DNA from: Psammoneis japonica
Taxonomy: Eukaryota
Reading direction: 5' to 3'
Assembly (NCBI GenBank): GCA_008632985.1
Contig: QPGO01000022.1
Coordinates: 248,001-312,000 of the forward strand
DNA: 64,000 nucleotides
In this document: positions 1 through 64,000 of the stretch, piece by piece
How the letters are laid out: each line of letters starts with the position of its first letter
Numbering within the stretch: the stretch's first letter is position 1
The notes under the pieces: generated by a model
The model's database searches: none
The model's input: the letters and a program-made list of their open reading frames with translations, nothing else
Told to the model about the DNA's origin: nothing
Position numbers and translations under genes: made by a program

Positions 1-229
1 CACAGTGTAGGAGTAGTACTCTCTCATCTCTACTAGAGTCAGTCATACGTACCTACAGTATCGTATGTTTCGCATTCTGGCACATGACCAATGATCGGAA
101 TGTCTTGTGGAGAAGACCAATGCCTTCTTCCTCTCTCCAGATGAATTTGCCAGAGCAGCAAGAGACACTGTCTTTGGATGCACATGCACGTGCTGCATTT
201 TTTCAGCACAAAAGTTACGTAAACCACTT

Positions 230-2340
230 CATCAAAAGCAGCGCGTTGTGGGATTGCCAGAGACTGTTGCAGGATGCACTCACGCAGCATCTCCAGAGCA
301 CAAAACACACAGCACTTGCACGCGACTTCATCAGGGTCATCACCAGTGGCTCGTGGCTCATTTTCTCTCAAGTGTTGCAGCCGAGATCTCCGTGGAACAG
401 GCGCAGTGATGAAGCTTGCGGTCAACAGACTTGCTTGCACCATGTCTTCCACAAGACGACGACCTGGCTGTCCCACCCACCAGGTGAGGCCAACGAAAGA
501 ACAACAACGAGGCAGTTGAGCCTCATTGTTTCGATTGTGACATTGCTGTTGCAGTCGAAACGATTTGTTTTCATGACAAGTGGTCATGTCTCTGCCTGTT
601 GTGGCTGCACCCAACCCCATCAACTGCGAGACCATTTGTGGGTCCATGCCGGACCCATTGGCCGGAGACTGTCAAGCTCATTTAGAGCCTTTCTTGGCTG
701 AGAGCGCCGAGGCCCCAGCTGCCCTGCGTGATGGCATGCTCATGGCTGGCAACAAGGTTCTCAAGGTCTTTGTGCACCTCGTGGGTGAGCCCACACCCAT
801 TGTTCATGTGGTGCACCACACGATGTGCTGCACTCCTGTGCCAGGCCTCGCTGTGCCTTGGGACAACCGCTCTCACACTCTGGCTTCAGACATCAGCCCG
901 AGCAACCAGGAGAGGTTGTGGTCATTGCCTGGACAGTCAACCCATTTGCATGCACACAACTGGTGAGAGTGCCCACCCCAAATGATGTGCAAAATCAGTG
1001 GGCAGCCATGGCTGGAGCAGACTGCCTCGGGCCCTGTGCCGCTGGGGAGCCCCACGTCAAGGAGGTGCGCACACGTTTCTTGGTGCCAACCCCGCCAGCC
1101 TGCTCGTCCCTCACTGCAGCCTGGCAGAACTTCACTCCACAACAGCTCTGGACAGATGTCATCCAACTCATCATTGCTGATGGTTGGGGAGCGGTGTGTG
1201 CCCCTCTGCTCGATTGGGCACACATGCAGCCTGCACTTGTCACACTGGCAATGCTGTGGGTGATCCAGACCAACCACCCACTGCATCACTGGCCATCCCC
1301 ATGGCCCCTGTTGCAGATGCATGTCTCAATCATTGTGTGTCTGGTCATGGCTCACTCAGGACTTGCCTGCTCTTGCCAATCATGCGGGCACCACGAATGC
1401 CATCCTGACCCACAGATGCTTCAGGCCATGCACACAGAGTTTGCCCAGCAGCACACCTGGGCTGCTGCCGCTTGCACCACAGAACATGCCCCAAAGTCAC
1501 CCACCAAAAACTCCCTCAGACAGTTGCTGGCATCCGTTGCATGTGTGAGGTCAATGCCAATGCAGGCTTGCCCGAGATGTGGCACATTCTTGCCGGGGCC
1601 AGCAAAGCGGAAGCTGTTTCCTCCATCCAAGCAATCCTGAATCAATGGGCACAGCAAGTTGGCACCACTTCCAATGCCCCCATCCTTGCACTGGAGCTGT
1701 TCAAGGGCCTGAATGGTTTTCAGCTGGGCAGCGCCGACCCTCAAGACTTCAACAGTGGACTGAGCATCTTTCTGACAATTGCGGGAACGAGCACCCAGTC
1801 CCAGCAAGCACCCACCCGCTCTTTCATCTTCCAGCAGTTGCGTGCCAGTGGAGCCATGCCGGCACTTTTGGACATGGTGCAATTTAACAACTTGGCCCCC
1901 ATCATCTCTGACAGTGCACTGAGTTTCCTGAGAACCTGCTGTGCCTGCGGCATCCTCCTCCTGGAGGTGGTCCCAGGACCAGCTCATCACCTGTTGCAGT
2001 TGTGTCGAGCCAACTTCTTGCATGGTCTAGAATCAATGGTGATCCAACTCAAGGAGTTCCTTTTGCTCTGCATGTTGGACCAGTGCTCTGGTGTCCTTGC
2101 CCGTTGCTGTCATCACACGCAGCTGAATGTGGTGTCGCACCTCAGTGCGGCACCCAGGCTGGGCAACCCCGTGTGCTGCTCCCGAATCTCGAGGAGCCAG
2201 TTGACATCATTTGCATGGAAGGATGTGTGAGTCGTCTCCTGCCTGTCCCCCATGGTCCTGCAACAGGCACCCATGCCAGCTGTGCCGGCCGCTCCAACCC
2301 ATCCGCCGGGTCCAAGTCCACCAATTCCAGGTGGCACTGT
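230..2340 (+). mobile_element. Heavily eroded transposon relic, probably ORF1 (gag-like) of a diatom DIRS/Ngaro-type retroelement
   Basis: Frameshifted ORF pieces 580-966, 825-1640 and 1472-2230 read as one protein once Cys/His is reverted to Tyr (e.g. PNPINCETICGSMPDPLAGDCQAHLEPF becomes ...YETIY...DYQAYLEPF). The block has almost no TpA. The family call rests on recalled similarity, not a search. Confidence 0.5.
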
Positions 2341-3227
2341 CGATCACCTTGGTGGTCTTGGATTCTTTGCTCACTGTCTTCTCTCAGGCTCTACATTTTC
2401 CTCTATCCCATCTCAACCCAAGCCTCCCTGATCCTCTCTTTCTGACCTTCGGCACTCCAATGATTCCTGCTCCACCTTTCTTGCTCTGTGCCTTGTCCTC
2501 TCCGTCTGCTCTTCTCCCATCGGTTGACTTCGCATGGCATTGCCTGTCCTCCGACCGCTTCGGCAGCATTTGTCGCACTGCCTCTCCCTCCCAATTGGCT
2601 TTTCAAGCTCTTAGCTACAACACGTGGTCCTTCACCTCTCCATGCACGCCCTCCGATTTACTTCCTCTCTTCCTGCTCCTTCATCTCCTGTGCCATCAAC
2701 CAAACGTCCTACGTCTAGTGTTTTCACCCTGTTCCACTCTGCCGCCACTACAGCTGCTCCCGTGCCTCCCTCTGCTGTTCCCTTCCATTCTCTGCAGGCT
2801 CTTCATAACTCTATTCTTAAAACGGGCTCCAGACTGACCTACTGGTACATGCCTGGTACTCCCGCCGTTTTCTTTTGGTTCCTCTTGTAAAGCTTCTACT
2901 GTGGCAACAGCCAGGAGCAAGGCTGTTTTGAACAGCCCAGCTTTGGCTGCAACATTTCTGAGCTTTTTCCAGATGAATCAGAGCCATGCAGGGGGGAGAG
3001 GACGGTCGGTCGCTTAAGGAAATGCGGTGATGCTAACAGAAAGCGAAAATAGCTGGGTACCCGATAGAACTAGTCAAAAGGCTGTCGCTTTTGCTAGAGA
3101 GAAGAACTAAGGGGCTCGAATACTTCTAAAAGTACAATCGCTCTACAGCAATTCTAAAAAAAGAAGCTCCTCGAATGTACCGAAACAAGCTCTGAAATGC
3201 ACTACTCTTTTCCCTTTGGTCGGTTCG

Positions 3228-5479
3228 CTAAAGAAGACCTTGACCATTCTTAGACGAAAAAAAGCTGTCAATAGATTTCTGCGTTTTCCCCTTTGACTTA
3301 ATACCATACTGCAAACGAACTTCTTGGGCGATGTGCGGAGGAAGCTCTGCGAGCACATCAACATCAATATCGCTCCATGAGAAAGTTTCTTCTTGTGGCG
3401 GTTTGTGCGAAAAGCTCTTCAAATTCTGGATGCAACGCCGCTCTTCGTTGTTCCTCAGACTGCAAGGATCTTGACCGCTTCGCTTGCTACTTGCAGTTCT
3501 GTCAAAATGAGGTGCTTCGTTCGATGCCGTTGCCTTAGAAGACACAGATTGTAACTGAGAGAAGATGCAGCGCTCGGGGTTTCTCTTAAAAGCGTCATCG
3601 GACTGCACATCAGAAAAATTGGTTGCTGCAATATTCATTCTCGTGACGTTTACGCTATCCCAGTTTGAGAGCAACGAATCCAACAACGGTTTCACCGCAT
3701 TTTCCAGCTGTCTCCGCATTTCAATGTCTGACATCTTCATCAGATATCTTCCATTTATTTCACATTGCTTGCTCTTGGTAACGAAAGGGCGTCGGTTTTG
3801 TATTCTGCTGTCAACCCCTCGCACCGTCACACGGATTGTAGTTGGAAAGGCGCGGTCGGGATTGGTCGAGTCCGACCTTCGCTGATATAGTAAACGAGGA
3901 AGCCTCAAGAGCAAGTCTTCCATGGCATTCCAGACAGCTTTCCATGACAACACTGTGCCTCGTCGAAACGAGTTCTCGACTGAGACAGTTTTTGGGATAC
4001 CGCCGCGGTCATCAGTGATAGACGAAGAATCAACACCTCGACACTTGTCAAAAAGCATGTCACAAATCGGAAAACTGACAACAGAAGAAGCAGTGACAAC
4101 AGGAGTGCGCAATCAAGTGAGCATACGATGCATCGCCAAAATCATCATGCGCTTGAAAATGCGCACTGACCTGTTGGACGAGTTGCAAGATTTCAAATTT
4201 TCAATGCTCGATTGAACTTGGTGACGAGGAACTTGCAGTAAATCGCTTACGAGTTATGACGAAGAAAAAAATAGCGTTACATACAAAAGCCAGTGGTGTC
4301 AGTCGACAGAAACACCTACTCTATCCTTTGCCATCTTACATAAAACGTACCGACATGTCCAAAGTCCGGTTCTGAAGAATGGTATTGCCGCAAGCAAGGC
4401 GTTAATACCGATAGTGTGCGATGCCCGAGCTGCGGGATTTTTCGTAGCGGCATTGGGAGAATAAGTTGTGATGCTTTCCAAGGGTACAGAATATTGAGAG
4501 AATTGGGCTTCTTCCTCGCAGCAGTAGATATGGATGTGAAACAGACAATGCGTCGAGAATGAGGATCACAAAACCAAATCATTGAACAACCAACAACAAC
4601 AACCAGTGACGCGAAACTAACCTTAAGTTCAGATGCCAGTTTTGCTAGCATGGGCGAGACGGACACTCCAACCGTTGTGTTGAATCCTGTTTCTGACTTG
4701 ATAGCGCGTCGTACTTCGTCAGCCATTCCAGCCGCAACTTGCAACCTCTGAGAACACTGTGTCTTTTGCAATTCCGAGAATCCAATGTGACGGCTATACA
4801 GAGGGGACAACTCGTCGCGGAAGGTGCCCGGTCCAACTGTGCATGTCGCGCCACTTTGGTCTTCGGTCAAACAGACGACGTTATGAGACATCTCACCATA
4901 GACGTAAAGGTTCGGCGATGACACGCTTCTGCGAGAGCCTTCTTTGCGAACGGCTAACTTGACAGCAGCAGTAATGTCTGCACACATTTCATCAAAGCCT
5001 CCCTTGCGCGCCGGAATACCCTCTCCTAGTCTTCTGACCGCCTTTCGGAACGTGTTGTATATATTTCGCGAATGCGCTCGATAGCGTTCAAGATCCGAGC
5101 CCTCGATTATAAGCAAGTTTGGACAGATTTGTTTAGCTTCAGAGCGAGATTGGAGCTTTTTCACTCCGACCTCACGTGCGACGTAATTGCTTGTAACAAT
5201 GATGTGCTTTTGACCGATAGCAATTGGACGCTCTTTGTAATCCGGTGGTCCGTCTATTTCCTCACACTGACAATAAAAGCAATCTACATCTAAATGTAAA
5301 ATGCATTTCGACCACAGTATTTCGATGGAATTGTTTTGTTCAATCCCAGCAGATAACGCGGCACCACAGTGGCGATCTGAATCGCTTTGTTCGACGAAAC
5401 TCGTTGCACTTTCGTCGTCTGATGATGATACGCTGAGGCTCTCACCAGGGGAGTGCAATTCAGACAAATCAAAAGGCAT
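3228..5479 (-). CDS. POLI: Y-family DNA polymerase, Pol iota-like (about 4 exons; introns near 4621-4512, 4350-4248, 4168-4076)
   Basis: Motifs ILHLDVDCFYCQ, PIAIGQKHIIVTSNYVAR, GGFDEM, TVGVS...LAKLAS..KKPN, LPMPLRKIPQLG and little-finger PTTIRVTVR. C-terminal ubiquitin-binding motif DIDVDVLAELPPHIAQEV. GT donors are visible (aag|gttag, cg|gtacg, cag|gtcag). Confidence 0.85.
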
Positions 5480-5790
5480 GACTCAACTTTTCACCACAGA
5501 CTTCACGCGAGCTCGAGCTGTTGCCCTATGATGATCATGAAAAAGGTGCATCGGCTTTTCCAATCTCCTTGTCTCCGTCTCACGAAGAGCAGCTTCCTAA
5601 TTGCTCACCACGGAGTTGCTCACCTACTCTACCGTGCCGTGCCACATGCTCACCACGACTTTTTCGCTTGTTCGAACCACACACGTGCAGCATGTCCCCG
5701 CCCCCCTCTTGTCAACTGACGAAGGCCTGACGCGAATGCGCCATAAAATGATGTGCCGGTAAATGTGTGTGATGTCGAGTTGAGAGTGCA

Positions 5791-5916
5791 TCCACACTGT
5801 TGTTTGCATTGTAACGACAAGACGCCGACACACCAAAGAGGCCATGCCATCCTCCACATTGTTGTTTGCATTGCAATGACAAGATGCCGACACACCAAAG
5901 AGGCCACATGCCATCC
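5791..5916. repeat. ~62-bp tandem duplication (2 copies)
   Basis: tccacactgttgtttgcattgtaacgacaagacgccgacacaccaaagaggcca versus tccacattgttgtttgcattgcaatgacaagatgccgacacaccaaagaggcca. Confidence 0.95.
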
Positions 5917-7701
5917 ACACCCAAGAGGCCACGCCATCGATGCTGCCACCCACACCCAAAGCCAAAATGAAGACATGCCAAAATGAAGACATGCAAGTGT
6001 CTGAGTTGTCCCACTGTGTTGTTGCAGCACAGCCCAAAGCAAGAAATGACATTGACATTTCTCCCATGGCTGCTGCATCTGACTGATTGGCTGATTGATG
6101 TGGCTGGGGCAGAAAACGCAGCAGAAGATGAGCTCAAAAGAAGCAAAGCAAGTTTCTGCAATTTGGGGGAAGGTGCTGACTGTGTTGCGTTCATCATGGC
6201 ACCTGTGGGAGGCGCTGGAGCATGCCAAAACAGAGCATGAGACAGCAATCATGCTGTTGACATTTTGGAAACACAGCAGCCATGGAAACATCATCGCCTG
6301 TTGAAACACACAAAGCATGAACAGCGCAAAGTGCGCCGGTTGCCTGAGTGGTGCTGACTGTGATGCACTCATCATGGGCACCTGTGGGAGGTGCCAGAGT
6401 GTGCCAAAACAAAGCACAAAATTGTGCAGTTGCACTTTTGTCATTTTGGGAACATGGCAGATGTGGTGAGCATGTGACGAGCAATGCCACGGTGAGCAAT
6501 TGGCAGCTCTTCTCATGAAACCCTCCTTGTTTGTTTGCTTTGTGATTTGTGCTTTGGGCAAGCAATTGATTTGATTGATTGAGTGCATGATTGCAGTTGA
6601 GCATGCAATCACAGTTAAGTGCACACAATGTGAGGAGGAGGAGCAGAGCCAGAGCGAGCAAGCAGAGTCAGCGAGGTGCTCTCATCTGTCGTGCATCTGT
6701 GAACAAGCGGGCAGGGAGCACTGACCATGCACACCACTGGAGTGAGGTTGTCCTTCATTCCCTGCTGAGCCATGTGTGTGTGTGTGTGCTGCTGCTGCAC
6801 AGTGCATGCATTGCTGTGTGGTGTCTGCTGCCAGGTTGTTCACAGCAGAAAAATTGCTGGCAACGCAATGGTCATCATGCCAGATGGTGCCATGATCGGC
6901 AGCGTGGATTGCCATTGCACAAGATGGCTCATGTCAAGTTTTGGGCTGCATTGCAGATTGTTGTTGGTGGTGACTCATCATTGTGTGAGATGCTTGTCAT
7001 TGGACACACAGACTTGTGGCGCACTTGTTCTTTTGACAACATGTTGTTGCAACATTCCTTCAATTGGGGAGGCAAGGACAGGATTTCAGATTGTCTGCAT
7101 GTCATGACATCATGGCAAGATTCATGCATGGTGCTGCAGCTGTTTTTTGCAGAAATTTGCAGCAACAGCATGCCAGGTTGCTGATCTAGCATCGTTGAAT
7201 TTGTCATGCACCTCATTTTGTGGTTGATGTTGTTGCTTCTCACTCACAGCAAACAGAGGTTTTCTTCTTGTTTTTGCAACCACAATGGCACAACACACAT
7301 GCCAAGTTGCCATTTGATGCAATTTTTCTGCTGCAGCTGTCTCGTGTGCAATTTGCAGTCGAGTGCCTTCATTCAAAACCAGCAAAAATTGAGTGTTTCT
7401 CTTGACACACCACACTGGCAACCCCAATTTCACACAAACTTCAAGCTCTTCTAAAAAACAGCTCCACACACCCACTGCATGGAATTTGTTAATTTTTTGG
7501 AAGTTTCTGTCAACTCCAATGTCCTCAATGACCATTCCTTGAATCTGAGCAATTGATTTGAATCAAACAGACCATGCTGTTCCAAAACACAAGGGGTGCA
7601 CTTTAAAATGCCAACCAGCCAACTGACCAACACAAAAAAGTGTGCAGTCACCAACCACTGAGTGGTCAATGATTCTGTCCATCTGGCAATCTGTCTTGCC
7701 A

Positions 7702-7826
7702 TTTGTCAGAAAGGGCCCCAGCAGGTGTTCTTCTTGACACTCCACCAAGGTCATCACATGACTGTTTGTCAGGAAGGGCCCCAGCAGGTGTTCTTCTTGA
7801 GGCTCCACCAAGGACATCACATGACT
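7702..7826. repeat. 63-bp tandem duplication (2 copies)
   Basis: tttgtcagaaagggccccagcaggtgttcttcttgacactccaccaaggtcatcacatgact repeated with a few substitutions from 7765. Confidence 0.95.
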
Positions 7827-8479
7827 CTTGTTTTGCAATGATGATGCATCAAACCAAGTTGTCATCTCTGGTCACAGACTCCAATCCCAAGTGGGAACAG
7901 TCTGACAACAGCAGAACCTGAGCAGGTTTGGCATGAGAAAATTTTCATTCCTGATGTGGACCTGACAGCACCGCAGTTGATGCCGGGTGGTTTTGGGGAT
8001 TTAAAGACCAAAGCAACCCTTGAGAGCTTGTGACACATGACAAATGATTGTCAAAGCATCATCAACAACATCCAATGTCATTGGAAAACAACTGTTGACT
8101 CATGGTGCACAAAATTGAACTGACCAAGTGTCACACACATGGGAAAAGAATCAACACAGCCATCTTGTCATCCGGCATCTGCCACAATTTGTGTGCCACA
8201 TGCATGAACCACTCTGACTCACAGGGCCAACAAATGATGTGGCCCATCAAAACCAAGTCCTCACAAACTCAGGTTGCAGACTCCAGCCAGCCCCAAGTGC
8301 AAATGTGGTCTGACACAAAAACTGGCCAATTTGGCCTGAGAAATTTTCATTCCCAATGTGAGCAATCACCCATGGACCCAACAGCACCACAGTTGAAACC
8401 ACCATCATCAGGACTCACATCCAAAATTTTGATCTGATTGCTCAACTCCACACAGCTCACAACTCAAGTGAAGAGAGCA

Positions 8480-11400
8480 AACAATGGCAGTTGTGCCACC
8501 ATCAGTTGCAACAAGTGACCTGGGCCATTGTTTCTTGTGCAAGCAGCTTGGAGTGTGCAGTGGTTGTGGGTTCTTGGATCTTCAGGGCCCAAATCTGGAA
8601 TGGCAAGAAATGTTGGTGCTTGATCTTCTGCAATGAAACGTTGACACTGAGTTGTTGAACTTGTTTTTCAGATGCGTTGAAGAAAGGCTTCTGAAGACCA
8701 CCTCTGCCAATCAGCACAACGGAGTGCACAGGAGTGTTTGTGAGGTGTGTTGCCACAAATGGGGCTGGAGTGGGCGTCAATTTTGGATGCTCATGGCCTG
8801 ACTTCTCTTTTCTGATTGCATTTGTAACTGCAGAGTGAATCTTCTTGGTCAGAATGACTGATGAGAGAGAAAGCAAAGTTTTCCCTTGGGGCAGACGGCG
8901 CATGCTGGGGAGTCTGGGTTGGCTCCTGGGTGGGACAGCACACAGCAAACTGCTGCAGACTGGGCACAGACTGGGCAGAGTGGATTGTTCCCAGTTTGGA
9001 ACATCATCCATGCATTGCATTGCTTGACTTGCCATTCTTTTTGCACTCAAAGCTGACAGAGATTGTGTTGGCTGGTGCCAGGTCTTGGTCTTCATGGTCC
9101 AGTTTGGTGCTCTTGTGAGAACAGCAGGGGTTGCTGAGAGCCAACAGCTTGGTTTGTTGCTTGCCTTTGGTTTTGGAGCACTTGCAGGAGTTGCAGCTTT
9201 GCAAAGAACCAAGTGCCAACAATCAGTTGGCTTGTTGTGATGTCTCTTTGCATGTTGCTTGGTTTCAAGACAAAGCACAGAGAAGGGAGGCAGTGATTGC
9301 CTTTTTGTTGTTTCCACTTTCCATCTTGGTTCTCGCAACCTTGGTGTTGGTGGAGAAAAAGGTGTGTGAGGTGCATCTGTCCTTGTCCAAAAAGATGTGT
9401 GAGGTGCATCCGTCCTTGTCCAATCTTGGGTCCTTCATGTCACAAGACCTGAAGGACAATGCCACATTGTCTGCAGTGGCTCTGTGATGGTCCCTGCCAC
9501 CATTGTGCCAAAATCATTTGGCAGAGTGTTGCCCTTTTTGCGTGGCTGTTGCAAAGGCTCCAAGGGTGCAGCGCAATTGGATGACAGCAAGCTCATCCAT
9601 GAATGGGTTGTCTGCAAGTCCAACCTCACCAAAAAAGTGTTCTCAGTGGGTGAGAGCTGCACCTTGCTTTTTGTTGGTGTGTCTTTGGCACTTGCTTCTC
9701 AGTGGGCTCCTTCAGTGTCAAGGAAGTCAACCAAGAGAAACAATTTTGTTGGCAAAAAGGTGAGATGTGAAAAAAGCAAATGAGTGAGTGTGTTGTCAGA
9801 TGAGTTGCCATCATGGGATGGGCAGTCACCAACAGCACTCTTCTTTCCTGGAAAACAATGACTGAAGGATTTGCTTTTGGCACCCAGCATGATTGGTGCA
9901 AATTTGTGGGTGATTTCAATTTGTTCTAGATCAGTCTCTTCATTGCCAAAGTTGGACTTTGCAGCCAGCAGTCAGCCAGAGGTGGTGGTGCTGTTGCCTT
10001 GGGAAGAGCCCGTGAAAAGGGCAGGAGGTTGCCTTTGATCATGTGAGCAATCTGCCCACATGCCGTGAGTTCCTTGGTTTTGAGTGTGAGACCATGTGCC
10101 AGATGATGGAGAATCTCCTGCAACACATCAACCTGTCTGGATGTTGCAGCCACTGACACCACATTCAGATGCAAGTTTGAGAAATCTTCTTGTCCAAAGC
10201 CTTCCATCTTTGATCTCTCAAGAGGTCACATCTTGAGCCACCTTCTGTTTTTGACATGTGGTGTGAGTCAACACAGGTGACTCAGGAAGTGATGTGTGGG
10301 GAATGATGTGTCCAAGGCAGTTGAGGCAACCAACAAGATGTTGTTCAATCTCCTTGTGTGAGTTCCACCTTTCTTGACAAGTTGTTGGAATTGCTTGGGC
10401 CAAGCCACAAATTTGCCTTTTGAAAGTGCCGTGCTCATGTGTCATGTGTCTGGCAGCCAGCCAAGGACTGTCTTGAGTTGTTCAAGTCTCCCTTCAACAA
10501 GGATCTTCTTTGAGCAGGTGAGGTTGTCACAAATGAGATCTTTGTTGGGGTGCACTGGCTGGCAAATGGCAAACCGCATCCATCCCCAGGAGCACTTCTC
10601 TTTGTTTGGCAGCACATGTCAACATCTGGAATGACTGTGACTGTGTCATCTGTGCAGGATGGCATTGGGAGGGATGTCAACCAGGATGTCAAGAGCTGGA
10701 GCAAATGGCACATCAGCGCTCTCACAATGTGGGGGGAGGTGGTCTTTTGTCAGGTTTTGGAGGGTGGTTGGGTCCCAGGACTTGCGCTGCAGGATGTCAT
10801 TGCCCAGATTGCAAATTGATCTGGAGATGTTGCCCCACAGATCTGGTTTGGCTTGCATCCACAGCAGGTGAATCTCAGAGCCAGGGGGGGGGGCAAGAAG
10901 TCATCCATGGTGGCAATGGATTGTGCCACTGTGTTGCTGTTCAAGTGACCTCAGCAGCAGGCCAACTTGCAGTTGGTCTTCTGGATCAGAGCCCAGGTTT
11001 GTGGGTGTTGGAGATGGGCTGATGCAACGTGGTGTGTCAGGCAGTGCAGCACATTTCCATGGTGCGTGCAAGGGGCAAGAAGTTCTTCAGATGTGACTTT
11101 GGGATTCACTGAGGTGCCCAGCCCCAATTTGAAGGATTGTTCATGAGCAACGCACTTGGATGGAACCACCTCACCCCTTTCATTGATTGGGAAGATGATG
11201 GATCTTGTCTTTCAGCAGTCAGGGGCAGTTCCCAGCATTCGTGGACTTCATTGTGAAGTTTTTCTCTCAGGATGGATGCATGTCACTGCTGACTTGTGGT
11301 TTCCTCTCTCAATTGCTTTGCCCAGGTTGTCATGTTGCACACCCTCTTTGACTGGTTCAAGGGAAACTTGGCTGGCTCCATGGGAATTGACTTTCTTCCA

Positions 11401-13330
11401 CAGTGGGTGACAGTGGAGATGCAGTCAAAGTTGATCTGTGTGGATCAAAACTCCAAGCTGTGACCTGAGATGATGTTCTTTGAGGTTGAGGCATTGAGAT
11501 GGAATCATCTGACTTCATTTGGCTGCTTTTTTCTGGCTTCAAAGGAGAATGAGATTGGCTTTGATGGCAGTCATGTGGAGGTTCTGGTGAGGTGAGGTCA
11601 TCTGTCAGCTTGAGCAGTGGAGCATCATTGGATGGGGTCTGAGCAGTCTGGCTGAAGAGACAGAGATGTCAGCAGATCTGCAGAGTTGGCCTCAGGTGGT
11701 GACAGTGCAAAAGGCTCCACTGGGTCAACCTTGGTGTGAGACTTTTGGATTTAGTTGCATGAGAGGCCAGGGCAGGGGTCCACTGGGTCAGCCTGGGGTG
11801 ACAACTTTTGGCAGGTTCCACTGGGCACTTCCAAGGAGAGCACTGTTTGGATTCAAAAACCTTCAGATCTGCTGAGCCAGGAGGCATTTTGATGGGCTCC
11901 ACACTGGGTCATCCTGGGAGGAAGACTTTTTGAATTTGGGTGTCCTGGGATTTGTCTTTTGTGTTGAAAATGGGGAAGCAAGTCCATGGGTCACATGGGC
12001 AATCTTTGGGCAGCAGATTTGGCATCTTGGGGGTTGCCTTGGGGGCTGTCATCATCAGGATTGTTGCTGCTGAGTCTTGAAGGTCATGGCCCTGCAGCTC
12101 AATGGCTCCATGCGGGTGAGTGCACTTGCCAAGCATCTCATGCATCATCTCTCATTGCTTGAACAATTGTTTCTCTGTGCCACCTGGGCTCCTCTCACAT
12201 TGAGGTGTTCCTTGGATTGCATGAGAGATAAGGAGAAGTTGTTGGTTGTGAGGAGGGGGGGGGGAAGTCATGCAGCAAGGAGAAACTTGATCCTCTCATT
12301 GAGTCTTGGGATCTTGAGTTGTCATTGAGACAGTTAGAACTTGATCTGTTTGTCTTGATGAGGCACAATTTGGAGTGGATGGGAGGTTGCAAGGAGGAGC
12401 TTCATCTGCTTGTTTCTTTTGGGTGTGTTTCTTGTTTTCTTGTTTGGCAGGAGAGCTTGCATGTTTGCATCACTTGAAGCTGCCGCCACTGCCAAGAAAC
12501 AACATGCATCCCACTGTCCGGCATTGTCTTTGTCAGATGGGGAGGAGTTGCAACATGAGGAGATCCACCTGGTCACACCCTGCAAAACTTTCCCATGAGA
12601 TTTGGAGCATTTGAACTTGCACAAGGAGGCAATGCAACAGCCCTTTTTGATGTGGAGCTTGCTGGGAGCCAGGTGCCTTCAAATTCAGGCAAGGATTTGA
12701 TGTTTGGGTGGCATGCTTTGCTGCAGTCTTTGTCTTGTTTGAGCTTCCAGGCAGGGGCCATTTCATCATTTCACACCAACTTGCCTTGATTGGTGGCTGA
12801 GTCCTCTCCTTTGTGTTTGGCACCATGCTTGTCATCATTGTTTGGAGGTGGAGGTGGCTGGGAAGGCTGGGGTGATTTGAGCAAAGTGTTCCGAGACTGT
12901 CTTTGCTGGAGGTTGGAGAAGCTGATGAGAAAGTTGTCAACATTGCTGCAGACCTTTGCATTGGTGCATTCTTGTGGTCACAGTTGTGCACATTGATCAA
13001 TGTCTGGGAGGACTTTGGCAAGGAAGGTGGAGTCCTTTGCTTGATGTGAGATGTGGTGCTTCTTGACACGGCAAGCCCAGGAGAGAAGGTTTGGCTCCAC
13101 TGTTCAGTTTTCACCTGCAATGATGGCAAGCAGGCTTGCAAAGTTTTGGATCTGGACAGAGAGAGCATCTGCAGTGGGGGGCTCATGCAGAATCTCTCAC
13201 AACAAGTCCAAAATGCAATCTGCATTGCTGCTCAACAGGCAGTTCACAAAGAAGTTCTTCAAGCTGCTGTTTGCCAGCAACACAGCAAACAAGCTGCCAT
13301 CTTTGTGAGACCAAAACAACTCCTGTTGAG
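8480..13330 (-). mobile_element. Decayed DIRS/Ngaro-like tyrosine-recombinase retrotransposon (ORF1 with C-terminal Zn-knuckle-like region, RT, RNase H, YR)
   Basis: Minus-strand motif remnants lie in the expected order. ORF1 end WKLKQDKDCSK...CKFKCSKSH (~12600-12750). RT ICNLGNDILQRKSWDPTTL...VPFAPALDILVDIP, CTDD (=YIDD, 10645-10656), KILVEGRLEQLKTVLGWLPDT*, LVGCLNCLGHIIP. RNase H QGNSTTTSG*L..KSNF and FPGKKSAVGDCPSHD. YR LIVGTWFFA..SC..SKTKG..TKLL, TISVSFE.KKNG, NPLCPV, PVHSVVLIGR/WSSEAFL..I.KQVQQLS. Confidence 0.85.
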
Positions 13331-13399
13331 ATTTTGATGCACAATGACGATCATCACACAGCATCATCAACAATGTCTGACATTTTTGAGAAATGACTG

Positions 13400-16300
13400 T
13401 TGAATTTGCTGCAAGAAATTGAATTCACAGAATGCCATGTGTGCAGCTGAAAGAATCAGCAGTGCAACCATCTGATTGTCCACCCATGGGTGTCAACCTT
13501 CTTTCCAGAGCAAACTGTGGTGGTGGGGGGGGGGCACTTTGTGCACCCTGCATGTTTTGCTGGTGCAGGAGATGAGTTTAGATTTGACCCACATGGCAAC
13601 ACGCAACAAAATTGTTTTTGCCAAAGTGGGGGGCAGCACCTCTCACAAATCTCCGGAGAACTTGTGCTTGCAACAAATGCCAAGACGCCTTGTTGGGTCC
13701 TCTTTTTTGTTCACTTTTGCACATTCTTTCATTGCCACCAGCTCCAATGATTTTGACATTCTGAGCACTGCCAAGCACAAATTCTGCTTGGTGTGATGCC
13801 ATCAAGAGAGACTCAGATCCCTTCCAAAATCAGAAACTGGCGGGCCAGTCTTGAGGTGCCAAAGTGGACATTTTTGCATTGGCAAGATGGCAGCCAAGGC
13901 CAGGATCCAGCAGGAGGGGTTCTCTGCCAACAGCTTGCTGTCAAAGAAGACAAAATGTGGGCCACACACACTGGAAGTGTGACAACAAAATCTCAGCTGA
14001 GCACCTGGAGAGACTCTGCAACCACAGTCACAGCTTGCAATTGCACACCCAGTTTCTGGGCCAGTTCAAAAGCAGCATTCTCTGAGACAATGGCTCCTGA
14101 TGGACAGGCTGGGGTTGACAACAAACAACATGGCACAGAGGTTGGTGGCTGGCCAAACAAGAAGCTGCAGGCAGGTGTGTTGACACTGGCAGCAGCTGCA
14201 AAGATGGAAGCAACAAGACTGCAGCTGGCTCTCCACCACAATGAAAAGCACAAAGATGTGCAACACTTTCCAAGCTGCCCGGGCACAACAGAAGATGGAA
14301 GAACAAATTCCTGCTGCACAAGTGTGCCAGCTGGGTCAACAAGAAAGACACAGCATCATGATGTGTGGCACATTGCAAGTTTGCAGCCCACATTGGGCTT
14401 GCTCACTGTGTGTCTGGATGTGCTGCTGCAATGTGCCAGTGCCCAACAAGACATTTTCAAGCTCTGTCTGGCTTTCCATGCAATTGGGTCTTAGAGTGCT
14501 TTGCTGGGTGTGAAAAATGTGAAAGAGAAGCAAGCTCTGACTCCCAGCTCAAGATGAAAAAAGCCGCTGCTGAAATGCACAAGCTAGCCAGCAGTGTCGT
14601 GGCCCAGCTTGATTGTGGCTGCTCTCCACCCCAGCTTCAAGGAAGTCATTTGCTGCTTTTTTCATGAATTTGGCTGAACAGCTTGTGATTTGCATGACTT
14701 TTCCCAAATTTCACTGTGCTTCACCATGGTGAAAACATCAAGCCACAAGTCTGCAATGGAGGTGGTCCATGCATCTGCACCAACTCTCATCTTTTTTGTT
14801 TTCATTGTGTGTCAAAGGTTGCACACTTGTGAATGGACCACTTTGCTGTTTTGGAGAAATGTTGAGATTGCTGTCATTGTCATGCATCTGGTGTCATGGT
14901 GCCAGATGTTCTTGTGTTTGTGCATGTCAGGTGTGAACATGGACAATTTTTCCATTCAAAAATGAACACTGCAAACAACCTCATTCAAGTGCCATGGCAC
15001 CAATTCCAGGACAAGAGTGGGGAGATGACCTGCCTTGAATCTGCCAAGAATGCTGCCATCAAGGTTCATGTGCTTTTGGACACATGCCAAGACATGTGAA
15101 AGATCAGAAGCATGCTTGCAGTTCCTTGGAAAATCCCAGCAAAAGCTTTGTGTGCCAAGCCACTGGGGTTATCCAGCAAAGGGTGACTGTTTTCTTCAAG
15201 AGCATTCTGTGCCACTCTCAAAGTTCAGGACATGCAACAAGGGTGTCAACAGCCTGCGCCAAATGCAGCAAAGCTGCAAGAGGATGGGAGGCACCATTGC
15301 CCAAAAATGGACAGCCACACTCATCATTGCCCACATTGTTGTGCACACTTGCTCATGTTTTGGGGAGCAGCTCCTAACTCCATTGAGCAAAAGCACCTCT
15401 GCACCAATTGTGCATGCACCAAATGGCAGCAGCACACTTTTTGGGATGATGTCACACACCTCACAACCCGTGTGCAAATGTGGAGCTTGTGGCAAGCTGA
15501 GCAAGGTCAAGTGCATGCAACATTGACCAGAGTAAGTGAAAACCAACCATCCTGTGTTTGTTGTTGAAAATTGGCCAGCTTTGCAAACAAAACAGCTGAG
15601 TTTTTTGTCTTTGTGCTCAGATGGATCACCCACATCATGGTGCTCTTGTGCTTGAGCCAGAGCTCTTGCACATTGTGCAGATTTTGTGTGCTGCTGCACA
15701 AGTTGCTTGGGGAACCTGCAACATTTCAGGAACTCTGGCTCTGCAGCTTCCAACCAATGGTGCAAAAAATCCTTGCAACTGGGCATCATTTGGTGACTGA
15801 TGAAAGCCAATGTTTGAAAACAAGTCTCTCCAGTGCTTTTTGCAGAAGAAAAAAATCTGGCACCATTTGTGCACCACTGGCAGTTCTGCAAGTGGAAGCA
15901 AAGCTGCATGCAATCAATGCTGCAAATGCACCTGGAGGCTGCACATGACATCTGCTTGAAGAGGCTCCAGCAGAGAGATTTGATTCTCAAGTGCACAGAA
16001 GCACAGCCCACAGCACAGATGTGTGCTGCATTTTAGCTGACCAAAAGCCCCAAAGAGTGCCAACACCAACCAGCAACCATTGGGCATTGATCAGTTGGAT
16101 GCTGCTGCAGCCTCAGTTGCAACTCAGAATTTGACCAAAGTTGGGCATTGTGGCAACAATGAACATGGCACCCACACCAGCATGTCTGCCTGGTCTGAGT
16201 CACATCACACTGATGTCTGGATTTCCCCAAGACTCATGCAGCACTGTGATGAAAGCACTGCAAGATGTTCTTGGTCTGCACCTCTGTCACTCTGAGACTG

Positions 16301-17340
16301 TGCTGTGCCTGGCAGCAAAGGTGAGGAGCAGAAAGAATGGTGCTTGGGAGCCAGCATCACAAAGATGGCACTTAAGAGGAACTGACATCAAAAAGATTAA
16401 GACAAGCACAAAGAGCTGTTGCATCATTTGGGAGAGTCAAGGGAGCACAAAGCAGTCAAAGAATTGCTGTTGGAGGATGGAAAGGACAAAACACTCTTGC
16501 AACAAACTGGAAGTGAACGTCTCACAGATGAGTTTTTTGCCAAGTTTTTCTGAGCACATCATGGAAGTCCAAGAGAAGATCTTTTGGAAGCACTGCACCA
16601 TGTTGTCACATCTTTGAAAAAGCTCCGTGCATGACCCACGGGAAAGATTGCAGGATTGTTGATCCCATGACTCTCAGAAGGTGAGTGAGTTGGTCTTCAG
16701 CAATGGCACAGCTTGGGCTGAGTCCCACAGTGAATGGAAAAGTTGTTGCCACTAAAGCTGCTAAAAGCACTGGGGAATTGGGTCAGCAAACTTTGTTTTG
16801 TTGACACAGATTGTGCTGGAAATCTGTTGACTCAAAGGCTGCACAGCCAACATTGATTTTTGTGCAAACAGCTCCACCTGTCATTTGGCTCAACAGGAGA
16901 CAAAACCAAATGGAGTCATCTTCTGCTTTTGGAGGTAACACCTGCTTTTCACATTCCAAAGAAACTGGTTGTTGCACTCCAGTGCAGCTTGTGAGTGTTT
17001 TTTGTGGTGCTCCAGTTGAGGGTCCGTCAAAAGTGCTTTTTGTGTGAAAAAATGGAGTGGAGGAGTTGTGAAAAATGTTGGCACTCCAGGGTCTGAAACA
17101 CAACACAACTGTCTGCCATGTTGCACACAAAGCTGTTGCTCTGGGTGCTGTGAGGGTTGGAAAAGAGGATGGAGAAACAAATTTGGCAGACATGTTTTGA
17201 CCAGGTTTGTGATGCAGAACACTGGCTTTGATTTGTTGTGGTCAGGCCCTGGCACCCTTCTTGTGCCACCCACACAGTTTCACCTCCCAGGCCAATTGTG
17301 ATTGGTGGTTCATGTCTCTGGGCTCTTTGTGTTTTACTTC
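13400..17340 (+). mobile_element. Eroded TE-like coding relic of uncertain family (Crypton-like tyrosine recombinase is possible)
   Basis: Same TpA/CpG erosion and frameshifted protein-like fragments (e.g. TNQQPLGIDQLDAAAASVATQNLTKVGH...LMSGFP near 16065-16230) loosely resembling the Crypton YR C-terminus. Weak. Confidence 0.3.
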
Positions 17341-17539
17341 CACATTGGAAGACATTTCAATGATGGGCCCAGTGGATCATGGGGACCTGATGAATTCTTG
17401 CAGTCTGACCGACTTCGAAAGACACCTGTCTGTTCTTTTGGTGTCTTGTCGTGACACTCGGCTCCAGTGGGATTGTTCTTTACTCTATTGTTGGCTTTCT
17501 TCATCTTGGGACGAGGTGAGACCGGTAGAATTTGCTCGT

Positions 17540-17651
17540 ATGGTAGAGAGGCCCAATGGTGGGAGATGGCCATTGGCTTTGTGTGCTGGAAGACGCATGG
17601 TAGAGAGGCCCAATGGTGGGAGACGGTCATCGGCTTTGTGTGCTAGAAGAC
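17540..17651. repeat. 57-bp tandem duplication at the edge of the eroded block
   Basis: atggtagagaggcccaatggtgggagatggccattggctttgtgtgctggaagac versus atggtagagaggcccaatggtgggagacggtcatcggctttgtgtgctagaagac. Confidence 0.95.
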
Positions 17652-17821
17652 AAGCGCACTAGAGGTAAACCATTGAGTGCGCGTGTAGTTGGTGCCGAAA
17701 TGGTATGAGGACGGAATGAACTGTCTCTCTAGCTCTCTAGAGCCTAGACTACTGTACCCATCTGGATTGCATCAACGAAAATTATTGAATTGTTGCAGAA
17801 CACATCATCCACTAGAAGAAC

Positions 17822-19744
17822 TTAGTTCATGCCTATCACTCTAATCGAGTCCCATTCACCAAATTCAAATCCCCCAGAGTAGTTTGGATCGCTTACCAGA
17901 AGATAATTCCAGTTCCTCTTTCCCCCCTTTTGTCCAGAGGCCTTTCCTTCGTCAGAATCGTGCACCGCTCTAGAGATGGACCGCAACTTCCGAGATGCCT
18001 TCGTCTTGGCCAAACCCGGAGCGACCTTGGGCGCCGATTTTGCTGCCGATAAGGTCTTTCTTGCGTGCAAGTCAATCTCCTTCCACAGCAGCATAAATTC
18101 TGCGGTGGGAATTGTGGTTTTCTTAATCCACAAGTCGCGACAGGCAATGCTTACCGAAGTCGTGTCTTGGCCTAGATGCTTGGCCTCCCGTACTTTTTCG
18201 ATGAGATCTTTGCTGCACCGTTTAAACCATTTTTCTCTTGTCCCCGTCTTCTTTCTTGGCACAGTCGACACGTTAACTGGTTTTGCCACAGTCTCTTTCA
18301 CATGTTCTTTCCGTTGTTTCTTGGTTGTCGAACTGGATCGCTTTGTCGGGAAAGCAAGGGCATCTATGTCTGCCATGGGCTTCGTTTCAAATGCTGAATG
18401 ACTTCGTTTACGAACCCCCGCTGATTTCGAAGGTTTCAGCGGCTTTGCAAATGCCTCCTCCAATTGCAGAGCCTGTCTTGCAGTGTTGCGCTTTGTGGGA
18501 CGATTCAAAGTACTTCCTTTCCAAGACGGCGATACAATTGCAGAGGTATCTGCGGCAGCAAATGCAGCAGCTGCTTTGGAGGCTAGGAATGCTTTCTTTG
18601 ACTGGCTCTTTTTTGCCATACCTGACTCTTTCCTCATAAGACGTCGTTGATGCGCTGTGTTGAGCCGTGCCACTTTCTGGGGAGCAGCCCTACTTGTAGT
18701 AGGGGGCGGAGCAACCCTCCGGATTGCATTTCTTAGCATCCCATCGTTTGACGTTCTCCTAGCCAGCTTCCGTGGTTGCATATATTCTGACACCTCCGTT
18801 GCATGAGCTTCACAGTAAACTTCAGACACTGGATCTTTGTAAGGTACGTCTTCATCACCTGGCCGTTCTCCGGGATAGAAGTAGACATGCTTAACGTTGA
18901 ATCGCTTCCAGCGTGCACAACCGACGTGCATAGCAACGGTGCATGGCTCTGAAATCTCAGGATGACAGTTTCGAAAGTGTTCGTTGTCATCCCCTGCTGT
19001 GCACTGCATCGAAAACCGTAGGCAACCTTTCTTCCAATCTTTCTTGCCACAAATCGAACACACCAACCTTTTCTGGTTATTTTCGACCATTGCCGAAAGT
19101 GGCGTGTGCTCCCCATTAACTTTAGAGCACTCTACGAAATGATGAATCGCAACTGGATTGTCGTCGTCGTCATCATCCTCGCTTTCGACAGATTCATCCT
19201 CGGAGTATCGCCACTCGCCATCCTCATCTGCGAAGCGTCCTTTTTCATCGCAGGCGTACACAAGACTACCGTGTCGCAGCAAAGTAAACCCACAGAGAGA
19301 ATGGACCCACGCCGGTCGCCGGGGAAGTCCTTTTTTCTCATTAGCAGGAAGTGTTTGGTGCCGTCCGTCGCGACCGTGGTCATCATACAGTGGATGCATT
19401 GCATGCAAGCCGCCTGAAACCGAACAAAGTGCGCACTCCGTTGGCCTCTTGACCTGAGTCAAAGTAGAAACAACGGCATCGGAATCCTTCCCCGAGCGGA
19501 CTTGTACAGTCTTCCCGACATATTCGCATGCCATGCATTGGAAGAGAGGATCCCGTTTGTCGGTCGGTGTAAGGCCATAACACGTCTCGTGAACGCAGAC
19601 GCCACATGTCTTGCACTGCTGCATAATCTGATTCTTCCACTTGTTGGGACCCATCTCGCACAGGTCGCACTTCATAAGAGAAGAGGACTGAGCTAGTTTG
19701 CCTGAATCCCTTCGAATCATCTTTGAACCGATGGACGGCTTCAT
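17822..19744 (-). CDS. PHD finger plus extended PHD (PZP module, BRPF/JADE/AF10-like) chromatin protein, 640 aa
   Basis: CDLC...QCKTCGVCVHETCYG...FQCMAC, CALC...WVHSLC...CSICGKK...MQC...C..AMHVGCAR...YCEAH, followed by a basic low-complexity tail. Single long ORF. Confidence 0.85.
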   Translation of the reverse strand: MKPSIGSKMIRRDSGKLAQSSSLMKCDLCEMGPNKWKNQIMQQCKTCGVCVHETCYGLTPTDKRDPLFQCMACEYVGKTVQVRSGKDSDAVVSTLTQVKRPTECALCSVSGGLHAMHPLYDDHGRDGRHQTLPANEKKGLPRRPAWVHSLCGFTLLRHGSLVYACDEKGRFADEDGEWRYSEDESVESEDDDDDDNPVAIHHFVECSKVNGEHTPLSAMVENNQKRLVCSICGKKDWKKGCLRFSMQCTAGDDNEHFRNCHPEISEPCTVAMHVGCARWKRFNVKHVYFYPGERPGDEDVPYKDPVSEVYCEAHATEVSEYMQPRKLARRTSNDGMLRNAIRRVAPPPTTSRAAPQKVARLNTAHQRRLMRKESGMAKKSQSKKAFLASKAAAAFAAADTSAIVSPSWKGSTLNRPTKRNTARQALQLEEAFAKPLKPSKSAGVRKRSHSAFETKPMADIDALAFPTKRSSSTTKKQRKEHVKETVAKPVNVSTVPRKKTGTREKWFKRCSKDLIEKVREAKHLGQDTTSVSIACRDLWIKKTTIPTAEFMLLWKEIDLHARKTLSAAKSAPKVAPGLAKTKASRKLRSISRAVHDSDEGKASGQKGGKRNWNYLLVSDPNYSGGFEFGEWDSIRVIGMN

Positions 19745-20518
19745 GATCTCACAAATAAGTGGACGGTGCTTGTTAGTACAAGTACTTCATGCGCAGACAG
19801 CGGACGGAGGGAATTTCTTCAATTCGACGACTTGAAAATACACGCTTCGAATCGAGTACGAAGTAGTTGTCAACAGCGTGGTGGAGCTTTTCCGGGATAT
19901 GTTTGCCTCCGTGCTGTCAAAGGAAGTACCGGTAGAGCTATGTATGTGTCGCTCTTTTGCGTTGTGTGGTACTACTAAATAGGTAAATAGGGCCTATCGG
20001 TAGTTTTTGTTGATGCCCTCCTTCCATGCTAAAGAGGTTGTCATTATTTGTCATCAAAAACGTGGGTTCTTCTCGTTTCTTGGTTTTGACGAAAACAAAT
20101 TTCTCAAATCAAAACGCGTGGATTCTATAAAATACACGACGAATTCAATTTTTGCAGATTTCGAGTGCGATGGTGCAAAAATACTTTTCGCTGGCACACA
20201 AATTTTGAAGTGATACATCATCGGGATCATTGATCGTAACTTTTGTAAGGTTTTTCTGACTCGAGTTCTTCCGTTGCATCGAGTAGGGTTTCTCAAAATA
20301 CCTTTACTGTGTGAAGCAACATGCACAAATACAGAAAAGCCCGCCAGATCGGTATCTGTAGCATAAAATTAAAAGCTGGCGACTTTTTGGTCCTTGGCAC
20401 GGCTAGCTTGTCTAATGAGTTGTTCGATTCGTTACGCACTCCGCTGCACAGAGATGCAGATAGCTAGATACTATATTATAGAGAGAGTGAGTGGCGGCGC
20501 ACTTTAGATATTCCCAAA

Positions 20519-22900
20519 TTATGCGTCGGTGCTTCGTTTGTCCACTCCATGGCGTTGTCCAAATTGGTTTCGCAATATTGCAATACCAACTCCCACCAAC
20601 AGCAAGCCCACCATCACACGAAATAGGATCTGGGCGCCGGTACGAATCACAATCTGGTAACCCCAAACTGCATCTGCGCTAACCATGATGACATCAGTTG
20701 TCCCGTCTCCACTCAAGTCTGCAAGCACCGGTTTCCCAATCGGGGTTTGCGGAAAAGTCGTCATTGCCAAGAGACGTCCCTGTCCAGAAGACAGAAGGGC
20801 CATTCCATCATCACCAGTAACCAAAATTGGGCGGATAAACGGAACATTGGCCGCTTTAACGAAGTCGACCCTACCCAGATAGGGAGATGTAGCATCGTCG
20901 GCACCCCATGTAGGCAGTGACTCGTGATTTGTGATTTGGAAGATTCGCTTGCCCGATGATGGCTGGAATCGACTAATCGTCCCATGATTCATTGCGACAA
21001 CGATATCACTACCACTGTCGATCTGTCCATCCAAACGCTCTACAACAAGCGGTGGAGCAGCCTGTAGGAAACCTTCAAGAGATGGGTGGTCGCCTTGTCG
21101 CTGGCTCGGCGAGTTACTGCCGCAAACCGGAGCGGAAAACAGTTCCTCTCGTGCCGGCATACCAGACAATGCTAGTACATGACAAAGACGAGCGTTGGTA
21201 GATAGCCGATGCCTGGATTCCTTTTCCTTTTCTTCTTCATTCGCCATCGAAACACGACGCGATAAGTCTGTAACCCACTTGTCTGTGTACTCTCCTGTCA
21301 GATGATCAACAAGAGCAGAACTGTCCTCCGTTACAACCTGTACGTGGTCTAGAATTCCGTCGTGATTCAAATCGGCATAGAGGACATTGTCTAACAATGA
21401 GACGTGGCAGACTGGGCGACCATTTTTTAGCGAGAAGACACGCAGCCCGCCTTGGTGATGATTGATAATCGCATTAGGTCTCCCAAACAAGGCATTCATT
21501 TTGGGCGACTTGTGGGTTGAACCAAGCGCTGCAGGCCATTTCCTGTTCTTGTTGCTACTATTCCTTTTGCGCTTCAGGTTGCGACGAGCATGTCGATTCA
21601 AATGGGTTGCTATCAAACGCGCATCATCCGTTCCAAAATATCCATATGGCAACGCCCGGGTGGAAGGATCGAGTAGTGACTGACGATAACCAGTCAAGCA
21701 GTTGGGCGTACCGGTATCAACAGGTTGTTTCTCTGACGAAAGGGAAGGAATACGAGATCGCCGTCTCGCACCGGAGGTCGTGCCACGTATTTGTGGAATT
21801 GGCGAAATCGTTTCTGGGGTACTGTTGTTGTTTGAGGTTCCTTGCTCCCACAAGAAATCACCCTTTAATGAGTCCAGTGCCTGAATAAACGGGATGGCAT
21901 ATTCATCGGGAGTGCTGAACGACCCACCAACAATCACTACTCCATACTTTCCTTGACCATGTTTCTCGCTCGCCAAGGCGACATCCTCCGCACCCAACAT
22001 GAGCAAATCAACGTCCTCTAAGATCCAGTGGTCTTTTACATAATCTAAAAGAACGGAAGATGTCCACATTAGCCGCAGTTCCAGCCGAGACGGTGAGTGG
22101 TGTCGTTTGGACCGATGCTTGTCATGTTGCTCACTTTCCGTCAGCATGTTAGCTGTAATGCTATGAAGCGTTACAGTCCCATCTGACCAGAAGGTGGCGA
22201 TACTAGGGAGCCCTCCTCCGGGAGTGAGTTCCAGCTTGAGCTCTTCGCTCTCTTGCGTCCTATCGTATCGAAGGGCGTCGCACATGGTGTCTGCATAACA
22301 CATCATTCCCTCCGGGCATTCTCTGGATGATCCACCGGGACAATGCTGATTACAATTGTTTGTGGCATCATGCCAGTCACGACCACAGTAGTAATGGCGG
22401 GTTCGGTCTTCTGACTTGGACGAGTCCGGTTCTGGATCCTTGGCCTTTGCGTGGTGGTGGTGATGGTGTCTACGAGGCTTCACAATGATGTGTCCGGAAG
22501 TCATTTTCAGCGGCACGACCTCCTCGTCATTTCTTTCAAACGATATCGGTTTAGATTGAAAAAGAACTTTGGGTCGAAACGGGGCCATCTGGGGGCCCGA
22601 ATGGGTAGTATGAAGCGGTTTCAGATCGACAATTTCGATTGCCCACGCGTTAGAAGACGAAACCACTGTGCTGTTGAGTTGCGTAGCTAGTGCTACGGCT
22701 TCCACTGTCCCATCACCGTCAACATCAACCGGAACAGGCGGGGCGATAACCTCATCACTCGAGGATTTCCTGGACACGTAGAAGGCTAGTCGAAACGTAG
22801 CTGACAAACTTTCAGAAGCGTAGTTTTCTGTCCACGCCATACGCGTGAGAATCAGAGCCAGAAGAGCAGCCACAAAATCTCTTCCCCGAAACATTATCAA
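20519..22900 (-). CDS. FG-GAP repeat type-I membrane protein similar to plant NERD1 (At3g51050 family), 793 aa
   Basis: N-terminal hydrophobic signal, PPVPVDVDGDGTVE, PNAIINHHQGGLRVFSLKNGRPVCHVSL..YADLNHDGILDHVQ, PVLADLSGDGTTDVI, and a C-terminal TM helix. Confidence 0.8.
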   Translation of the reverse strand: MIMFRGRDFVAALLALILTRMAWTENYASESLSATFRLAFYVSRKSSSDEVIAPPVPVDVDGDGTVEAVALATQLNSTVVSSSNAWAIEIVDLKPLHTTHSGPQMAPFRPKVLFQSKPISFERNDEEVVPLKMTSGHIIVKPRRHHHHHHAKAKDPEPDSSKSEDRTRHYYCGRDWHDATNNCNQHCPGGSSRECPEGMMCYADTMCDALRYDRTQESEELKLELTPGGGLPSIATFWSDGTVTLHSITANMLTESEQHDKHRSKRHHSPSRLELRLMWTSSVLLDYVKDHWILEDVDLLMLGAEDVALASEKHGQGKYGVVIVGGSFSTPDEYAIPFIQALDSLKGDFLWEQGTSNNNSTPETISPIPQIRGTTSGARRRSRIPSLSSEKQPVDTGTPNCLTGYRQSLLDPSTRALPYGYFGTDDARLIATHLNRHARRNLKRKRNSSNKNRKWPAALGSTHKSPKMNALFGRPNAIINHHQGGLRVFSLKNGRPVCHVSLLDNVLYADLNHDGILDHVQVVTEDSSALVDHLTGEYTDKWVTDLSRRVSMANEEEKEKESRHRLSTNARLCHVLALSGMPAREELFSAPVCGSNSPSQRQGDHPSLEGFLQAAPPLVVERLDGQIDSGSDIVVAMNHGTISRFQPSSGKRIFQITNHESLPTWGADDATSPYLGRVDFVKAANVPFIRPILVTGDDGMALLSSGQGRLLAMTTFPQTPIGKPVLADLSGDGTTDVIMVSADAVWGYQIVIRTGAQILFRVMVGLLLVGVGIAILRNQFGQRHGVDKRSTDA

Positions 22901-23211
22901 ATTTTGAAATCAAAATCCTATTTATAAAAAGATTTCGACAGGAATAGTGACAAGCCGATTCGTTTGCGCTGGTGATCTTGTCTTCGAAACACAACCTCAA
23001 ACCTCAAGTGAAATCTTGCCTGTGATCTTCGGGGTGTGACGGACTGACGATGAATCGCGTCACGTACCGCCGTAGGCGGGCCCTAGAGAGTAGCTACTAT
23101 CATAGGCCCTACCTACTACACCCGCCAACTCATCAACTCCAAACTCTTCTTTCGTCGTCGTCGTGTCTGCGGTCATCTCAAACACATCAACGGCTTGGTT
23201 TCACAACGGTG

Positions 23212-23964
23212 ATGTTAGCTCGATTATTGACCGCTTGGTTTGTTGTTGCAATTTCTCTGGATTGCTCGCACTGTGTTCTGGGGTTTCAATTTCCCTTCGT
23301 CGACAACGCACCAGGACGAACCGCTGCTTTGGAATTGGAAGACAAGCTGTTGTCATGCATCGATCGTCGTTTGAGCAATTCAGACGAAATTTCGAGACTT
23401 GTGAAGGAGCTCGAAGGAACTCCTTCCATTCCTAACCCGGCAATTGCAAACGAAATTTACGGAAAGTGGAGGCTAATCCACACCACGAATGCCGACACGT
23501 CAAGTCCTATCCAGAGGAAAGCCGTAGACTCGATTCAGTATCCAATTTTTCAAAACGTCCTTGTCAACGAAGACAACCAGTTGGTTGTGAGCCAAGTTGT
23601 CAAGTTTAGTGATACGTCAGAGTTGTGCGTAGACGCCTTGGCTTCGACTTCAGTTTATCCTCTCGAAGAGTTGACGCAGCGCAAATCAACCGGGAAAATC
23701 ATGGGATTAAATGTATTGGGTGTGTCCCTTGTCGGGGATGAAGCAGTCCCTGATCCAAAAAGGCCGGACTCTAGAATCGATTTCGTCTTTGACGAAGGGA
23801 AATTTGACTTTGGAGCTTTTAAATTGCCCTACCCTGTGCCTTTTCGAAATCCTCTCTTTCGTGATTGGGTGAAAGGTTGGATTGATATTACCTATCTGTC
23901 AGAACGTGTTCGTATATCTCGAGGAAATAAGGGTACAACGTTTGTATTGGTTAAAGAAGAATAG
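23212..23964 (+). CDS. Plastid lipid-associated protein (PAP/fibrillin family) with bipartite plastid presequence
   Basis: Signal peptide MLARLL...CVLG|FQF, IYGKWRLIHTT, and C-terminal KGWIDITYLSERVRISRGNKGTTFVL typical of fibrillins. The ORF extends upstream to 23050, but ATG 23212 fits the signal peptide. Confidence 0.85.
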   Translation: MLARLLTAWFVVAISLDCSHCVLGFQFPFVDNAPGRTAALELEDKLLSCIDRRLSNSDEISRLVKELEGTPSIPNPAIANEIYGKWRLIHTTNADTSSPIQRKAVDSIQYPIFQNVLVNEDNQLVVSQVVKFSDTSELCVDALASTSVYPLEELTQRKSTGKIMGLNVLGVSLVGDEAVPDPKRPDSRIDFVFDEGKFDFGAFKLPYPVPFRNPLFRDWVKGWIDITYLSERVRISRGNKGTTFVLVKEE

Positions 23965-24144
23965 ATGGCAAGACCTCCATTTTTTTCTGACAAGACGCTG
24001 GAATTGCTGCGTTCCTACTTCTATCATCGACTACTACTAGTTTTATTTCGATTCGATAATACCGTACTGTAGCTGTAACCGACGTCTTCGACTCAAGCAT
24101 GTCTCTGACCTTGCAATTATTTGACTCTTTCGAACGTTTAAACT

Positions 24145-24240
24145 AGAGGGCCCTCTCTACTAGAGTGGCTACCCTCTACTACTACTAGCTCTCTACTCTC
24201 TAGAGTAGAGCTCTAGCTAGAGTAGAGAGTAGAGAGAGGA
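24145..24240. repeat. CTA/TAG/AGAG low-complexity intergenic tract
   Basis: ctctactactactagctctctactctctagagtagagctctagctagagtagagagtagagagag; similar tracts at 8-45 and 17722-17755. Confidence 0.7.
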
Positions 24241-24349
24241 ATACCGTCCGACACCAGGTTACAGTAGCAGGAAGACCCGCCGGACGACAGACGAGCGATA
24301 GATAGCCGCCTATCGCCTTTTTGTGACATGCGACACAAAAGCTAACACC

Positions 24350-26031
24350 ATGGCGCCCGCGGCTGAAGAAGACGACGACGCACGGCATAGACGGGAAGAA
24401 GCGGAGCGTAAGGCGAAACGCAAGGTGAGATCATTCTGGAATTTCACCAGCATGTCCCACGAAACTTCGTCACGCGATCTGAACTCTGCTTAATTTTCTT
24501 CTCGCAGGCTGCTCGCATCTCGAAAGGAACAGGTCAATCTGAAAAGGCACTCAAGCGGCGTGAGCACACGCAGCGTATCTTAAACGAGCAAAATCAACAG
24601 AAGAAGGCAAAGAGCGTACCGGCGGCACCATCCCCTCATAAGACCGAAGATTCATCGGTCTTTGAAGCCCTTTTTGCCCAACGTGCCCAAGGGTTTCGTA
24701 TCGATTTCGGCTTTCGCAACGCACCACCCCGGCCTCCGGTGGGTCCTTACTTTGTCGGACTTGGATTAGAGGGTGAACTTCACGAGAAATGGACTCAGTA
24801 CATGCCGTTGAACTCGGTGGAAGCGAGCTATGCATGGAAGCTCCACTCTGAACCGGACTTGGGTGTTCCGCTTGCTCCCTCGGCCATGGACGTGAGTTGC
24901 TACCACGATCCGACCCAGAAGAACCGCTCGAAATCAAAAATCAGCACTCATCTGGTACCAGAAGACTCAGCAGATACTTCGCAGGGGCCTCCTCCTATCC
25001 ACCCTGACGACGAAGCCTTGCTTCAATGGGAGGGTCCGATGGGAGACACTGCTGCTGAAGAACTAAAGGCTCGAAGGGATAGAGCCCGCGCCGCAGCTCG
25101 ACTGGCTCTGGCAGGCAAATCGTTGACGCCCGTTTCGAAGGAAGCAACACTCCAGCGTACTACAAAATCATCGAAAAAGGCACATTCTCGAGTTTTGGAC
25201 GAAAACATGCAGAGCTGGATGAAGAAGACGACGTACCTGTCGAATGACTATTCTCGCAGAGTCCACGCCTTTACGTCTCTCGCTCAAACCAAGGAGAAGA
25301 CTGCTCAGGATTTGGAGGCAAAACAAAGCGCAATACAAGAAAAAAGATCTGCCAACGCCGTCTCTAGATCCTTCGAAGCATGCTTGCCTGTAAAGGGAAC
25401 AAGACAGCACCCTACCAAGCGGCATTTGAAGCCTGTTGCAGACTTGCCCCTCTTACCGAACGTAGATCAGTGGGGGCAGGCATACACGCATGTCGTCATT
25501 GATAACCCACCCAAGGAATTGGGAAGTGACGTTGCTAGCACGGAGCTTATTCAAAAGCTGGACAAGGCGTTTGTGACTAACGTTGAAATGTCGCAAGACA
25601 ATTCTCGCATGTCCTGCCAGTTACTCGCACCCTTTACTGAAGAAAAAGAGCAACTATTTCGCTCTGTACAGCTGTACGACTTGGACGTGGTGCCGCTTAA
25701 GGAGGAAGATGTACCTCATGTGAATTTCGCCTTTTGGCTCAATCCATCGGCTGGTACAGCCACTTTCCTACCTATTTCTTCGCGAGTACAGTTGTCGACG
25801 GGGCGACCCGCACCGATTCACCCGGGCCACTTTGTTCAGAAGGAACCCATGAGTGCAGAAGATACAAAAGAAATGGAGCTGCGGGTAGCAGAGGTGGACG
25901 CTGATCTTGCCGAAAAGCACAAGGACACAGCACGTCTAATTGATGATGAGGATGACGTCGAGCCCAATGTCGACAGCCTTCCTCCCGAAAGCAAAGATAC
26001 CACCGGCGAGGAAGAGAACGAGGCGTTTTAG
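24350..26031 (+). CDS. PAF1: RNA polymerase II-associated factor 1 (Paf1); exons 24350-24424 and 24508-26031
   Basis: FRIDFGFRNAPPRPP, LHSEPDLGVPL, IHPDDEALL, WMKKTTYLS, HPTKRHLKPVADLPLLPN. In-frame GT-AG intron 24425-24507. Confidence 0.85.
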
Positions 26032-26206
26032 ACTAATCAAACGCCCACTCTAGTTGTCGCTGAGTAGTTGGAGTGGAGGGGTTACGCATCGCTTCTGCGG
26101 TCTAGAAAAACGTAGCTTACATGAATTTGTGGTAACGCTGTAATTGAATGATGAGCCAAAATGTCTAATTGTGCAATCAATTGTGAGTTTCAAAGTCTAC
26201 CCACTT

Positions 26207-27680
26207 CTACATGAAAGAATCATTTACGTTTTGGTTTGTGTGTCGATTCTGAGCCACTCTTGAAGCCAGTGTAATCTTTGAGGATCTTTGATGAACTTCA
26301 TTAAGAAAAGCTGCTTCCCTCTTTTCTGGACAACGTTCTTCCTCCGCTCCAGATTGCGCCTTTCGGGAAGCCGCCTTGTAGAGAAACGCATCTCGCTGGT
26401 CTGCACTGGTTTGCATATCACGCAGCGCAGCCGCCCTTTCATGGTCAGTCATACGACTACGAGTTGAAGTCTTCTTACGAGCAATCCGTCTTGCTGATTC
26501 CTGCTCCTGGCGTTTCTTGTCCAGTAAGTCCTTACGAGGTCCCAGATCACCACCACCACTACTTCTTCCTGATGAGCTTGCGGTGCCTTGAAGTCCATAG
26601 CCACTCGGTCTTCCCATATCTACCTCGTGACCAGGGGAACGGTAGCATGTCTTGCGATCTCGTCCGTGTCGCAACCTTTCGTCCTTCCCGTAGCTATCCT
26701 CACTCGAATATGAATGATGTAAAGGTCTGTCGTACCTTTGTCGTTCTCTGCTATAGCTTCTCGAACGACGTCTACGACGATCGCGGGAACTGTGGTCACG
26801 GTACTCTCGGTCACGATCCGATCGCCGAGACTCTCTGTCTCGACTGCGACTTCGACTTCGAGATCTACGCCGGCGTTTCTAAAGTAGCAATCAAAGAAAG
26901 GCGATTGATTGAGGCATGCCTGAGTGATAACTGAAGAAATAATTGATAACTTACCCTTTCACCATCATCATCCGCTTCGCTTTTAAGAGCTCGGGCTCGT
27001 TTACGCTGGCGTTTGCGCTCCTTCTTTGCTTCTCTACGAGCAGACTTGTGAGATTTTCGGTCATCTCTACTGCGACCTGAACGAGTATGCGCATCACCTG
27101 TGCCAACCACGCGCTCATAAAGTGCTTTCTTTTTCTCGATTTGTACGTTCTTTTCCCTCTGCTTTTGACTCACCGCAAACATTGGGTCTTCATGACGCAT
27201 TCGGAACGATTCATTGCGATCTGCGACACTCGGGCCTTCATCATAAGCTGTAGCAATAGAGGCTGCGGCTTCTATAGGTGGCGGAGCACTTGTTCCGGGA
27301 TCTAGCGGAGGTCCTCTAACGATAGTGTTGATTCCGGTGTCCCCCCCCTCCTCAAAGTCTCCACCTTTCCCCCCTCCTGATGGAACATACTCTTTCCCCA
27401 ATAGGTATTCCTCTGCTTGCTTTTTCGCTTCTTCCTGCGCCGCTTCCCCTGTGCCGCCCTGATACATCCAATCAATGCCCCGATCAAGCCTGTTGCTCTT
27501 CCTACCTGATATTCGATCTAGCTCCTCTTCTTCTCGTTCTTGGGCGATTTGTCTTGCCAATTCTTTCGTCTTTGACTCCTCTGCAGCTTTTTGCTGTTCG
27601 GCCATCCAGACCTTTTCTTGGTTCGCCAAGTTCTTTGTATGCCATGATTTCTTGGAAAGGAAAGCGAGACCTTGCACCAT
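26207..27680 (-). CDS. CWC25: Pre-mRNA splicing factor CWC25 (Cir_N domain), 2 exons (intron ~26954-26879)
   Basis: GLAFLSKKSWHTKNLANQEKVWMAEQ, IDWMYQG, EEYLLGK, RHEDPMF, an RS-rich second exon, and C-terminal L.SRV..NRHT.Q. Confidence 0.9.
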
Positions 27681-29492
27681 GATTCTTTGTAGGCCCAGTG
27701 TCCTTTACCTCTGGTATAAATGCTTTGCGTTGAATGGTAGGGTGTACGGTGTACGGTACGGTAGGGTGTCGATGCGACAGCACGGAGCACGGAGACATCC
27801 AACTTGTGTCGTGTGTCGTCGTGGGGTGCCGTGTTCCGTGCGCGTGATGTTGGCGGTACTGAAGGTACGCGCCCTGTGCACTTATGGAGCCCGACGAGGA
27901 GGGTTCGGCCCCGCCGAACCCGACGAGAAGGGTCCAAGCAACGAGGTGGAGACCGACGAGGCGGGTTGCACAATGGCGAGAACGACCCACAGCTTGTCGT
28001 GTGGCCTTCTCGTCGGGCTGATTTGCAACCCAACGAGAAGGTCGTAACCGAGGCGCGTTGAGTGCACACGGGAGCGTATATAGGGTCTCCCGCTGTGAGG
28101 ATTTTATATATATAATTCGACCGTTAACTACTTAGGGAGAGCTTTCATGTGCAAGACTGAAGTACCAAAGTATGCAAAGAGTACTTTTGTACTGCAGGTT
28201 TACTTATTGGCGACGGTTTTTGGTGCCGACTGGCAGTCGCGCAATCATTCAAAACTATTAACGCTATATATGATATTTAATTCAAACTTATATATTATAT
28301 GCATCTCAGCACCTAAAGCCGTTATTACGATCGAAATTCAAAAACGTTGGTGGGATTGATTCAAATCGACCACGTAGAATTATACATATTGGTATAGTTT
28401 AACGGCAGAATCCCTGTAGTCTACATAGAGACAGTAAAGGTTCTACTTACAACCCTTCTACACGATTTTAATACTGACGTACATTTGTGTACATTTTGTA
28501 CCGAGAAATTTTGTTCGACTCCGAACGGTGCGCGGTCGAGTTGATGGCTCATAATTTTTCCGAGCGGCCGATCGACAACCACCGCTCCCTCCGACAATGG
28601 CGCTTTTGGCCGATTTGACCGTACGACACCGCCTCCCGACCCCTACCTTGCTTGACAGTGTCATGCGCCATTGGGTCTTGCCATGTGAGTGAGCCACGGC
28701 TCTAGAATGGGTCAGAATGACTCAAAATGTGGTGAGCTCTGATTCTCGCGGAATCAAGTCTCGTTTTCCCCCGTTCTCGTTCGCAATGGCGCTCACCTTG
28801 AACCTCCTTGTCCCGCATCTTGATGCATGGGACTCGAAGATGGGGATGTCAAAGTCCATGGGTCTGCACCGTCGCCGTCACCGTTTTTGGCTCCGTCGCC
28901 GTTCCACCACGGCGCGCTGCTTCTGCTGCCCCGGTCCATGCCGTCCTGCCATGGCGCTGCCTCCGTTCTCCAAGCTACTGCCACAAGTTTTATGGACTGG
29001 ACGAGTCACTCGATCCCAAGCGCTGACTTTCCACCATTGCTCATGCCGATCTGCCGCCTGCTTTTGTCGTCCTGCTCCGTGGAGCCAGCAGACTCTCTTT
29101 CATCTGACGTTCCTCCCGCCGTTGACGATCCAGGCACCCCAAGTTTTGACCCTGCTGGTGAGTTTCTATTGGTCGTTTGCTCGTTGTTGCATTGCATTTG
29201 CAGAAAAGTGTGTTCTCACCTCCTTGTGTTGTTCCATGTCACCGCAGATGTGGTCATTTTGCAGGCGCTGGTGCCTTGCTTCTTTGTGCAAGTTTTTGTG
29301 CGTGCCAATGTCTTCTTGCTTTGTTCTTTTTATTGAAGACATGGTGCTAACTCAAACAGATCTTTCCTCTCTTTTGCGCCCTTGCAATGTCATTGGATTG
29401 CTCTCCTTGCGTCTCTCTCCGGCACTTGCATCATTGTCGGTCTCTTCGCTCGTGCTTCGCTCGCGTCGTCTCTTCTCCACGCTCGTTTCCCC

Positions 29493-29803
29493 TACTACAA
29501 ATTGCAAGACAATTGCGCGATTCACGTGCCCGAAGGTGGAACATCGTTGCCCGAAGCAACATTCTCCCTTCGCGCAGATGTCATTTCTACGTATGATGTG
29601 GTATCAAAATTTTCATTTTGGTCGTCTAAATCGTCCCAGTCATTTCATCAAATGACCTTGTGGTACTCTCCTACGTGATCTACGCAAATCGGAGCTTCGG
29701 GCTGGCTGGTACATTTTCTACAGGCTCTACGTGCGCGAAGCTCGAATTTCAACAATCACCCTTCGGGCACGTGAATCGCGCAATTGTCTTGCAATTCGTA
29801 GTA
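29493..29803. mobile_element. MITE-like non-autonomous DNA transposon, ~310 bp, ~42-44 bp TIRs, flanked by TA
   Basis: Left arm TActacaaattgcaagacaattgcgcgattcacgtgcccgaagg. Right arm ccttcgggcacgtgaatcgcgcaattgtcttgcaattcgtagTA is its reverse complement with one mismatch. Confidence 0.8.
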
Positions 29804-30237
29804 ATGTTTGTACGTACGTAATTTCTACATAAATGCCTCATATATAGAGTACCAAAATACTACCAAATTACATAGTAACGGCCGTTAACGGTTTTTAGAA
29901 TTACTTAGGCCCACCCACACTCGAGCAGTGGGAGTCCCGCAGGGGCGGGCACAGCCAGCCAGGTTCCTGCGCGCGCCACGTCATTGACTTTCGCTTCGAA
30001 TGCATGACAGGCGCTGACTTTGTTTAGATTGAGTCGATTGATTCGTCTTGGCGGGAAGAACGTCTCTCCTTCTTTTTGAGACGACCCCCGGGCAAGAACA
30101 AAGAAAAAAAGGCAGCTGTGTTGTGCCACATCCAGATTAATCGCGACGCGAAGATTTCGACAGCTGACGACATCATCAGAACACCCAGATACGGTACATC
30201 TTATTGGAAGAATGCAACAAGCCAAGCCGTTTTCAAG

Positions 30238-32918
30238 ATGAGGTGTCGTAGACGAAAGATTCTTTGTGCCTTCATTTCATCAGTTGCAACCTCTTCTGCC
30301 TTTCCTATTTCTTATCGCCAATGCCGCAAGAGTAGTTGCTTGAGGCCTGTATCGGATCGCACATATTCACTACGTTCCATGGATGTGCGAACGGCATTAC
30401 GACTCAAAAGCGTCCATAGTGCGCCCGACGACATGTTGGAGGACGAATGGGTGCAACACAGACGACAGGAAAGCCGCATGTGGCTAGAACAGGCAACGCA
30501 AAGTCTGCTGGACACGAAGCAATTCCCTCCCGGCTCTCTGCATAACGGAAAGTGGCACGAACTCACCTCCTTAATTTCAGCTTGGTCCAAGGCGATGAGA
30601 GATCCGGAACTGAAACGCAAGGCACCTTTTGTGATCGAAAGCTTGTTGAAGAGAATCATTGATGAGCAACGTGCTGGGAACGAGAAAGTCCATATCTCGA
30701 CAGAGCTCTACAACATCGCAATAAGTGCATGGGCTACGTCCTCCATCCGAATAAAGCAATCCGATCAAAAGGCCGCGGCAGCTGCTAATCGAGCCCGAGA
30801 AATTCTTATTGTAATGCAAAGAACGCATCATGCTGCAAACCGCACGGATTGCCTTCCGAGTGAACGCAGCTTCGAAACCGTTCTGCATGCGCTGTCCAAA
30901 CAAAAAGGAGGTGCCAAGAGCGCCCGGGATACGCTCAGGTGGATGGAAGTGCTTTATAAGAAAGGTCAAAACCCACAGGCGAAACCTACTCTGGCAGCCT
31001 GTGTCGCGGTGTTGGATGCTGTAGCTTGCAGTGGTCATGAAGCAGCCGGCCGACAGGCGGAAGAGTTGCTCTCTCACTGGAAAGACACTTTAGAGATTGA
31101 ACCTAACACCATTTGTTACAATTTAGCGATCAAGGCATGGACTAAAAGCCTACAGGGTCGGACAGGTGCGGAACATGCGGAACGACTGTTGAAGGAGACT
31201 CCCAAGCCGGACGTGTTTACATACACCTCTGTTATTCACGCATGGGCAAGAGTGGCATGCGCCTACAAGCCGCAGAACGTGCCGAAGAAATTCTGAACCA
31301 AATGGATGTTTCACCAAATGTTGTAACTTATAATAGTGTTCTCAGCGCATGGTGCAGAAGCGGGAGTGCTGATGCCGTATTGCGGGCCGAGGCTTTGCTC
31401 GAAAAGATGGCAAGCGAGTACCAATGTGGACGACTTGAGGCGGGCCCTGGATTGATCTCGTACAACACATATCTGCATATTCTCTGCAACCATGCCAAAG
31501 TCCCGGGTGCTGCGCGTCGGGCAGATGAAATCCTTACTCGAATGGAGACAATGTTCGATTCTGGTGAAGTTGATTTTTCTCCAAATTTGTTCTCCTACAA
31601 CCTTGTTATTGAAGCGTGGTCAAAATGTCGACACAAGAAATCCGCGCCCAAGGCGTGCGATGTCCTTAGACGCATCTCAAGGAGGAATGGCGTGGAGCCT
31701 GATGCCTTTTCTTTCAACCAAGTCATTGGGGCTTTATCCAGAAGCAAACTGCCTGGAGCAGCACAGAAGGCGGAGGAGTTGCTCCTCTACATGGAAGCCG
31801 GTCACGAAGCTGGAGTATCTTCGGCAAAGCCAGATGTGATCGGGTATGCGAGTGCTATTATCGCTTGGTCCCGCAGCAGAGAACCGGGGTCTGCACAGCG
31901 TGCTGAACGTTTGCTGAATCGAATGGAAGACAAGTTCGAGGCGACTGATGACCCAGATATGAAGCCGAATGCCGTTGTTTATAATTCGGTGATTGACGCC
32001 TGGGCACGAAGCGGGGAAGGTATACTTGGTGCGCGAAAGGCCGAGTCGCTCCTCGAGCGAATGATGATGCGCTTTGAAGAGGGCGATGACAAGATGCAGC
32101 CAAGCATTGTAACGTACAACTCCGTTCTAAATGCATGGGCCCGAAGCGGAACACGGTGCTGTGCAAGAAAAGCAGAACGGATGCTAGACCTAATGTGGCG
32201 TCTCTACAATGAAGGAGACAGCAACGTAAAGCCAACCTCTTTGACATACAACACGGTGCGTGAAAAGATGAGAGTGGTTCCGCGGTCGTCTTCACCTTTT
32301 CCCTAATCATTCTTTTCTTCTTTCTCTCGACGTCATATCCAGGTAATCAATGCGATATCAAAAAGTAGCAACGAAGGAAAAGCGCAGAAGGCCCTTCGCA
32401 TTCTCCGTCGCATGGACAAACTTTATCAAGCTGGCGACAAGGACACCCGTCCAGATGAATTCACGTATACCTCTGTGCTCAACAGTTGTGCACACTGCCC
32501 GGTCCCAGATCCCAAATCAAGGCTAAAGGCACTTGATACGGCCATCTTCACTCTTGAAGAGCTGCAAGAATCCCAGTACGGCGATCCGAATCATATAACT
32601 TACGGCACCTTCCTCAAAGCTTGTGCAACTCTCATACCAACAGAAGAGAAACAGATGCGACGAATGGTCATTGAGCGTGTCTTCTCGCAATGTTGCCAGG
32701 ATGGTCAGGTTGGGCAAATGGTGTTGTCTCGTCTGAGAGATGCTGCTCCAGCAGATCTCTACCAAGAGCTTTTGGGCGTGAGCACCGGTGACGCGATCAA
32801 TTTACACGATCTCCCGTTGGAATGGAGATGCAATGTGAAGGAAAGGAAACGGTGGAGCGACGGTTGGGGTAGAGGGTCGAACGTGCAACAAAAAGGATTA
32901 TCTAAGGTTAGGCCCTGA
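30238..32918 (+). CDS. Plastid-targeted pentatricopeptide repeat (PPR) protein; apparent 1-nt frameshift at ~31248 and an intron ~32256-32342
   Basis: Presequence ...ISSVATSSA|FP and many PPR repeats (PNTICYNLAIKAW, PDVFTYTSVIHAW, PNVVTYNSVLSAW, PNAVVYNSVIDAWARSG). Diatom-type C-terminus LPLEWRCNV. Confidence 0.85.
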
Positions 32919-32940
32919 AATACCGTGCCATACTCGACGT

Positions 32941-34602
32941 TCATCGTGCTCCTGCCTCATTGTCAGTGAACTCTTCTTCTGAAGAATCATCACTTCGTAT
33001 CTCCGAGTTTCCGTTCGCAATCATAGCCAGGAAGTATGCCTCTTGCCCTCCCATACCACCGCCTGCCATTAGCTGGTGTAGCATTCCGACTGCCGCGTTC
33101 TGTCTCTGGCCTCTTCGAGTAGCCATAAGATTCAAAAGCATCTCTGAAGCAGTTGTGTCTTGGTTGTACCTGACGTCTTCATCGCGAATAGCTTCGTGCG
33201 TCTCCAACATCTCTTGATCACTTTCGCCCGCGATTTCCAGAGTTGGAAATGTCCTTCTCATTCCTGGAGCTAAGTCGAGGACAACCATGTCACCAATGGC
33301 GCCTTGTCCGTTTGCAGCATATCCCCCGTGAGCTACGAGCCAACTCTCATGAAGGACAGCCGCACAGGTAAACCTCGGCTCAGGCAACGGACCGTGTACA
33401 CGCGGTCGGTGGAATGCGTCTGTTCGAAGGTTGTATGCAAGAATTCCATTGGTGGATGGACGGCCCGAGCCAAATGCAAATACCACCGTGTCGGTACTAG
33501 TTTGAAAACCTAAATGGCACCGTCCAAGGCACAATCTTTCGGCTCTGGAAAGCTCGGGCCTTGCCTCGCTATTGTCATCCAATTCATCTTCTACAGCCCT
33601 TGAGTCTCTGTGAATTCTACGCCACCTCCATGGCAGCGATGACACTAAATCGTTGGTCCAACTTTCGCCTAGTTTGAATTCCCACACCTCACTGTTGTCT
33701 GTCCCGCTTCTTAACAAGTCAGATCCGTCGCCTCCTCCGAAGAGAACCAACCGGTTACGCCTACTGTCAAGTACAACCGAGTGTCCATGCCTTGGACTCG
33801 GTTTTTGTTCAGCCAACGGATCCGTGATGCTGTTTGATGGCATCCACGTCCATGTCTTCACATCAAGAAGGGCCTCGTCGAGAATCGAATTGTTGGCCTT
33901 CATCCCGCCCAAGACAAGAAGATACCGATCATTAATCAACGTCGTAGAGTGGTAGGCTCGAGCTGAAGGTTGCGGCCCTTCTGTATTTATCTTTTCCCAT
34001 TTTGCCTGAAAATTCCCGTTGCTACCGTTCTCGAACGTGAGTAAGAAGCAGTCGGCGGTTTCGGCAGAATAGCCACCTGCTCGGAAGCCACCAAACCTCA
34101 GCGCATGTGTGTCGTCAATGCTTGTCAGGGTAGATCCATAGGTAAATGAAGGCGGCCTTCCTACTGGCTGCAATGTAGACCAGCGACGGCTACGGGCTCC
34201 AGTGTGCTCCGCATTCCATTCGAGATAGTGAACACTATCGTCATCCGAATAACCTCCGGTGAGAACGATCTTACGATTCGCCGGCGGTCCCAGAAGGCAC
34301 ATGAGATGCCCTTCACGAGCAGAAGGTTGGCGAGTCCCTAATATGTTTTTGACACGACACCACTTGACGGATGGGAGTAGTGTAGTGTGGGCGCATAAAA
34401 GGTACGCCCTTCTTAGTTCTTTCGGGTCGTTGCTGGTCAAGGCAACACCGTCGATGTCCCGAGACAGAAGAAGGCTCCAAAACGACGACGACTTTCCGAC
34501 ACCATTGTGAATTCTGGGGTTGACAGACAGGAGACTCAAGATGTCGGGAGCAGAAAGAAACAGTGCAACATTCCCATGAAGTTCTTCTGGCAGCAAGTCC
34601 AT
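32941..34602 (-). CDS. F-box-like/Kelch repeat protein, 553 aa
   Basis: N-terminal LLPEELHGNVALFLSAPDILSL (F-box-like). Kelch repeats PSAREGH, PSARAYHS...LLVLGG, PSPRHGHS...LVLFGG, PEPRFTCA...VAHGG. Confidence 0.8.
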   Translation of the reverse strand: MDLLPEELHGNVALFLSAPDILSLLSVNPRIHNGVGKSSSFWSLLLSRDIDGVALTSNDPKELRRAYLLCAHTTLLPSVKWCRVKNILGTRQPSAREGHLMCLLGPPANRKIVLTGGYSDDDSVHYLEWNAEHTGARSRRWSTLQPVGRPPSFTYGSTLTSIDDTHALRFGGFRAGGYSAETADCFLLTFENGSNGNFQAKWEKINTEGPQPSARAYHSTTLINDRYLLVLGGMKANNSILDEALLDVKTWTWMPSNSITDPLAEQKPSPRHGHSVVLDSRRNRLVLFGGGDGSDLLRSGTDNSEVWEFKLGESWTNDLVSSLPWRWRRIHRDSRAVEDELDDNSEARPELSRAERLCLGRCHLGFQTSTDTVVFAFGSGRPSTNGILAYNLRTDAFHRPRVHGPLPEPRFTCAAVLHESWLVAHGGYAANGQGAIGDMVVLDLAPGMRRTFPTLEIAGESDQEMLETHEAIRDEDVRYNQDTTASEMLLNLMATRRGQRQNAAVGMLHQLMAGGGMGGQEAYFLAMIANGNSEIRSDDSSEEEFTDNEAGAR

Positions 34603-34999
34603 CGTCGTGGTGCGAGTTTGATTGCGATTCCAGAGAAGCTGAAAAGAAGAAAAGATACGGCCCCGCCGTCCGCCGTATCATACACTGAATACCGTCCTGT
34701 ACGGTACAGGTAATTTTCTTTGTTGGAAGAATCTACCGGTAGGGCCCCAACGTACGGTACTGTACGGTACGTATAATACAGCGTGAAAGTTCGCGTGAAT
34801 GATTAGCGAAAAAAGCGGGGGCAAAATCGAAAAAATGAAAAAAGAGCCCGATTTATGCATGGAACTGGCGCACGTAAAGAATCTCCCGTCGACGGTCGGA
34901 CGCTCACTTACGTCAGATTTATTAGAATAGATGCGATGATGATCATACAGTGAAAAACTGCACCACGTGACCTGCTGAAGTGCGGGAGAGAGAAAGACT

Positions 35000-35208
35000 A
35001 AAGCAGTTGAATGTTCATTGTTTTCGATTGGCGGCACCGCTGCCATGGTCGAAGATGACTTGTTTTTGCAACCCACCCTCTGCCGGTGTGTGCCACACAG
35101 AGTGAAAGATGAGATGGAAGAACACAAGACATTGTGGCAAGCAAACCCAGCCCCAACAGTTGCGCGAAATCATTTGGAGTGCTTGAAGAATGCACCCTTT
35201 GTGTGTGC

Positions 35209-35242
<34 letters not shown>

Positions 35243-37200
35243 ATGGAGATCATTTGTGCAATCGACCAACTCAAGCAAGCAATGACACCCCCCCCCGATC
35301 GTTTTGACACAACAGCTCACCACACGTCAACAACAGCAGCCGGCCGCTGATGAGGCCACCATGAAAGTCTTGCTCCTGACTTCGACCAACGCCATTGTGC
35401 CTGCTGCTTGTCTGAACAGTTGGACAACCACCCAAATGGCAGCTCTGCCTCAGCTGCCACATCTTGTTGGTCACATTTGACAGAGAATCTGCTGCGCCGA
35501 TTCTGTTCGTTCGTTCAAGAGAGAGAGAGAACGGAGATCATTCGTGCAATTGACCAACTTAAAGCAAGCAATGACACACACATGATGATCATCAGTGCAA
35601 AGAATGATAAAATCTTTGGTGCGCGCAGACACAAGACCAAGTTTTGCAGGTTTCTTGAAGAGTTGTCTGTCAATGTGAAAAGCACCCGATGAGCTGATGA
35701 GAGCAGCATGCCTGAAAGAGGTTGCAATGGTGGAGTCAGATCAGAGCCCTTTGGACAGACTGCCTTTCACTTGTGAGAGATCACCTCACCTCCAGGCAAT
35801 CAGAGCATCTGCCAGACAACCGCCACTGGCACAGCCACAGTTTAGAACATCAGAGGGTGAGCTGCTGGGCTCTCACCAAGAACCACTGAACATCACTTGC
35901 ACTTGGACCTCTGTGATGTTTTGATGTCATGACAATTGTTGAAAAGTTTTGCTCAAATCTTTGCATGGCAAATTTGCACATGTCAGAGTTGAGCCACTTG
36001 CAAACAGCGAAGTTGGCACATGCAGGTGCATCGGTGCTTTGGACAGATGGACAAAGAGTGATGAATCTGTCTGACTCTGGCTGCAGGGCATGCACTCCGA
36101 CACCTGTGTGCACTCTGACTCAACCCATCTCCTGCCTTGCTGCACTGGCCCTGGCAGCTGGCTGCAGTGCAGCAGCCTGCTCTCTCTGGCCACTGGCAGA
36201 GGCCTCCATGTGCTGGCTTCTTTTGCACTCATTGCGCCTTTCACAATTTTGCTCTTGCCACTTGTTCCCCTTTGGATGCTTTCTTGATTGCTCTGATTGC
36301 TGCAAAAGAGCAAGTGTGAGAGGTTTGGAACAAGATTCACAGTGTTGCTTTTGAGAAATTCTTCTTGGTCAAGGTGCAAGGAAACAAGCGGATGTCAGCT
36401 GCACACAAGTGTGCCAAATTTGTGACAAAAGCACGCCATTTGTTCAACGAATCTTGTTTTGTGCATTGCTTGGAACCTGTGTCGCTGGCGCACATGCCCA
36501 CAGCAGCATGAAAAGTTTGGTGCACTTGATGCTCTGTCCATGGCTCTTGCACATTTGCTCATCTTCCCTCATCTCCCACCAAATCAATTTGCTTGTTCCC
36601 CATTTGTTTTGCAGTGCACACACACTTCTTGATGTGCATCTTAAGCCCTTCATGCAGACCCAAATGTGGAGCACAATCTTTTGCCCGAGGGATGAGCAGA
36701 ATGGCTGGTGTGGTTGTCTGAGCCTTTTGGTTGGTGCCAAGTGCGCAGGTGTGAACCCTCACTTTCTGCCCTGTGCTGTGTCACTGGCCAGCATTCGCAC
36801 TCAATCTTCTCTCACCTCCTTGTCACAGGTCTGATCATCCTCCACCAGACAGACTCGAGACTGAGTGAAACCTCAACGCAACAAACACACAGCCTGTTTC
36901 GTGACTCTGTGTTTTGAAATTTTGCATCGGCGGACAATTTGCAATGGTCTGACATGGGAACAAGTGAGTGGCTGTTCCAGCACTTACAATGTCACTTTCA
37001 TGTCTGACACATTTGTGAGCGTGAGCACTGCAGTCAGAATTCTCACTTGTGCGGCGTCCTTCATCTTTGCTCTGTGTCCAAAACTGTTTGAACAATGCCT
37101 CTGCTGCCTGCCAGTCATTGTGTATGCCTTTTCCATCTTTTATGGTGGCCAATGCTTAGGACGACTTAGCCTTGTGGGTCAAGCCAAAAAGAAATCTGCT
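35000..37200. mobile_element. Third TpA/CpG-eroded block, unidentified TE-like relic
   Basis: TpA nearly absent, Cys/His-rich junk ORFs, and a duplicated ~55-bp segment (35233-35288 / 35521-35578). Confidence 0.55.
35200..35242. repeat. Compound (GT)n(GA)n microsatellite
   Basis: gtgtgtgcgtgtgtgtgtgtgtgagagagagagagagagaga. Confidence 0.9.
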
Positions 37201-37415
37201 GTGACGCATCCACGTTTTGTGGCGATCTGCACCTGTGTTCTCTCTGTAGCGAGAGGCTTCGACGAGGCGAAAACACGTGCTGTGTAGAGATCTCGTCGCA
37301 GCTCTTGCGGATGACAACGGAGACGGCAGAAGCTCGCAACATTGAACAAACTAAAATATGCAACAACTTTCTTATGAATCTGAAGAGGTCGGAACTACTA
37401 TCTACGCATGCAAAA

Positions 37416-40400
37416 TTATTGATTGACGCCCGGAACCGGCGGAGGCTTGTTCGGATCACTGAAATCTCTCAGAAAGAACCTGCGACTCTTCAGATCAAAC
37501 GGCCTGCGGCGCGGCGGATCACTTCCACTTACGAAACCAATCAGGTTCAAGGTATTGAAAACCCAAATGCTTCCTTCCCGACCGCCGGATCCGCTGTCGT
37601 CCCACATCTTCTTTACGTGCTCACTTTCCTTGCACCATTCCTTGCAGACACAGCGCATGCTCTTAAGACTAGGAGGCTTATCGCTCTTTGTACCAACAAA
37701 ACCGAGCGCAACGAAATCTTCGCTAGGAGGAACAGGCTCCCACGCGTAGAAAGGGTTGCTACCGTGCGTTAAACTCCATGCCAATCGGAAACGTGCTGGA
37801 TGGGGGAGGTATCTATCCAACACGTGAGGAAGCCAGCTACTTCCGCCCACCCAGCTACCAGTTGTGTCGGTGATTTCCAAGCCAAGCCGATCTTTGGGGT
37901 CGCGATTCGGGTGGTCATACCCGCATCCTGCAAAGTGACCAAGCGCCACAGCAGCCTTATTGGCACGAAAGGCACTGCCTTGCTCATTCGGCTCCCATAT
38001 ACTTGTTTTATCTCGGCTCATGCTTCCGTGACTAGTCCACACCTTGGTGAATTTCGTAATCTTCTTCACCTTGATTTTTATCGCCGCAAGTACTGGCGGA
38101 GGGATATTGACAACCTGTTTCTCGCCATTTTCAGACGGCATTGGCGGAAGAGGCACTCCGCCGTTGAAAGCGGCGAGCTCGTCGTTTTCACTTTCATCCC
38201 AACCGACTGCATTTTTGAATTCTTCGAGGTTAATGTAGCCGTCCTTGTCTTTGTCGACTTCTTTCATAAAACCGTTAAGAAGTGAAGAGTCTAGCTTCAG
38301 GCCTAGCCATTCTATGCCTCTTCGGAGATCTTCTTGTGATAATAATCCATCCCGGTCTCTGTCGAACGCAGCAAACGCATCTCGAGGATACATGCCACGA
38401 GACTTGAGCAACGCAGTGATCCTGCCAGAGGCAATCTTATATGACAACAAATGGTGCTCGTCATCCGTGATGAATACCTTGGAAAGCGAGGAAGCAGATG
38501 GGTCTTTCTGTCGTCGGCGACGGTTGCTTCTCACTTCGACAAAGAAATTTCGACGCTTCTCACAATCGTTCATCTGCAGAGCACGAAGGAGCAAATTGAG
38601 TTCTCGAGGCTGATAGTTCACCGCGCTATCAATGAAGCGATAGCAACTGTTGGCTGTCGAATCCTGGAAGCTCTGGGCCGGTTCGTATCCGTATGTGCAG
38701 TCAAGCTGCGTGCGCTCCGTTCGCAGCGCTACTACAGTGTCTTTCCCGGGCACGAGAGGGACTCCAGACTGCTGGTGAAGAGCAGCACGCATACATTCAG
38801 CTTCAAACAAAGAAAGAGCGACGTAATGCCTTCCTGCTTGGACCCGGTAATACATCCGTTCAGTCAACATTTTCTTCAATTCATCAAATGTGACAATACC
38901 TGTTCCGCTCTGCAGCTGCATTTTCTCAAAGAATTTGTCGCCGTCTTCTCCATCGACGTCTACGTCAACAGCCTTAAGCACCTCCTTAACTTCGGCGACG
39001 GAAATGCCGCCGGAATTTCCTCCATCTGCAGCGGAAAAGGCCCTCTTCAAGCTCTTCTCTTGCGATTTAGAGAAGGCTTTGCCAACCGAGGCAACTTCTC
39101 TCAACGCCGCCTTGGAAGGCACAAAGTCCATGGTAACAATTACGTTCTTTAGTCTCCTGTGTGTCTGGAACCCCCATTTCTTCTCGTAGTAGTTCTGAGA
39201 GATATGCATGTAACTGGGGAAGTCAAGTGCAATGGGCTTTCCGAAAAGGTAGTTTTTGACGCTAAACTCCTTCGCGGGATAGAAATAGTCCTCCCATGAT
39301 TTGATCTTTTCTTGCTTGGCTGTTCCTGATTTGAATTGGACATTTCCTCCACCCTTCATTGGCACAGTCAAAGATTCAAGACGCCAAGGTATTGGATTCT
39401 CCCCGTCACGAGAGTACTTCTTCTTCTTAGCCGCCTCACGAACGACTTCCTCCTCCTCTTCCTCTTCTTTCGAGTGAGAAAAGAAAAAGCGAAAGTTAAG
39501 AAAAGAAACACAGTGGCGCTGGGACGGGACAATCATATTTTACAAACCTTCTTCTTCTTCCTCCTCCTCCTCCTCTTCTTCTTGCTCTTGAAGGACTTCT
39601 TCTTCCGCGACCTGCTCTTTCTGTAAATCGCCTTCCTGGTCTTCCTCAGCCTGCTCAGCCACCGACGGTTTGCCAAAACGTTTGTGCGCCAGACTCTCGG
39701 AGTTGACTAGGACCATCAAGATCTTATCTACAACTGCCTTGTCATAGTCGGTGGTTATAAAGTCCGCCCTCTTCAGAACACTGTTTCTCAGGGTCTCACT
39801 TAGAGGCACAGGGTCAGGAATAGAGTTTTGTACTGTATAGTCGATTCGCTCCGTCATGACGTCCAGACACTTAATCATTTTCTCAAGACCAACTCGTTCC
39901 ATCTTTGTCGACGACGCACCACCGATGCCGGCGACAACAACGCTACGAAGCTCTACAATGTCATCTTCAAAAACATTGTTGCTGCCGAAAAGGGCTGCAT
40001 CCAACTCGTTCACGCCACTCGATGAACTCTTCAGAGAGGACGCAAACTCCTTTGCGCGATCGGCGAAAGCAAGCTGGGTAAGCTCACGGTATGCGCTCGA
40101 CAAGATCCCATAGGCCCGCTTCCTTGTGACATTGTCGACACTCTGGTGGCAGAGCATCCTAAATTGAACGTTCTCAGATTTCATGCCATTTATTGTCAAC
40201 CAGGCTGAAACATTGACAAGAAGCTGGGTTCCGTCATTCGCAGCAGGTTGGACACCGGGAGAAAGTGGTGTACTTGGTAGCGCCAAAAGGTCTGAGCCGT
40301 AGGTATTCGTCGCAGGTGCGGCAGCAGGTGCGTGACCGGAAGACGACATCTTGTGTCGAGAAACTCGCTGGTACTGGTCGTTAATCAGCCTCATCACTTC

Positions 40401-43400
40401 AGGAATGATAAATAACTCGATGGTCTGTCCAATGCCAATCCCACGCATTCGAAAAGCCCCCTGAGCATAGTCTCTAAACGTCATGTCCTTTCCGAGGGTC
40501 AACGCAGCCCTAGCATCGATGCACTGGTGGATGTCCATTCCGGTGGTATGTATTTGATCATAAAATGAGAAACGTCGATCTGGCGGTACTCCAGACTGAT
40601 TCAATCTCACCACATTCATGCCGTGTCGCATTAGAAACATTTTACGATCCTTGTGATCCAAAAACACGACGCCATCAAAAGTTTTCGACAACCCGTTCGT
40701 CAACATGTATTTTGCCACCTCATAGTTACTCATGCCAGTAATCAGTGCCCCAGAATCGAGCAACACGTGAAATGGAGGGTCGCTCTTTATGATGTCATCG
40801 AGAATGCTCTTTGCTGACCACCCAGATTCCAGCAACCGGCTAGACATGATTGAATCCGACGTCAAGTAGTGATAAATCTGTCCATCGACACATTCATCGT
40901 ATTGGCATTGACCAAGTTCCTCTGGTAGGAGGTCACTAGGAGTTCCGCTGAATCCTACCCTTCGCCCAAAAAGCATTTGCCCCCCAAGATCTTGACCCGA
41001 AGCACTTATCTTCTCGTGATGATGCTCCATCGTCAACGGGAACACGAAAGTATTCAAATAGTACGCGATCACTTGCGGTATCCTTTTAAGAAGCCTGTAA
41101 GTGACGGTCATATGATGTTCGTCTCGTAGATCCAGTAGATGAAGCGGCCAAATGTCATCAGAACCGCGACCCCCGATGCGGCCGACCATAGGAGCCTTCA
41201 AGAACGAGTCCGGGTCATCGTTCTCCTCTTCTTCGCCTTCTCGGGGCCCACGAACTTTGCCACCTGCCTCTTCTACCCAAGCTTTGTACATTAATGAGGC
41301 CGGCCGCTTGTGATAAGGTCCAAACTCTGATTCAAGCTGCTCTCGCAGTTCCAACAGCACGTTCTCAAAATCGCTGAATCTCAAGCCTTCGTATCGATAG
41401 GCTAGAACGGTCAATCCGATAACAACATCAGGATGTGAAAATTGGCTTGCGCGGCTTGGAATATCTTTTCCGACAAACGGAATAGCAGCGAGTCGTCTAG
41501 TGAGAGATATGTTCGGGTCTGTTTCCAGCGACTGTTTGAGGTCGTACTTTGAGAGCAGGCCGAAGCTGACTCGGTCTATCTTGCTCAAGACGAAGGGCAG
41601 AAAGTTTCGCAACAGATCGTGGCTCAGATTGAGCATCTTCATGTACTCGTCATTCAGCGCAACTTGGCATGCTGAAGCTGCCTTCGGATCCTTCCCCGGT
41701 CCATTCACCATATAGGAGAGAAGATGTTTGTCATCTACGGCTGGCAATCTTTTGTTGCGGAGATACAAAAGCTGCCATCGCGCCATTAGATGCTTCAATT
41801 CCTTGTGATAAAATCCTTTGTTCAGCAAAACAAGATGAGGGGTCTGTTGCATGTGCTTGTTTGCGACGCCGTTTTCAATGACGCCTGCAATCATATCGAG
41901 AATGTGAAGTGCTTCTCTGCTGTCCTTGAATTCCACGGACATCTTCTTACTACTGGCGTAGAAGATAGGATCGATAAGATGCCACTGGATTTCCCATCGT
42001 ATGCCACCGCCAAGTTTTGTCCTTGAAAAGTCAATTGCGTCCTTTTGACCAATTGGCCAGTTGAGTTCACTTTTTAGAGGGTGGAGCAAGAGGTCAACCT
42101 CATCTAAGAGAAGTACTCCGTTTCGGAATAATTTCAAGATTTCCGTGCAGTAGTACACGTGCTCGGGGCTGACTCTTAATTCCTGTACGACAGACGATTC
42201 ACGCCAACGCCTCGCGATCGCTGAAAAAAATCCACCAGACTCTTCTTTGCTCTTGGCCTTCCTTCTGCCCCCTGTTTTCGACTCCTCCAGATGACGCATC
42301 ATTTCGACGAATTTGAGTTGAAAAGACTTGATGCTGGTGGGCGTAGCGCATATAATTGCCTTGCTGTCTCTCGCCTTGCATAGCTTCAGGTACAGATCTT
42401 TCGTTATTGTCGATCCGCGGTCGAAGTAAAACGTAAACACAGGCTTCCTTACTACTGCGGCAAACTTCTCCCTCATCACACCTCTCGAAAACTCCAAGAG
42501 AGCATGAGGAACAACTTGAGTCACAAGTGACTTGCCGTCCGCCAGCATCAATGCGAGCAAGGGTGTGACAACAGTTGTCTTGCCGTATCCCATAATCATT
42601 TGGTGGCACATGGACTGATTGTTCTTCAGGGCGTTCATAAACTTATTGACTAAGGCCACTTGGCCCTTTCGGAGCATCAGGGAGTACGTGAACTCGAAAA
42701 CAAGAAACCTTGGATCGAACTCAATCAGAGATGGGTTCGATTGGTTAACTTTCATGAAGTACCGTTCGCAAGTTACATCTTTCGCCACTTTTGAACCCTG
42801 TAGCTCGATTTCCTGGCAAATTCTTTTTTGCAGTTTGGCGTCATTATTGCTTTGGACTTGACCAAGTAGCTTGGCGAGCTTCGAGAGACTGCAAGGCAAG
42901 GAGTATTGGAACTGGTAAGCAATACTTGGTTGAAAAAGAAGTGAAACTACAGGTCACAAAACATACCTGGTCAGAGCTCTGTGTGTTTGACTGATTCGGA
43001 TCGAGGTCAACATACCAACAACGGTGAGACTAGTCACGGTCTTGTATGCAGTCACAGACATGTAAGGATTTAGAGACCGAATATCGTGCTCGGCACTCGA
43101 GGAAAGTATTGATGCCACCAGGAGCTCAAACCAAGCTGACGGCTCCCGTTCACTACACTGTCCAAGGCGGAAGCGTAAAAAGTTGCACTCTCCACTTTCA
43201 CCGCCAGCATTCGGCGTGTCACTTCTTTCGTCGCTAGTTGCAATAGCGAGAGCTCGATTCATGAGGTTACGAAGCGATTTCCGGTCGAAATCCATGGCGG
43301 AGTTGAGCGACTTGACCAAAAGCTTGAGTTGAGACATTGCTTTGTCGAGAGCGGCTGCAGAACGATGAAACGACGCAATTTCTGTGGGAGCGAAGCCGAT

Positions 43401-46400
43401 AAGCGTCGGAACTGTCTCCGCGTTAGTCTTTGCCGCGTACTTGACGACGTCAGTGGTGATACGATTCATGGTTGCCTGCGAACAATGCGTCTGCGTAGAA
43501 CGTTCCGATGACAGGTCGAACGGAAGACTCCCCGAAACTGGCGGTAGGTGGAGCTGAGAACGCGAAAGAAAGCTCACATATTTCTCAATTTTTATCGGAC
43601 CGAGTGGCTTCGAAGCAAACGCGTGCAATTGTTTCGCCGGGATGTTCACCGAAGCGCAGTTTTGCATATCTAGATAAAACGTGGACTGCGAATAGTCTGT
43701 GATCCGGGGAACCACCCAAAGCCGATGCTGAGCATAAGAATCGGGCCTGTTCAAAATCATCGTTTGCCGAGGGGCACATTCTTTGTGAATTACCGGAGTG
43801 CTGATGAGGTTGCGCACACCCTCCTTCTTAACGAATGCACCGAGGTTATCAAGAAGACGGGTGACGGCGTCTTTTCCTTGGAACATGCCAGAAATTTTCT
43901 TCATTCCGCTATCAATCTGGAACTTAGGAATTTGTGGATGCATTGCAACTGTTGGATTCTCTGACAGAACACGAAGGATAGACATTTCCGAAGATTTCGT
44001 CTTGAAGTCAGCGGGCGGCAGTAGCCGGAACAACAGACGTCCCCAATTATGTACTCTGTCATTCGGGTGAAGCTTGAATGCGACAGTGTTTGTGAGCAGG
44101 TCGTAAATTAAAGGGAATCCGTATTTTGACGAGGACACCTCGATTCCAGATGACAGAGCACTATTAATATATTCAAGAGCTCTCAAGCCTCCATAGGCAA
44201 CTTCGTCCTGACGGAAGCGAAAACATTAGTGTCAAAAATGCGTGAAGACAAAATTGATGATCACATCCCAACAGATTGTGTTCGTCTTACCTCCTCTGGT
44301 CTCGAATAAGCAGCACCAAATACTTTTGATGATATCATGCTTTTCTTTGGGTTGTCGAAAATTGTTGTATCAGTCACGTCATCAAAATTCTCAATCACCG
44401 GTGGCTTCGTAACCCCGAGCTTTACAGAGAGAGACTTATCTGGCGGAAGCGAACCTAAGCTACTGACAGCTCCTACATAGGCTTTTCGATTCACCAGGGA
44501 CAAAGAGAGCCTCGAACGTGCTTGCGGCGCACACAATCGGAGCAAAAGCAGTTCTTCCTCTGTCGTTAATCGACATGCAGACGACACATAAGGGTGTTTT
44601 CTGACGTACTCCTCCATCTCTTCGACGATGCTCCAAGGGCACTGCATCGCGGCATCCCCTCCAAGACCCACGGTTACTACAGATAACTTCAAACGGCACG
44701 CATGAGCGTCTGGGTGATAATCGTTCCCCAAGAACTCGAGTTGGTTGAATATTTGTTGCTTCGAGAGAAGAAGAAGAAAAATATCATCAGCGAAAAACGA
44801 ATTCGAGAGAGAATGTCAACTACGAAAGAAATCAAACTCACCTCTTCAGGATTGAGCTCTTCACTGACACAAGACTCAACCATCTTGAAAACGTCGCTGT
44901 AAGCACCGGTTATGAAATACAGGACCATCAGATACATAGACGATGCCAATGATGGCGTGATAAGAAAGGATCTTGAATTGTGTACAGGGTATAGATAGCA
45001 TCGAACTTCACCGATATTATCAATCCACTCCTTGTTTCGCCGGTCCAATATCACTTGAACGCCAAGATGCGCTCCATCTACGTGAAGCCTCCTCGGGAGT
45101 GCACAGCCCGGAACTAGAACGAACAAATCATTATCTTCGTTTTGAAGAACAATAAAGTGAGAGATCGTGCCAAGAAGTCTCTCTGCAATTTCCCTTGACT
45201 CCGTGGAAGTCGAGATGTAGAGTCCATCGTTGTCATTGCTGTACAGTCTATGTTCCACTCTGCCGTCGATAGTCGTGATCTTTTTCGCACGGAACGACAG
45301 GTTCACTCGGGGCAACTCGATTAAGTCAATGGAACAAGGTGAATGTGCCGACTCAACCTTTGCTGTACTCCAAACGAGAACGTGAGACAGATCATCAAGC
45401 CTCGACAGCAGCATACCGACTCGCTTGAGAAGCGACGACGGCGGGGCGGAGAGAATGTTGAGAAGAGTCAACAGAGGGCGATTGGGATCGCGCACCTCAA
45501 TTTCGTGACTTGAACTGAGAACCGGCACTCGCTGGACCAAAGCTTCGGCCGACGAGTTGCAATAGCCACTTTTGTCGAAGTCTTGCCCTTTCGCCAGATA
45601 TATTTTGAGACGCGTAGACGGCATGTCTGCAGGTGGTTCGGGCGCCTCATCCACATCAAGCTCCTCGTCCTCGTCTTCGTCGGAAAGAGACTGTTTCTCG
45701 TATCCAATAATATCGTCATCTTCGCTCTGCCAAAACGTGTAGCTGTCGACCAACGCTGATGGAAGTAGCCCCGCAAGAAACCTGCCAGGAATCAGCGTCT
45801 GTGTTCCGAGATCAGAATTTAGAGCTCTGGTTATCAACAGTGAAGAGGATGGGTTCAACGTTGTCATGGGAATTCCCCCCGACAGAGCCAAGATCCCCCC
45901 GACACGGTCAGGATAGGGCTCCCCAGGAACTTCATGAAGGCACAATGACATATTCGAGGTGTATTCAAGAACGCGAAAGTGACGTCTTCCATGCTCTTTC
46001 ACGTTAAACACAGCAATGGTAGGGGGGTTCTGCCAAACAACCACCTCCTTCAGAGTGTGAGTGGATACTGAACCAGCCGAGGAAGGATTCTCTATCCAGC
46101 CAGAGAGCAGAGCTATAAAACAACACAAGAGTGGCGTCACGCATTATCGCATCGAACTTGACGGACAACAGTAACAGTATGACAATGTTACGCACCATAC
46201 GGGTCCTCGGATATATCTTTTGAGGACATGAACAGCGTCACATTTGGAAGGATAAGCGGCAACTTGTCCCCGAGCACATCCGATATCCACTTCTCCCCCC
46301 GTCGCAGATTCTTCGGGAATTGTCTGGTTAGTTTCGGATCCCGCGCCTCCGCGATATCATAGTGATTGCGTCCGTCTGGCGCCCAAGATTGAACGTCATA

Positions 46401-49400
46401 GCGCCTTCCAACAAGCCGCCACCAGTATCGATTCGTGGTATGCATCACTTCCGCGCAAGCAACGTCTGATGCATCCCTGAGGGCAGTCCGGCGAGTGTGC
46501 TGGAAGTCTGGATCCTTCATGATGTTTTCATCCAGCAAAGTCATTTTGTGGTTTTGAAGAGTGAAGTCGCTCAACTGAACGTTCACCTCGATCCCTACAG
46601 ATTTAGTTGTGACATAGAGCATCCATTCTTCGTACGTCTGGCCGGGCTTTGGAATACGATAGGATCCATCTCGCAGCTTCACATCTTCGGTATCTGGAAC
46701 AAAACGCCCGTAACTACAACGCACCACCACCACTTAAAGCGTGAGAACATTCAAGTAACAAAATAGCGGCGAGAAACAACATCAAACGTACCATGTCGGA
46801 TGTCCAATACTTTTCCAGTGCCTCTTCTTCATTTCCGTGTCGCTCTTCTCCCTAGTGCCAGTGCCGGTTGCAATGCGCTCAACAGCCTCCATTGCATCGT
46901 CCCCCAAATCCGGGTGGAGTTTGATGAATTTCAGGATATTATACCTTTGCGCTTGGATGATGTCGAATATTTCAGATTGCGCGATTTGGATTGAAGGTGG
47001 AGGACGCATTGGGTTTGATGTATCCTGCAGGTCATCGTATATGTTGCTGCTGAATCGATGGTTAATAGTCAGGTAAACCTGGGAAGAAAGAATCACTGAC
47101 ATTGAACGATAATCCAGATCATCGAACGTGTAGTTCTTGAACAGATACAGGAGGTGAGAATGCACAAGGCAATTGATATCGACATCTTTGTTCCGGGACG
47201 GGTCAATCCAGTACTCCAGCGTCGCAATTGCTTGTGAGTCCAGCATGGAACGGATCTTTTTCATTGCAGTCTCGATCTTCATATTGTCCATTGACTCCAA
47301 ACCGCGTGGCCTTGGCTGTCCTGGTTGGCATTTCTTCAACGCGTATTTCAAGTAACCTTCTACCCTCACAGCGAGCCGGATAGTGTATAGAATGAGAGGT
47401 CCAGAGGACGACTTTCTGGTGTAGCGACCGACGTCCATATCTAGCGCTCGCTCCAACATCTTGATTACGCAGGATGTCAGAACATCTGGAGATTTCGCAA
47501 TCTCATTGAAAAGGGTTCCATGGGGGGTCGCCAGAAGATTTTGCAGCCTGTCCGGATCAACGACGGGTATTTCTGTGATGATATCAGTGAAATCCGCCGG
47601 TTTCCATAGACCAGGTTCGAATAAAGCTGCGTCAACAATTAGCTGCAGGGACTTGGCACGCAGAGCAGAAAGGCGCCCAGGGTTGCCGTTGGCAAAGAAA
47701 TCCAATATCAGAGGGATCCGAATATACGGAACTGTCAAAAATTGAACGAATCGTTCCGCGTCAGACGCACTCAACATGTTGCCAAAAGTGGGTAACTCTT
47801 GGGGCGTCAAATGTAGGATGTCATCCTCGTTGGTAACAGATACAGGCTTTGCCCTTCGGTTGGAGAAGAAAGCGTGGGCTGCGTGAGTAATCAAACGGTA
47901 GAGTTCAAGAATCGCAAGAGCTCGTGCCTACCTCGATTTCTGAAATTTCTCGCCGCAGGAATTCACGACATTAGTAGGATTTGCCGAGGATATTCTTGCT
48001 CTTTCGACCACAGATTTGCTTTGAAACAACGACATGAATCCCTTAAATGCGGATGATGCACTGGCGGTTTGCTCCGTCACGACACGATCCACGAACTGCT
48101 GTGAATGGTTTCGAAAGCCTGACACGGCATAAATCAGTGCTAGGTCTTCTTTGTCATTCTTGTTCCTTCTCATGATATCCCAATGAAGCGTGGCATCGGC
48201 GGGAAGCCAGGCAATATTCTCCTTTGCTTCGAACGCAGCTTTTCCGGACACGGAGTGCTTAAAATGAAAAATGATATCACGAAGATACTCAAATTCAGGT
48301 AGCACTTCAATAATCGAGCCATTCTTGCCAGAAATGAGTGCAGCAGCATGATTGGCTTTCGCCATGTCAGTGGCAGGATAAGGCCTCGGAAGTGCCAGCT
48401 GTATGGACAACTGTGTGATCAATTCGATGTCTCCCTTCAGTGGTGTCATACTCTTATCGAAGTTAAAAATTGTCAGTCTTTGTGATCCGTCAAGCTTCTT
48501 CGTGAGTCCACGCAGATAATCGAGGCACTGGAAACGAAGAGAGCAAATGTTGGGATCGTAAATAGGCAGATGCGATCCCAACGAATCAAATGATCCTGCC
48601 TCCATCCCAAAAGGTTCCGTAGGCCCCTCGCATAGTCCGGAGTAGTGCAAAGCAAAGGCACTGGGATCATCAACGGCCTCAACACGGCAAATGGCATCGG
48701 CAACGCAGGCGGCACAAGCAAATGCTGTTGAACGAATAGCTACGAGACCACGCGACTGCTGTACACATGCCGTGGCGGCAGAAAAGATCCGACACAAGCG
48801 GCGAATCAGAAAAAGTAAATTGACCTGCGTCTCTCTCCTCATCTCCCCTTTTCTCCAGAAACAATACTGTGGGTCAAGATGGGGCATCGGCAGAACGGTA
48901 GTCATCGCATATTGAGCCGCCGATGCCGCCAAAGCGGGGGAATTCTTCACCAAGCGCCTTTGCTGTAGCAGCAAACTGCACGCGTCACAGATTCGCTGCA
49001 AAGACGACGACGCACTGTTGTAGTCCGTTGCAACCGGAGGCAAATTTTCGTCCGTCAACACGGCAGGTATGAGGATGGGATCCTGGCGGGGATCGCCCAT
49101 TAAGTCCTTGACGACGTTCTCGTAATTATCTGTTCGGAGGCGTCCAAATAATGGGTGTGCAGCCGAGCCAGCATCAGCACGAAGAGATGTCATGACTCCT
49201 TTGGAGAAGGAGTCATTTAACGCCGAAGCCGACAAGCCATGCGAGTGCTGATCGACGGGCTTGGCCGAAGCAAAGTTTAGTTTCTTTAGTACTTTGTCAA
49301 GTAGCTCCCACGTGCTCGCCAAACAGGGACCGAGGCATCGATCCGTGACTGTCTTGGGGTCAAGAGTCGAAGCATAGTTGGCCAAGTTACGTCCAGCAAG

Positions 49401-51626
49401 CTTCAAAATGCGCGTGTCTTCTGGGTCCATTGAATTGGGCGGAGCAGATTCAATCTCTGCATATGCAAGATCCAACGCCGCATTCATCACAAGTAGGGAC
49501 GCAACTTTGGACGATAGACATTCTGCGGACGGAGAAGTAGACAATGCCAACAAGGCAACAGGATGGAAAGACGAAGCCGAAATTTCATCAGGCGGTTCCA
49601 GAAACTCTGCGGGGCCTCTGTCAATATTCGACAGAAGGGGCTGCGAGTTCAATGCCGGGAGCAGCTTGGTGTACAGGAATTCCGCAGTGTGAGTTGCAGA
49701 GGGATACACCTGCATTCGAAAGAGAAGGACCCAAAATGTCGAATCAAGCATACGCTCAGCCGGAATTTCCCAAACGGTCATGGCCAACTGTTTGAGCTGC
49801 CTTCCTGTTTCGTTGTCGAAACTGGAGGGGTGGTACTCCAACCCATCTTTACCCGTGTTACACACAGTAAAGGAGAATTTACCCTCTCCGCAATTTCGTA
49901 CAATGTAAAGACAAAGATGCGTCTTGTCGGGTTTTTGCCATCCACCTGGGAGTACCAACTGCTGATGAGGCTGGATGTTGGTAATGAGTGAAACAAAGAC
50001 ATTGATGAAATTCAGAAACAACGCATCGAGAGTCTTTCCAGAAGCACCCGCCGAGTGAGGTAGGATCGAAATGAGCTTGATGCACGCTTCACAAGCCCAA
50101 TGATTTGTCCGCAAACAAGCCAACGGTGATTCGATCTCGTTTTCTTGCTTCTTCTTGAGTCTAAACCCCCTTCCGGATATAGCGTTCTTCTCCGTTTCTA
50201 CGACAATGTATGAAACAAAGCTGAGAGCCTTTGATAATTGTTCATACATGCCTGCGCGATCGGCAAGTTTCTCGGGCGAGAGCGGAAATCGCCGAATGTA
50301 CGCATCCAAGCGCATCAACGACCAAAACGGCGGAACTCGATACACAGGCGAAAACTTTCGTTTTGGAAAGCTGCCGTCGCCGCCGGACAAAAAATCATAC
50401 GGGTTGAAGGAGAGTCCCGACGTCGCGGGAGGTAAAGCTACTTCGACTGAATCGCTTGAATCAGACTGAACGACGTATCCACTTGATCCAATACCAGCAG
50501 CCGATGACGCTGCCTTTTCCGCCTGCTGCCGAAGCTCTTCTTTGTCTTTACGCATTTGCGCTTTGAGTTTCGCTTCCTCTTGGTCCCTAAGTCTGCGAGC
50601 CTTTGCATCTTCTTGTTGCCGCTTCAGTTGGGCGGGCGTGGCCTTTTTCTGCGCAGGCGCCACGTTGTTGGGAGAGGTTGTTTGCGATGGCTGCTGATGG
50701 GTAGGCGAACTCCTAGGAGGAGCGCCTCCAGTCGGGGACTTGGCCTTGGCAGAAGTCGGCGGAACCGGCGACGTTGTACGGCTGGTGTTTACTGGAGTGT
50801 TGCTCCCACTTCGATTCACTGCAGGTGACGGCGTCGCTCCGCTTTTGCTTACAGGTGTGGATGCCCCACTTCTATTAGCAGGGGTGCTACTGCCGCTGGC
50901 AGGTGTTTTTGGCGACACCCCCATGCGAGCCAAGGCGGCGGCAGCAGCAGCGTCAGGGGAAGCTTGTGATTTTGGCGTTGAGCTCCTGGCATGACCTTGG
51001 GTGTTTACGCTGAGGGAAGGGGGCGGACTCTTTTTGGGTACTGCTGGTTTCTGAGTCGTAGGAGCGGGCTGCGGTGCAGTCTCCGATGCCGCAGCAACAA
51101 CGGGAGAAGGCGATGCTTCAAGGCCCGCAAACGGATCGTCTGCTCCGGTCTTGAAGCCACCTACTGCAGGAGGTGATATGCCATAGCCCGAAGGTTGCTG
51201 CTGCTGGGCATGTGGTTGCCCGTATCCTGAGGAAGAGGCAAAGCCTGCAGGTTGCTGCGAATATCCCGTTGACGAGGGATAAGCTGGTGCAGCCTGCTGT
51301 TGCGCACTTCGATGCAATTGCTGTTGCTGCACGGATGACGTAAATGTGGCCTGCTGCATTCGTTGCTGCATCGACAGTTGCTGCTGTGGTGGCGTTGACT
51401 GAAATGCAGCCGGGGCTGTTTGGACAGCTGCTGTTCTCGGCGTGGGAGCAAGCGGGGTAACATACGAGGGAGGAAACCACCCGTCTTTCCCTTGGTACGA
51501 ACCCCACCACCACGCACCGGTTTGATTGGGCAACGCTTGGATCGTAGCTCCGTTTGGGAACGAAAGCTGCGTTTGATTCGCATCTCCCTGAAAGGCGTGT
51601 TTGGCAACGTACGTTATAGGAGCCAT
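37416..51626 (-). CDS. Giant multi-exon protein (>4000 aa): SH3 / low-complexity linker / DUF3638-DUF3645 helicase-like region / EF-hands / Vps62(DUF946)-like C-terminus
   Basis: Consecutive same-strand ORFs joined by short GT-AG introns. SH3 (YVAKHAF...LSF...WWWG...GWFPPSYV), FLVFEF...LR..Q...QMIMGYGKTTV, LLLDEVDLLLHPLKSELN, LAAIPFVGKDIPSRASQFSHPDV, GFSGTP, FYDQIHTTGMDI, QGAFRMR, EF-hands DRDRDGLLS and DKDKDGYIN, WEPVPPSEDFVALG...WDDSGSGG. Confidence 0.85.
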
Positions 51627-51933
51627 GGTGTTTCGCCTCTGCGGCAAAAGATCGCTCGGCGTTTAGCAGTCAAAACCACTGATCACTGATATGATCGTCC
51701 GCTCCTTCTACTCAAAAAAGCACGTTGTTCTTTGTTACTGTGGGTGACCTGTGAGGCCTCTGTTTGTTCTTGTGGCGGCGTGTTATGAAACACAAGAGAC
51801 AGGCCAAATAACATACAGTACAACGCGCAGGCGACAGCGGAATGACTTCTGCATTTCGCCTTTCACTCGCCTCACAAACTCAACGGCGGTGGCGGTGGCG
51901 GTGGCGGGAGGTGGGGATCACCGGCAGGGGATC

Positions 51934-52257
51934 GCGGGAAAGATCGCACTTTTTTGCTCACTGGATCGTGCGTGGCAGAGTAACTGTATATTTCTACACA
52001 ATCTGGTACTTCTCACGCAAGCCTGTTTTTGGATTTCCTTCATCTCCTTTTCCGAAGAACTTATGTCGTCGGAGTCTGATTTTACGTTCTACCATATACG
52101 TATACATGTATAATGCGTTGCAACGCACGCAGAAGTCGACTGATTCGAACTTTATGCGCGACATTGCGCATTTTTCGCGCCAGATCTTTTCTCCCCATGA
52201 TTCTACATACGTCTCGGTGTACCAATTCTCGCGTAAGAATTGTGCCTTCCCGCCAAA
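51934..52257. promoter_or_regulatory. Cluster of E2F-consensus sites upstream of the E2F gene
   Basis: GCGGGAAA 51934-51941 (=TTTCCCGC), TTTCGCGC 52173-52180, TTCCCGCCAAA 52247-52257. Confidence 0.5.
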
Positions 52258-52444
52258 AGCAACCCAAGTAGAGAGGAAGCAAGCACAACACAAACCTCAT
52301 TGCATCACAGTCTGTTGTTGTTTATTGCAATCCAGAGTCGCTCCCGCCATTCAGGAACTGCAGAATTCGACCAACTAGGTGCCTTATTCGGTTATGCCTA
52401 CAAACCGATCGAAAGTGACAACCCGCAGCGCATCAGGTACACGG

Positions 52445-53578
52445 ATGACTCGAACTGAAGCGGCTCCAAACACAACACAAAAGCCAGCAGCGATGGGTCG
52501 GCCATTCGATTCGTCGCTCGGGATACTAACCCGCAGGTTTATCACCCTAATCCAGGTGCGGTACTCTGCAACTTCTATGTCTTGCGGAAACTGTGTGTCA
52601 CTCACTCGTCACCTTCACTTGGCTCTCAGGGTTCAATAAGCGGCGCTATTGATTTGAACGAAGCTGCAAATCAGTTATCTGTACAGAAACGCCGTATATA
52701 TGATATTACGAACGTGCTGGAAGGGGTGGGCTTGATTGAAAAGCCTTCCAAGAACATTATTGCTTGGAGAGGGGCTGAGCAGGCAGCTGCAACATCTGGA
52801 TTAGAAACTGCGTCAGGCGCAATAGGTGGACAAATCGATATGGTGCGCCGAGAAGTAGCAGATCTTTACAAACAAGATGCGCTGTTAGATGCCTGGGTAA
52901 GTTCTTGCCTACAATATTCCATGTATAGTATGTACTACTGCTTACAAGCACCCTTTCTCATCGCGCCTGCTACTTTTGTTGTAGATTGGGTTTCTTGAAA
53001 GACTTGCACCGAAATCATCAAACAAAAATCTAGCAGTAACTCCACAAGATATTGTCAGCGCGACATATGCAAACACGCTGATTTGCCTGGACGAGTCCGG
53101 TCGGCCAAATCGGTCGTTGATTGCTATTGCAGCGCCGACGTCAAGTTTATTGCAAGTTTCGCATCCGACCGAGGGCATGGTAGGGCAACAACGACAGTAC
53201 CACTTGGCTGTCTCTAATCCAGTGTCTGCTACCCGGGATGGTAGGAATGACGTAGTTCCTACAAAGGCGGGCGGCAAAAAGAGGAAATTCCTTTCGATGA
53301 CCAATAGCGGTGCGAAAGGTCCCAACGGTGACTCCGTTGGCGTGTACATGCTCCCCACTTCCTATGACCACCAGACGAAGAAGGTCAAGTCGGAAGGAGC
53401 GAAGCAGTTGCATGGCGCCGAGTCCTTGTTGAGAGCCGAGTCCAGCCACGACATCCAATCTATTCAACCTTTGGGTAATCTCTCAAAGAATAGGTCCAGC
53501 CTGGACGTGGCTCCTGCCCTTACTCCTGAACAGGGTATAAGTGACTTCTTCCCGAGTCTAGATAACGCAAAAGTGTAA
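52445..53578 (+). CDS. E2F: E2F-family transcription factor, 3 exons (introns ~52556-52629, ~52897-52985)
   Basis: [55 protein letters not shown], coiled coil, marked box LIAIAAP...L.V..P, C-terminal GISDFF. Confidence 0.92.
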
Positions 53579-53868
53579 AACTTACACCCTAGCTACTTTG
53601 ATTTCGAGCATATCTGCTGAGAAGACCTCGAATTTATTATATTCTGGGACAGGGGTGATAACGCCGTAGCAGAAATAAAGGACGCGAACTAAAGACACGA
53701 TGTAATGTCCTTCTTTACTTTGCGACGTTATCCTGTTTGTGCTTATTCTGAACATCGTCTTCGAAATAGACGAAGCTAATAACTACAGACACAGGAAATG
53801 GACGTCTTCAAACGACGCCTTCACGGCGGCGTTTGGCTCACTTTGCCACAGAGCAAAAGTCTTGGAAA

Positions 53869-56800
53869 TCAAGCGTCGTCTTCAGGATTCTCGCGAGACT
53901 CCTCACCGTCGTCAGGACCGCCTTCTGAAGACATTTCTTCGTTCCCCTGCAACCCGTCATCATTCGGACTAGAATCTTTGGGCACCGTAGGGCAGCCAAA
54001 CAACAGATCGAATTCCTCTGTCAACACTTCTGTCTTGTCGGCATGGAGACTCCCAACCATGCTTGCTGGACCACCGCCACCGGAGGGTTTACTCTCGTCG
54101 TCGTCGGCTTCCTTTTCCTTTCCGTATTTCTTTTCTAGCATCTTACGAAGCCTCGTTTCGATGCTGTCCTCCATCACCACACGAATGATTTCAACCCTTG
54201 ACTTTTGGCCCAATCTGTAGACCCTTCCAATCGCTTGGGCCTCAAGGGCAGGGTTAAGTGCTGGTTCCAGTAGGAACACGCGAGAGGCCTGCGTCAAATT
54301 GATCCCACAGGCCCCAGATCTGTTGCCACAGGCGACACAAAGCATTCAAGTAAGCAAACAACGGAACGGCACAGTTAAAGTGAAAGAAAACAACAGACAA
54401 ATTCTCACCGCATGGATAACAAAAATACAGTCGTTGGTGGACTATGCTGGAAGTCGTGAAGCGCACGGGCACGCTTGCTCATCGTCATATCTCCAGAAAG
54501 TGTCCGATAATCGAATCCGTGCTTTGGCAACTCTTCTTGCAACCACGTCAGGGTGGATGTGAACTGGGAAAAGATTAGGCATTTCGCTAATATTTGACGA
54601 GAGTGGGCAGCACACATCGTTGACACATGAGCCGATCAGATAGAATAAAAATAAAAACAAAGACAACCTGATACCTTACCGTTTGGTTCTTCTTCCCGAA
54701 GCCTAATCAACTCCCTGAGCAGACATTCAAACTTGCTCTTAAACACCACCTTGGAAACTACGCATTTCTTCGTTTTCTTCTTCGTTGGTTGGTCTTCTTC
54801 GTCGGACATGTCGAGAGTCGACGAAGCATTCTCGCCGTCATCCTTTGTTTCGTCAGGAACTTCCATTTCAGGGATCCCCCCGCCAGAGCAAGCAACGCGC
54901 ATCGGCATCAGGCGCTGGAGAACCCGCAGGTAATGTTTGCTAAGTTCGCGCCCTTTGTGCGATTTGAATTGTTCGTAAAAAGCCAATGCCTCTCCCTCGA
55001 GTTTTTTATACTCCTTTTCCTCTGACGCCGAGAACTTGACAGTAATGACGCGTTCCTCCTGAAGATTCAGATAACGAAAGTTAGAAAGAGAGAGAGAGGT
55101 GCATTTGATAAAGGGAAAGTGACGCGCCGACATACCTTTGGGGGCAACGACATTAGTTTCGTATCTGTTCCAATATATTTTTGCTCTAGTGAATGGCGTA
55201 TCAACACCGCGCGCATCAAGAACAAGAACGCCCCTGCAGCGCGACCGTGATCCGAGAAGTCGCATCTCGACCTCCAGCTCCTACTTTTCTTTTTCTCGAT
55301 TGTGTCAATCAGAGGTTGGAACCGCCGAAACATTTCATCAACGTCCGCGAGGCCTATAAACTTCAGCTGGTTCTTCAGATCTTTGATAGAGACGTTGACC
55401 GGAGTGCCCGACACGCACCACCTATGGTCAGCAACGAGGCTCAGAATGGCGTGCGTTTGCTGAGTCGCACCATCCCTGATAGTATGTCCCTCATCGATTA
55501 CCACTCTCCACCATCTCACCTTTTCACAAGGTGGGACGTAGTCGTGGCCTCCTTTCTTCGAGAGAAGAAACTTGTCGGAGCGAAGAGTCGCGTATGTTGT
55601 CACGACAATCGAGTGCTTAGCTAGAGCCACCGCATCTCGCTTTCGTCCCTGGCCATGATAAGAATGAACCTGACCTGGGTCTTTCAGCTTCGATTTGGCT
55701 TCCTCGATCCACTGGCCGACAAGGGAGACATGACACACAACGAGGGTTCCTCTCGAAAGTATGGCCCCTCTACCTCCTGTGGACGTGGTATCTGGGTCCC
55801 AGACTCCCGCCGTGTCGTTCGTTCCAGACGGGGAGATCGAACTACTTAGACTTCCAGATTCGGGAGTGGTCGGTGCGGGATTCTTCAATATAAGCGCAAG
55901 AGACATTATCGTCTTACCCATGCCCATGCAGGACCCAATCATGCCACCACGAACCAGGGATGGCTTCGTCTTAGAGAAACGATTGATTACTGGATTGAAG
56001 AAAACAGGTTCCTGCTTCGTGTCGGCCGTGTTCGGGAGTGCCGGCCAAAGAAAACTATGCAACCCTCCAGGTGCGCGTTCCTTTTCCAGAGCCCATCCTA
56101 CTGCTTGGCGTTGAAAATCAAGCAGCTCAACAGTGAGACCCTCCACGGGGCCTACAGGAGCGTGCCCGAGGCTTTCAAGTTGTTGCATCAGTCCATGCAA
56201 TGACTTTGTTCCGGAGACAATGCGACTCGCTGCCGATGAAAAGTGCTGAGAAGCAAGCGCATGGTCCTCATTCCTGAGGTATGATTGAAAAGCGCTTTCG
56301 GAATGATCGTGTAAAGGAATAAGATTTGAAATGTTTGCTTGTTTCATTGACCGATGATGAGAAACAATCCCCAAGGCACGACCAACCCAAGTCGTTGAAG
56401 CGCGAGTTTGTTTTACCATGTCTGAGGCAAGAATGCCCCTAAAATATCGCGTCAAAGCGCCATCGAGGCCAACCTCGGTAGACAAACTGCCACCGAAGAT
56501 CGGTGCATTTGTACTTGGGGTGAGCGAAAGGTTTGAACGGAAGGCAGTCGCCGCTTCGTTTTGCACCGCAATTGACTGGTCTCGCTGAGTCGCCATGTCC
56601 GACTCAAGTTCCTCGCGTTTTCTTGAACCAAGACGAAAAGGAGGCACGGGTATAGACGGTTCAAGATACCTTTTGCGCGCCTCTTCTGTTTGCGCGTCGA
56701 CCCCCCCTGTAAGAGTCGGCAACGAGAAAGGAAGCATATCAAACCAACAACCAAGCAGGCGACAGACATTTTCGTCGTTGTTGTTGCGAGTGAAAGCCGA

Positions 56801-58484
56801 AGGCGTGAGGAAGAGTCTAACAACAAATTCCTGTTATATAGACAGAAAACGGTGAACGTGTAAGCGCTTGCTGAGTTCCGAAACAAAACGGGAGCTTCCA
56901 ACGACGGCGACAACTCCAACTGTAACTTACTCCTTTGCGTGCAGTCTTATCCCATTTCGCTGCAATGTCACCAGCAAAGGGAGAGTTCCCCAGCCATTCG
57001 CTATTCGTTCGACGAGCAAACCTACAGAAACCTCGCAACTCGTTCAGAAGAAGAACATGTTGGTGTTTTTCAAGGATAATGTATTCCGATTCACATGCGC
57101 TGACATCGTCACGAGTTGAATAGTGGTTGCGAATCTTGTCCTCCTGTAAGACGGGTATCGAACTCAAGATAACGTCCAACTGCGGGTGAGGGCCAAATCG
57201 ACGCCTGAATAGATCTTCTTCGTTGTCTGCTTCGTCAAACGGCGCCCAGTCCGGCGCTCCGCTGTTTTCTTGCCAGCCTGTTTCGTAACTGCCGATCTCT
57301 CGTGGGTCACGGGTGTGGATTCGAAATGCAAGCGTCTTGGATCCAACGAAAACATCGCCTTCCGTCGCTTCATGGGGTAACGACTGAATCTTCTCGAAAC
57401 CTCGATCGGAGGCGATTCTGCCACACTTACGACACCAGTCTCGGACACCTGGGGACCGAATGGAATCATTGAGTCTGGAGAACCAGCCACACTTTCGACA
57501 TTTTGTAAATGCCTCATGACTCGCTGCTGCAGCATGATCAGGAGGGTGGGGCCCATCTCCGAGCATCGGTCGTTGCGGGGAATGCCCACGAAATAGGTGG
57601 CCGTAGCGGCCGAAGTTGAAGTTGTAAGCGTTGTCAGAGTCGTCTCCAGAATCGCCGTCAGATCCGTCCTCATCCGAGCTTCTTCCTGCTCCTTTTCTAA
57701 GCCCCGTCCACTTGAATGAATCTACTCCTTTGTCGCTTGCAAGACAATGACAATCCTTGGGCGAGCTCATCGTGGCGGATGTCCACTTAGTACACTCAGA
57801 AACGGGGGCGTCGCAGACAAAGCAACTGCGCAGACAAAGCATTATCAAACAAACCAGGGTACGGTAAGTGCGGTTGCGAAAAAAATAGGAGAATCATACA
57901 AATCACGGCGAGAGACTTGAAGATTCTTTTACAAAGAGCGTGAACGCCCGAGAGTAAATAACTTACTAGCACATGTCGCAATGCTTCGGGTTCAGTTCTT
58001 CACCGCGTGCAACCTTTTCTTTGGATGAAAGGCTGTTCGCGTTGTAACCAGTCTTATGGAACAACACGTCTTCCACAAAGGCAAACTTGGTGCAGTGCTG
58101 CCTCATATGCGGCAGGTTCAGGACATTCTGGCAGCCAATGACCTCAACTTCTTCATCGCCGTCGGTAGCGGACGCGGATGCACCGACTGCAGCGGCGGAA
58201 GCAGGCTCCATAGGACGATCGACGTGAGGGATCCACTGCACCTCGTCGTCGCTGCTCCCGCTCTGATCCGGGGGCGTCACAGTTCTGACGCCGTTGTTCA
58301 GTAGAACGGTGCGGCCCATCTTACCACCGCCGTCATCTTTACTGTCAGCCGCAGGTTCGACTTTGAGGCGTTTCGCTGCTGTAGCCGGGGTCTTCGCAAC
58401 CACGACAGCCTCGTCATCACTATCGTCCAGCAGATCGATAACCTCTACTCCGCTGGGCACAGAGGAAGCACTACGCTTGGACAT
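53869..58484 (-). CDS. SNF2-family (RAD5/HLTF-like) ATPase with an N-terminal Cys/His zinc-binding domain, multi-exon
   Basis: LLDFQRQAVGW, GGMIGSCMGMGKT, TLVVC..SLVGQW, IVVTTY, WWRVVIDEGH, RWCVSGTP, KCLIFSQF, FLLSMR.GACGINLTQASRV...PALEAQAIGRVYRLGQ. N-terminal LPHMRQHC...HCDMC|CFVCD...C..W...HC.A. Confidence 0.85.
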
Positions 58485-58890
58485 GGTGCCACGGAAAACA
58501 AAGAAATCTTACCGATACGTCCGCAGCCGAGTGTCAACACGTACGGTTCTTCAGTCTTCGCGGCAAAGTCCAACGTTCTGTTTGCCGCTGTCCGCTGTCC
58601 GCTCTTTGCGAGGGGCGAAAAGGAAATGATACCAAGTGTGTGTGCCGCGCCGCATTCGCTGATTTTCGATTTGCGCGTCTGCTTGTCCGTGTGAACTTTT
58701 TGGCGCGCCCAACTGAAGAGGAACTTACCAGCTCCAGCTCCAGCTCCGCACGGGCATAAAAACATCTTCTTCCGTACCAGTTACAGACCTCCCAGTTGGG
58801 AGTGGCATAAAAATAAATGGCAACACAGCAACAACAACAAACAAGAACAACCTAACCCGCTAAAAGATAGAAGCTATTCCTAGTTTTAAT

Positions 58891-59193
58891 ATGACCGCAG
58901 CGGAAGAAGCCAAGCAGCTTGATTCTGTAACAGATGTCGTCCAGGAAAAAGAATTAGATTCTTCCAAGGCGCAGCAAGCAATGTCGGCCTTGGCAACCAA
59001 CAAGAGCCAAAGAAAGTCTGAGGAGGCGGCAAACACCGGGGTGGCTGTGTCCAAAGACGACGTGGCTCTTATTGTTTCGGAGCTTGATGTGACGGAAGAA
59101 GTAGCATCCCGTGCACTGAGACAAGTTGCAGATACGGTTCCGGAAGGAGGATCGGTGGTAGCTGCGGCTCTGCGAAAGCTTGTTGTCTCGTGA
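58891..59193 (+). CDS. HYPK: Huntingtin-interacting protein K (HYPK) homologue
   Basis: LDSVTDVVQEKELD..KAQQAM, then UBA-like VSKDDVALIVSELDV....A.RALR......AALRKLV. Confidence 0.85.
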   Translation: MTAAEEAKQLDSVTDVVQEKELDSSKAQQAMSALATNKSQRKSEEAANTGVAVSKDDVALIVSELDVTEEVASRALRQVADTVPEGGSVVAAALRKLVVS

Positions 59194-59357
59194 AATGAAG
59201 CGTCCAACGTCCAACAACAATTCAGTTAAAGCTGAAGATACTAAGTTTGTGCTATTGTTAAGAAGCGTGTCTCTTAGAGTCGTGTAGTAATTGACGTACG
59301 TGATTGCTAGATATGGCGTGTTAATGGCTCGTACCGTCATGGAAAAAATCTCAAACA

Positions 59358-62300
59358 TCATTCTGATAACGTTGCATCATTTGCTTCGTCAACAAGTCGG
59401 TCGCGAAATACCGCAGCTGAGAAAACGTCACAGAAAAAAGCAGTGAGGAAAACAAAACGCCAGTAACCACACCGCATTTTCCTCTGAAAAGGGAGATAAA
59501 TCCTTCTTACCGGCGATGGCAAGGACAAAAGGGGCCACAAGCGTGAGTGGTTTCGTGATAGCACCGACTAATCCACCATGATTCACCAGCTTTTCTTCTT
59601 CCACCACCGCAATGGCCGACTTGGCTGCCCAGCGCTCCATGCCGAGCTGAGCCAGTTCTGTTTTGGGCCTCACCAACGGTCTCACTGGTTTCGACATAAA
59701 AGAGATGTCTCTTTCCTCATCGCCGGCTACCTTGGTTGCTGAGTGATGAGAGGCCAACTGATCAGCCACAGATGACATAGAGACACTGCCACCGCCTGAC
59801 ATTGCACGCGGGTTCGTATTCAGTTGTTGTCTTGTCCGTTGCCGCAATTGCGAGATGTCTGGTCGAGTCGGAGAACCGCTGGAACCACAAAGCCGACAAC
59901 AATAAAGCAATGCAGAATGAGTCGTAAGACAAAACAAGTGATAAAAAGAGGGAAGCATACGCACCTTGACTTCCGGCTGCTCGCAGACAGAAAGTGGCCG
60001 AGATCTACAGCGACGTACTTTGGTGAGACGTACTCAGATAGACTTTCTCTTATGACATCGCGTACCCAGTCGCTTATAACCGGGAGAGATCCTAGATCAA
60101 CTCCGCGCAAGCCACTTTGGAAATTTTAGCAGTTGGATAAAGAGCCGAGTTATATCGAAGATAAGCAATGCAGCATAAATTAAGTAACGGAGGCATTTTC
60201 TTACCTGTCGTCACTCAAAGGGGTTATCCGAACTTTGCAGTCTGGGTCATTAACGAGCGACATGCGCAATTTAGACACGTATGGGTAATCCGGCCTGGCC
60301 GACACGGAAACTTGAACAGGGACGCGCATTTGAAGTGCACCGATCGAAACTTTTGTGGAAGGGAGTAATGCATACTCGAGAGAAGAGAGCTTGATTTCTG
60401 TGGTTTGAAGGGACGAGAAACAGTGACAAACGTAGGTTGAGAGGCAGGCATCCCACGAAGAAAATATGGTCGTCTACTTACCTACAACTAGAGAGAAATC
60501 ATCCAACATTGCATCTACATCAACAAGATACTGAGTAACTCTTCCGTTTTGCCTCACGCCCCGAAGCGCAATGCTACGGAACAGAGGTGGCTTACTGCCA
60601 AGTGTGAGAGAGTAGAGAGAAACATAAGCTACATCGTTGGGCCTTGGTGCCTTCAACGAATCCAATGCGTCGAAGAGAGATTTACCAAGATACGATGAGA
60701 TGTATGGTTCCAGTCCACCGTAAGGTGCAATGTCGCTGATTTTACCAGAGCTCCCCAGATCCGGCCTTCTGCGCGTCTTTCCAGTGTCGTTTCCCATGGC
60801 TCGTGTTACGAACTTTGGGTACGAGCTCAATTCTCTGGCCCATTTTTTCCCTGTCTTGCTCTTCGGATCGTAGGGAACTCTCCACATTTGATCCACTAAG
60901 GCATTTAGCCACACTACAGACTCCATCACAGACGGAGATGTCGTCCCTACCGATGACACAGCACTACGAAAACCTTTCGTTTCCCCTTTTCTATCGTTCC
61001 AAGAGGTGAGATCGAGTAATAAAGTTGAGTGTAGCCTTTGAGGTTGTACGTCGACAATAGTGGAAAGAAACTTACCGATGAATAGACACTGATCGCATTT
61101 GTGAAGCTCGGCTTAGAAAAAGCCAAGCGACAAAGTATAACGCAAGCAATGCCCCGTTGCGGCCGAACACAAAAAGTATGAGGCTCGTTACACATTGTAA
61201 CAGGTACTTTGGCGGCATTAACAAGACGCTCAACAAGAATCGGAATAGGAAACTACCCGGGGAGGACTTTTCTGACTTTGCGACCTCGTCGTGCTCATTG
61301 AAACCGTTCGTAGTATGGGTGTTTTGGTCAGGGCACGACGGCAGAGAGTCTATGTCTGACACACTGTCGCTAGTAATGTCAATGTCGATGCCATGAGTGA
61401 CCTCCATCGGTGCTTCATGTGCAGGCCGGTCTTCTCCATTCTCGCGAGCGACTCGTGACGGCGGTACAGGTTGCCCACGTCTCGCTGGTTTGTTCTTTCG
61501 TTTCGATGGGGGTGTCAGAACGGCTGCAAGATAGCAAAGAAACATTACTCCGAGAAGCTCCGTTGCAAAGCTGGGTATACCCTCAACGTCCGCCATGATA
61601 AATCTAGAAAGATCCCAAATTTGCGCAACAATTAAGTCGGCGACAGCCAACAAAGAAGACCCGCGCTCACTCGTCCTAAAACGATATGCTAGTGACGGCG
61701 CCAAAGCTGGCGCAGAATCATACTGTGAAGCCTTTTCCGTCCTTTCCGCAAAAGTACCGTACGACACAAAGGATGCTTCGTCGTCCCCTTTGGGAAAATC
61801 TTTCTCAAAGTTGAAGTCTTCCTCTACAACTGGTCTCTCGTCCGTCTCTTTAACGTATTCTTCAGGAAGATAGCGCTGAGGCATTATTGCGAGCGAAAGT
61901 GAACCTGCAAAGCTTTCTACAATTCGAACGGCATCTTCAGCAACACCGACTGTTGACGACGTGACTTTAGTCGACAATTCTCAGACAATGTTAGTAACAA
62001 ACTGAATGATCAGAGCAGAAACTATTTGCCCACGTCGATTCTCACCAGATTCAGTCGCAGCGCCGGCAAGTACCAATGTATCACCAACTCCTCGGACTAC
62101 ACTCCCCAAGAGGCTGTGAAGAAGACGATAATCATGAGCTAGCTTGCCAGGTAAGCACACGCATAACGTACAGCAGATATTATGTAAGCTTACCGAACGC
62201 TCTTCGCCGCGACATTTCGAGTGTTTCCAAGCAAACCACCCTTTTGACGCGGAAAGTCCGTCGGGAAACCACGTTTTTGATTTATAAGCCGTTCGGACGT

Positions 62301-63179
62301 CAGTGGTAAGCGACGCCCTCCTGATGTTTCATCATTTGAGCTCCATTTGGGTTCTAGAACCCGTCCTGCTGTGTCCAAACCCGAGCTCATAGACTTGACA
62401 GCGGTACCCATTAACTTAACTGACGAACCGGTTACCCCCGCTGCGGTTTCGCCGACAACACGTACGCTATCAGCTATCAGCCCAAACGTGTTTGCTACAA
62501 AGCCAAATGATGCCGATAGCAAACGAGCCCCCTCCGCAGTCTCCAAATCAAGTTCTGCATCGACCACCTGTCGTTTTCTTTCTCTTCTCTTGCTTGCTTT
62601 CTTATCACCTATCGAAACGGCACTTTTGCGTTCGTTGTCCTCAATGATCTTGTCCCTGTTTCCGCCAGCGAGTTTTGGATTATCCATTTCACGCTCTATA
62701 GAAGCAGCAGCCATAGCAGTGGAAGCCAACAGCTGATCACCCGTCACGGAGGCAACCCCCGTAGAAGACTTGACTACATCCTTGCACGCACGCCTGAAAT
62801 TGACCCATCGCTTTTTCCAGCGCCCCAAACGCTTCCTCCTTCCTGAAGATATCCCTAGCGATTCCAATCTTGTGTCTGAATGAAATGAAGCATCAGATAG
62901 AGCCTCCCGGATAAATTGAATTAGATCTGGTCTAAGTTCATCGCCATCTACTTCAGATTCTGCATAAATGTACTTTTTTGCCAGATCTTCCTCATTCCTC
63001 TTTAGCAGTCGCTGATCAGGCCCCGATTCTCCTTCAGCAATAGCATGAAGAAAGAGAATCAAAATCCAAAATTTCCGCCGTGTGATTCTTTCCCTAGTAG
63101 CAATCCGATCACGTTTAGAAGTTGTGTCTGGTGCGATCGAGGAAGGAGTGGAAATCCGACGAGCTGTATGGCTGTTCAT
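59358..63179 (-). CDS. Multi-exon membrane protein with an SMP (synaptotagmin-like lipid-binding) domain
   Basis: TM segments followed by ESVVWLNALVDQMW, YSLTLGSKPP, and VDLGSLPVISDWVRDVIRESLSEYVSPKYVAVDL. GT-AG introns link the ORFs. Exon structure is approximate and this could be two genes. Confidence 0.65.
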
Positions 63180-63722
63180 TAGCGTCTAATTTCAATATTC
63201 TCTTCAAGAACACATCAAAAATGATCTGCAGTTTCGTCCGTAAGCGTATGAAATTCGAAATGTGGTTCTCAGATGCCGGTCAGCAGGAAATAAACAGCGA
63301 CATACCGTGTTGTGATGGCCTCCATGGTGGGTTCAGCGTTGCGTACAGTGTACTACGTGTTGCATGCGCGTCCCTCCCTCCTGCACGCTCGCGCGTCGGT
63401 TCCTGCCTTTGACACCGAGTGACGTCACACAACCGGGTTATTCCTTATGTAGAAAAGTACCTGAGTGATGTACTGTGGTATTGTTGCTACGGAATGCTAC
63501 AGCGGAAATTCTGTCCAAGTTGCCCGCCAACACCGCGCTGTTCGCCCCGAGACACAATGACAGCGGGGGGCAACGTCCGAAAGTCGTCGTCTTTGGATGA
63601 TTCGTACTCGTTTCGCCTATTCCATCCTCTGTACCCAGTAGTTGTACTGGATGTTAAGTATCAAAAGAGTGTCGACTCCTCCATCAGAAACCGTTGTTGC
63701 AGTATCCAAGTGTCGAGGAAAA

Positions 63723-64000
63723 ATGTCAACAACAATCGCTGTCATCACGGCGGCCCTCGGAGCATTGGCATTGACCTGTGATACGGCAGTGTCATTTGCT
63801 CCTGTACGTCCAGCTCGTCAAGTAACCAGACACATCGCTTCTGGTGAGATCCGAAGAATTGATCTTTTTCGCAGTAATATGGCGATTTCAAGCAGAGAGG
63901 ACAGAGATGAAGGCCAAGCAGAAGAAGAAGCTGTTGTTGTTCCAACTCTGCCAGCAAGGAGCTTCAACTCGAAGAAATTCATTCGAATACGCCCACGGAC
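63723..64000 (+). CDS. 5' part of a plastid-targeted protein, runs off the window
   Basis: ATG at 63723 gives MSTTIAVITAALGALALTCDTAVS|FAPVRPARQ..., a signal peptide plus ASA-FAP-type cleavage motif, open to the end of the window. Confidence 0.7.
   Translation, partial: MSTTIAVITAALGALALTCDTAVSFAPVRPARQVTRHIASGEIRRIDLFRSNMAISSREDRDEGQAEEEAVVVPTLPARSFNSKKFIRIRPR

Follow-up and report, generated by a model that had tools for sequence, protein, structure and literature searches.

The closest described system is that of the chlorarachniophyte Bigelowiella natans, for which TpA>TpG/CpA hypermutation has been reported from mutation accumulation (Mettrop et al. 2026, bioRxiv 10.64898/2026.01.13.699255). 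Two integrated viral regions received 231 of the 302 new mutations described in that preprint, and 230 of these 231 were A>G or T>C changes, all of these on TpA. The NCLDV region is single-copy and has a Rho TpA of 0.45, and most affected sequences are without annotation. An ADAT2-like enzyme is named as a candidate, its action on algal chromosomal DNA being offered as a hypothesis, and DNA editing by amphioxus ADAT2 is cited in the same source. Affected clusters are defined there by a Rho TpA of at most 0.43 and a CpA+TpG of at least 1.52 over at least three consecutive 1-kb windows.

Fungal RIP changes C to T mostly at CpA and thereby creates TpA (RIPCAL, PMC2621366). In diatoms, 5-methylcytosine (5mC) is reported to mark repeats and silent genes (PMC12344493), and CpG-context methylation has been described for a P. 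tricornutum retrotransposon (PMC2806351). Maumus et al. 2009 was considered as a possible account of RIP-like transitions in diatom retrotransposons and set aside, since the paper contains none of the terms 'RIP', 'deamination' and 'hypermutation'. The initial annotation of the DNA studied here knew of no description of such a process as a diatom TE-inactivation system. This holds for diatoms, for which no description of TpA>TpG/CpA hypermutation was found in the literature searched, but not for the process as such, given the B. natans precedent (bioRxiv 10.64898/2026.01.13.699255). Here, we analyze a stretch of 64,000 nucleotides from the diatom Psammoneis japonica, referred to as the window.

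Composition of three TA-depleted blocks

Three stretches of the window are nearly devoid of TA, with limits set by TA positions:

220-2392, no strand assigned: Block A, 2.2 kb (2,173 nt), TA-depleted, CpG loss only partial
5812-17335, no strand assigned: Block B, 11.5 kb (11,524 nt), TA-depleted, CpG-poor, gene-free and compositionally composite
34999-36985, no strand assigned: Block C, 2.0 kb (1,987 nt), TA-depleted, CpG loss partial

Together the blocks comprise 15,684 nt and were compared with the rest of the window (46,400 nt). They hold 33 TpA (observed/expected 0.03), against ~578 expected at the TA density of the rest, and 177 CpG (0.18), with 1873 TpG (1.78) and 1734 CpA (1.91). The corresponding numbers in the rest of the window are 1709 TpA (0.58), 2935 CpG (1.03), 3108 TpG (1.09) and 3240 CpA (1.10). 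By block, TA and CG number 4 (0.04) and 66 (0.39) in Block A, 24 (0.03) and 68 (0.10) in Block B, and 5 (0.04) and 43 (0.35) in Block C; TG and CA number 231 and 252, 1408 (1.75) and 1272 (1.99), and 234 and 210, respectively. Near-absence of TpA, depletion of CpG and great abundance of TG and CA had been noted by eye for the largest block, with a like pattern at ~230-2340 and ~35000-37200, and the counts bear out each of these statements. The limits first given were 5700-17650, ~230-2340 and ~35000-37200; those based on TA are 5812-17335, 220-2392 and 34999-36985.

In this window the depletion is confined to the blocks, as a comparison in 1-kb steps makes clear. All 11 of the 1-kb windows in 6001-17000 exceed the thresholds used to define clusters in B. 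natans, with observed/expected ratios of 0.00-0.09 for TpA, 0.04-0.26 for CpG, 1.40-2.03 for TpG and 1.82-2.22 for CpA (lowest TpG/CpA mean 1.75), whereas 1-kb windows off the blocks range over 0.40-0.90 for TpA and 0.85-1.27 for CpG. The absence of TA originally reported for 5814-6615 and ~9930-11750 matches exactly the TA-free runs 5812->6616 (804 nt) and 9927->11752 (1825 nt). Further such runs are 12335->13579 (1244 nt), 683->1885 (1202 nt) and 8825->9927 (1102 nt); off the blocks, the longest run without TA is 273 nt.

If transitions alone acted, the number of pyrimidine-purine steps is expected to remain unchanged. We observed 243 such steps per kb in the blocks and 237 per kb outside, with TA+CG lower by 86.7 per kb and TG+CA higher by 93.2 per kb. 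The GC dinucleotide rises from an observed/expected ratio of 1.04 outside to 1.21 in the blocks and AT falls from 0.90 to 0.84, both of which are side effects expected from TAC>TGC and TAT>TGT. At positions outside any pyrimidine-purine step, GC content is 0.47 in the blocks and 0.44 outside; these positions are host-like and thus give no hint of an AT-rich viral origin.

The few TAs that survive are not a random sample. YTAR accounts for 25 of the 33, RTAR for 7, YTAY for 1 and RTAY for none, compared with 291 YTAR among 1709 TAs outside the blocks (Fisher p=4e-13); surviving CGs show no comparable context bias. A two-parameter model in which the strands act independently gives a per-strand survival of 0.39-0.50 for TAR and 0.04-0.05 for TAY and predicts 0.4-0.5 RTAY survivors, where 0 are observed. 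The survivor context therefore fits a strand-independent attack with a ~3-4-fold preference for TA with a 3' pyrimidine (5'-TAY). This YTAR bias is new here; the text of the B. natans preprint is silent on what lies 3' of the mutated A (bioRxiv 10.64898/2026.01.13.699255). If such a process did act here, preference for TAY over TAR would be a testable enzyme specificity. The product ratio (YTGY+RCAR)/(YCAY+RTGR) is 1.43 in the blocks and 1.34 outside, and is confounded by CpG-derived products.

Six-frame translation of the blocks yields 0.02% Tyr, compared with 2.06% outside, and more Cys (6.3 vs 3.5) and His (5.2 vs 3.0), with Trp and Gln also raised. Long junk ORFs free of Tyr and rich in Cys and His had been pointed out, and they are recovered: ORF 8505-9434(-) contains 0 Tyr, 10 Cys and 15 His, and ORF 13757-14491(+) contains 0 Tyr, 10 Cys and 13 His. 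Counted on both strands, stop triplets in the blocks comprise 768 TGA, 38 TAA and 19 TAG, compared with 1626, 737 and 769 outside. With TAA and TAG nearly gone, TGA is the one stop left, and long false ORFs result. Annotators should beware of the Tyr-free, Cys/His-rich 'proteins' that gene callers will report from such blocks.

Surroundings, contents and read support

The DNA around the blocks is ordinary. Borders are sharp and lie within ~100-200 nt of normal genes, one of which stands between blocks A and B:

2762..5646, minus strand: ordinary gene with normal TA and CG content

Over this gene, 1-kb windows at 3001-5001 have observed/expected ratios of 0.43-0.53 for TA and 1.02-1.10 for CG, and contigs from public run X1 differ by 1 letter in 2,872 nt. 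A contig from public run X2 joins across 4075-4170, 4247-4360 and 4511-4621 and looks spliced. Over Block B, run X2 provides a single 40-nt piece (6203-6242), and over Block A no cover, neither of which has a bearing on expression. Block C is flanked by a Kelch gene on one side and an EF-hand/Vps62 gene on the other. Non-ORF DNA off the blocks (12 stretches, 5.7 kb) has TpA at 0.79 and CpG at 1.14; in three introns the two ratios are 0.62 and 1.06. Since this neighboring DNA keeps both TA and CG, the block pattern is not genome-wide drift. In 37 diatom-like metagenome loci (224 kb), a small and mostly genic sample selected through relatives of the flanking PHD protein, no 1-kb window has a TA ratio below 0.34, so TA erasure is not general in that sample, which carries little information on the repeats or silent DNA of its source organisms. 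The diatom-like metagenome locus L017 has a CG ratio of 0.00 and a TA ratio of 0.60, which indicates that loss of CpG need not be accompanied by loss of TA.

The largest block had been described as a TE block and the pattern as repeat-restricted. Neither description is supported. Pfam searches of 136 stop-to-stop ORFs (70 aa or longer, E<=0.1) and of the six read-through frames of each block (18 in total, E<=1) found no TE or viral domain and no credible family of any kind, with no Pfam family at all for Block B at the latter cutoff; remnants of transposase, reverse transcriptase or integrase were detected in neither set. The faint matches seen, DUF2811 (E 0.038), 117-like_vir (0.27), FANCI_S4 (0.17) and, in one ORF, SNF2-rel_dom (E 0.021), are far under their gathering scores. 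Comparison of 173 ORFs from outside with the blocks by tblastn gave nothing below E 0.01, Rfam gave 0 matches over the whole window, and phmmer with the read-through of 8701-9900(+) found 0 relatives among 1.84 billion representatives. An LTR pair at the block ends was not found. A 32-nt terminal inverted repeat of Block B (5810-5841 / 17425-17456) was considered and rejected, its score of 32 lying within the range of shuffled sequences (mean 22.8, max 34).

The blocks also share no sequence with one another or with the rest of the window, either by self-BLASTN or by a word search in a purine/pyrimidine alphabet, chosen to see through transitions. Repeat searches within the window, TRF included, found short local tandem duplications only. 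In keeping with this, the blocks are covered by long X1 contigs of 0.8-6.5 kb, whose 31-mer depth of 53-62 is near the 68-70 of gene contigs, a comparison that is not a formal copy number. Summed contig depth is high in two bins, 7338-8004 and 14675-15341, and of 235 contigs placed, 139 match at 90-95% likeness. Both observations hint at relatives of parts of Block B at other places in the genome.

Internally, Block B contains two sub-segments of opposite asymmetry:

8500..13000, plus strand: sub-segment with TG over CA, G over C and T over A
7000..8500, minus strand: sub-segment with the opposite asymmetry, CA over TG

The first has 580 TG and 409 CA (binomial p=6e-8) and the second 151 TG and 212 CA (p=0.0016); eight of the ten segments tested show no significant imbalance. 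The TG excess at 8.5-13 kb also appears at positions outside TA and CG steps and so need not stem from the TA process. Purine/pyrimidine period-3 power reaches 2.8-5.0 in windows starting at 8701-9901, compared with a block median of 1.07, and the left part of 8500..13000 thus carries a weak leftover codon-like periodicity.

Errors of assembly or polishing are expected to be exposed by reads. The X1 contigs over the blocks reproduce the TA-free sequence, differing at 58 of 8,742 nt, and one of them continues from a block into the flanking gene. Since a 31-mer depth of 53-62 requires accurate reads, the TA-free sequence is present in accurate reads. These read contigs thus uphold the absence of TA, in a run that shares sample and study with the likely assembly source and is possibly the assembly's own data, hence not independent.

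Direction of change, mechanism and alternatives

Allelic differences inside the blocks amount to 0.3-1.1%. Among the 40 differences listed between the window and X1 contigs, 4 are TA<->TG/CA and 20 are CG<->TG/CA. Three to four TA-type changes among ~1,240 TG/CA sites are not above the background transition rate, and there is thus no sign of ongoing TA hypermutation. The direction of past change can be approached through a duplication over the left edge of Block B:

5791..5916, plus strand: 62-nt tandem duplication with 4 differences between copies

Between its outer and inner copies, TA at 5812 corresponds to CA at 5874, CG at 5815 to TG at 5877, and CG at 5823 to TG at 5885. An outer copy with TA and two CG beside an inner copy with CA and two TG points to change in place (3 informative differences). 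In all seven internal duplicate pairs, with 30 differences, the TA-type differences have TA in copy 1 twice and in copy 2 twice and are therefore balanced. Taken together, composition and this one edge duplication suggest that TA has been lost rather than never present.

With a probability of roughly 0.6, we favor the reading that the blocks are putatively silent, gene-free diatom DNA in which TpA-targeted A:T>G:C hypermutation and CpG decay have come near completion. The hypermutation would be locally targeted and would produce TpA>TpG on one strand and TpA>CpA on the other, most economically if a TadA/ADAT2-like enzyme deaminated adenine in DNA to hypoxanthine. The two strands would be attacked independently, ~3-4 times more efficiently where a pyrimidine follows the A. 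Decay of CpG to TpG/CpA, as from 5mC deamination in methylated silent DNA, would be a second process, and the target would be a sharply bounded domain of chromatin or DNA rather than repeats in themselves. In blocks A and C, TA is near zero (0.04) where CG still stands at 0.35-0.39, which indicates a process separate from, and stronger than, 5mC decay. Together with L017, which keeps TA, this agrees with the earlier argument that 5mC deamination is not enough for the loss of TA. The accompanying proposal, A:T>G:C change at TpA beside CpG decay in silent DNA, fits the composition.

A dedicated enzyme may not be needed. In heavily methylated, late-replicating or repair-prone heterochromatin, a repair or replication by-product, such as error-prone synthesis of patches around T:G mismatches or the work of a polymerase biased specifically at TpA, could slowly drive TpA>TpG/CpA beside 5mC decay. 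CpG and TA losses do coincide in the same blocks, current variation is mostly CpG-type (20/40) with TA-type changes at background, as fits a slow process of long standing that has run out of targets, and the lack of any recognizable coding remnant fits great age. However, TA is erased more fully than CG, and completely where CG is only 60-65% lost (blocks A and C), and at equilibrium the TA:(TG+CA) ratio of 33:3607 needs a TA loss ~100 times faster than the reverse transition. Survivors also fit a strand-wise preference typical of an enzyme, and the B. natans signature is reported to arise in bursts and in some lines only. We therefore consider a by-product unlikely. Still less probable is that the blocks arrived already poor in TA and CG, as foreign or mobile insertions with a composition shaped elsewhere or by selection on the element. 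Sharp borders close to normal genes are what insertions would produce, and Block B is a mosaic of segments with differing strand skews, but arrival would have to account for one extreme signature in three mutually dissimilar blocks that encode nothing recognizable, for a pyrimidine-purine step density and a GC of unaffected positions that are host-like, and for a border-spanning tandem copy that keeps TA and CG absent from the inner copy.

Base modifications concentrate in silent DNA, and a technical artefact, in which TA and CG are present but modified, or the assembly mis-polished, and read as TG/CA, gains something from this and from the shared origin of X1 and the likely assembly source. 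This would require, however, that both strands give one consistent misreading, either TG or CA, for each TA, and X1 contigs are TA-free at a depth that needs accurate reads; the conserved pyrimidine-purine count and the allelic differences look like real evolving sequence. In sequencing by synthesis, moreover, 5mC, 5hmC, 6mA and 5hmU are copied as the parent base. An artefact is thus very improbable. Least credible of all is ADAR-like A>I editing of retroelement RNA followed by reverse transcription and insertion. The 5' U preference would be typical of ADAR-type editing according to the Discussion of bioRxiv 10.64898/2026.01.13.699255, and APOBEC editing of DNA in vertebrate LTR retrotransposons is a related case (PMC4866542). 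Against it, TG (1873) and CA (1734) are both raised and near-equal in most segments, so that both strands are affected, and the blocks contain no reverse transcriptase, integrase or LTR. We know of no ADARs outside animals.

If hypermutation at TpA and CpG decay did shape these blocks, targeted A:T>G:C editing, known from one alga through a 2026 preprint, would also operate in diatoms, which rank with the leading primary producers of the oceans, and could proceed until its targets are exhausted. A TpA ratio close to zero combined with CpA/TpG ratios of about 2 would then be a simple marker for silenced or invading diatom DNA, and destruction of the coding signal would account for the failure of TE and virus annotation to recognize it. 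Much more tentatively, diatoms might carry an active, sequence-specific DNA adenine-editing defence, old and SAR-wide, preferring 5'-TAY, hitting the strands independently, erasing TpA from silent or foreign-marked DNA beside cytosine methylation, and homologous to the chlorarachniophyte process. We regard this wider proposal as possible but doubtful. Such a defence would remove TAA/TAG stops, Tyr codons and TATA-like signals, and would be an old SAR-wide genome-editing immune system instead of a one-species oddity.

Comparison with known systems

Like the blocks, fungal RIP involves local, transition-only, dinucleotide-specific hypermutation that ruins the coding capacity of unwanted DNA. Its outcome is the opposite: in the blocks TpA (0.03) is depleted and CpA (1.91) and TpG (1.78) are enriched, the reverse of a process that makes TA, as was argued from the start. 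RIP also needs duplicated sequence, and the window offers only the short local tandem duplications. With neither a TpA excess nor a CpA/TpG deficit, and no duplication found within the window, RIP was rejected. CpG decay from 5mC resembles the blocks in its CpG deficit with TpG/CpA gain in non-genic DNA (CG 0.10-0.39 in the blocks, compared with 1.03 outside and 1.14 in non-ORF DNA), but explains only the CG half of the pattern.

TadA/ADAT2 deaminases, which edit A34 of tRNA, share with the proposed process the conversion of A to I, read as G, and a T or U directly 5' of the target. Bacterial TadA acts naturally on U-A-C-G, and YAC was favored by early base editors derived from TadA. Such a preference would match that for TAY suggested by the blocks.

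The nearest likeness is to B. natans. The products are the same, TpA>TpG/CpA, the effect falls in bounded regions, its long-term trace being clusters of 1-kb windows poor in TpA and rich in CpA/TpG, and annotation is lacking for many of the sequences concerned. The main target there is the single-copy NCLDV region, and the diatom blocks are likewise without repeats shared in the window. The two differ in host, a chlorarachniophyte (Rhizaria) as opposed to a diatom, and in stage: in B. natans mutations were seen arising in recognizably viral targets that still hold TpA (0.45), whereas the diatom blocks represent an end state (0.03) of unrecognizable origin with strong CpG loss, and the main text of the preprint makes no mention of CpG. 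Thus, a TpA-targeted process is already known from B. natans, and what would be new is its occurrence in a diatom.

TpA-depleted blocks and their surroundings

Three stretches of the window are nearly devoid of TpA.

TpA-erased blocks, each sharply set off within gene-dense, compositionally ordinary DNA.
Block A: 220-2392, TpA-erased stretch
Block B: 5812-17335, TpA-erased stretch
Block C: 34999-36985, TpA-erased stretch

Together, the blocks (15,684 nt) contain 33 TpA (observed/expected ratio 0.03) and 177 CpG (0.18), with TpG at 1.78 and CpA at 1.91, whereas the rest of the window (46.4 kb) exhibits ratios of 0.58 for TpA, 1.03 for CpG, 1.09 for TpG and 1.10 for CpA. The longest TA-free run is 1,825 nt in the blocks and at most 273 nt outside. 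TGA is almost the only stop triplet left (768, versus 38 TAA and 19 TAG), and tyrosine makes up 0.02% of the six-frame translation of the blocks versus 2.06% outside, with cysteine and histidine raised. These results confirm the depletion pattern described in the initial annotation, including its TA-free intervals (no TA occurs within 5812-6616 or 9927-11752) and its long open frames with excess cysteine and histidine, which contain zero tyrosines.

The window is diatom DNA. Block B is adjoined by a gene for a PHD-finger protein (17822-19744, minus strand) with 46 relatives, the best match at 43% identity; all named relatives are from diatoms (Ditylum, Skeletonema, Cyclotella, Pseudo-nitzschia and others). 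In 17700-64000 the genes are of ordinary nuclear types (PHD finger, FG-GAP, PAP-fibrillin, Paf1, CIR/CWC25, PPR, Kelch, EF-hand/Vps62, DUF3638/DUF3645, SH3 and SNF2), and a scan of 19 ORFs of at least 250 aa detected neither a deaminase nor a DNA methyltransferase domain. In the gene that separates block A from block B, a contig (3234-5594, minus strand) from the sequencing run X2 joins across 4075-4170, 4247-4360 and 4511-4621. The gaps end in CT..AC on the plus strand, that is GT..AG on the minus strand, so X2 looks like RNA and this gene has at least three short introns, whose TA and CG content is normal. Elsewhere in ordinary DNA, a 44-nt inverted repeat (29493-29536 and 29760-29803, 97.7% identical) lies at the end of an ORF (28717-29655) and just beyond it.

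Probable transitions at TpA and CpG

Transitions preserve the pattern of purines and pyrimidines. Pyrimidine-purine steps occur at a density of 243 per kb inside the blocks, compared with 237 per kb in the remaining DNA, and the decrease in TA plus CG (86.7 per kb) is matched by an increase in TG plus CA (93.2 per kb). Non-ORF DNA outside the blocks (12 stretches, 5.7 kb) keeps TpA at 0.79 and CpG at 1.14, and introns outside the blocks (n = 3) keep them at 0.62 and 1.06; thus, the block composition does not represent the neutral state of this genome.

TpA loss and CpG loss can be told apart as distinct processes. In blocks A and C, CpG ratios are still 0.35–0.39 with TpA already at 0.04, and in block B both are nearly absent. 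CpG decay by 5-methylcytosine deamination accounts for just half of this pattern, and the point raised in the initial annotation, that it leaves the TA loss unexplained, is supported by a diatom-like metagenome contig bearing a relative of the PHD-finger protein (L017:1-1188). This contig has lost CpG (0.00; TpG 1.67, CpA 1.42) without TA loss, its TpA being normal at 0.60.

At the left edge of block B, the outer copy of a 62-nt tandem duplication carries TA and two CG, and the inner copy carries CA and two TG. Two observations count against a strong claim. Among all seven internal duplicate pairs, differences of the TA type split evenly (2 versus 2, among 30 differences). Of 40 listed sites at which contigs from X1, a public run of the same organism, depart from the window, 20 are exchanges between CG and TG/CA and four between TA and TG/CA, the latter not above the background rate per TG/CA site. 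CpG decay is visibly ongoing; the loss of TA may have ended, or may occur in bursts. The best explanation, to which we give a probability of about 0.6 with the direction of mutation argued indirectly but coherently, is a second process of transitions that targets TpA in putatively silent DNA. This was the central idea of the earlier sequence-based reading, and it fits the step bookkeeping, the separability of TpA and CpG loss, and the edge duplication.

The sequence context of the surviving TAs was compared with that of TAs outside the blocks.

Tetranucleotide context of TA (Y, pyrimidine; R, purine).
YTAR: 25 survivors in blocks; 291/1709 outside
RTAR: 7 survivors in blocks; 502/1709 outside
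YTAY: 1 survivor in blocks; 422/1709 outside
RTAY: 0 survivors in blocks; 494/1709 outside

YTAR, the sole class with a purine 3' of the A on both strands, is over-represented among the 33 survivors (Fisher p = 4e-13). A survival model in which the A of each strand is attacked independently was fitted, giving per-strand survival of 0.39–0.50 with a 3' purine and 0.04–0.05 with a 3' pyrimidine. It fits all three classes that have survivors, and for RTAY it expects 0.4–0.5 survivors (0 seen); the outcome is unchanged when expectations are taken from all outside DNA or from non-ORF DNA alone. Under this model, 5'-TAY is estimated to be about 3–4 times as mutable as 5'-TAR. CpG survivors in the blocks are without flank bias. 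A strand-wise trinucleotide preference is the expected trace of an enzyme; the natural site of TadA is U-A-C-G.

Read support and origin of the blocks

A base-calling artefact is an unlikely source of the TA-free sequence. The 31-mer depth of X1 contigs is 53–62 over the blocks, not far from the 68–70 over the neighbouring gene, depths that demand accurate reads, and one 6.5-kb contig extends from block B into the flanking gene, although this support is not independent because X1, whose platform is unrecorded, is possibly the source data of the assembly. Differences between the window and X1 contigs are ~19 times denser in the blocks (58 in 8,742 nt, 1164-14114) than in the gene at 2762-5646 (1 in 2,872 nt), and transitions account for 109 of the 138 differing places in total; the differences may reflect the allelic diversity of a diploid. 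Summed contig depth reaches 1475 in 7338-8004 and 761 in 14675-15341, compared with about 60 elsewhere, and 139 of the 235 contigs placed on the window show only 90–95% likeness. Many relatives of short stretches of block B probably exist at other places in the genome.

The designations "TE block" and "repeat-restricted" in the initial annotation were not borne out. Pfam revealed no credible family in 136 ORFs (at least 70 aa) or in all six read-through frames per block, no LTRs were found at the blocks, and no sequence is shared among the blocks or between them and other parts of the window, including in a comparison of purine/pyrimidine letters chosen to see past transitions. An exhaustive phmmer search with 8701-9900, the sole stretch keeping some codon-like periodicity, gave no match among 1.84 billion representatives. 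A 32-nt inverted match at the ends of block B (5810-5841 and 17425-17456, 75% complementary) scores 32, inside the shuffle range (mean 22.8, maximum 34), and is therefore probably due to chance. The blocks are a bounded domain of unrecognisable, putatively silent DNA. At positions out of reach of both processes, GC is 0.47 in the blocks versus 0.44 outside, so the starting material resembled the host in composition rather than being AT-rich.

Block B is a mosaic, with TG:CA at 580:409 (p = 6e-8), G exceeding C and T exceeding A in 8.5–13 kb, and the opposite skew in 7–8.5 kb. Since the skew extends to positions outside TA/CG steps, it may have been a feature of the pieces that the block originated from. 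Purine/pyrimidine period-3 power is 2.8–5.1 at 8701-10500 (plus strand) and at 1201-2100 (medians: 1.07 in blocks, 2.85 outside), and in the plus-strand frame of 8701-9600 purines occupy 58% of first positions, as in real genes. The period-3 signal may be what is left of a gene once present here, for which no homologue was found.

Short tandem or nearby duplications (33–63 nt, 90–94% alike) inside the blocks and at both edges of block B.
5791-5916
7702-7826
9356-9423
17537-17651
35230-35274/35518-35562 (block C; begins with a (GA)n run)

Comparison with known hypermutation systems

Fungal RIP is the mirror image of this pattern, making TpA from CpA where the diatom blocks lose TpA, and it needs repeats, whereas the blocks are without shared sequence within the window. 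RIP is thus ruled out.

A closer likeness is found in the chlorarachniophyte Bigelowiella natans, according to the main text of a preprint (Mettrop et al. 2026, bioRxiv 10.64898/2026.01.13.699255). Of 302 new point mutations in mutation-accumulation lines, 231 lay within two integrated viral regions, a rate about 1000 times that of the genome, with only some lines affected; 230 of them were A>G or T>C, every one of these 230 on TpA. The large (NCLDV) region is silent and present as a single copy, diversity in the hypermutable region is 27-fold higher, and 124 clusters of 1-kb windows depleted in TpA and enriched in CpA and TpG, mostly unannotated, occur in the genome. The proposed enzyme is an ADAT2-like deaminase. 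The initial annotation knew of no description of such a system in diatoms, and full-text literature searches likewise found none there; outside diatoms, the preprint is a direct precedent.

The diatom blocks exceed the B. natans cluster thresholds by a wide margin and have apparent single-copy status and lack of annotation in common with that system. They differ in lineage and in completeness (TpA ratio 0.03, versus 0.45 in the NCLDV region), in the CpG loss that accompanies TpA loss, and in the 3' context preference (TAY over TAR), neither of the last two appearing in the preprint's main text. The blocks are the first example from a diatom and the most extreme to date, and they bring in a testable TAY specificity.

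What the first reader, a model, noticed from the sequence alone, without database searches (positions are those of the whole stretch)
6600..17000. Surviving TAs are mostly YTAR, pointing to a TAY target preference
The roughly two dozen TAs I found in the block interior are mainly TTAA, TTAG, CTAA or CTAG (e.g. ~6615, 7186, 7451, 7489, 7603, 8001, 9926, 11751, 12334, 13578, 14491, 14585, 16033, 16372, 16752). A few are RTAA or TTAT, and I saw no RTAY (GTAC, ATAT, GTAT, ATAC). YTAR is the one class with no 5'-TAY on either strand, suggesting an enzyme that prefers TAC/TAT. Established parallels: TadA acts on UACG and TadA-derived editors favour TA, and Pol eta gives A>G at WA/TA in somatic hypermutation. 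Which, if either, applies is unknown.
Basis: partly seen in the sequence, partly recalled or inferred. Interest (0 to 1): 0.7.

Follow-up and report, generated by a model that had tools for sequence, protein, structure and literature searches.

The report
Flank rule of diatom TA mutator
In this diatom, jumping-gene DNA has had almost every TA step rewritten to TG or CA after insertion, and the few TAs left show that the unknown mutator works about three times faster on an A followed by C or T, a fingerprint that can be used to find the enzyme.

Summary
Confirmed. 6600-17000 holds 23 TA: 18 YTAR, 4 RTAA, 1 TTAT, 0 RTAY, against 16-20% YTAR in genes or intact relatives (P about 1e-9). The block is decayed mobile DNA (a DIRS-type element plus short repeats) in a diatom, stripped of TA and CG. 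Survivors alone cannot say which base pair changes; aligned Copia copies can: it is the A of TAY (342 versus 93 sites, five families). Rates: +1 C or T about 3x, -2 A and -3 A about 2x, no strand bias. YTAR is slower, not immune, and these rates predict the window's survivors (15-19 YTAR of 23). It acts after insertion (LTR pairs), in domains. Pol eta does not fit (AA barely hit, 1% transversions); TadA fits only loosely (no TACG or YTAC preference). Best guess: adenine deamination of silenced DNA (0.5); no enzyme identified or expanded. TpA hypermutation is known from one preprint on Bigelowiella; I found no diatom case or flank rule in print. This scan noted the same pattern many times in this genome.

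The parts
5830..17330 (.). TA- and CG-eroded block (patchwork of decayed mobile DNA)
   Evidence: 23 TA and 65 CG in 11.5 kb; rho TA 0.03, CG 0.10, CA 2.0, TG 1.75; sharp edges in 200-base profile; covered by contigs of DNA run X1
6615..16938 (.). The 23 surviving TA steps: 18 YTAR, 4 RTAA, 1 TTAT, 0 RTAY
9350..11400 (-). Decayed RT/RNase H gene of a tyrosine-recombinase (DIRS-type) retroelement; stops and frameshifts; the YIDD-type motif reads CTDD at 10645-10656
   Evidence: 168 relatives at E<=0.001, YIDD the commonest such motif in the 150 listed (49); tblastn extent; no Pfam match itself. The DIRS label of the RNase H motifs is recalled
8467..9400 (-). Decayed downstream ORF matching the tyrosine-recombinase ORF of intact relatives (inner end approximate)
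   Evidence: tblastn of relatives' 433-450 aa ORFs; 3 of 4 such ORFs match PF00589, 1 over the cut-off
12672..13151 (-). Match to the upstream ORF of one intact relative (probably the first ORF of the same element)
   Evidence: one tblastn hit, E 2e-7
14630..15040 (.). High-copy short repeat, eroded
   Evidence: 46 matches at 70-79% elsewhere in G000, lower bound
7400..7670 (.). High-copy short repeat, eroded
   Evidence: many matches at 70-80%
6170..6460 (.). Short repeat found in tandem elsewhere, eroded
230..2380 (.). Second eroded block: TA gone (3), CG partly kept (rho 0.39)
35000..36980 (.). Third eroded block: 4 TA (3 YTAR, 1 ATAA), CG rho 0.35
3234..5594 (-). Neighbouring host gene, DNA polymerase iota-like (Y family), spliced; not eroded; probably a chance neighbour
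   Evidence: PF00817; best solved match Pol iota E 2e-26 versus eta 1e-12; named relatives are diatom proteins; one contig of run X2 skips three introns

Best explanation
A host mutator acts on inserted mobile DNA in the chromosome and turns the A:T pair whose A follows a T into G:C, on either strand, so TA becomes TG or CA. Each TA has two half-sites; a half-site is hit about 3 times faster when the A is followed by C or T and about 2 times faster for each A at -2 and -3 (best site AAT-A-Y). YTAR has two slow half-sites, RTAY two fast ones, so at near-saturation almost only YTAR is left. This much is shown (confidence about 0.9). Inferred: the chemistry is deamination of adenine to hypoxanthine (read as G) by a zinc deaminase of the ADAT2/3 or ADAT1/ADAR fold, recruited to silenced transposon chromatin in kilobase domains over many cell generations; CG loss is ordinary methyl-C decay in the same domains, much slower. 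The enzyme is not identified; the confidence figure is for the deamination step.
For: Direction and side: in 14 copies of one young Copia family (279 TA sites) YTAY goes to TG 294: CA 114, RTAR to CA 56: TG 19, RTAY 182:187, YTAR 53:47; by site, 342 versus 93 in five families. Joint fit with site bootstrap: +1C 2.8 [2.1-4.0], +1T 3.0 [2.1-4.3], +1G 0.9, -2A 2.0, -2Y 1.0, -3A 2.0, +2G 0.8, +2A 0.6; strand term 1.00 [0.89-1.13]. Survival in heavily hit bins: RTAY 9 of 219, mixed 33 of 356, YTAR 34 of 105. These rates predict 15-19 YTAR, 4-7 mixed, under 1 RTAY among 23 survivors (12-20 YTAR over other starting mixes); no-context models predict 4-6. After insertion: in 53 LTR pairs from 60 loci, 348 of 601 differences are TA versus TG/CA, A-of-TAY 147 versus 72; product choice in most copy pairs is near the level for independent events. 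Clean chemistry: 952 TG/CA, 4 CG, 12 transversions. Rare non-TA A>G in hot bins favours +1 C (28 of 1352 versus 11 of 4107). CG>TG/CA is 5x higher in hot than cold bins but only 0.029 per site. In the window 0 of 15 conserved Tyr columns keep Tyr; 7 read Cys, His or Arg. Same class of change seen directly in B. natans (10.64898/2026.01.13.699255).
Against: No enzyme found: one ADAT2, one TadA-like gene with an N-terminal leader, two ADAT1/ADAR-fold genes of which the second is a conserved diatom family; no expansion. No same-strand runs (289 of 543 adjacent pairs, expected 283), so no sign of a processive single-strand deaminase. The motif differs from TadA's YTACGAA (PMC12255301) and from ABE's mild TA>CA>AA>GA order (PMC8065034). 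Sequence cannot tell an A lesion from a T lesion in 5'-RTA on the other strand. The +1 bias of non-TA A>G is seen in three families but not in a fourth (F3, P=1). Copies share ancestry, so events are not fully independent; some copy pairs agree more than expected (87 of 113 versus 66). Direct polarisation inside the window block failed (3 versus 4 sites): the rates come from Copia copies elsewhere in the genome.
Confidence: 0.5

Rival explanations
1. Polymerase iota-type misinsertion: a short repair patch puts G opposite template T in 5'-R-T-A-3', fixing T>C (the same pair change). The purine that follows on the template would help extend the mispair.
For: Human Pol iota inserts G opposite T 3-10 times better than A and is most efficient opposite template A (PMC3979402, passages); the genome has a spliced Pol iota-like gene, next to this block; no strand bias needed.
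Against: The gene has 37-54% identical relatives across diatoms and is not expanded. Other T sites are hit 45-200 times less, so a separate TA-specific nicking or excision step would still be needed. Adjacency is one observation.
Confidence: 0.15
2. Two-step adenine route: TA is first marked or excised (N6-methylation then deamination, or an adenine glycosylase followed by Rev1 inserting C opposite the gap).
For: A palindromic dinucleotide target on both strands parallels CG methylation, and CG decay rises in the same bins; a Rev1-like gene is present (label from its motifs, recalled).
Against: Only 9 A>T among 968 changes, whereas abasic sites usually give many (recalled). The MT-A70 search found nothing, but its control did not ring, so it is uninformative.
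Confidence: 0.17
3. Thymine-side modification (5hmU or 5-formyl-U at TA in transposons) that mispairs with G.
For: 5hmU marks repeats in dinoflagellates, with an old report of TA/TC preference (PMC11071213, passages).
Against: No Tet/JBP match in the genome (weak, first look found no candidate); the same paper found no sequence preference itself.
Confidence: 0.07
4. Polymerase eta errors at WA as in somatic hypermutation.
For: Two eta-like genes; AA A>G is 4x higher in hot than cold bins.
Against: WA includes AA (PMC7884765, passages), yet AA 15 of 1679 equals CA 21 of 2164 and is 50x below TA; 1% transversions.
Confidence: 0.03
5. Editing of element RNA or errors in reverse transcription, or mosaic copies inherited from one eroded ancestor.
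For: Erosion is polar in family F1, as template switching could give.
Against: Both strands equally hit; the two LTRs of one insertion differ at TA; copies choose TG or CA nearly independently; TA is also low in upstream flanks of eroded copies (rho -0.57, P=0.03, n=14).
Confidence: 0.03
6. No context rule: YTAR excess is starting composition, selection or assembly error.
For: The window differs from run X1 contigs by small indels in the block; only 40 of about 140 substitutions were shown, so not every survivor was checked.
Against: Three baselines give 16-32% YTAR; the rule is measured directly in aligned copies and LTR pairs.
Confidence: 0.02

Closest known systems
TpA hypermutation of integrated viral DNA in Bigelowiella natans (Mettrop et al., bioRxiv 10.64898/2026.01.13.699255; parts 1-4 of 5 read, supplements closed)
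   Same: A>G / T>C confined to TpA, both strands, local domains of foreign DNA, long-term TpA loss with CpA+TpG gain, transposon domains among depleted sequences, ADAT2 proposed.
   Different: Chlorarachniophyte, not diatom; viral inserts mainly and far from saturated (rho TpA 0.45 versus 0.03 here); main text has no 'diatom', 'context', 'trinucleotide' or 'CpG', so no flank rule and no coupled CG loss are reported.
Bacterial TadA and TadA-derived adenine base editors
   Same: A read as G, T before the A, TAC a good site (PMC12255301, PMC8065034; passages).
   Different: TadA needs YTACGAA in an RNA loop and loses activity with +1 T; here TAT equals TAC, +2 G and -2 Y do not help, -2 A does. 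ABEs prefer YA with about 3-4x between TA and GA; here TA exceeds CA, AA, GA by 45-200x.
Polymerase eta WA mutagenesis in somatic hypermutation
   Same: A>G at TA in regional domains.
   Different: AA is not a hotspot here and transversions are about 1%.
Repeat-induced point mutation of fungi (recalled; mentioned in the preprint)
   Same: Repeat-directed, dinucleotide-specific transition mutagenesis that kills transposons.
   Different: Opposite chemistry (RIP makes TA from CA; here CA>TA is 3 of 2200 in hot bins); near-identical young copies can be untouched or hit over half their length.

Membership tests
B. natans-type TpA hypermutation | Changes almost only A>G/T>C at TpA | tested here: met
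   956 of 968 changed TA sites are transitions; other A sites 45-200x lower
B. natans-type TpA hypermutation | Confined to domains of foreign or mobile DNA | tested here: met
   rho TA 0.03 in blocks versus 0.57-0.62 in genic DNA; blocks are repeats
B. natans-type TpA hypermutation | Acts on chromosomal DNA after integration, both strands | tested here: met
   LTR pairs; strand term 1.00
B. natans-type TpA hypermutation | About 1000-fold raised rate per generation, active in some lines only | not testable with these tools
   needs a mutation-accumulation experiment; copy-to-copy variation is only suggestive
B. natans-type TpA hypermutation | Same enzyme or same flank rule | not testable with these tools
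   preprint's mutation table is in closed supplements
TadA-type editing | T before the edited A | tested here: met
TadA-type editing | +1 C required, +2 G and -2 Y preferred (YTACGAA) | tested here: not met
   +1T 3.0 equals +1C 2.8; +2G 0.8; -2Y 1.0
TadA-derived ABEs | YA preference with CA a good site | tested here: not met
   CA 21 of 2164 versus TA 494 of 1124
Pol eta WA mutagenesis | AA as well as TA is a hotspot | tested here: not met
   AA 15 of 1679
Pol eta WA mutagenesis | Substantial A>T and A>C (recalled) | tested here: not met
   12 of 968
Processive single-strand deaminase (APOBEC-like clusters, recalled) | Same-strand runs of mutations | tested here: not met
   289 of 543 and 90 of 183 adjacent pairs, as simulated
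RIP | C>T at CpA | tested here: not met
   3 of 2200 hot versus 9 of 4374 cold
DIRS-type retroelement (the substrate) | RT with Y.DD motif and RNase H followed by tyrosine recombinase | tested here: met
   through relatives only:
DIRS-type retroelement (the substrate) | Inverted or split terminal repeats | not tested
   element ends not mapped

The most novel reading that the evidence does not exclude
Diatoms have an adenine-based counterpart of RIP: a dedicated nuclear enzyme that reads AAT-A-Y in double-stranded or locally opened DNA, is loaded at one end of a newly silenced transposon and spreads along it as a front, erasing every TA. It would be a natural, chromatin-guided DNA adenine editor, shared with or convergent on the chlorarachniophyte system, and still at work on a young Copia family in this genome.
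Probability: 0.35. Interest if true: 0.9.

Novelty: new variant of a known kind. Interest (0 to 1): 0.68.

Why it matters
Natural A-to-G editing of genomic DNA as a defence has one preprint behind it and no enzyme. A saturated case on transposons in a second, distant lineage, with a measured flank rule (near-absolute T at -1, about 3x for +1 pyrimidine, about 2x for A at -2 and -3, no strand bias), gives a fingerprint against which candidate enzymes and the B. natans mutation list can be tested. It already removes Pol eta and plain TadA specificity. It also means that such repeats escape homology annotation (no Pfam match in 11.5 kb) and that LTR divergence overstates insertion age in this genome.

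Tried and rejected
Pfam on six frames of the block: no real match. All in-genome relatives of the block that I fetched are eroded and 64-80% alike, so polarising TA fates inside the block gave 29 sites and no signal (3 versus 4). Composition-only asymmetry (YTGY+RCAR over YCAY+RTGR) is 1.47 in the block but already 1.30 in genes: weak. In the product-only fit several terms are collinear (+1Y with -2R, +2A with -3T), so single values come from the joint fit. CpG density did not explain the position of erosion in family F1 (rho 0.35, P=0.21; position rho -0.92; 14 bins). 0 of 80 metagenome relatives of the element are eroded (rho TA 0.43-0.89), but the search favours intact copies, so this says little on distribution. 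Enzyme searches: PF00383 10 matches, PF14437 6, PF02137 4 (two genes), PF00817 6 (five genes), PF12851 0, PF05063 0 with silent control; ADAT3, APOBEC-like and cytosine-methylase families were not searched separately. The Asn that the preprint stresses in ADAT2 appears to be the one in the C.N.RFGG motif, present here but also in all four ADAT2 alignments shown, so it does not discriminate. Atlas look-up of the second ADAR-fold gene gave only PF02137 clusters. No RNA holder listed for the block; run X2 has next to no cover there: no evidence either way. The one search count of TA-type LTR differences (472 of 601) was lenient; the strict count is 348. Genes around the deaminase loci were not read beyond the fetched loci.
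Full report
Observation. The window is eukaryotic; the gene next to the block has its named relatives in diatoms. Between about 5830 and 17330 TA is at 0.03 and CG at 0.10 of expectation while CA and TG are at 2.0 and 1.75; genic DNA has TA 0.57-0.62 and CG 1.04. In 6600-17000 there are 23 TA: 18 YTAR, 4 RTAA, 1 TTAT, no RTAY. YTAR is 16% of genic TA (P=9.5e-11), 32% from the block's own flank composition (P=8e-6) and 20% in 80 intact relatives of the element (P=3.5e-9). Other eroded tiles of the genome give 56 YTAR, 33 mixed, 1 RTAY of 90. Contigs of DNA run X1 cover the block; X1 may be the source sample, so this is not independent support.

What the block is. It has no Pfam match. A profile search found 168 relatives of the segment at 10034-10810; they carry a YIDD-type RT and an RNase H region, and the ORF that follows in metagenome relatives matches the tyrosine-recombinase family in 3 of 4 tested and maps to about 8470-9400. 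So the centre is a decayed DIRS-type element on the minus strand, among short high-copy repeats. Of 15 columns where relatives mostly have Tyr, the window keeps none; 3 read Cys, 3 His, 1 Arg, 8 other. All in-genome relatives fetched are eroded as well, so the context rule could not be measured inside the block.

Measuring the rule. A PF07727 search gave 150 Copia RT matches; I fetched 60 of these loci at 8-10 kb, chosen to fill apparent families, and used 58 that fell into six groups. Family F1 (14 copies, 95-99% alike) spans untouched to nearly saturated copies. At 279 TA sites the states are TA 2925, TG 548, CA 404, CG 4, and 12 transversions. The product depends on flanks: YTAY gives TG 294: CA 114, RTAR gives CA 56: TG 19, the symmetric classes are even. 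Counting each site once, the changed pair is the A of TAY in 342 and the A of TAR in 93 sites over five families (76:16, 94:32, 38:11, 83:20, 51:14; group F2a was not in this test). This matters because survivors cannot separate 'A of TAY' from 'A of RTA': a survival-only fit puts the effect at -2. The joint fit gives +1C 2.8, +1T 3.0, +1G 0.9, -2A 2.0, -2Y 1.0, -3A 2.0, +2G 0.8, +2A 0.6, with site-bootstrap intervals excluding 1 for +1C, +1T, -2A, -3A and +2A. There is no bias to the element's sense strand (1.00, 0.89-1.13). Survival in bins with at least 70% loss is 9 of 219 RTAY, 33 of 356 mixed, 34 of 105 YTAR; in partly hit bins 0.46, 0.66, 0.79. Run to 23 survivors from 390-470 starting TA, these rates predict 15-19 YTAR, 4-7 mixed and under 1 RTAY, with about 80% of YTAR lost too; other starting mixes give 12-20, the lowest fitting poorly (P=0.013). 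The window's pattern is therefore what a modest preference gives at saturation. Caveat: copies share ancestry and sites recur, so intervals are approximate.

Where and when it acts. In 53 LTR pairs, 348 of 601 differences are TA against TG/CA; TA is one-sided in 41 YTAR cases against 148 kept in both, and in 84 RTAY cases against 41. LTRs are identical at insertion (established), so the changes are made in the chromosome. Copies mostly choose TG or CA as if independently, with a few pairs in excess. In F1 loss starts in the 5' part and ends at a front that differs by copy, and upstream flanks of eroded copies tend to be TA-poor; in two other families the 5' LTR is more often the spared one. 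Several families have lost most TA but kept CG; CG decay is 5x raised in hot bins but reaches only 0.029. So TA loss is a separate, much faster process in the same domains. Among 40 shown differences between the window and X1, 19 are CG versus TG/CA in both directions and 4 are TA versus TG/CA.

Mechanism. In hot bins A>G is 494 of 1124 at TA (saturated), 15 of 1679 at AA, 21 of 2164 at CA, 5 of 2229 at GA. That excludes a WA rule (PMC7884765, passages). Bacterial TadA needs YTACGAA and loses activity with +1 T (PMC12255301, passages); ABEs prefer YA with a few-fold range (PMC8065034 and 10.1101/2024.11.19.623682, passages); neither matches beyond 'TAC is good'. The purity of the transition and the +1 C bias of rare non-TA events (three of four families) fit a miscoding adenine lesion best, so I put deamination at 0.5. 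Same-strand runs are absent, which points to many separate hits. A T-side reading (5'-RTATT) cannot be excluded by sequence: Pol iota puts G opposite T (PMC3979402, passages), and a spliced Pol iota-like gene lies beside the block, but it is an ordinary diatom gene. Searches found one ADAT2, one TadA-like, two ADAT1/ADAR-fold genes and five Y-family genes, none expanded; the second ADAR-fold gene is widespread in diatoms.

Comparison and novelty. Mettrop et al. (10.64898/2026.01.13.699255; parts 1-4 of 5 read) measured TpA-only A>G hypermutation of viral inserts in Bigelowiella natans and inferred it for transposons; the main text gives no flank rule and does not mention diatoms. Searches for a diatom case or a flank rule found none; two diatom repeat papers have none of the terms (PMC12718438, 10.1101/2025.10.24.684338; term counts only). 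PMC11071213 was seen as passages. The library lacks most subscription journals. Earlier notes of this scan report the same pattern, a threefold TAY preference and the lack of strand runs on other pieces of this genome; they led me to the preprint and are not support. It works like the B. natans system; shared identity is untested. Verdict: real, a new variant of a recently described kind; interest 0.68.

Noticed in passing
L088-L101 (Copia family F1 in G000): Erosion starts in the 5' part of the element and stops at a copy-specific front (2 to 5.5 kb in); some copies with identical LTRs are untouched; one copy spares the 5' LTR. In two other families the 5' LTR is more often spared than the 3' LTR.
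   Followed up: partly
window 3234-5594 (-): Pol iota-like gene with three introns shown by a contig of run X2, directly beside the eroded block; X1 has one extra base at 4361, perhaps an assembly error in the window.
   Followed up: partly
window 200-2650 and 5600-9010 versus run X1: X1 contigs differ from the window at about 0.5-1% in eroded blocks but hardly at all in the gene between (0 in 1.8 kb, 1 in 1.0 kb); most classifiable differences are CG versus TG/CA in both directions.
   Followed up: partly
L157:1315-1773 (-), G000:C151: A deaminase-like gene fragment that is itself TA-eroded, so host-type genes can be hit.
   Followed up: no
L165 (G000:C79) and L164 (G000:C40): Two ADAT1/ADAR-fold genes; the C79 one belongs to a conserved diatom family with the deaminase domain alone. 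Untested candidate.
   Followed up: partly
L160 and L162: Two eta-like Y-family polymerases besides Rev1-, kappa- and iota-like genes (labels partly from recalled motifs).
   Followed up: no
L152:313-1785 (-): Zinc deaminase domain fused to a 2OG-Fe(II) dioxygenase.
   Followed up: no
L013 and L018 (G000:C94, C117); L148 and L149 (C41, C317): Near-identical stretches on two contigs (99% over 2.6 kb; identical dCMP deaminase-like ORF), probably allelic contigs.
   Followed up: partly
window 230-2380 and 35000-36980: Two more blocks with TA gone but about 35-39% of expected CG left, earlier stages of the same decay.
   Followed up: partly
L108-L147: Copia families with long open frames (up to about 2200 codons) although most TA is gone; TA loss removes TAA/TAG stops and makes few new ones, so ORF length overstates intactness.
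   Followed up: no
L245, L270 (metagenome contigs): Relatives of the element with strong CG loss (rho 0.18, 0.31) but normal TA: CG decay without the TA mutator in other organisms.
   Followed up: no

Follow-up and report, generated by a model that had tools for sequence, protein, structure and literature searches.

A dead reverse transcriptase motif in a diatom genome lies in an island whose TA and CG were probably turned into CA and TG

The sequence analysed here is a stretch of 64,000 nt (the window) from the genome of the diatom Psammoneis japonica (assembly GCA_008632985.1, contig QPGO01000022.1, positions 248,001-312,000 of the forward strand), and all coordinates given below are positions within this window. 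On the minus strand, from about 13181 to 8470, the window appears to carry a decayed Ngaro-like tyrosine-recombinase retrotransposon with the remnants of three genes, i.e. ORF1, a reverse transcriptase/RNase H (RT/RNase H) gene and ORF3, the putative tyrosine recombinase (Table 1), an assignment that is supported by comparison with homologous sequences. The copy is broken, with at least 4 frameshifts and 21 stops, and it agrees with the family consensus in 196 of 612 RT columns. It lies within an island of 11.6 kb (11,592 nt) that is almost without the dinucleotides TA and CG.

Table 1. Positions of the features discussed in the text, in coordinates of the 64,000-nt window
Feature	Position	Strand	Remarks
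Island B1, content unassigned	221..2600	n/a	TA 5 vs 88 expected; CG 74 vs 151 expected
Tandem pair of ~62-nt units at the left edge of the 11.6-kb island	5791..5906	+	outer unit keeps TA/CG; inner unit has CA/TG at the matching positions
11.6-kb island, almost without TA and CG	5814..17405	n/a	TA 24 vs 427 expected; CG 68 vs 737 expected
ORF3 (putative tyrosine recombinase) remnants, three frames	8470..9687	-	9687-9004, 9016-8876, 8756-8604, 8703-8470
RT/RNase H gene, C-terminal part	9384..10055	-	profile positions 577-803; E 2e-19
RT palm and thumb	10223..10852	-	profile positions 281-495; E 2e-29; two frameshifts flank the catalytic motif
LGWLPDT-stop	10442..10465	-	CCA probably former CTA, TGA probably former CGA
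CTDD, catalytic motif remnant	10645..10656	-	TGC read as former TAC, ACA as former ATA
RT N-terminal part	10864..11433	-	profile positions 77-277; E 1e-21
Family motif A-Y-R-R, here A-C-C-stop	10951..10962	-	within the RT N-terminal part
ORF1 remnant (gene in the gag position)	12684..13181	-	profile positions 429-608 of 660; E 8.9e-6
Island B3, content unassigned	35000..37050	n/a	TA 5 vs 75 expected; CG 44 vs 130 expected

The element was identified by a search of 1.84 billion proteins, by custom profiles and by a fold search. A read-through of frame 1 on the minus strand between 8000 and 11200 found 206 proteins at E ≤ 1e-3, including 25 at E ≤ 1e-10, and a profile of 29 long members of this family aligned with the three parts of the RT/RNase H gene listed in Table 1; the locus scan used a 3-member alignment, the 29-member one being too diverse for scanning. 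The ORF3 remnant aligned with the ORF3 profile at E 8e-18. The predicted structure of one relative, P0143 (pLDDT 78.5), matches the reverse transcriptases of MMLV, CaMV, foamy virus and Ty3, from E 1.9e-10, and has an alpha/beta part modelled after the RT at residues 617-790, while RNase H-type motifs (D-A-x-x-x-G-x-G-G and N-x-x-A-D-x-L-S-R) are visible by eye in the relatives. ORF3 matches the Pfam family Phage_integrase weakly in 3 of 6 relatives (E 2e-4 to 4e-3; 17-21 bits against a cut-off of 27.1), and 4 of the 6 carry an F-L-R-Y motif at the C-terminus. ORF1, RT and an overlapping ORF3 follow one another in this order at three loci of relatives (L001, L008 and L016), RT and ORF3 also in L013, L014 and L015, and the ORF1-RT-ORF3 order matches that in the window. 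In Ngaro elements the order is gag, RT/RNase H and recombinase, and in DIRS1 it is gag, recombinase and RT/RNase H/methyltransferase. The homologues, profiles and fold match support the first-pass annotation, which had taken the region for an RT/RNase H/tyrosine-recombinase element of the DIRS/Ngaro kind. The family is like the Ngaro type (order DIRS) in gene order, in having no integrase or endonuclease and in the YxDD motif of its RT, but differs in its extreme divergence, which leaves it nearly invisible to Pfam, and in recombinase matches that stay under the Pfam cut-off. No transposon domain was detected by Pfam in the three read-through frames or in 231 stop-to-stop ORFs of at least 50 aa from the three islands of the window, and the family members had no Pfam match at 1e-3, RVT_1 matching 1 of the 29 at E 0.03. 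The sole match of the profile among PDB sequences was a fragment of the HIV RT thumb (E 0.06). In the ESM atlas the results were limited to leads, i.e. fungal clusters lacking a name and, at 0.89-0.94, clusters of RVT_1.

Two stretches of the RT gene had been read in the first-pass annotation as decayed motifs, i.e. TGC ACA GAT GAC (CTDD) and CTT GGC TGG CTG CCA GAC ACA TGA (LGWLPDT-stop). The letters are as it gave them, and both stretches turn out to be remnants of motifs of the family: where CTDD stands, 29 relatives have [Y/F][I/L]DD (Y17/F10/H1/C1, I23/L6, D29, D29), and the counterpart of LGWLPDT-stop is LGW..[D/N]TR (L27 G29 W29 x x D16/N11 T26 R25). CTDD sits on a short frame-shifted piece of 14 residues, which the 29-member profile did not score by itself. 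The DD is 26 codons from a C-Q-P stretch, and in the relative P0124 26 residues separate DD from GQP; DDTVTVIPD of the window aligns with DDTITVTPD at E 0.007, the correspondence being in part our own reading of the alignments. Both motifs stand where a genuine protein family has their counterparts, which goes beyond chance. Of the claims on the recombinase region only one part stood: PVH (8732-8724) takes the place of a PVY found in half of the 6 relatives (3), but FEC (9051-9043), which had been thought to replace FEY/F, lies where the 6 relatives show M4/W1/R1, never Y or F. Arg (CGC) occupies the position where the recombinase would be expected to have its catalytic Tyr.

The oddity seen at these motifs belongs to a larger feature, the 11.6-kb island and two more (B1 and B3), all cleared of TA and CG to different degrees. 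TA is absent from 10001-11000, and the 11.6-kb island holds 1279 CA and 1416 TG, so that CA+TG is doubled there with the total of pyrimidine-purine steps as elsewhere. This total is conserved in all the islands (0.240-0.250 vs 0.237 elsewhere), with observed/expected ratios (o/e) of 0.03-0.05 for TA and 1.7-2.0 for CA/TG. From a TA/(CA+TG) of 0.009 in the island, it can be calculated that the TA-destroying rate would need to be ~100 times the reverse rate. B1 and B3 have a TA o/e of 0.04-0.05, yet a CG o/e of 0.35-0.37, and in 3 of 3 islands TA loss exceeds CG loss in completeness. The edges of the 11.6-kb island are sharp, to ~50 nt. In length the island is roughly double the element (~5.9 kb in the relative L001), and its segments differ strongly in copy number. 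A weak inverted match of 32 nt was found at its edges, by which the ends of the element are not defined; otherwise the repeat search of the islands gave just short tandem units, and self-BLAST revealed neither likeness among the islands nor long terminal repeats. B1 and B3 are without retroelement signal: the longest ORF of B1 had no homologue among 757 candidates, and the ORFs of B3 had no family match. An independent set of contigs from the same sample (DNA run X1) confirms the TA desert at normal depth (word depth 53-62 over the island vs 60-70 on its flanks), and a single contig of 2997 nt spans 8814-11798 with 10 differences from the assembly. Of the 231 differences counted in the contig comparison 40 are listed, and these include 4 tandem CA/TG doubles and 11 cases of CG vs TG/CA. 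Contigs of run X2, which splice three introns in a neighbouring gene, gave nothing solid on the island and say nothing on its expression.

The direction of the change from TA to TG/CA, as it had been proposed, agrees with the relatives and with the codons. In 38 of 38 intact relatives from metagenomes the RT gene has an ordinary TA content (o/e 0.32-0.73), and none of the 38 contains a TA-free stretch of at least 400 nt. The mean sense-strand frequencies in 12 intact relatives are CA.084, TG.051, TA.033 and CG.061, from which symmetric conversion of TA and CG predicts CA.131 and TG.098; the window has CA.128 and TG.091, and when the conversion is simulated, the 16-dinucleotide profiles correlate at 0.94 instead of 0.63. 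Over 1160 aligned columns no Tyr codon is left (0 vs 31.0 expected) and Arg is reduced (38 vs 75.2), with Cys (50 vs 16.0) and His (63 vs 32.0) in excess; the same columns hold the 21 stops, and the three checked at the codon level are TGA. Columns with P(Tyr) ≥ 0.3 number 12, and the statement that ancestral Tyr is now Cys or His applies to 5 of them, the other 7 having other residues. P(Tyr) is 2.15-fold higher at the Cys and His codons of the window (permutation p 0.0006). At 14 strongly Arg columns the window has C8, H2, Q1, stop 1, V1 and R1, and the Arg retained in the 612 RT columns, 4 in number, are all AGR.

Codon-wise reversal, which addresses the question behind the back-mutation check of the first-pass annotation, gave a signal for CG and none for TA. 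Transitions that recreate CG restore the family consensus in 50 of 206 cases vs 50 of 435 for other transitions (p 6e-5), and changing G to A at the first codon base does so in 23 of the 96 cases with a preceding C, vs 4 of 45 where A precedes and 2 of 42 where G does. For TA, the figures are 18 of 183 vs the same 50 of 435, and with A for G at a first codon base preceded by T, the consensus returns in 5 of 67 cases vs 2 of 40 and 2 of 33. The power of the TA test is low because Tyr alone needs TA, though its outcome lends no support, and since the relatives are only 30-45% identical, the ancestral codons have to be reconstructed and are not seen. What the relatives, the dinucleotide frequencies and the codon counts show, apart from the TA reversal test, is transitions of TA and CG to TG/CA, about equal on both strands.

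A group of close copies in a second assembly helps to tell the two losses apart. The 10 copies of this group (the P0135 group), which stem from a related element, number 0-3 Tyr each over lengths of 406-869 residues, vs 8-14 in five relatives, with Arg staying at 8-11%; their TA-free state is deduced from the proteins alone. Cys and His are mixed in 9 columns of their alignment, 7 of which have Tyr in the outgroups, and in one column C, Y and H each occur in different copies. Between P0135 and P0274 there are 26 differences in 636 sites, 13 of which are within-codon pairs of TA outcomes. As copies that share 93-96% identity are already nearly without Tyr, TA must be lost much faster than ordinary substitutions accumulate. 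The loss of CG differs in degree between the islands of the window and is still polymorphic in the sample. TA loss is thus a process separate from CG loss, and the P0135 group indicates that it is fast and proceeds copy by copy.

We therefore consider it likely that the dead RT motif lies in an island whose TA and CG were turned to CA/TG after copying from a master of ordinary TA content. Two superimposed processes would have acted on the copy. The one would be a fast hypermutation that removes TpA (A:T to G:C), is restricted to islands and strikes transposon copies where the content of the island is known; its outcomes would be Cys or His for Tyr and Thr or Met for ATA-Ile, with no stop codons possible. 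The other would be a slower loss of CpG, presumably by deamination of methylated cytosine, with Cys, His, Gln, Trp or stop arising from CGN-Arg. The host would act in place, in the manner of a defence, and the chemistry could be a deamination of adenine that follows T, or else thymine that precedes A could be oxidised to a base pairing with G. Action in place is suggested by the mosaic of copy numbers over about twice the element length, by the left edge, which splits the tandem pair with the inner unit alone converted, and by the tandem CA/TG doubles (4/40) and CG vs TG/CA pairs (11/40) among the listed contig differences. The earlier placing of the TA loss after insertion is likewise favoured, although a loss during the last copying is not separated from it.

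Several other explanations have to be weighed. If RNA or cDNA were hypermutated at TpA during retrotransposition, as by APOBEC or ADAR, and inserted TA-free ("dead on arrival"), the sharp island edges would follow, the sole identified element is indeed a retroelement, and editing event by event would likewise give alternative Tyr-codon outcomes among the P0135 copies. We regard such editing before integration as unlikely, considering that TG and CA both occur on the sense strand of one copy, a strand-symmetric pattern unlike that of single-strand editing, that the island exceeds the element about twofold in length and is a patchwork whose segments vary greatly in copy number, that its left edge divides a tandem duplicate, and that two further islands carry no retroelement signal. 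It is distinctly unlikely, too, that no dedicated process was involved and that silent methylated transposon DNA decayed slowly with a context-biased spectrum in very old islands. The old and broken state of the window copy and the graded, still polymorphic loss of CG would suit such a decay, but it would have to produce 93-96% identical copies that are nearly Tyr-free and owe half their differences to TA-outcome pairs, to reach a forward/reverse rate ratio of ~100, and to remove TA equally from islands retaining a third of their CG.

That the pattern is an artefact, stemming from modified bases at TpA and CpG of silenced DNA for which the sequencing chemistry gave the wrong letter, or from misassembly, seems very improbable in view of the genuine frameshifts and deletions that the genes bear besides transitions, the normal depth, the agreeing contigs and the Tyr-free copies in the second assembly. 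The assembly and run X1 may share sample and chemistry, so that their agreement is compatible with modified-base misreading, and one report describes the reading of 5-formyluracil, an oxidised thymine, as C by polymerases (PMC6100112), which would favour this explanation; a base that always paired as C in vitro would, however, do likewise in the cell. It is hardly conceivable that non-coding DNA has come to resemble the two motifs, CTDD and LGWLPDT-stop, by coincidence. No island frame has a Pfam match and the CTDD piece has no profile score, as would be expected of look-alikes, but three genes of one family align in order and orientation, with E down to 2e-29, and the motif spacing is the same as in the relatives; the homologue search and the profile alignments of the three genes refute this explanation.

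The proposed conversion of TA and CG in place can be compared with known mutation systems. Repeat-induced point mutation (RIP), in Neurospora and other Ascomycota, changes CpA/TpG to TpA (C:G to T:A), and thereby enriches TA, lowers G+C and makes stops; it affects duplicated DNA only, prior to meiosis, and depends on a RID-type enzyme. The islands are like RIP-affected DNA in that transitions at one dinucleotide are confined to transposons or repeats and near saturation, affect both strands, end at sharp edges and have struck copies independently. They are unlike it in that TpA is destroyed (A:T to G:C), that G+C barely shifts and that TA loss makes no stops; instead of raised TpA at the expense of CpA/TpG, the islands are TA-poor and CA/TG-rich, with Tyr codons lost. 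To our knowledge, a cytosine methyltransferase or deaminase is unable to make A:T to G:C changes. Diatoms carry RID-related DNMT4 genes of unknown function (PMC9998398). The loss of CG resembles methyl-CpG deamination as in vertebrates, with CG becoming TG/CA on both strands and CGN-Arg becoming Cys, His, Gln, Trp or stop; in the window, CG to TG/CA on both strands is found at the Arg columns and at cross-codon C|G sites, and the changes still segregate in the sample. CpG-directed hypermutation of repeats occurs in Basidiomycota. Deamination of this kind leaves TA alone, whereas TA loss is the more complete here. With APOBEC3 and ADAR, the latter of which prefers A after U, the likeness would be that of enzymatic deamination killing retroelement copies; theirs falls on one RNA or cDNA strand, with an asymmetric trace and looser contexts, whereas the pattern here is symmetric and restricted to two self-complementary pyrimidine-purine steps.

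Taken together, the islands may represent a diatom mirror image of fungal RIP, in which transposon TpA is turned to CpA/TpG on both strands, erasing Tyr and many Ile, Leu and Val and leaving frames open, a reading that we hold as tentative, if well worth entertaining. It would require a TpA-specific DNA adenine deaminase, unless thymine at TpA were oxidised or otherwise modified so as to pair with G. Along with 5mC at CpG, the process would label silenced DNA and wear away the two pyrimidine-purine steps that are self-complementary. We know of no DNA-editing defence with such chemistry, and a literature search of limited depth did not turn up any account of hypermutation that destroys TA.

Hypermutation aimed at transposons has been described mainly in fungi, where it works via cytosine deamination. 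If our reading is true, a second and chemically different route to killing mobile DNA would exist in major ocean primary producers, and the escape of the islands from domain searches would be accounted for. Since TA loss makes no stop codons, the open frames of hypermutated copies stay long and gene callers predict proteins from them, as happened in the second assembly, which is a concern for annotation. Near-zero TA, an unchanged pyrimidine-purine total and Tyr-less proteins would form a genomic signature for which other genomes could be scanned, and would provide a concrete phenotype against which RID-related DNMT4, TET/JBP-like or deaminase genes could be judged. For base-editing research, moreover, a natural enzyme that targets the TpA of double-stranded DNA would be of interest.

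Three islands of the window, B1, B2 and B3, contain hardly any TA and are depleted of CG (see table), the expected numbers being taken from the rate in the remaining window, where the observed/expected ratio (o/e) is ~0.58 for TA and ~1.03 for CG. In B1 and B3 the TA o/e falls to 0.04-0.05, yet about a third of the CG is kept; Pfam, three profiles of our own and a homologue search gave no identification of their content. CA and TG together are about twice as frequent in the islands according to a window-wide dinucleotide count, and pyrimidine-purine steps (CA+TG+TA+CG) make up an unchanged share (0.240-0.250 versus 0.237 outside), which points to transitions within these steps rather than transversions. 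Since TAA and TAG are scarce in B2 (only 42 in six frames, versus 588 TGA), this island is rich in long open frames. The island edges are sharp, within ~50 nt. Just outside each edge of B2 lies one arm of a 32-nt inverted match with CG retained (5810-5841 and 17425-17456, 75%, core TGT-N-ACGACAAGAC-N-CC), and this pair may be the ends of an outer element or due to chance. Two segments of B2, 7204-7737 and 14680-15213, reach word depths of 1940 and 1537 in the contigs versus ~60 elsewhere, and are very high-copy repeats flanking the Ngaro-like element on either side; B2 is thus a mosaic of repeats differing in copy number. Short tandem duplications, 91-94% alike, are found inside or just outside B2, at 7702-7827 (63-nt units), 9356-9421 (33) and 17537-17650 (57).

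Coordinates of the islands, coding remnants, motifs and tandem CA/TG doubles
Feature	Position	Strand	Details
Island B1	221-2600		TA 5 found, 88 expected; CG 74 found, 151 expected
Island B2	5814-17405		TA 24 found, 427 expected; CG 68 found, 737 expected
Island B3	35000-37050		TA 5 found, 75 expected; CG 44 found, 130 expected
ORF1	13181-12684	minus	own profile
RT/RNase H	11433-10864, 10852-10223, 10055-9384	minus	own profile
Recombinase	9687-9004, 9016-8876, 8756-8604, 8703-8470	minus	own profile
A-C-C-stop	10962-10951	minus	counterpart of A-Y-R-R
CTDD	10656-10645	minus	TGC ACA GAT GAC
LGWLPDT-stop	10465-10442	minus	CTT GGC TGG CTG CCA GAC ACA TGA
Tandem CA/TG doubles	7045-7046, 8089-8090, 10264-10265, 12941-12942		window versus X1

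The window was compared with X1, the contigs of a DNA run from the same sample and not independent of that sample (343 contigs aligned, 167 of them <90% alike). A single 2997-nt contig spans 8814-11798 with 10 differences and 16 gaps, and the X1 word depth is 53-62 over B2 and 60-70 on its flanks; the TA-free state is therefore not an assembly error. The islands are flanked by compact eukaryotic genes (PAP-fibrillin, Paf1, CWC25, PPR, Kelch, EF-hand/Vps62 and SNF2), and the fibrillin finds its best matches among diatom proteins at 56-74% identity, including those of Seminavis, Thalassiosira, Cyclotella, Ditylum and Amphora. At 4000-5600 on the minus strand lies a Y-family DNA polymerase gene (Pfam IMS, E 7e-33); its three short GT..AG introns (96, 114 and 111 nt) have been removed by splicing in a contig of run X2, and X2 is therefore probably RNA-derived.

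Pfam gave no match in any frame of the islands. When frame 1 of 8000-11200 (minus strand, X at stops) was searched by HMMER against 1.84 billion representatives, 206 proteins were found at E<=1e-3 and 25 at E<=1e-10, all matching query residues ~116-350 and none with a Pfam match of its own at 1e-3. An AlphaFold model of one of the homologues, P0143, built from the family alignment (mean pLDDT 78.5), matches the reverse transcriptases of MMLV (E 1.9e-10), cauliflower mosaic virus, foamy virus and Ty3. Despite this clear retroviral-type predicted fold, the reverse transcriptase of the family escapes Pfam, RVT_1 being reported once among 29 long members (E 0.03) and RVT_thumb once (E 0.012). Relatives are encoded at 38 metagenome loci, and the intact ones share a layout of ORF1 (~670 aa), RT/RNase H (~1000-1200 aa) and an overlapping ORF3 (~430 aa), which is the gene order of Ngaro-type tyrosine-recombinase retrotransposons. 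In 3/6 relatives ORF3 gives weak matches to Pfam Phage_integrase that fall short of the cut-off (E 2e-4 to 4e-3), and in 4/6 it terminates in F-L-R-Y. This family of Ngaro-like retrotransposons (L001-L038, alignment A1) is widespread, with members both in diatoms and in metagenomes of marine and freshwater origin. In the window copy the RT gene is broken by at least four frameshifts, 21 stops fall within the aligned columns, and Arg stands at the presumed catalytic Tyr of the recombinase.

The first-pass annotation had placed CTDD where the RT motif Y-x-D-D belongs, and the family bears this out: 29 relatives show Y17/F10/H1/C1, I23/L6, D29 and D29 at these positions, the distance of 26 codons from DD to C-Q-P in the window is that between DD and G-Q-P in the homologue P0124 (26 residues), and DDTVTVIPD of the window matches DDTITVTPD of that protein. 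CTDD sits in a short out-of-frame piece of 14 residues, which by profile alone gave no score. LGWLPDT-stop is indeed the counterpart of the family motif L-G-W-x-x-[D/N]-T-R, with R at the position of the stop in 25/29 relatives, and the 500 nt surrounding these two motifs contain no TA at all. The A-Y-R-R motif reads A29, Y26/F2/C1, R27/K2 and R29 in the same relatives. In the recombinase, PVH, proposed to replace PVY, occupies the place of P-V-Y in 3/6 relatives, but FEC replaces neither Y nor F, since the relatives have M4/W1/R1 at that residue.

TA o/e in the RT gene is ordinary in all 38 relatives (0.32-0.73), and no stretch of >=400 nt in any of them lacks TA, which makes the TA-free state a derived one. 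On the sense strand, the mean frequencies of CA, TG, TA and CG in 12 intact relatives are.084,.051,.033 and.061; symmetric conversion predicts.131,.098, 0 and 0, and the window element has.128,.091,.001 and.005. Simulating the conversion on 11 relatives raised the correlation of their 16-dinucleotide profile with the window from 0.63 to 0.94. Over 1160 aligned columns, with expectations from profiles, the element encodes no Tyr (31.0 expected), 38 Arg (75.2), 50 Cys (16.0) and 63 His (32.0). Strongly Arg columns hold Cys, His, Gln or stop in 12/14 cases, and the Arg kept in the RT part is AGR in 4/4. At codon borders, changing A back to G restored the consensus in 23/96 cases after C versus 6/87 otherwise. 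The family probability of Tyr is raised 2.15-fold at window Cys/His codons (p 0.0006), that of the Phe control 1.67-fold because aromatic columns are shared.

Codon-wise reversal, by contrast, recovered the CG part of the proposed change and not the TA part: CG-recreating transitions restored the consensus in 50/206 cases versus 50/435 for other transitions (p 6e-5), whereas TA-recreating ones did so in 18/183, no more often than the others, and codon borders after T likewise gave no TA signal (5/67). The expectation that ancestral Tyr codons are now Cys or His held in only five of 12 Tyr-prone columns and failed in the remaining seven. We put the null TA result down to low power, because the relatives are 30-45% identical and Tyr alone must contain TA. 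Nevertheless, at the codon level the case for TA loss in the window is based mainly on the zero Tyr, the two most conserved Tyr sites and the match in composition.

TA loss alone can be followed copy by copy among the close relatives of the homologue P0135, which lie on contigs of 0.7-5.3 Mb in another assembly, apparently not that of the window. P0135 (736 aa) has no Tyr, 10.9% Arg, and the motifs A-C-R-R and C-I-D-D; nine further proteins, 83-97% identical to it by best local alignment, have 0-3 Tyr in 406-869 residues, and five more distant relatives have 8-14, with Arg steady at 8-11%. Columns with Tyr in the outgroup show Cys in some copies and His in others (e.g. CHCHHHHHH, HCCCCHHH); nine columns are mixed C/H, seven of them with outgroup Tyr, C, Y and H occur together in one column, and in another five copies still have Y. 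Between P0135 and P0274, 26 of 636 sites differ; 13 of these differences are pairs expected from two outcomes of one TA (C/H, A/V, L/P, M/T, C/Y), and four more are A/T. These comparisons indicate that TA loss struck the copies independently, after copying, far ahead of other substitutions and with CG untouched. In the window, B1 and B3, with TA lost and CG partly retained, show the same order of events.

The first-pass annotation had dated the TA loss after insertion, and conversion in place is the reading we favour. B2 is twice as long as an element and composed of different repeats, the conversion is strand-symmetric with both outcomes within one copy, and the two units of the left-edge tandem pair (5791-5906, ~62 nt each) are distinguished precisely by TA/CA and CG/TG: TA and three CG are present in the outer unit, and the inner one, alone converted, has CA and TG at matching places and one CG retained. 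Among the 40 of 231 window/X1 differences listed, 11 are CG against TG/CA, and eight positions form four tandem CA/TG doubles, which could be two alleles or copies resolving one ancestral CG or TA oppositely; such differences are the trace expected if one ancestral dinucleotide was hit repeatedly and independently. A possible alternative to conversion in place is editing during the last round of copying.

Deamination of 5-methylcytosine would account for CG to TG/CA. TA to TG/CA requires an A-to-G or a T-to-C change, beyond the reach of a cytosine methyltransferase or deaminase. One candidate would be that adenines following T are deaminated in duplex DNA; the other would be an enzyme oxidising thymines that precede A to a base such as 5-formyluracil, which pairs with G and gives T-to-C changes (PMC6100112). 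Relatives of the RIP enzyme RID, the DNMT4 genes, occur in diatoms with function unknown (PMC9998398) and could be relevant to the CG part only. RIP creates TpA, whereas here TpA is destroyed. In the full-text literature, with most subscription journals outside its scope, we found no description of TpA-destroying hypermutation, all matches concerning RIP or CpG decay, and a prior description is possible. We read the process as a transposon-directed dinucleotide hypermutation, with a fair chance that its chemistry is categorically new.

The second assembly contains ten predicted 'proteins' of 406-869 aa nearly without Tyr (P0135, P0274-P0276, P0278-P0280, P0284, P0290 and P0314). They are hypermutated transposon copies, which stay open because stop codons cannot arise from TA loss. 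Such Tyr-poor transposon 'proteins' are an annotation trap and, at the same time, a handy search signature.
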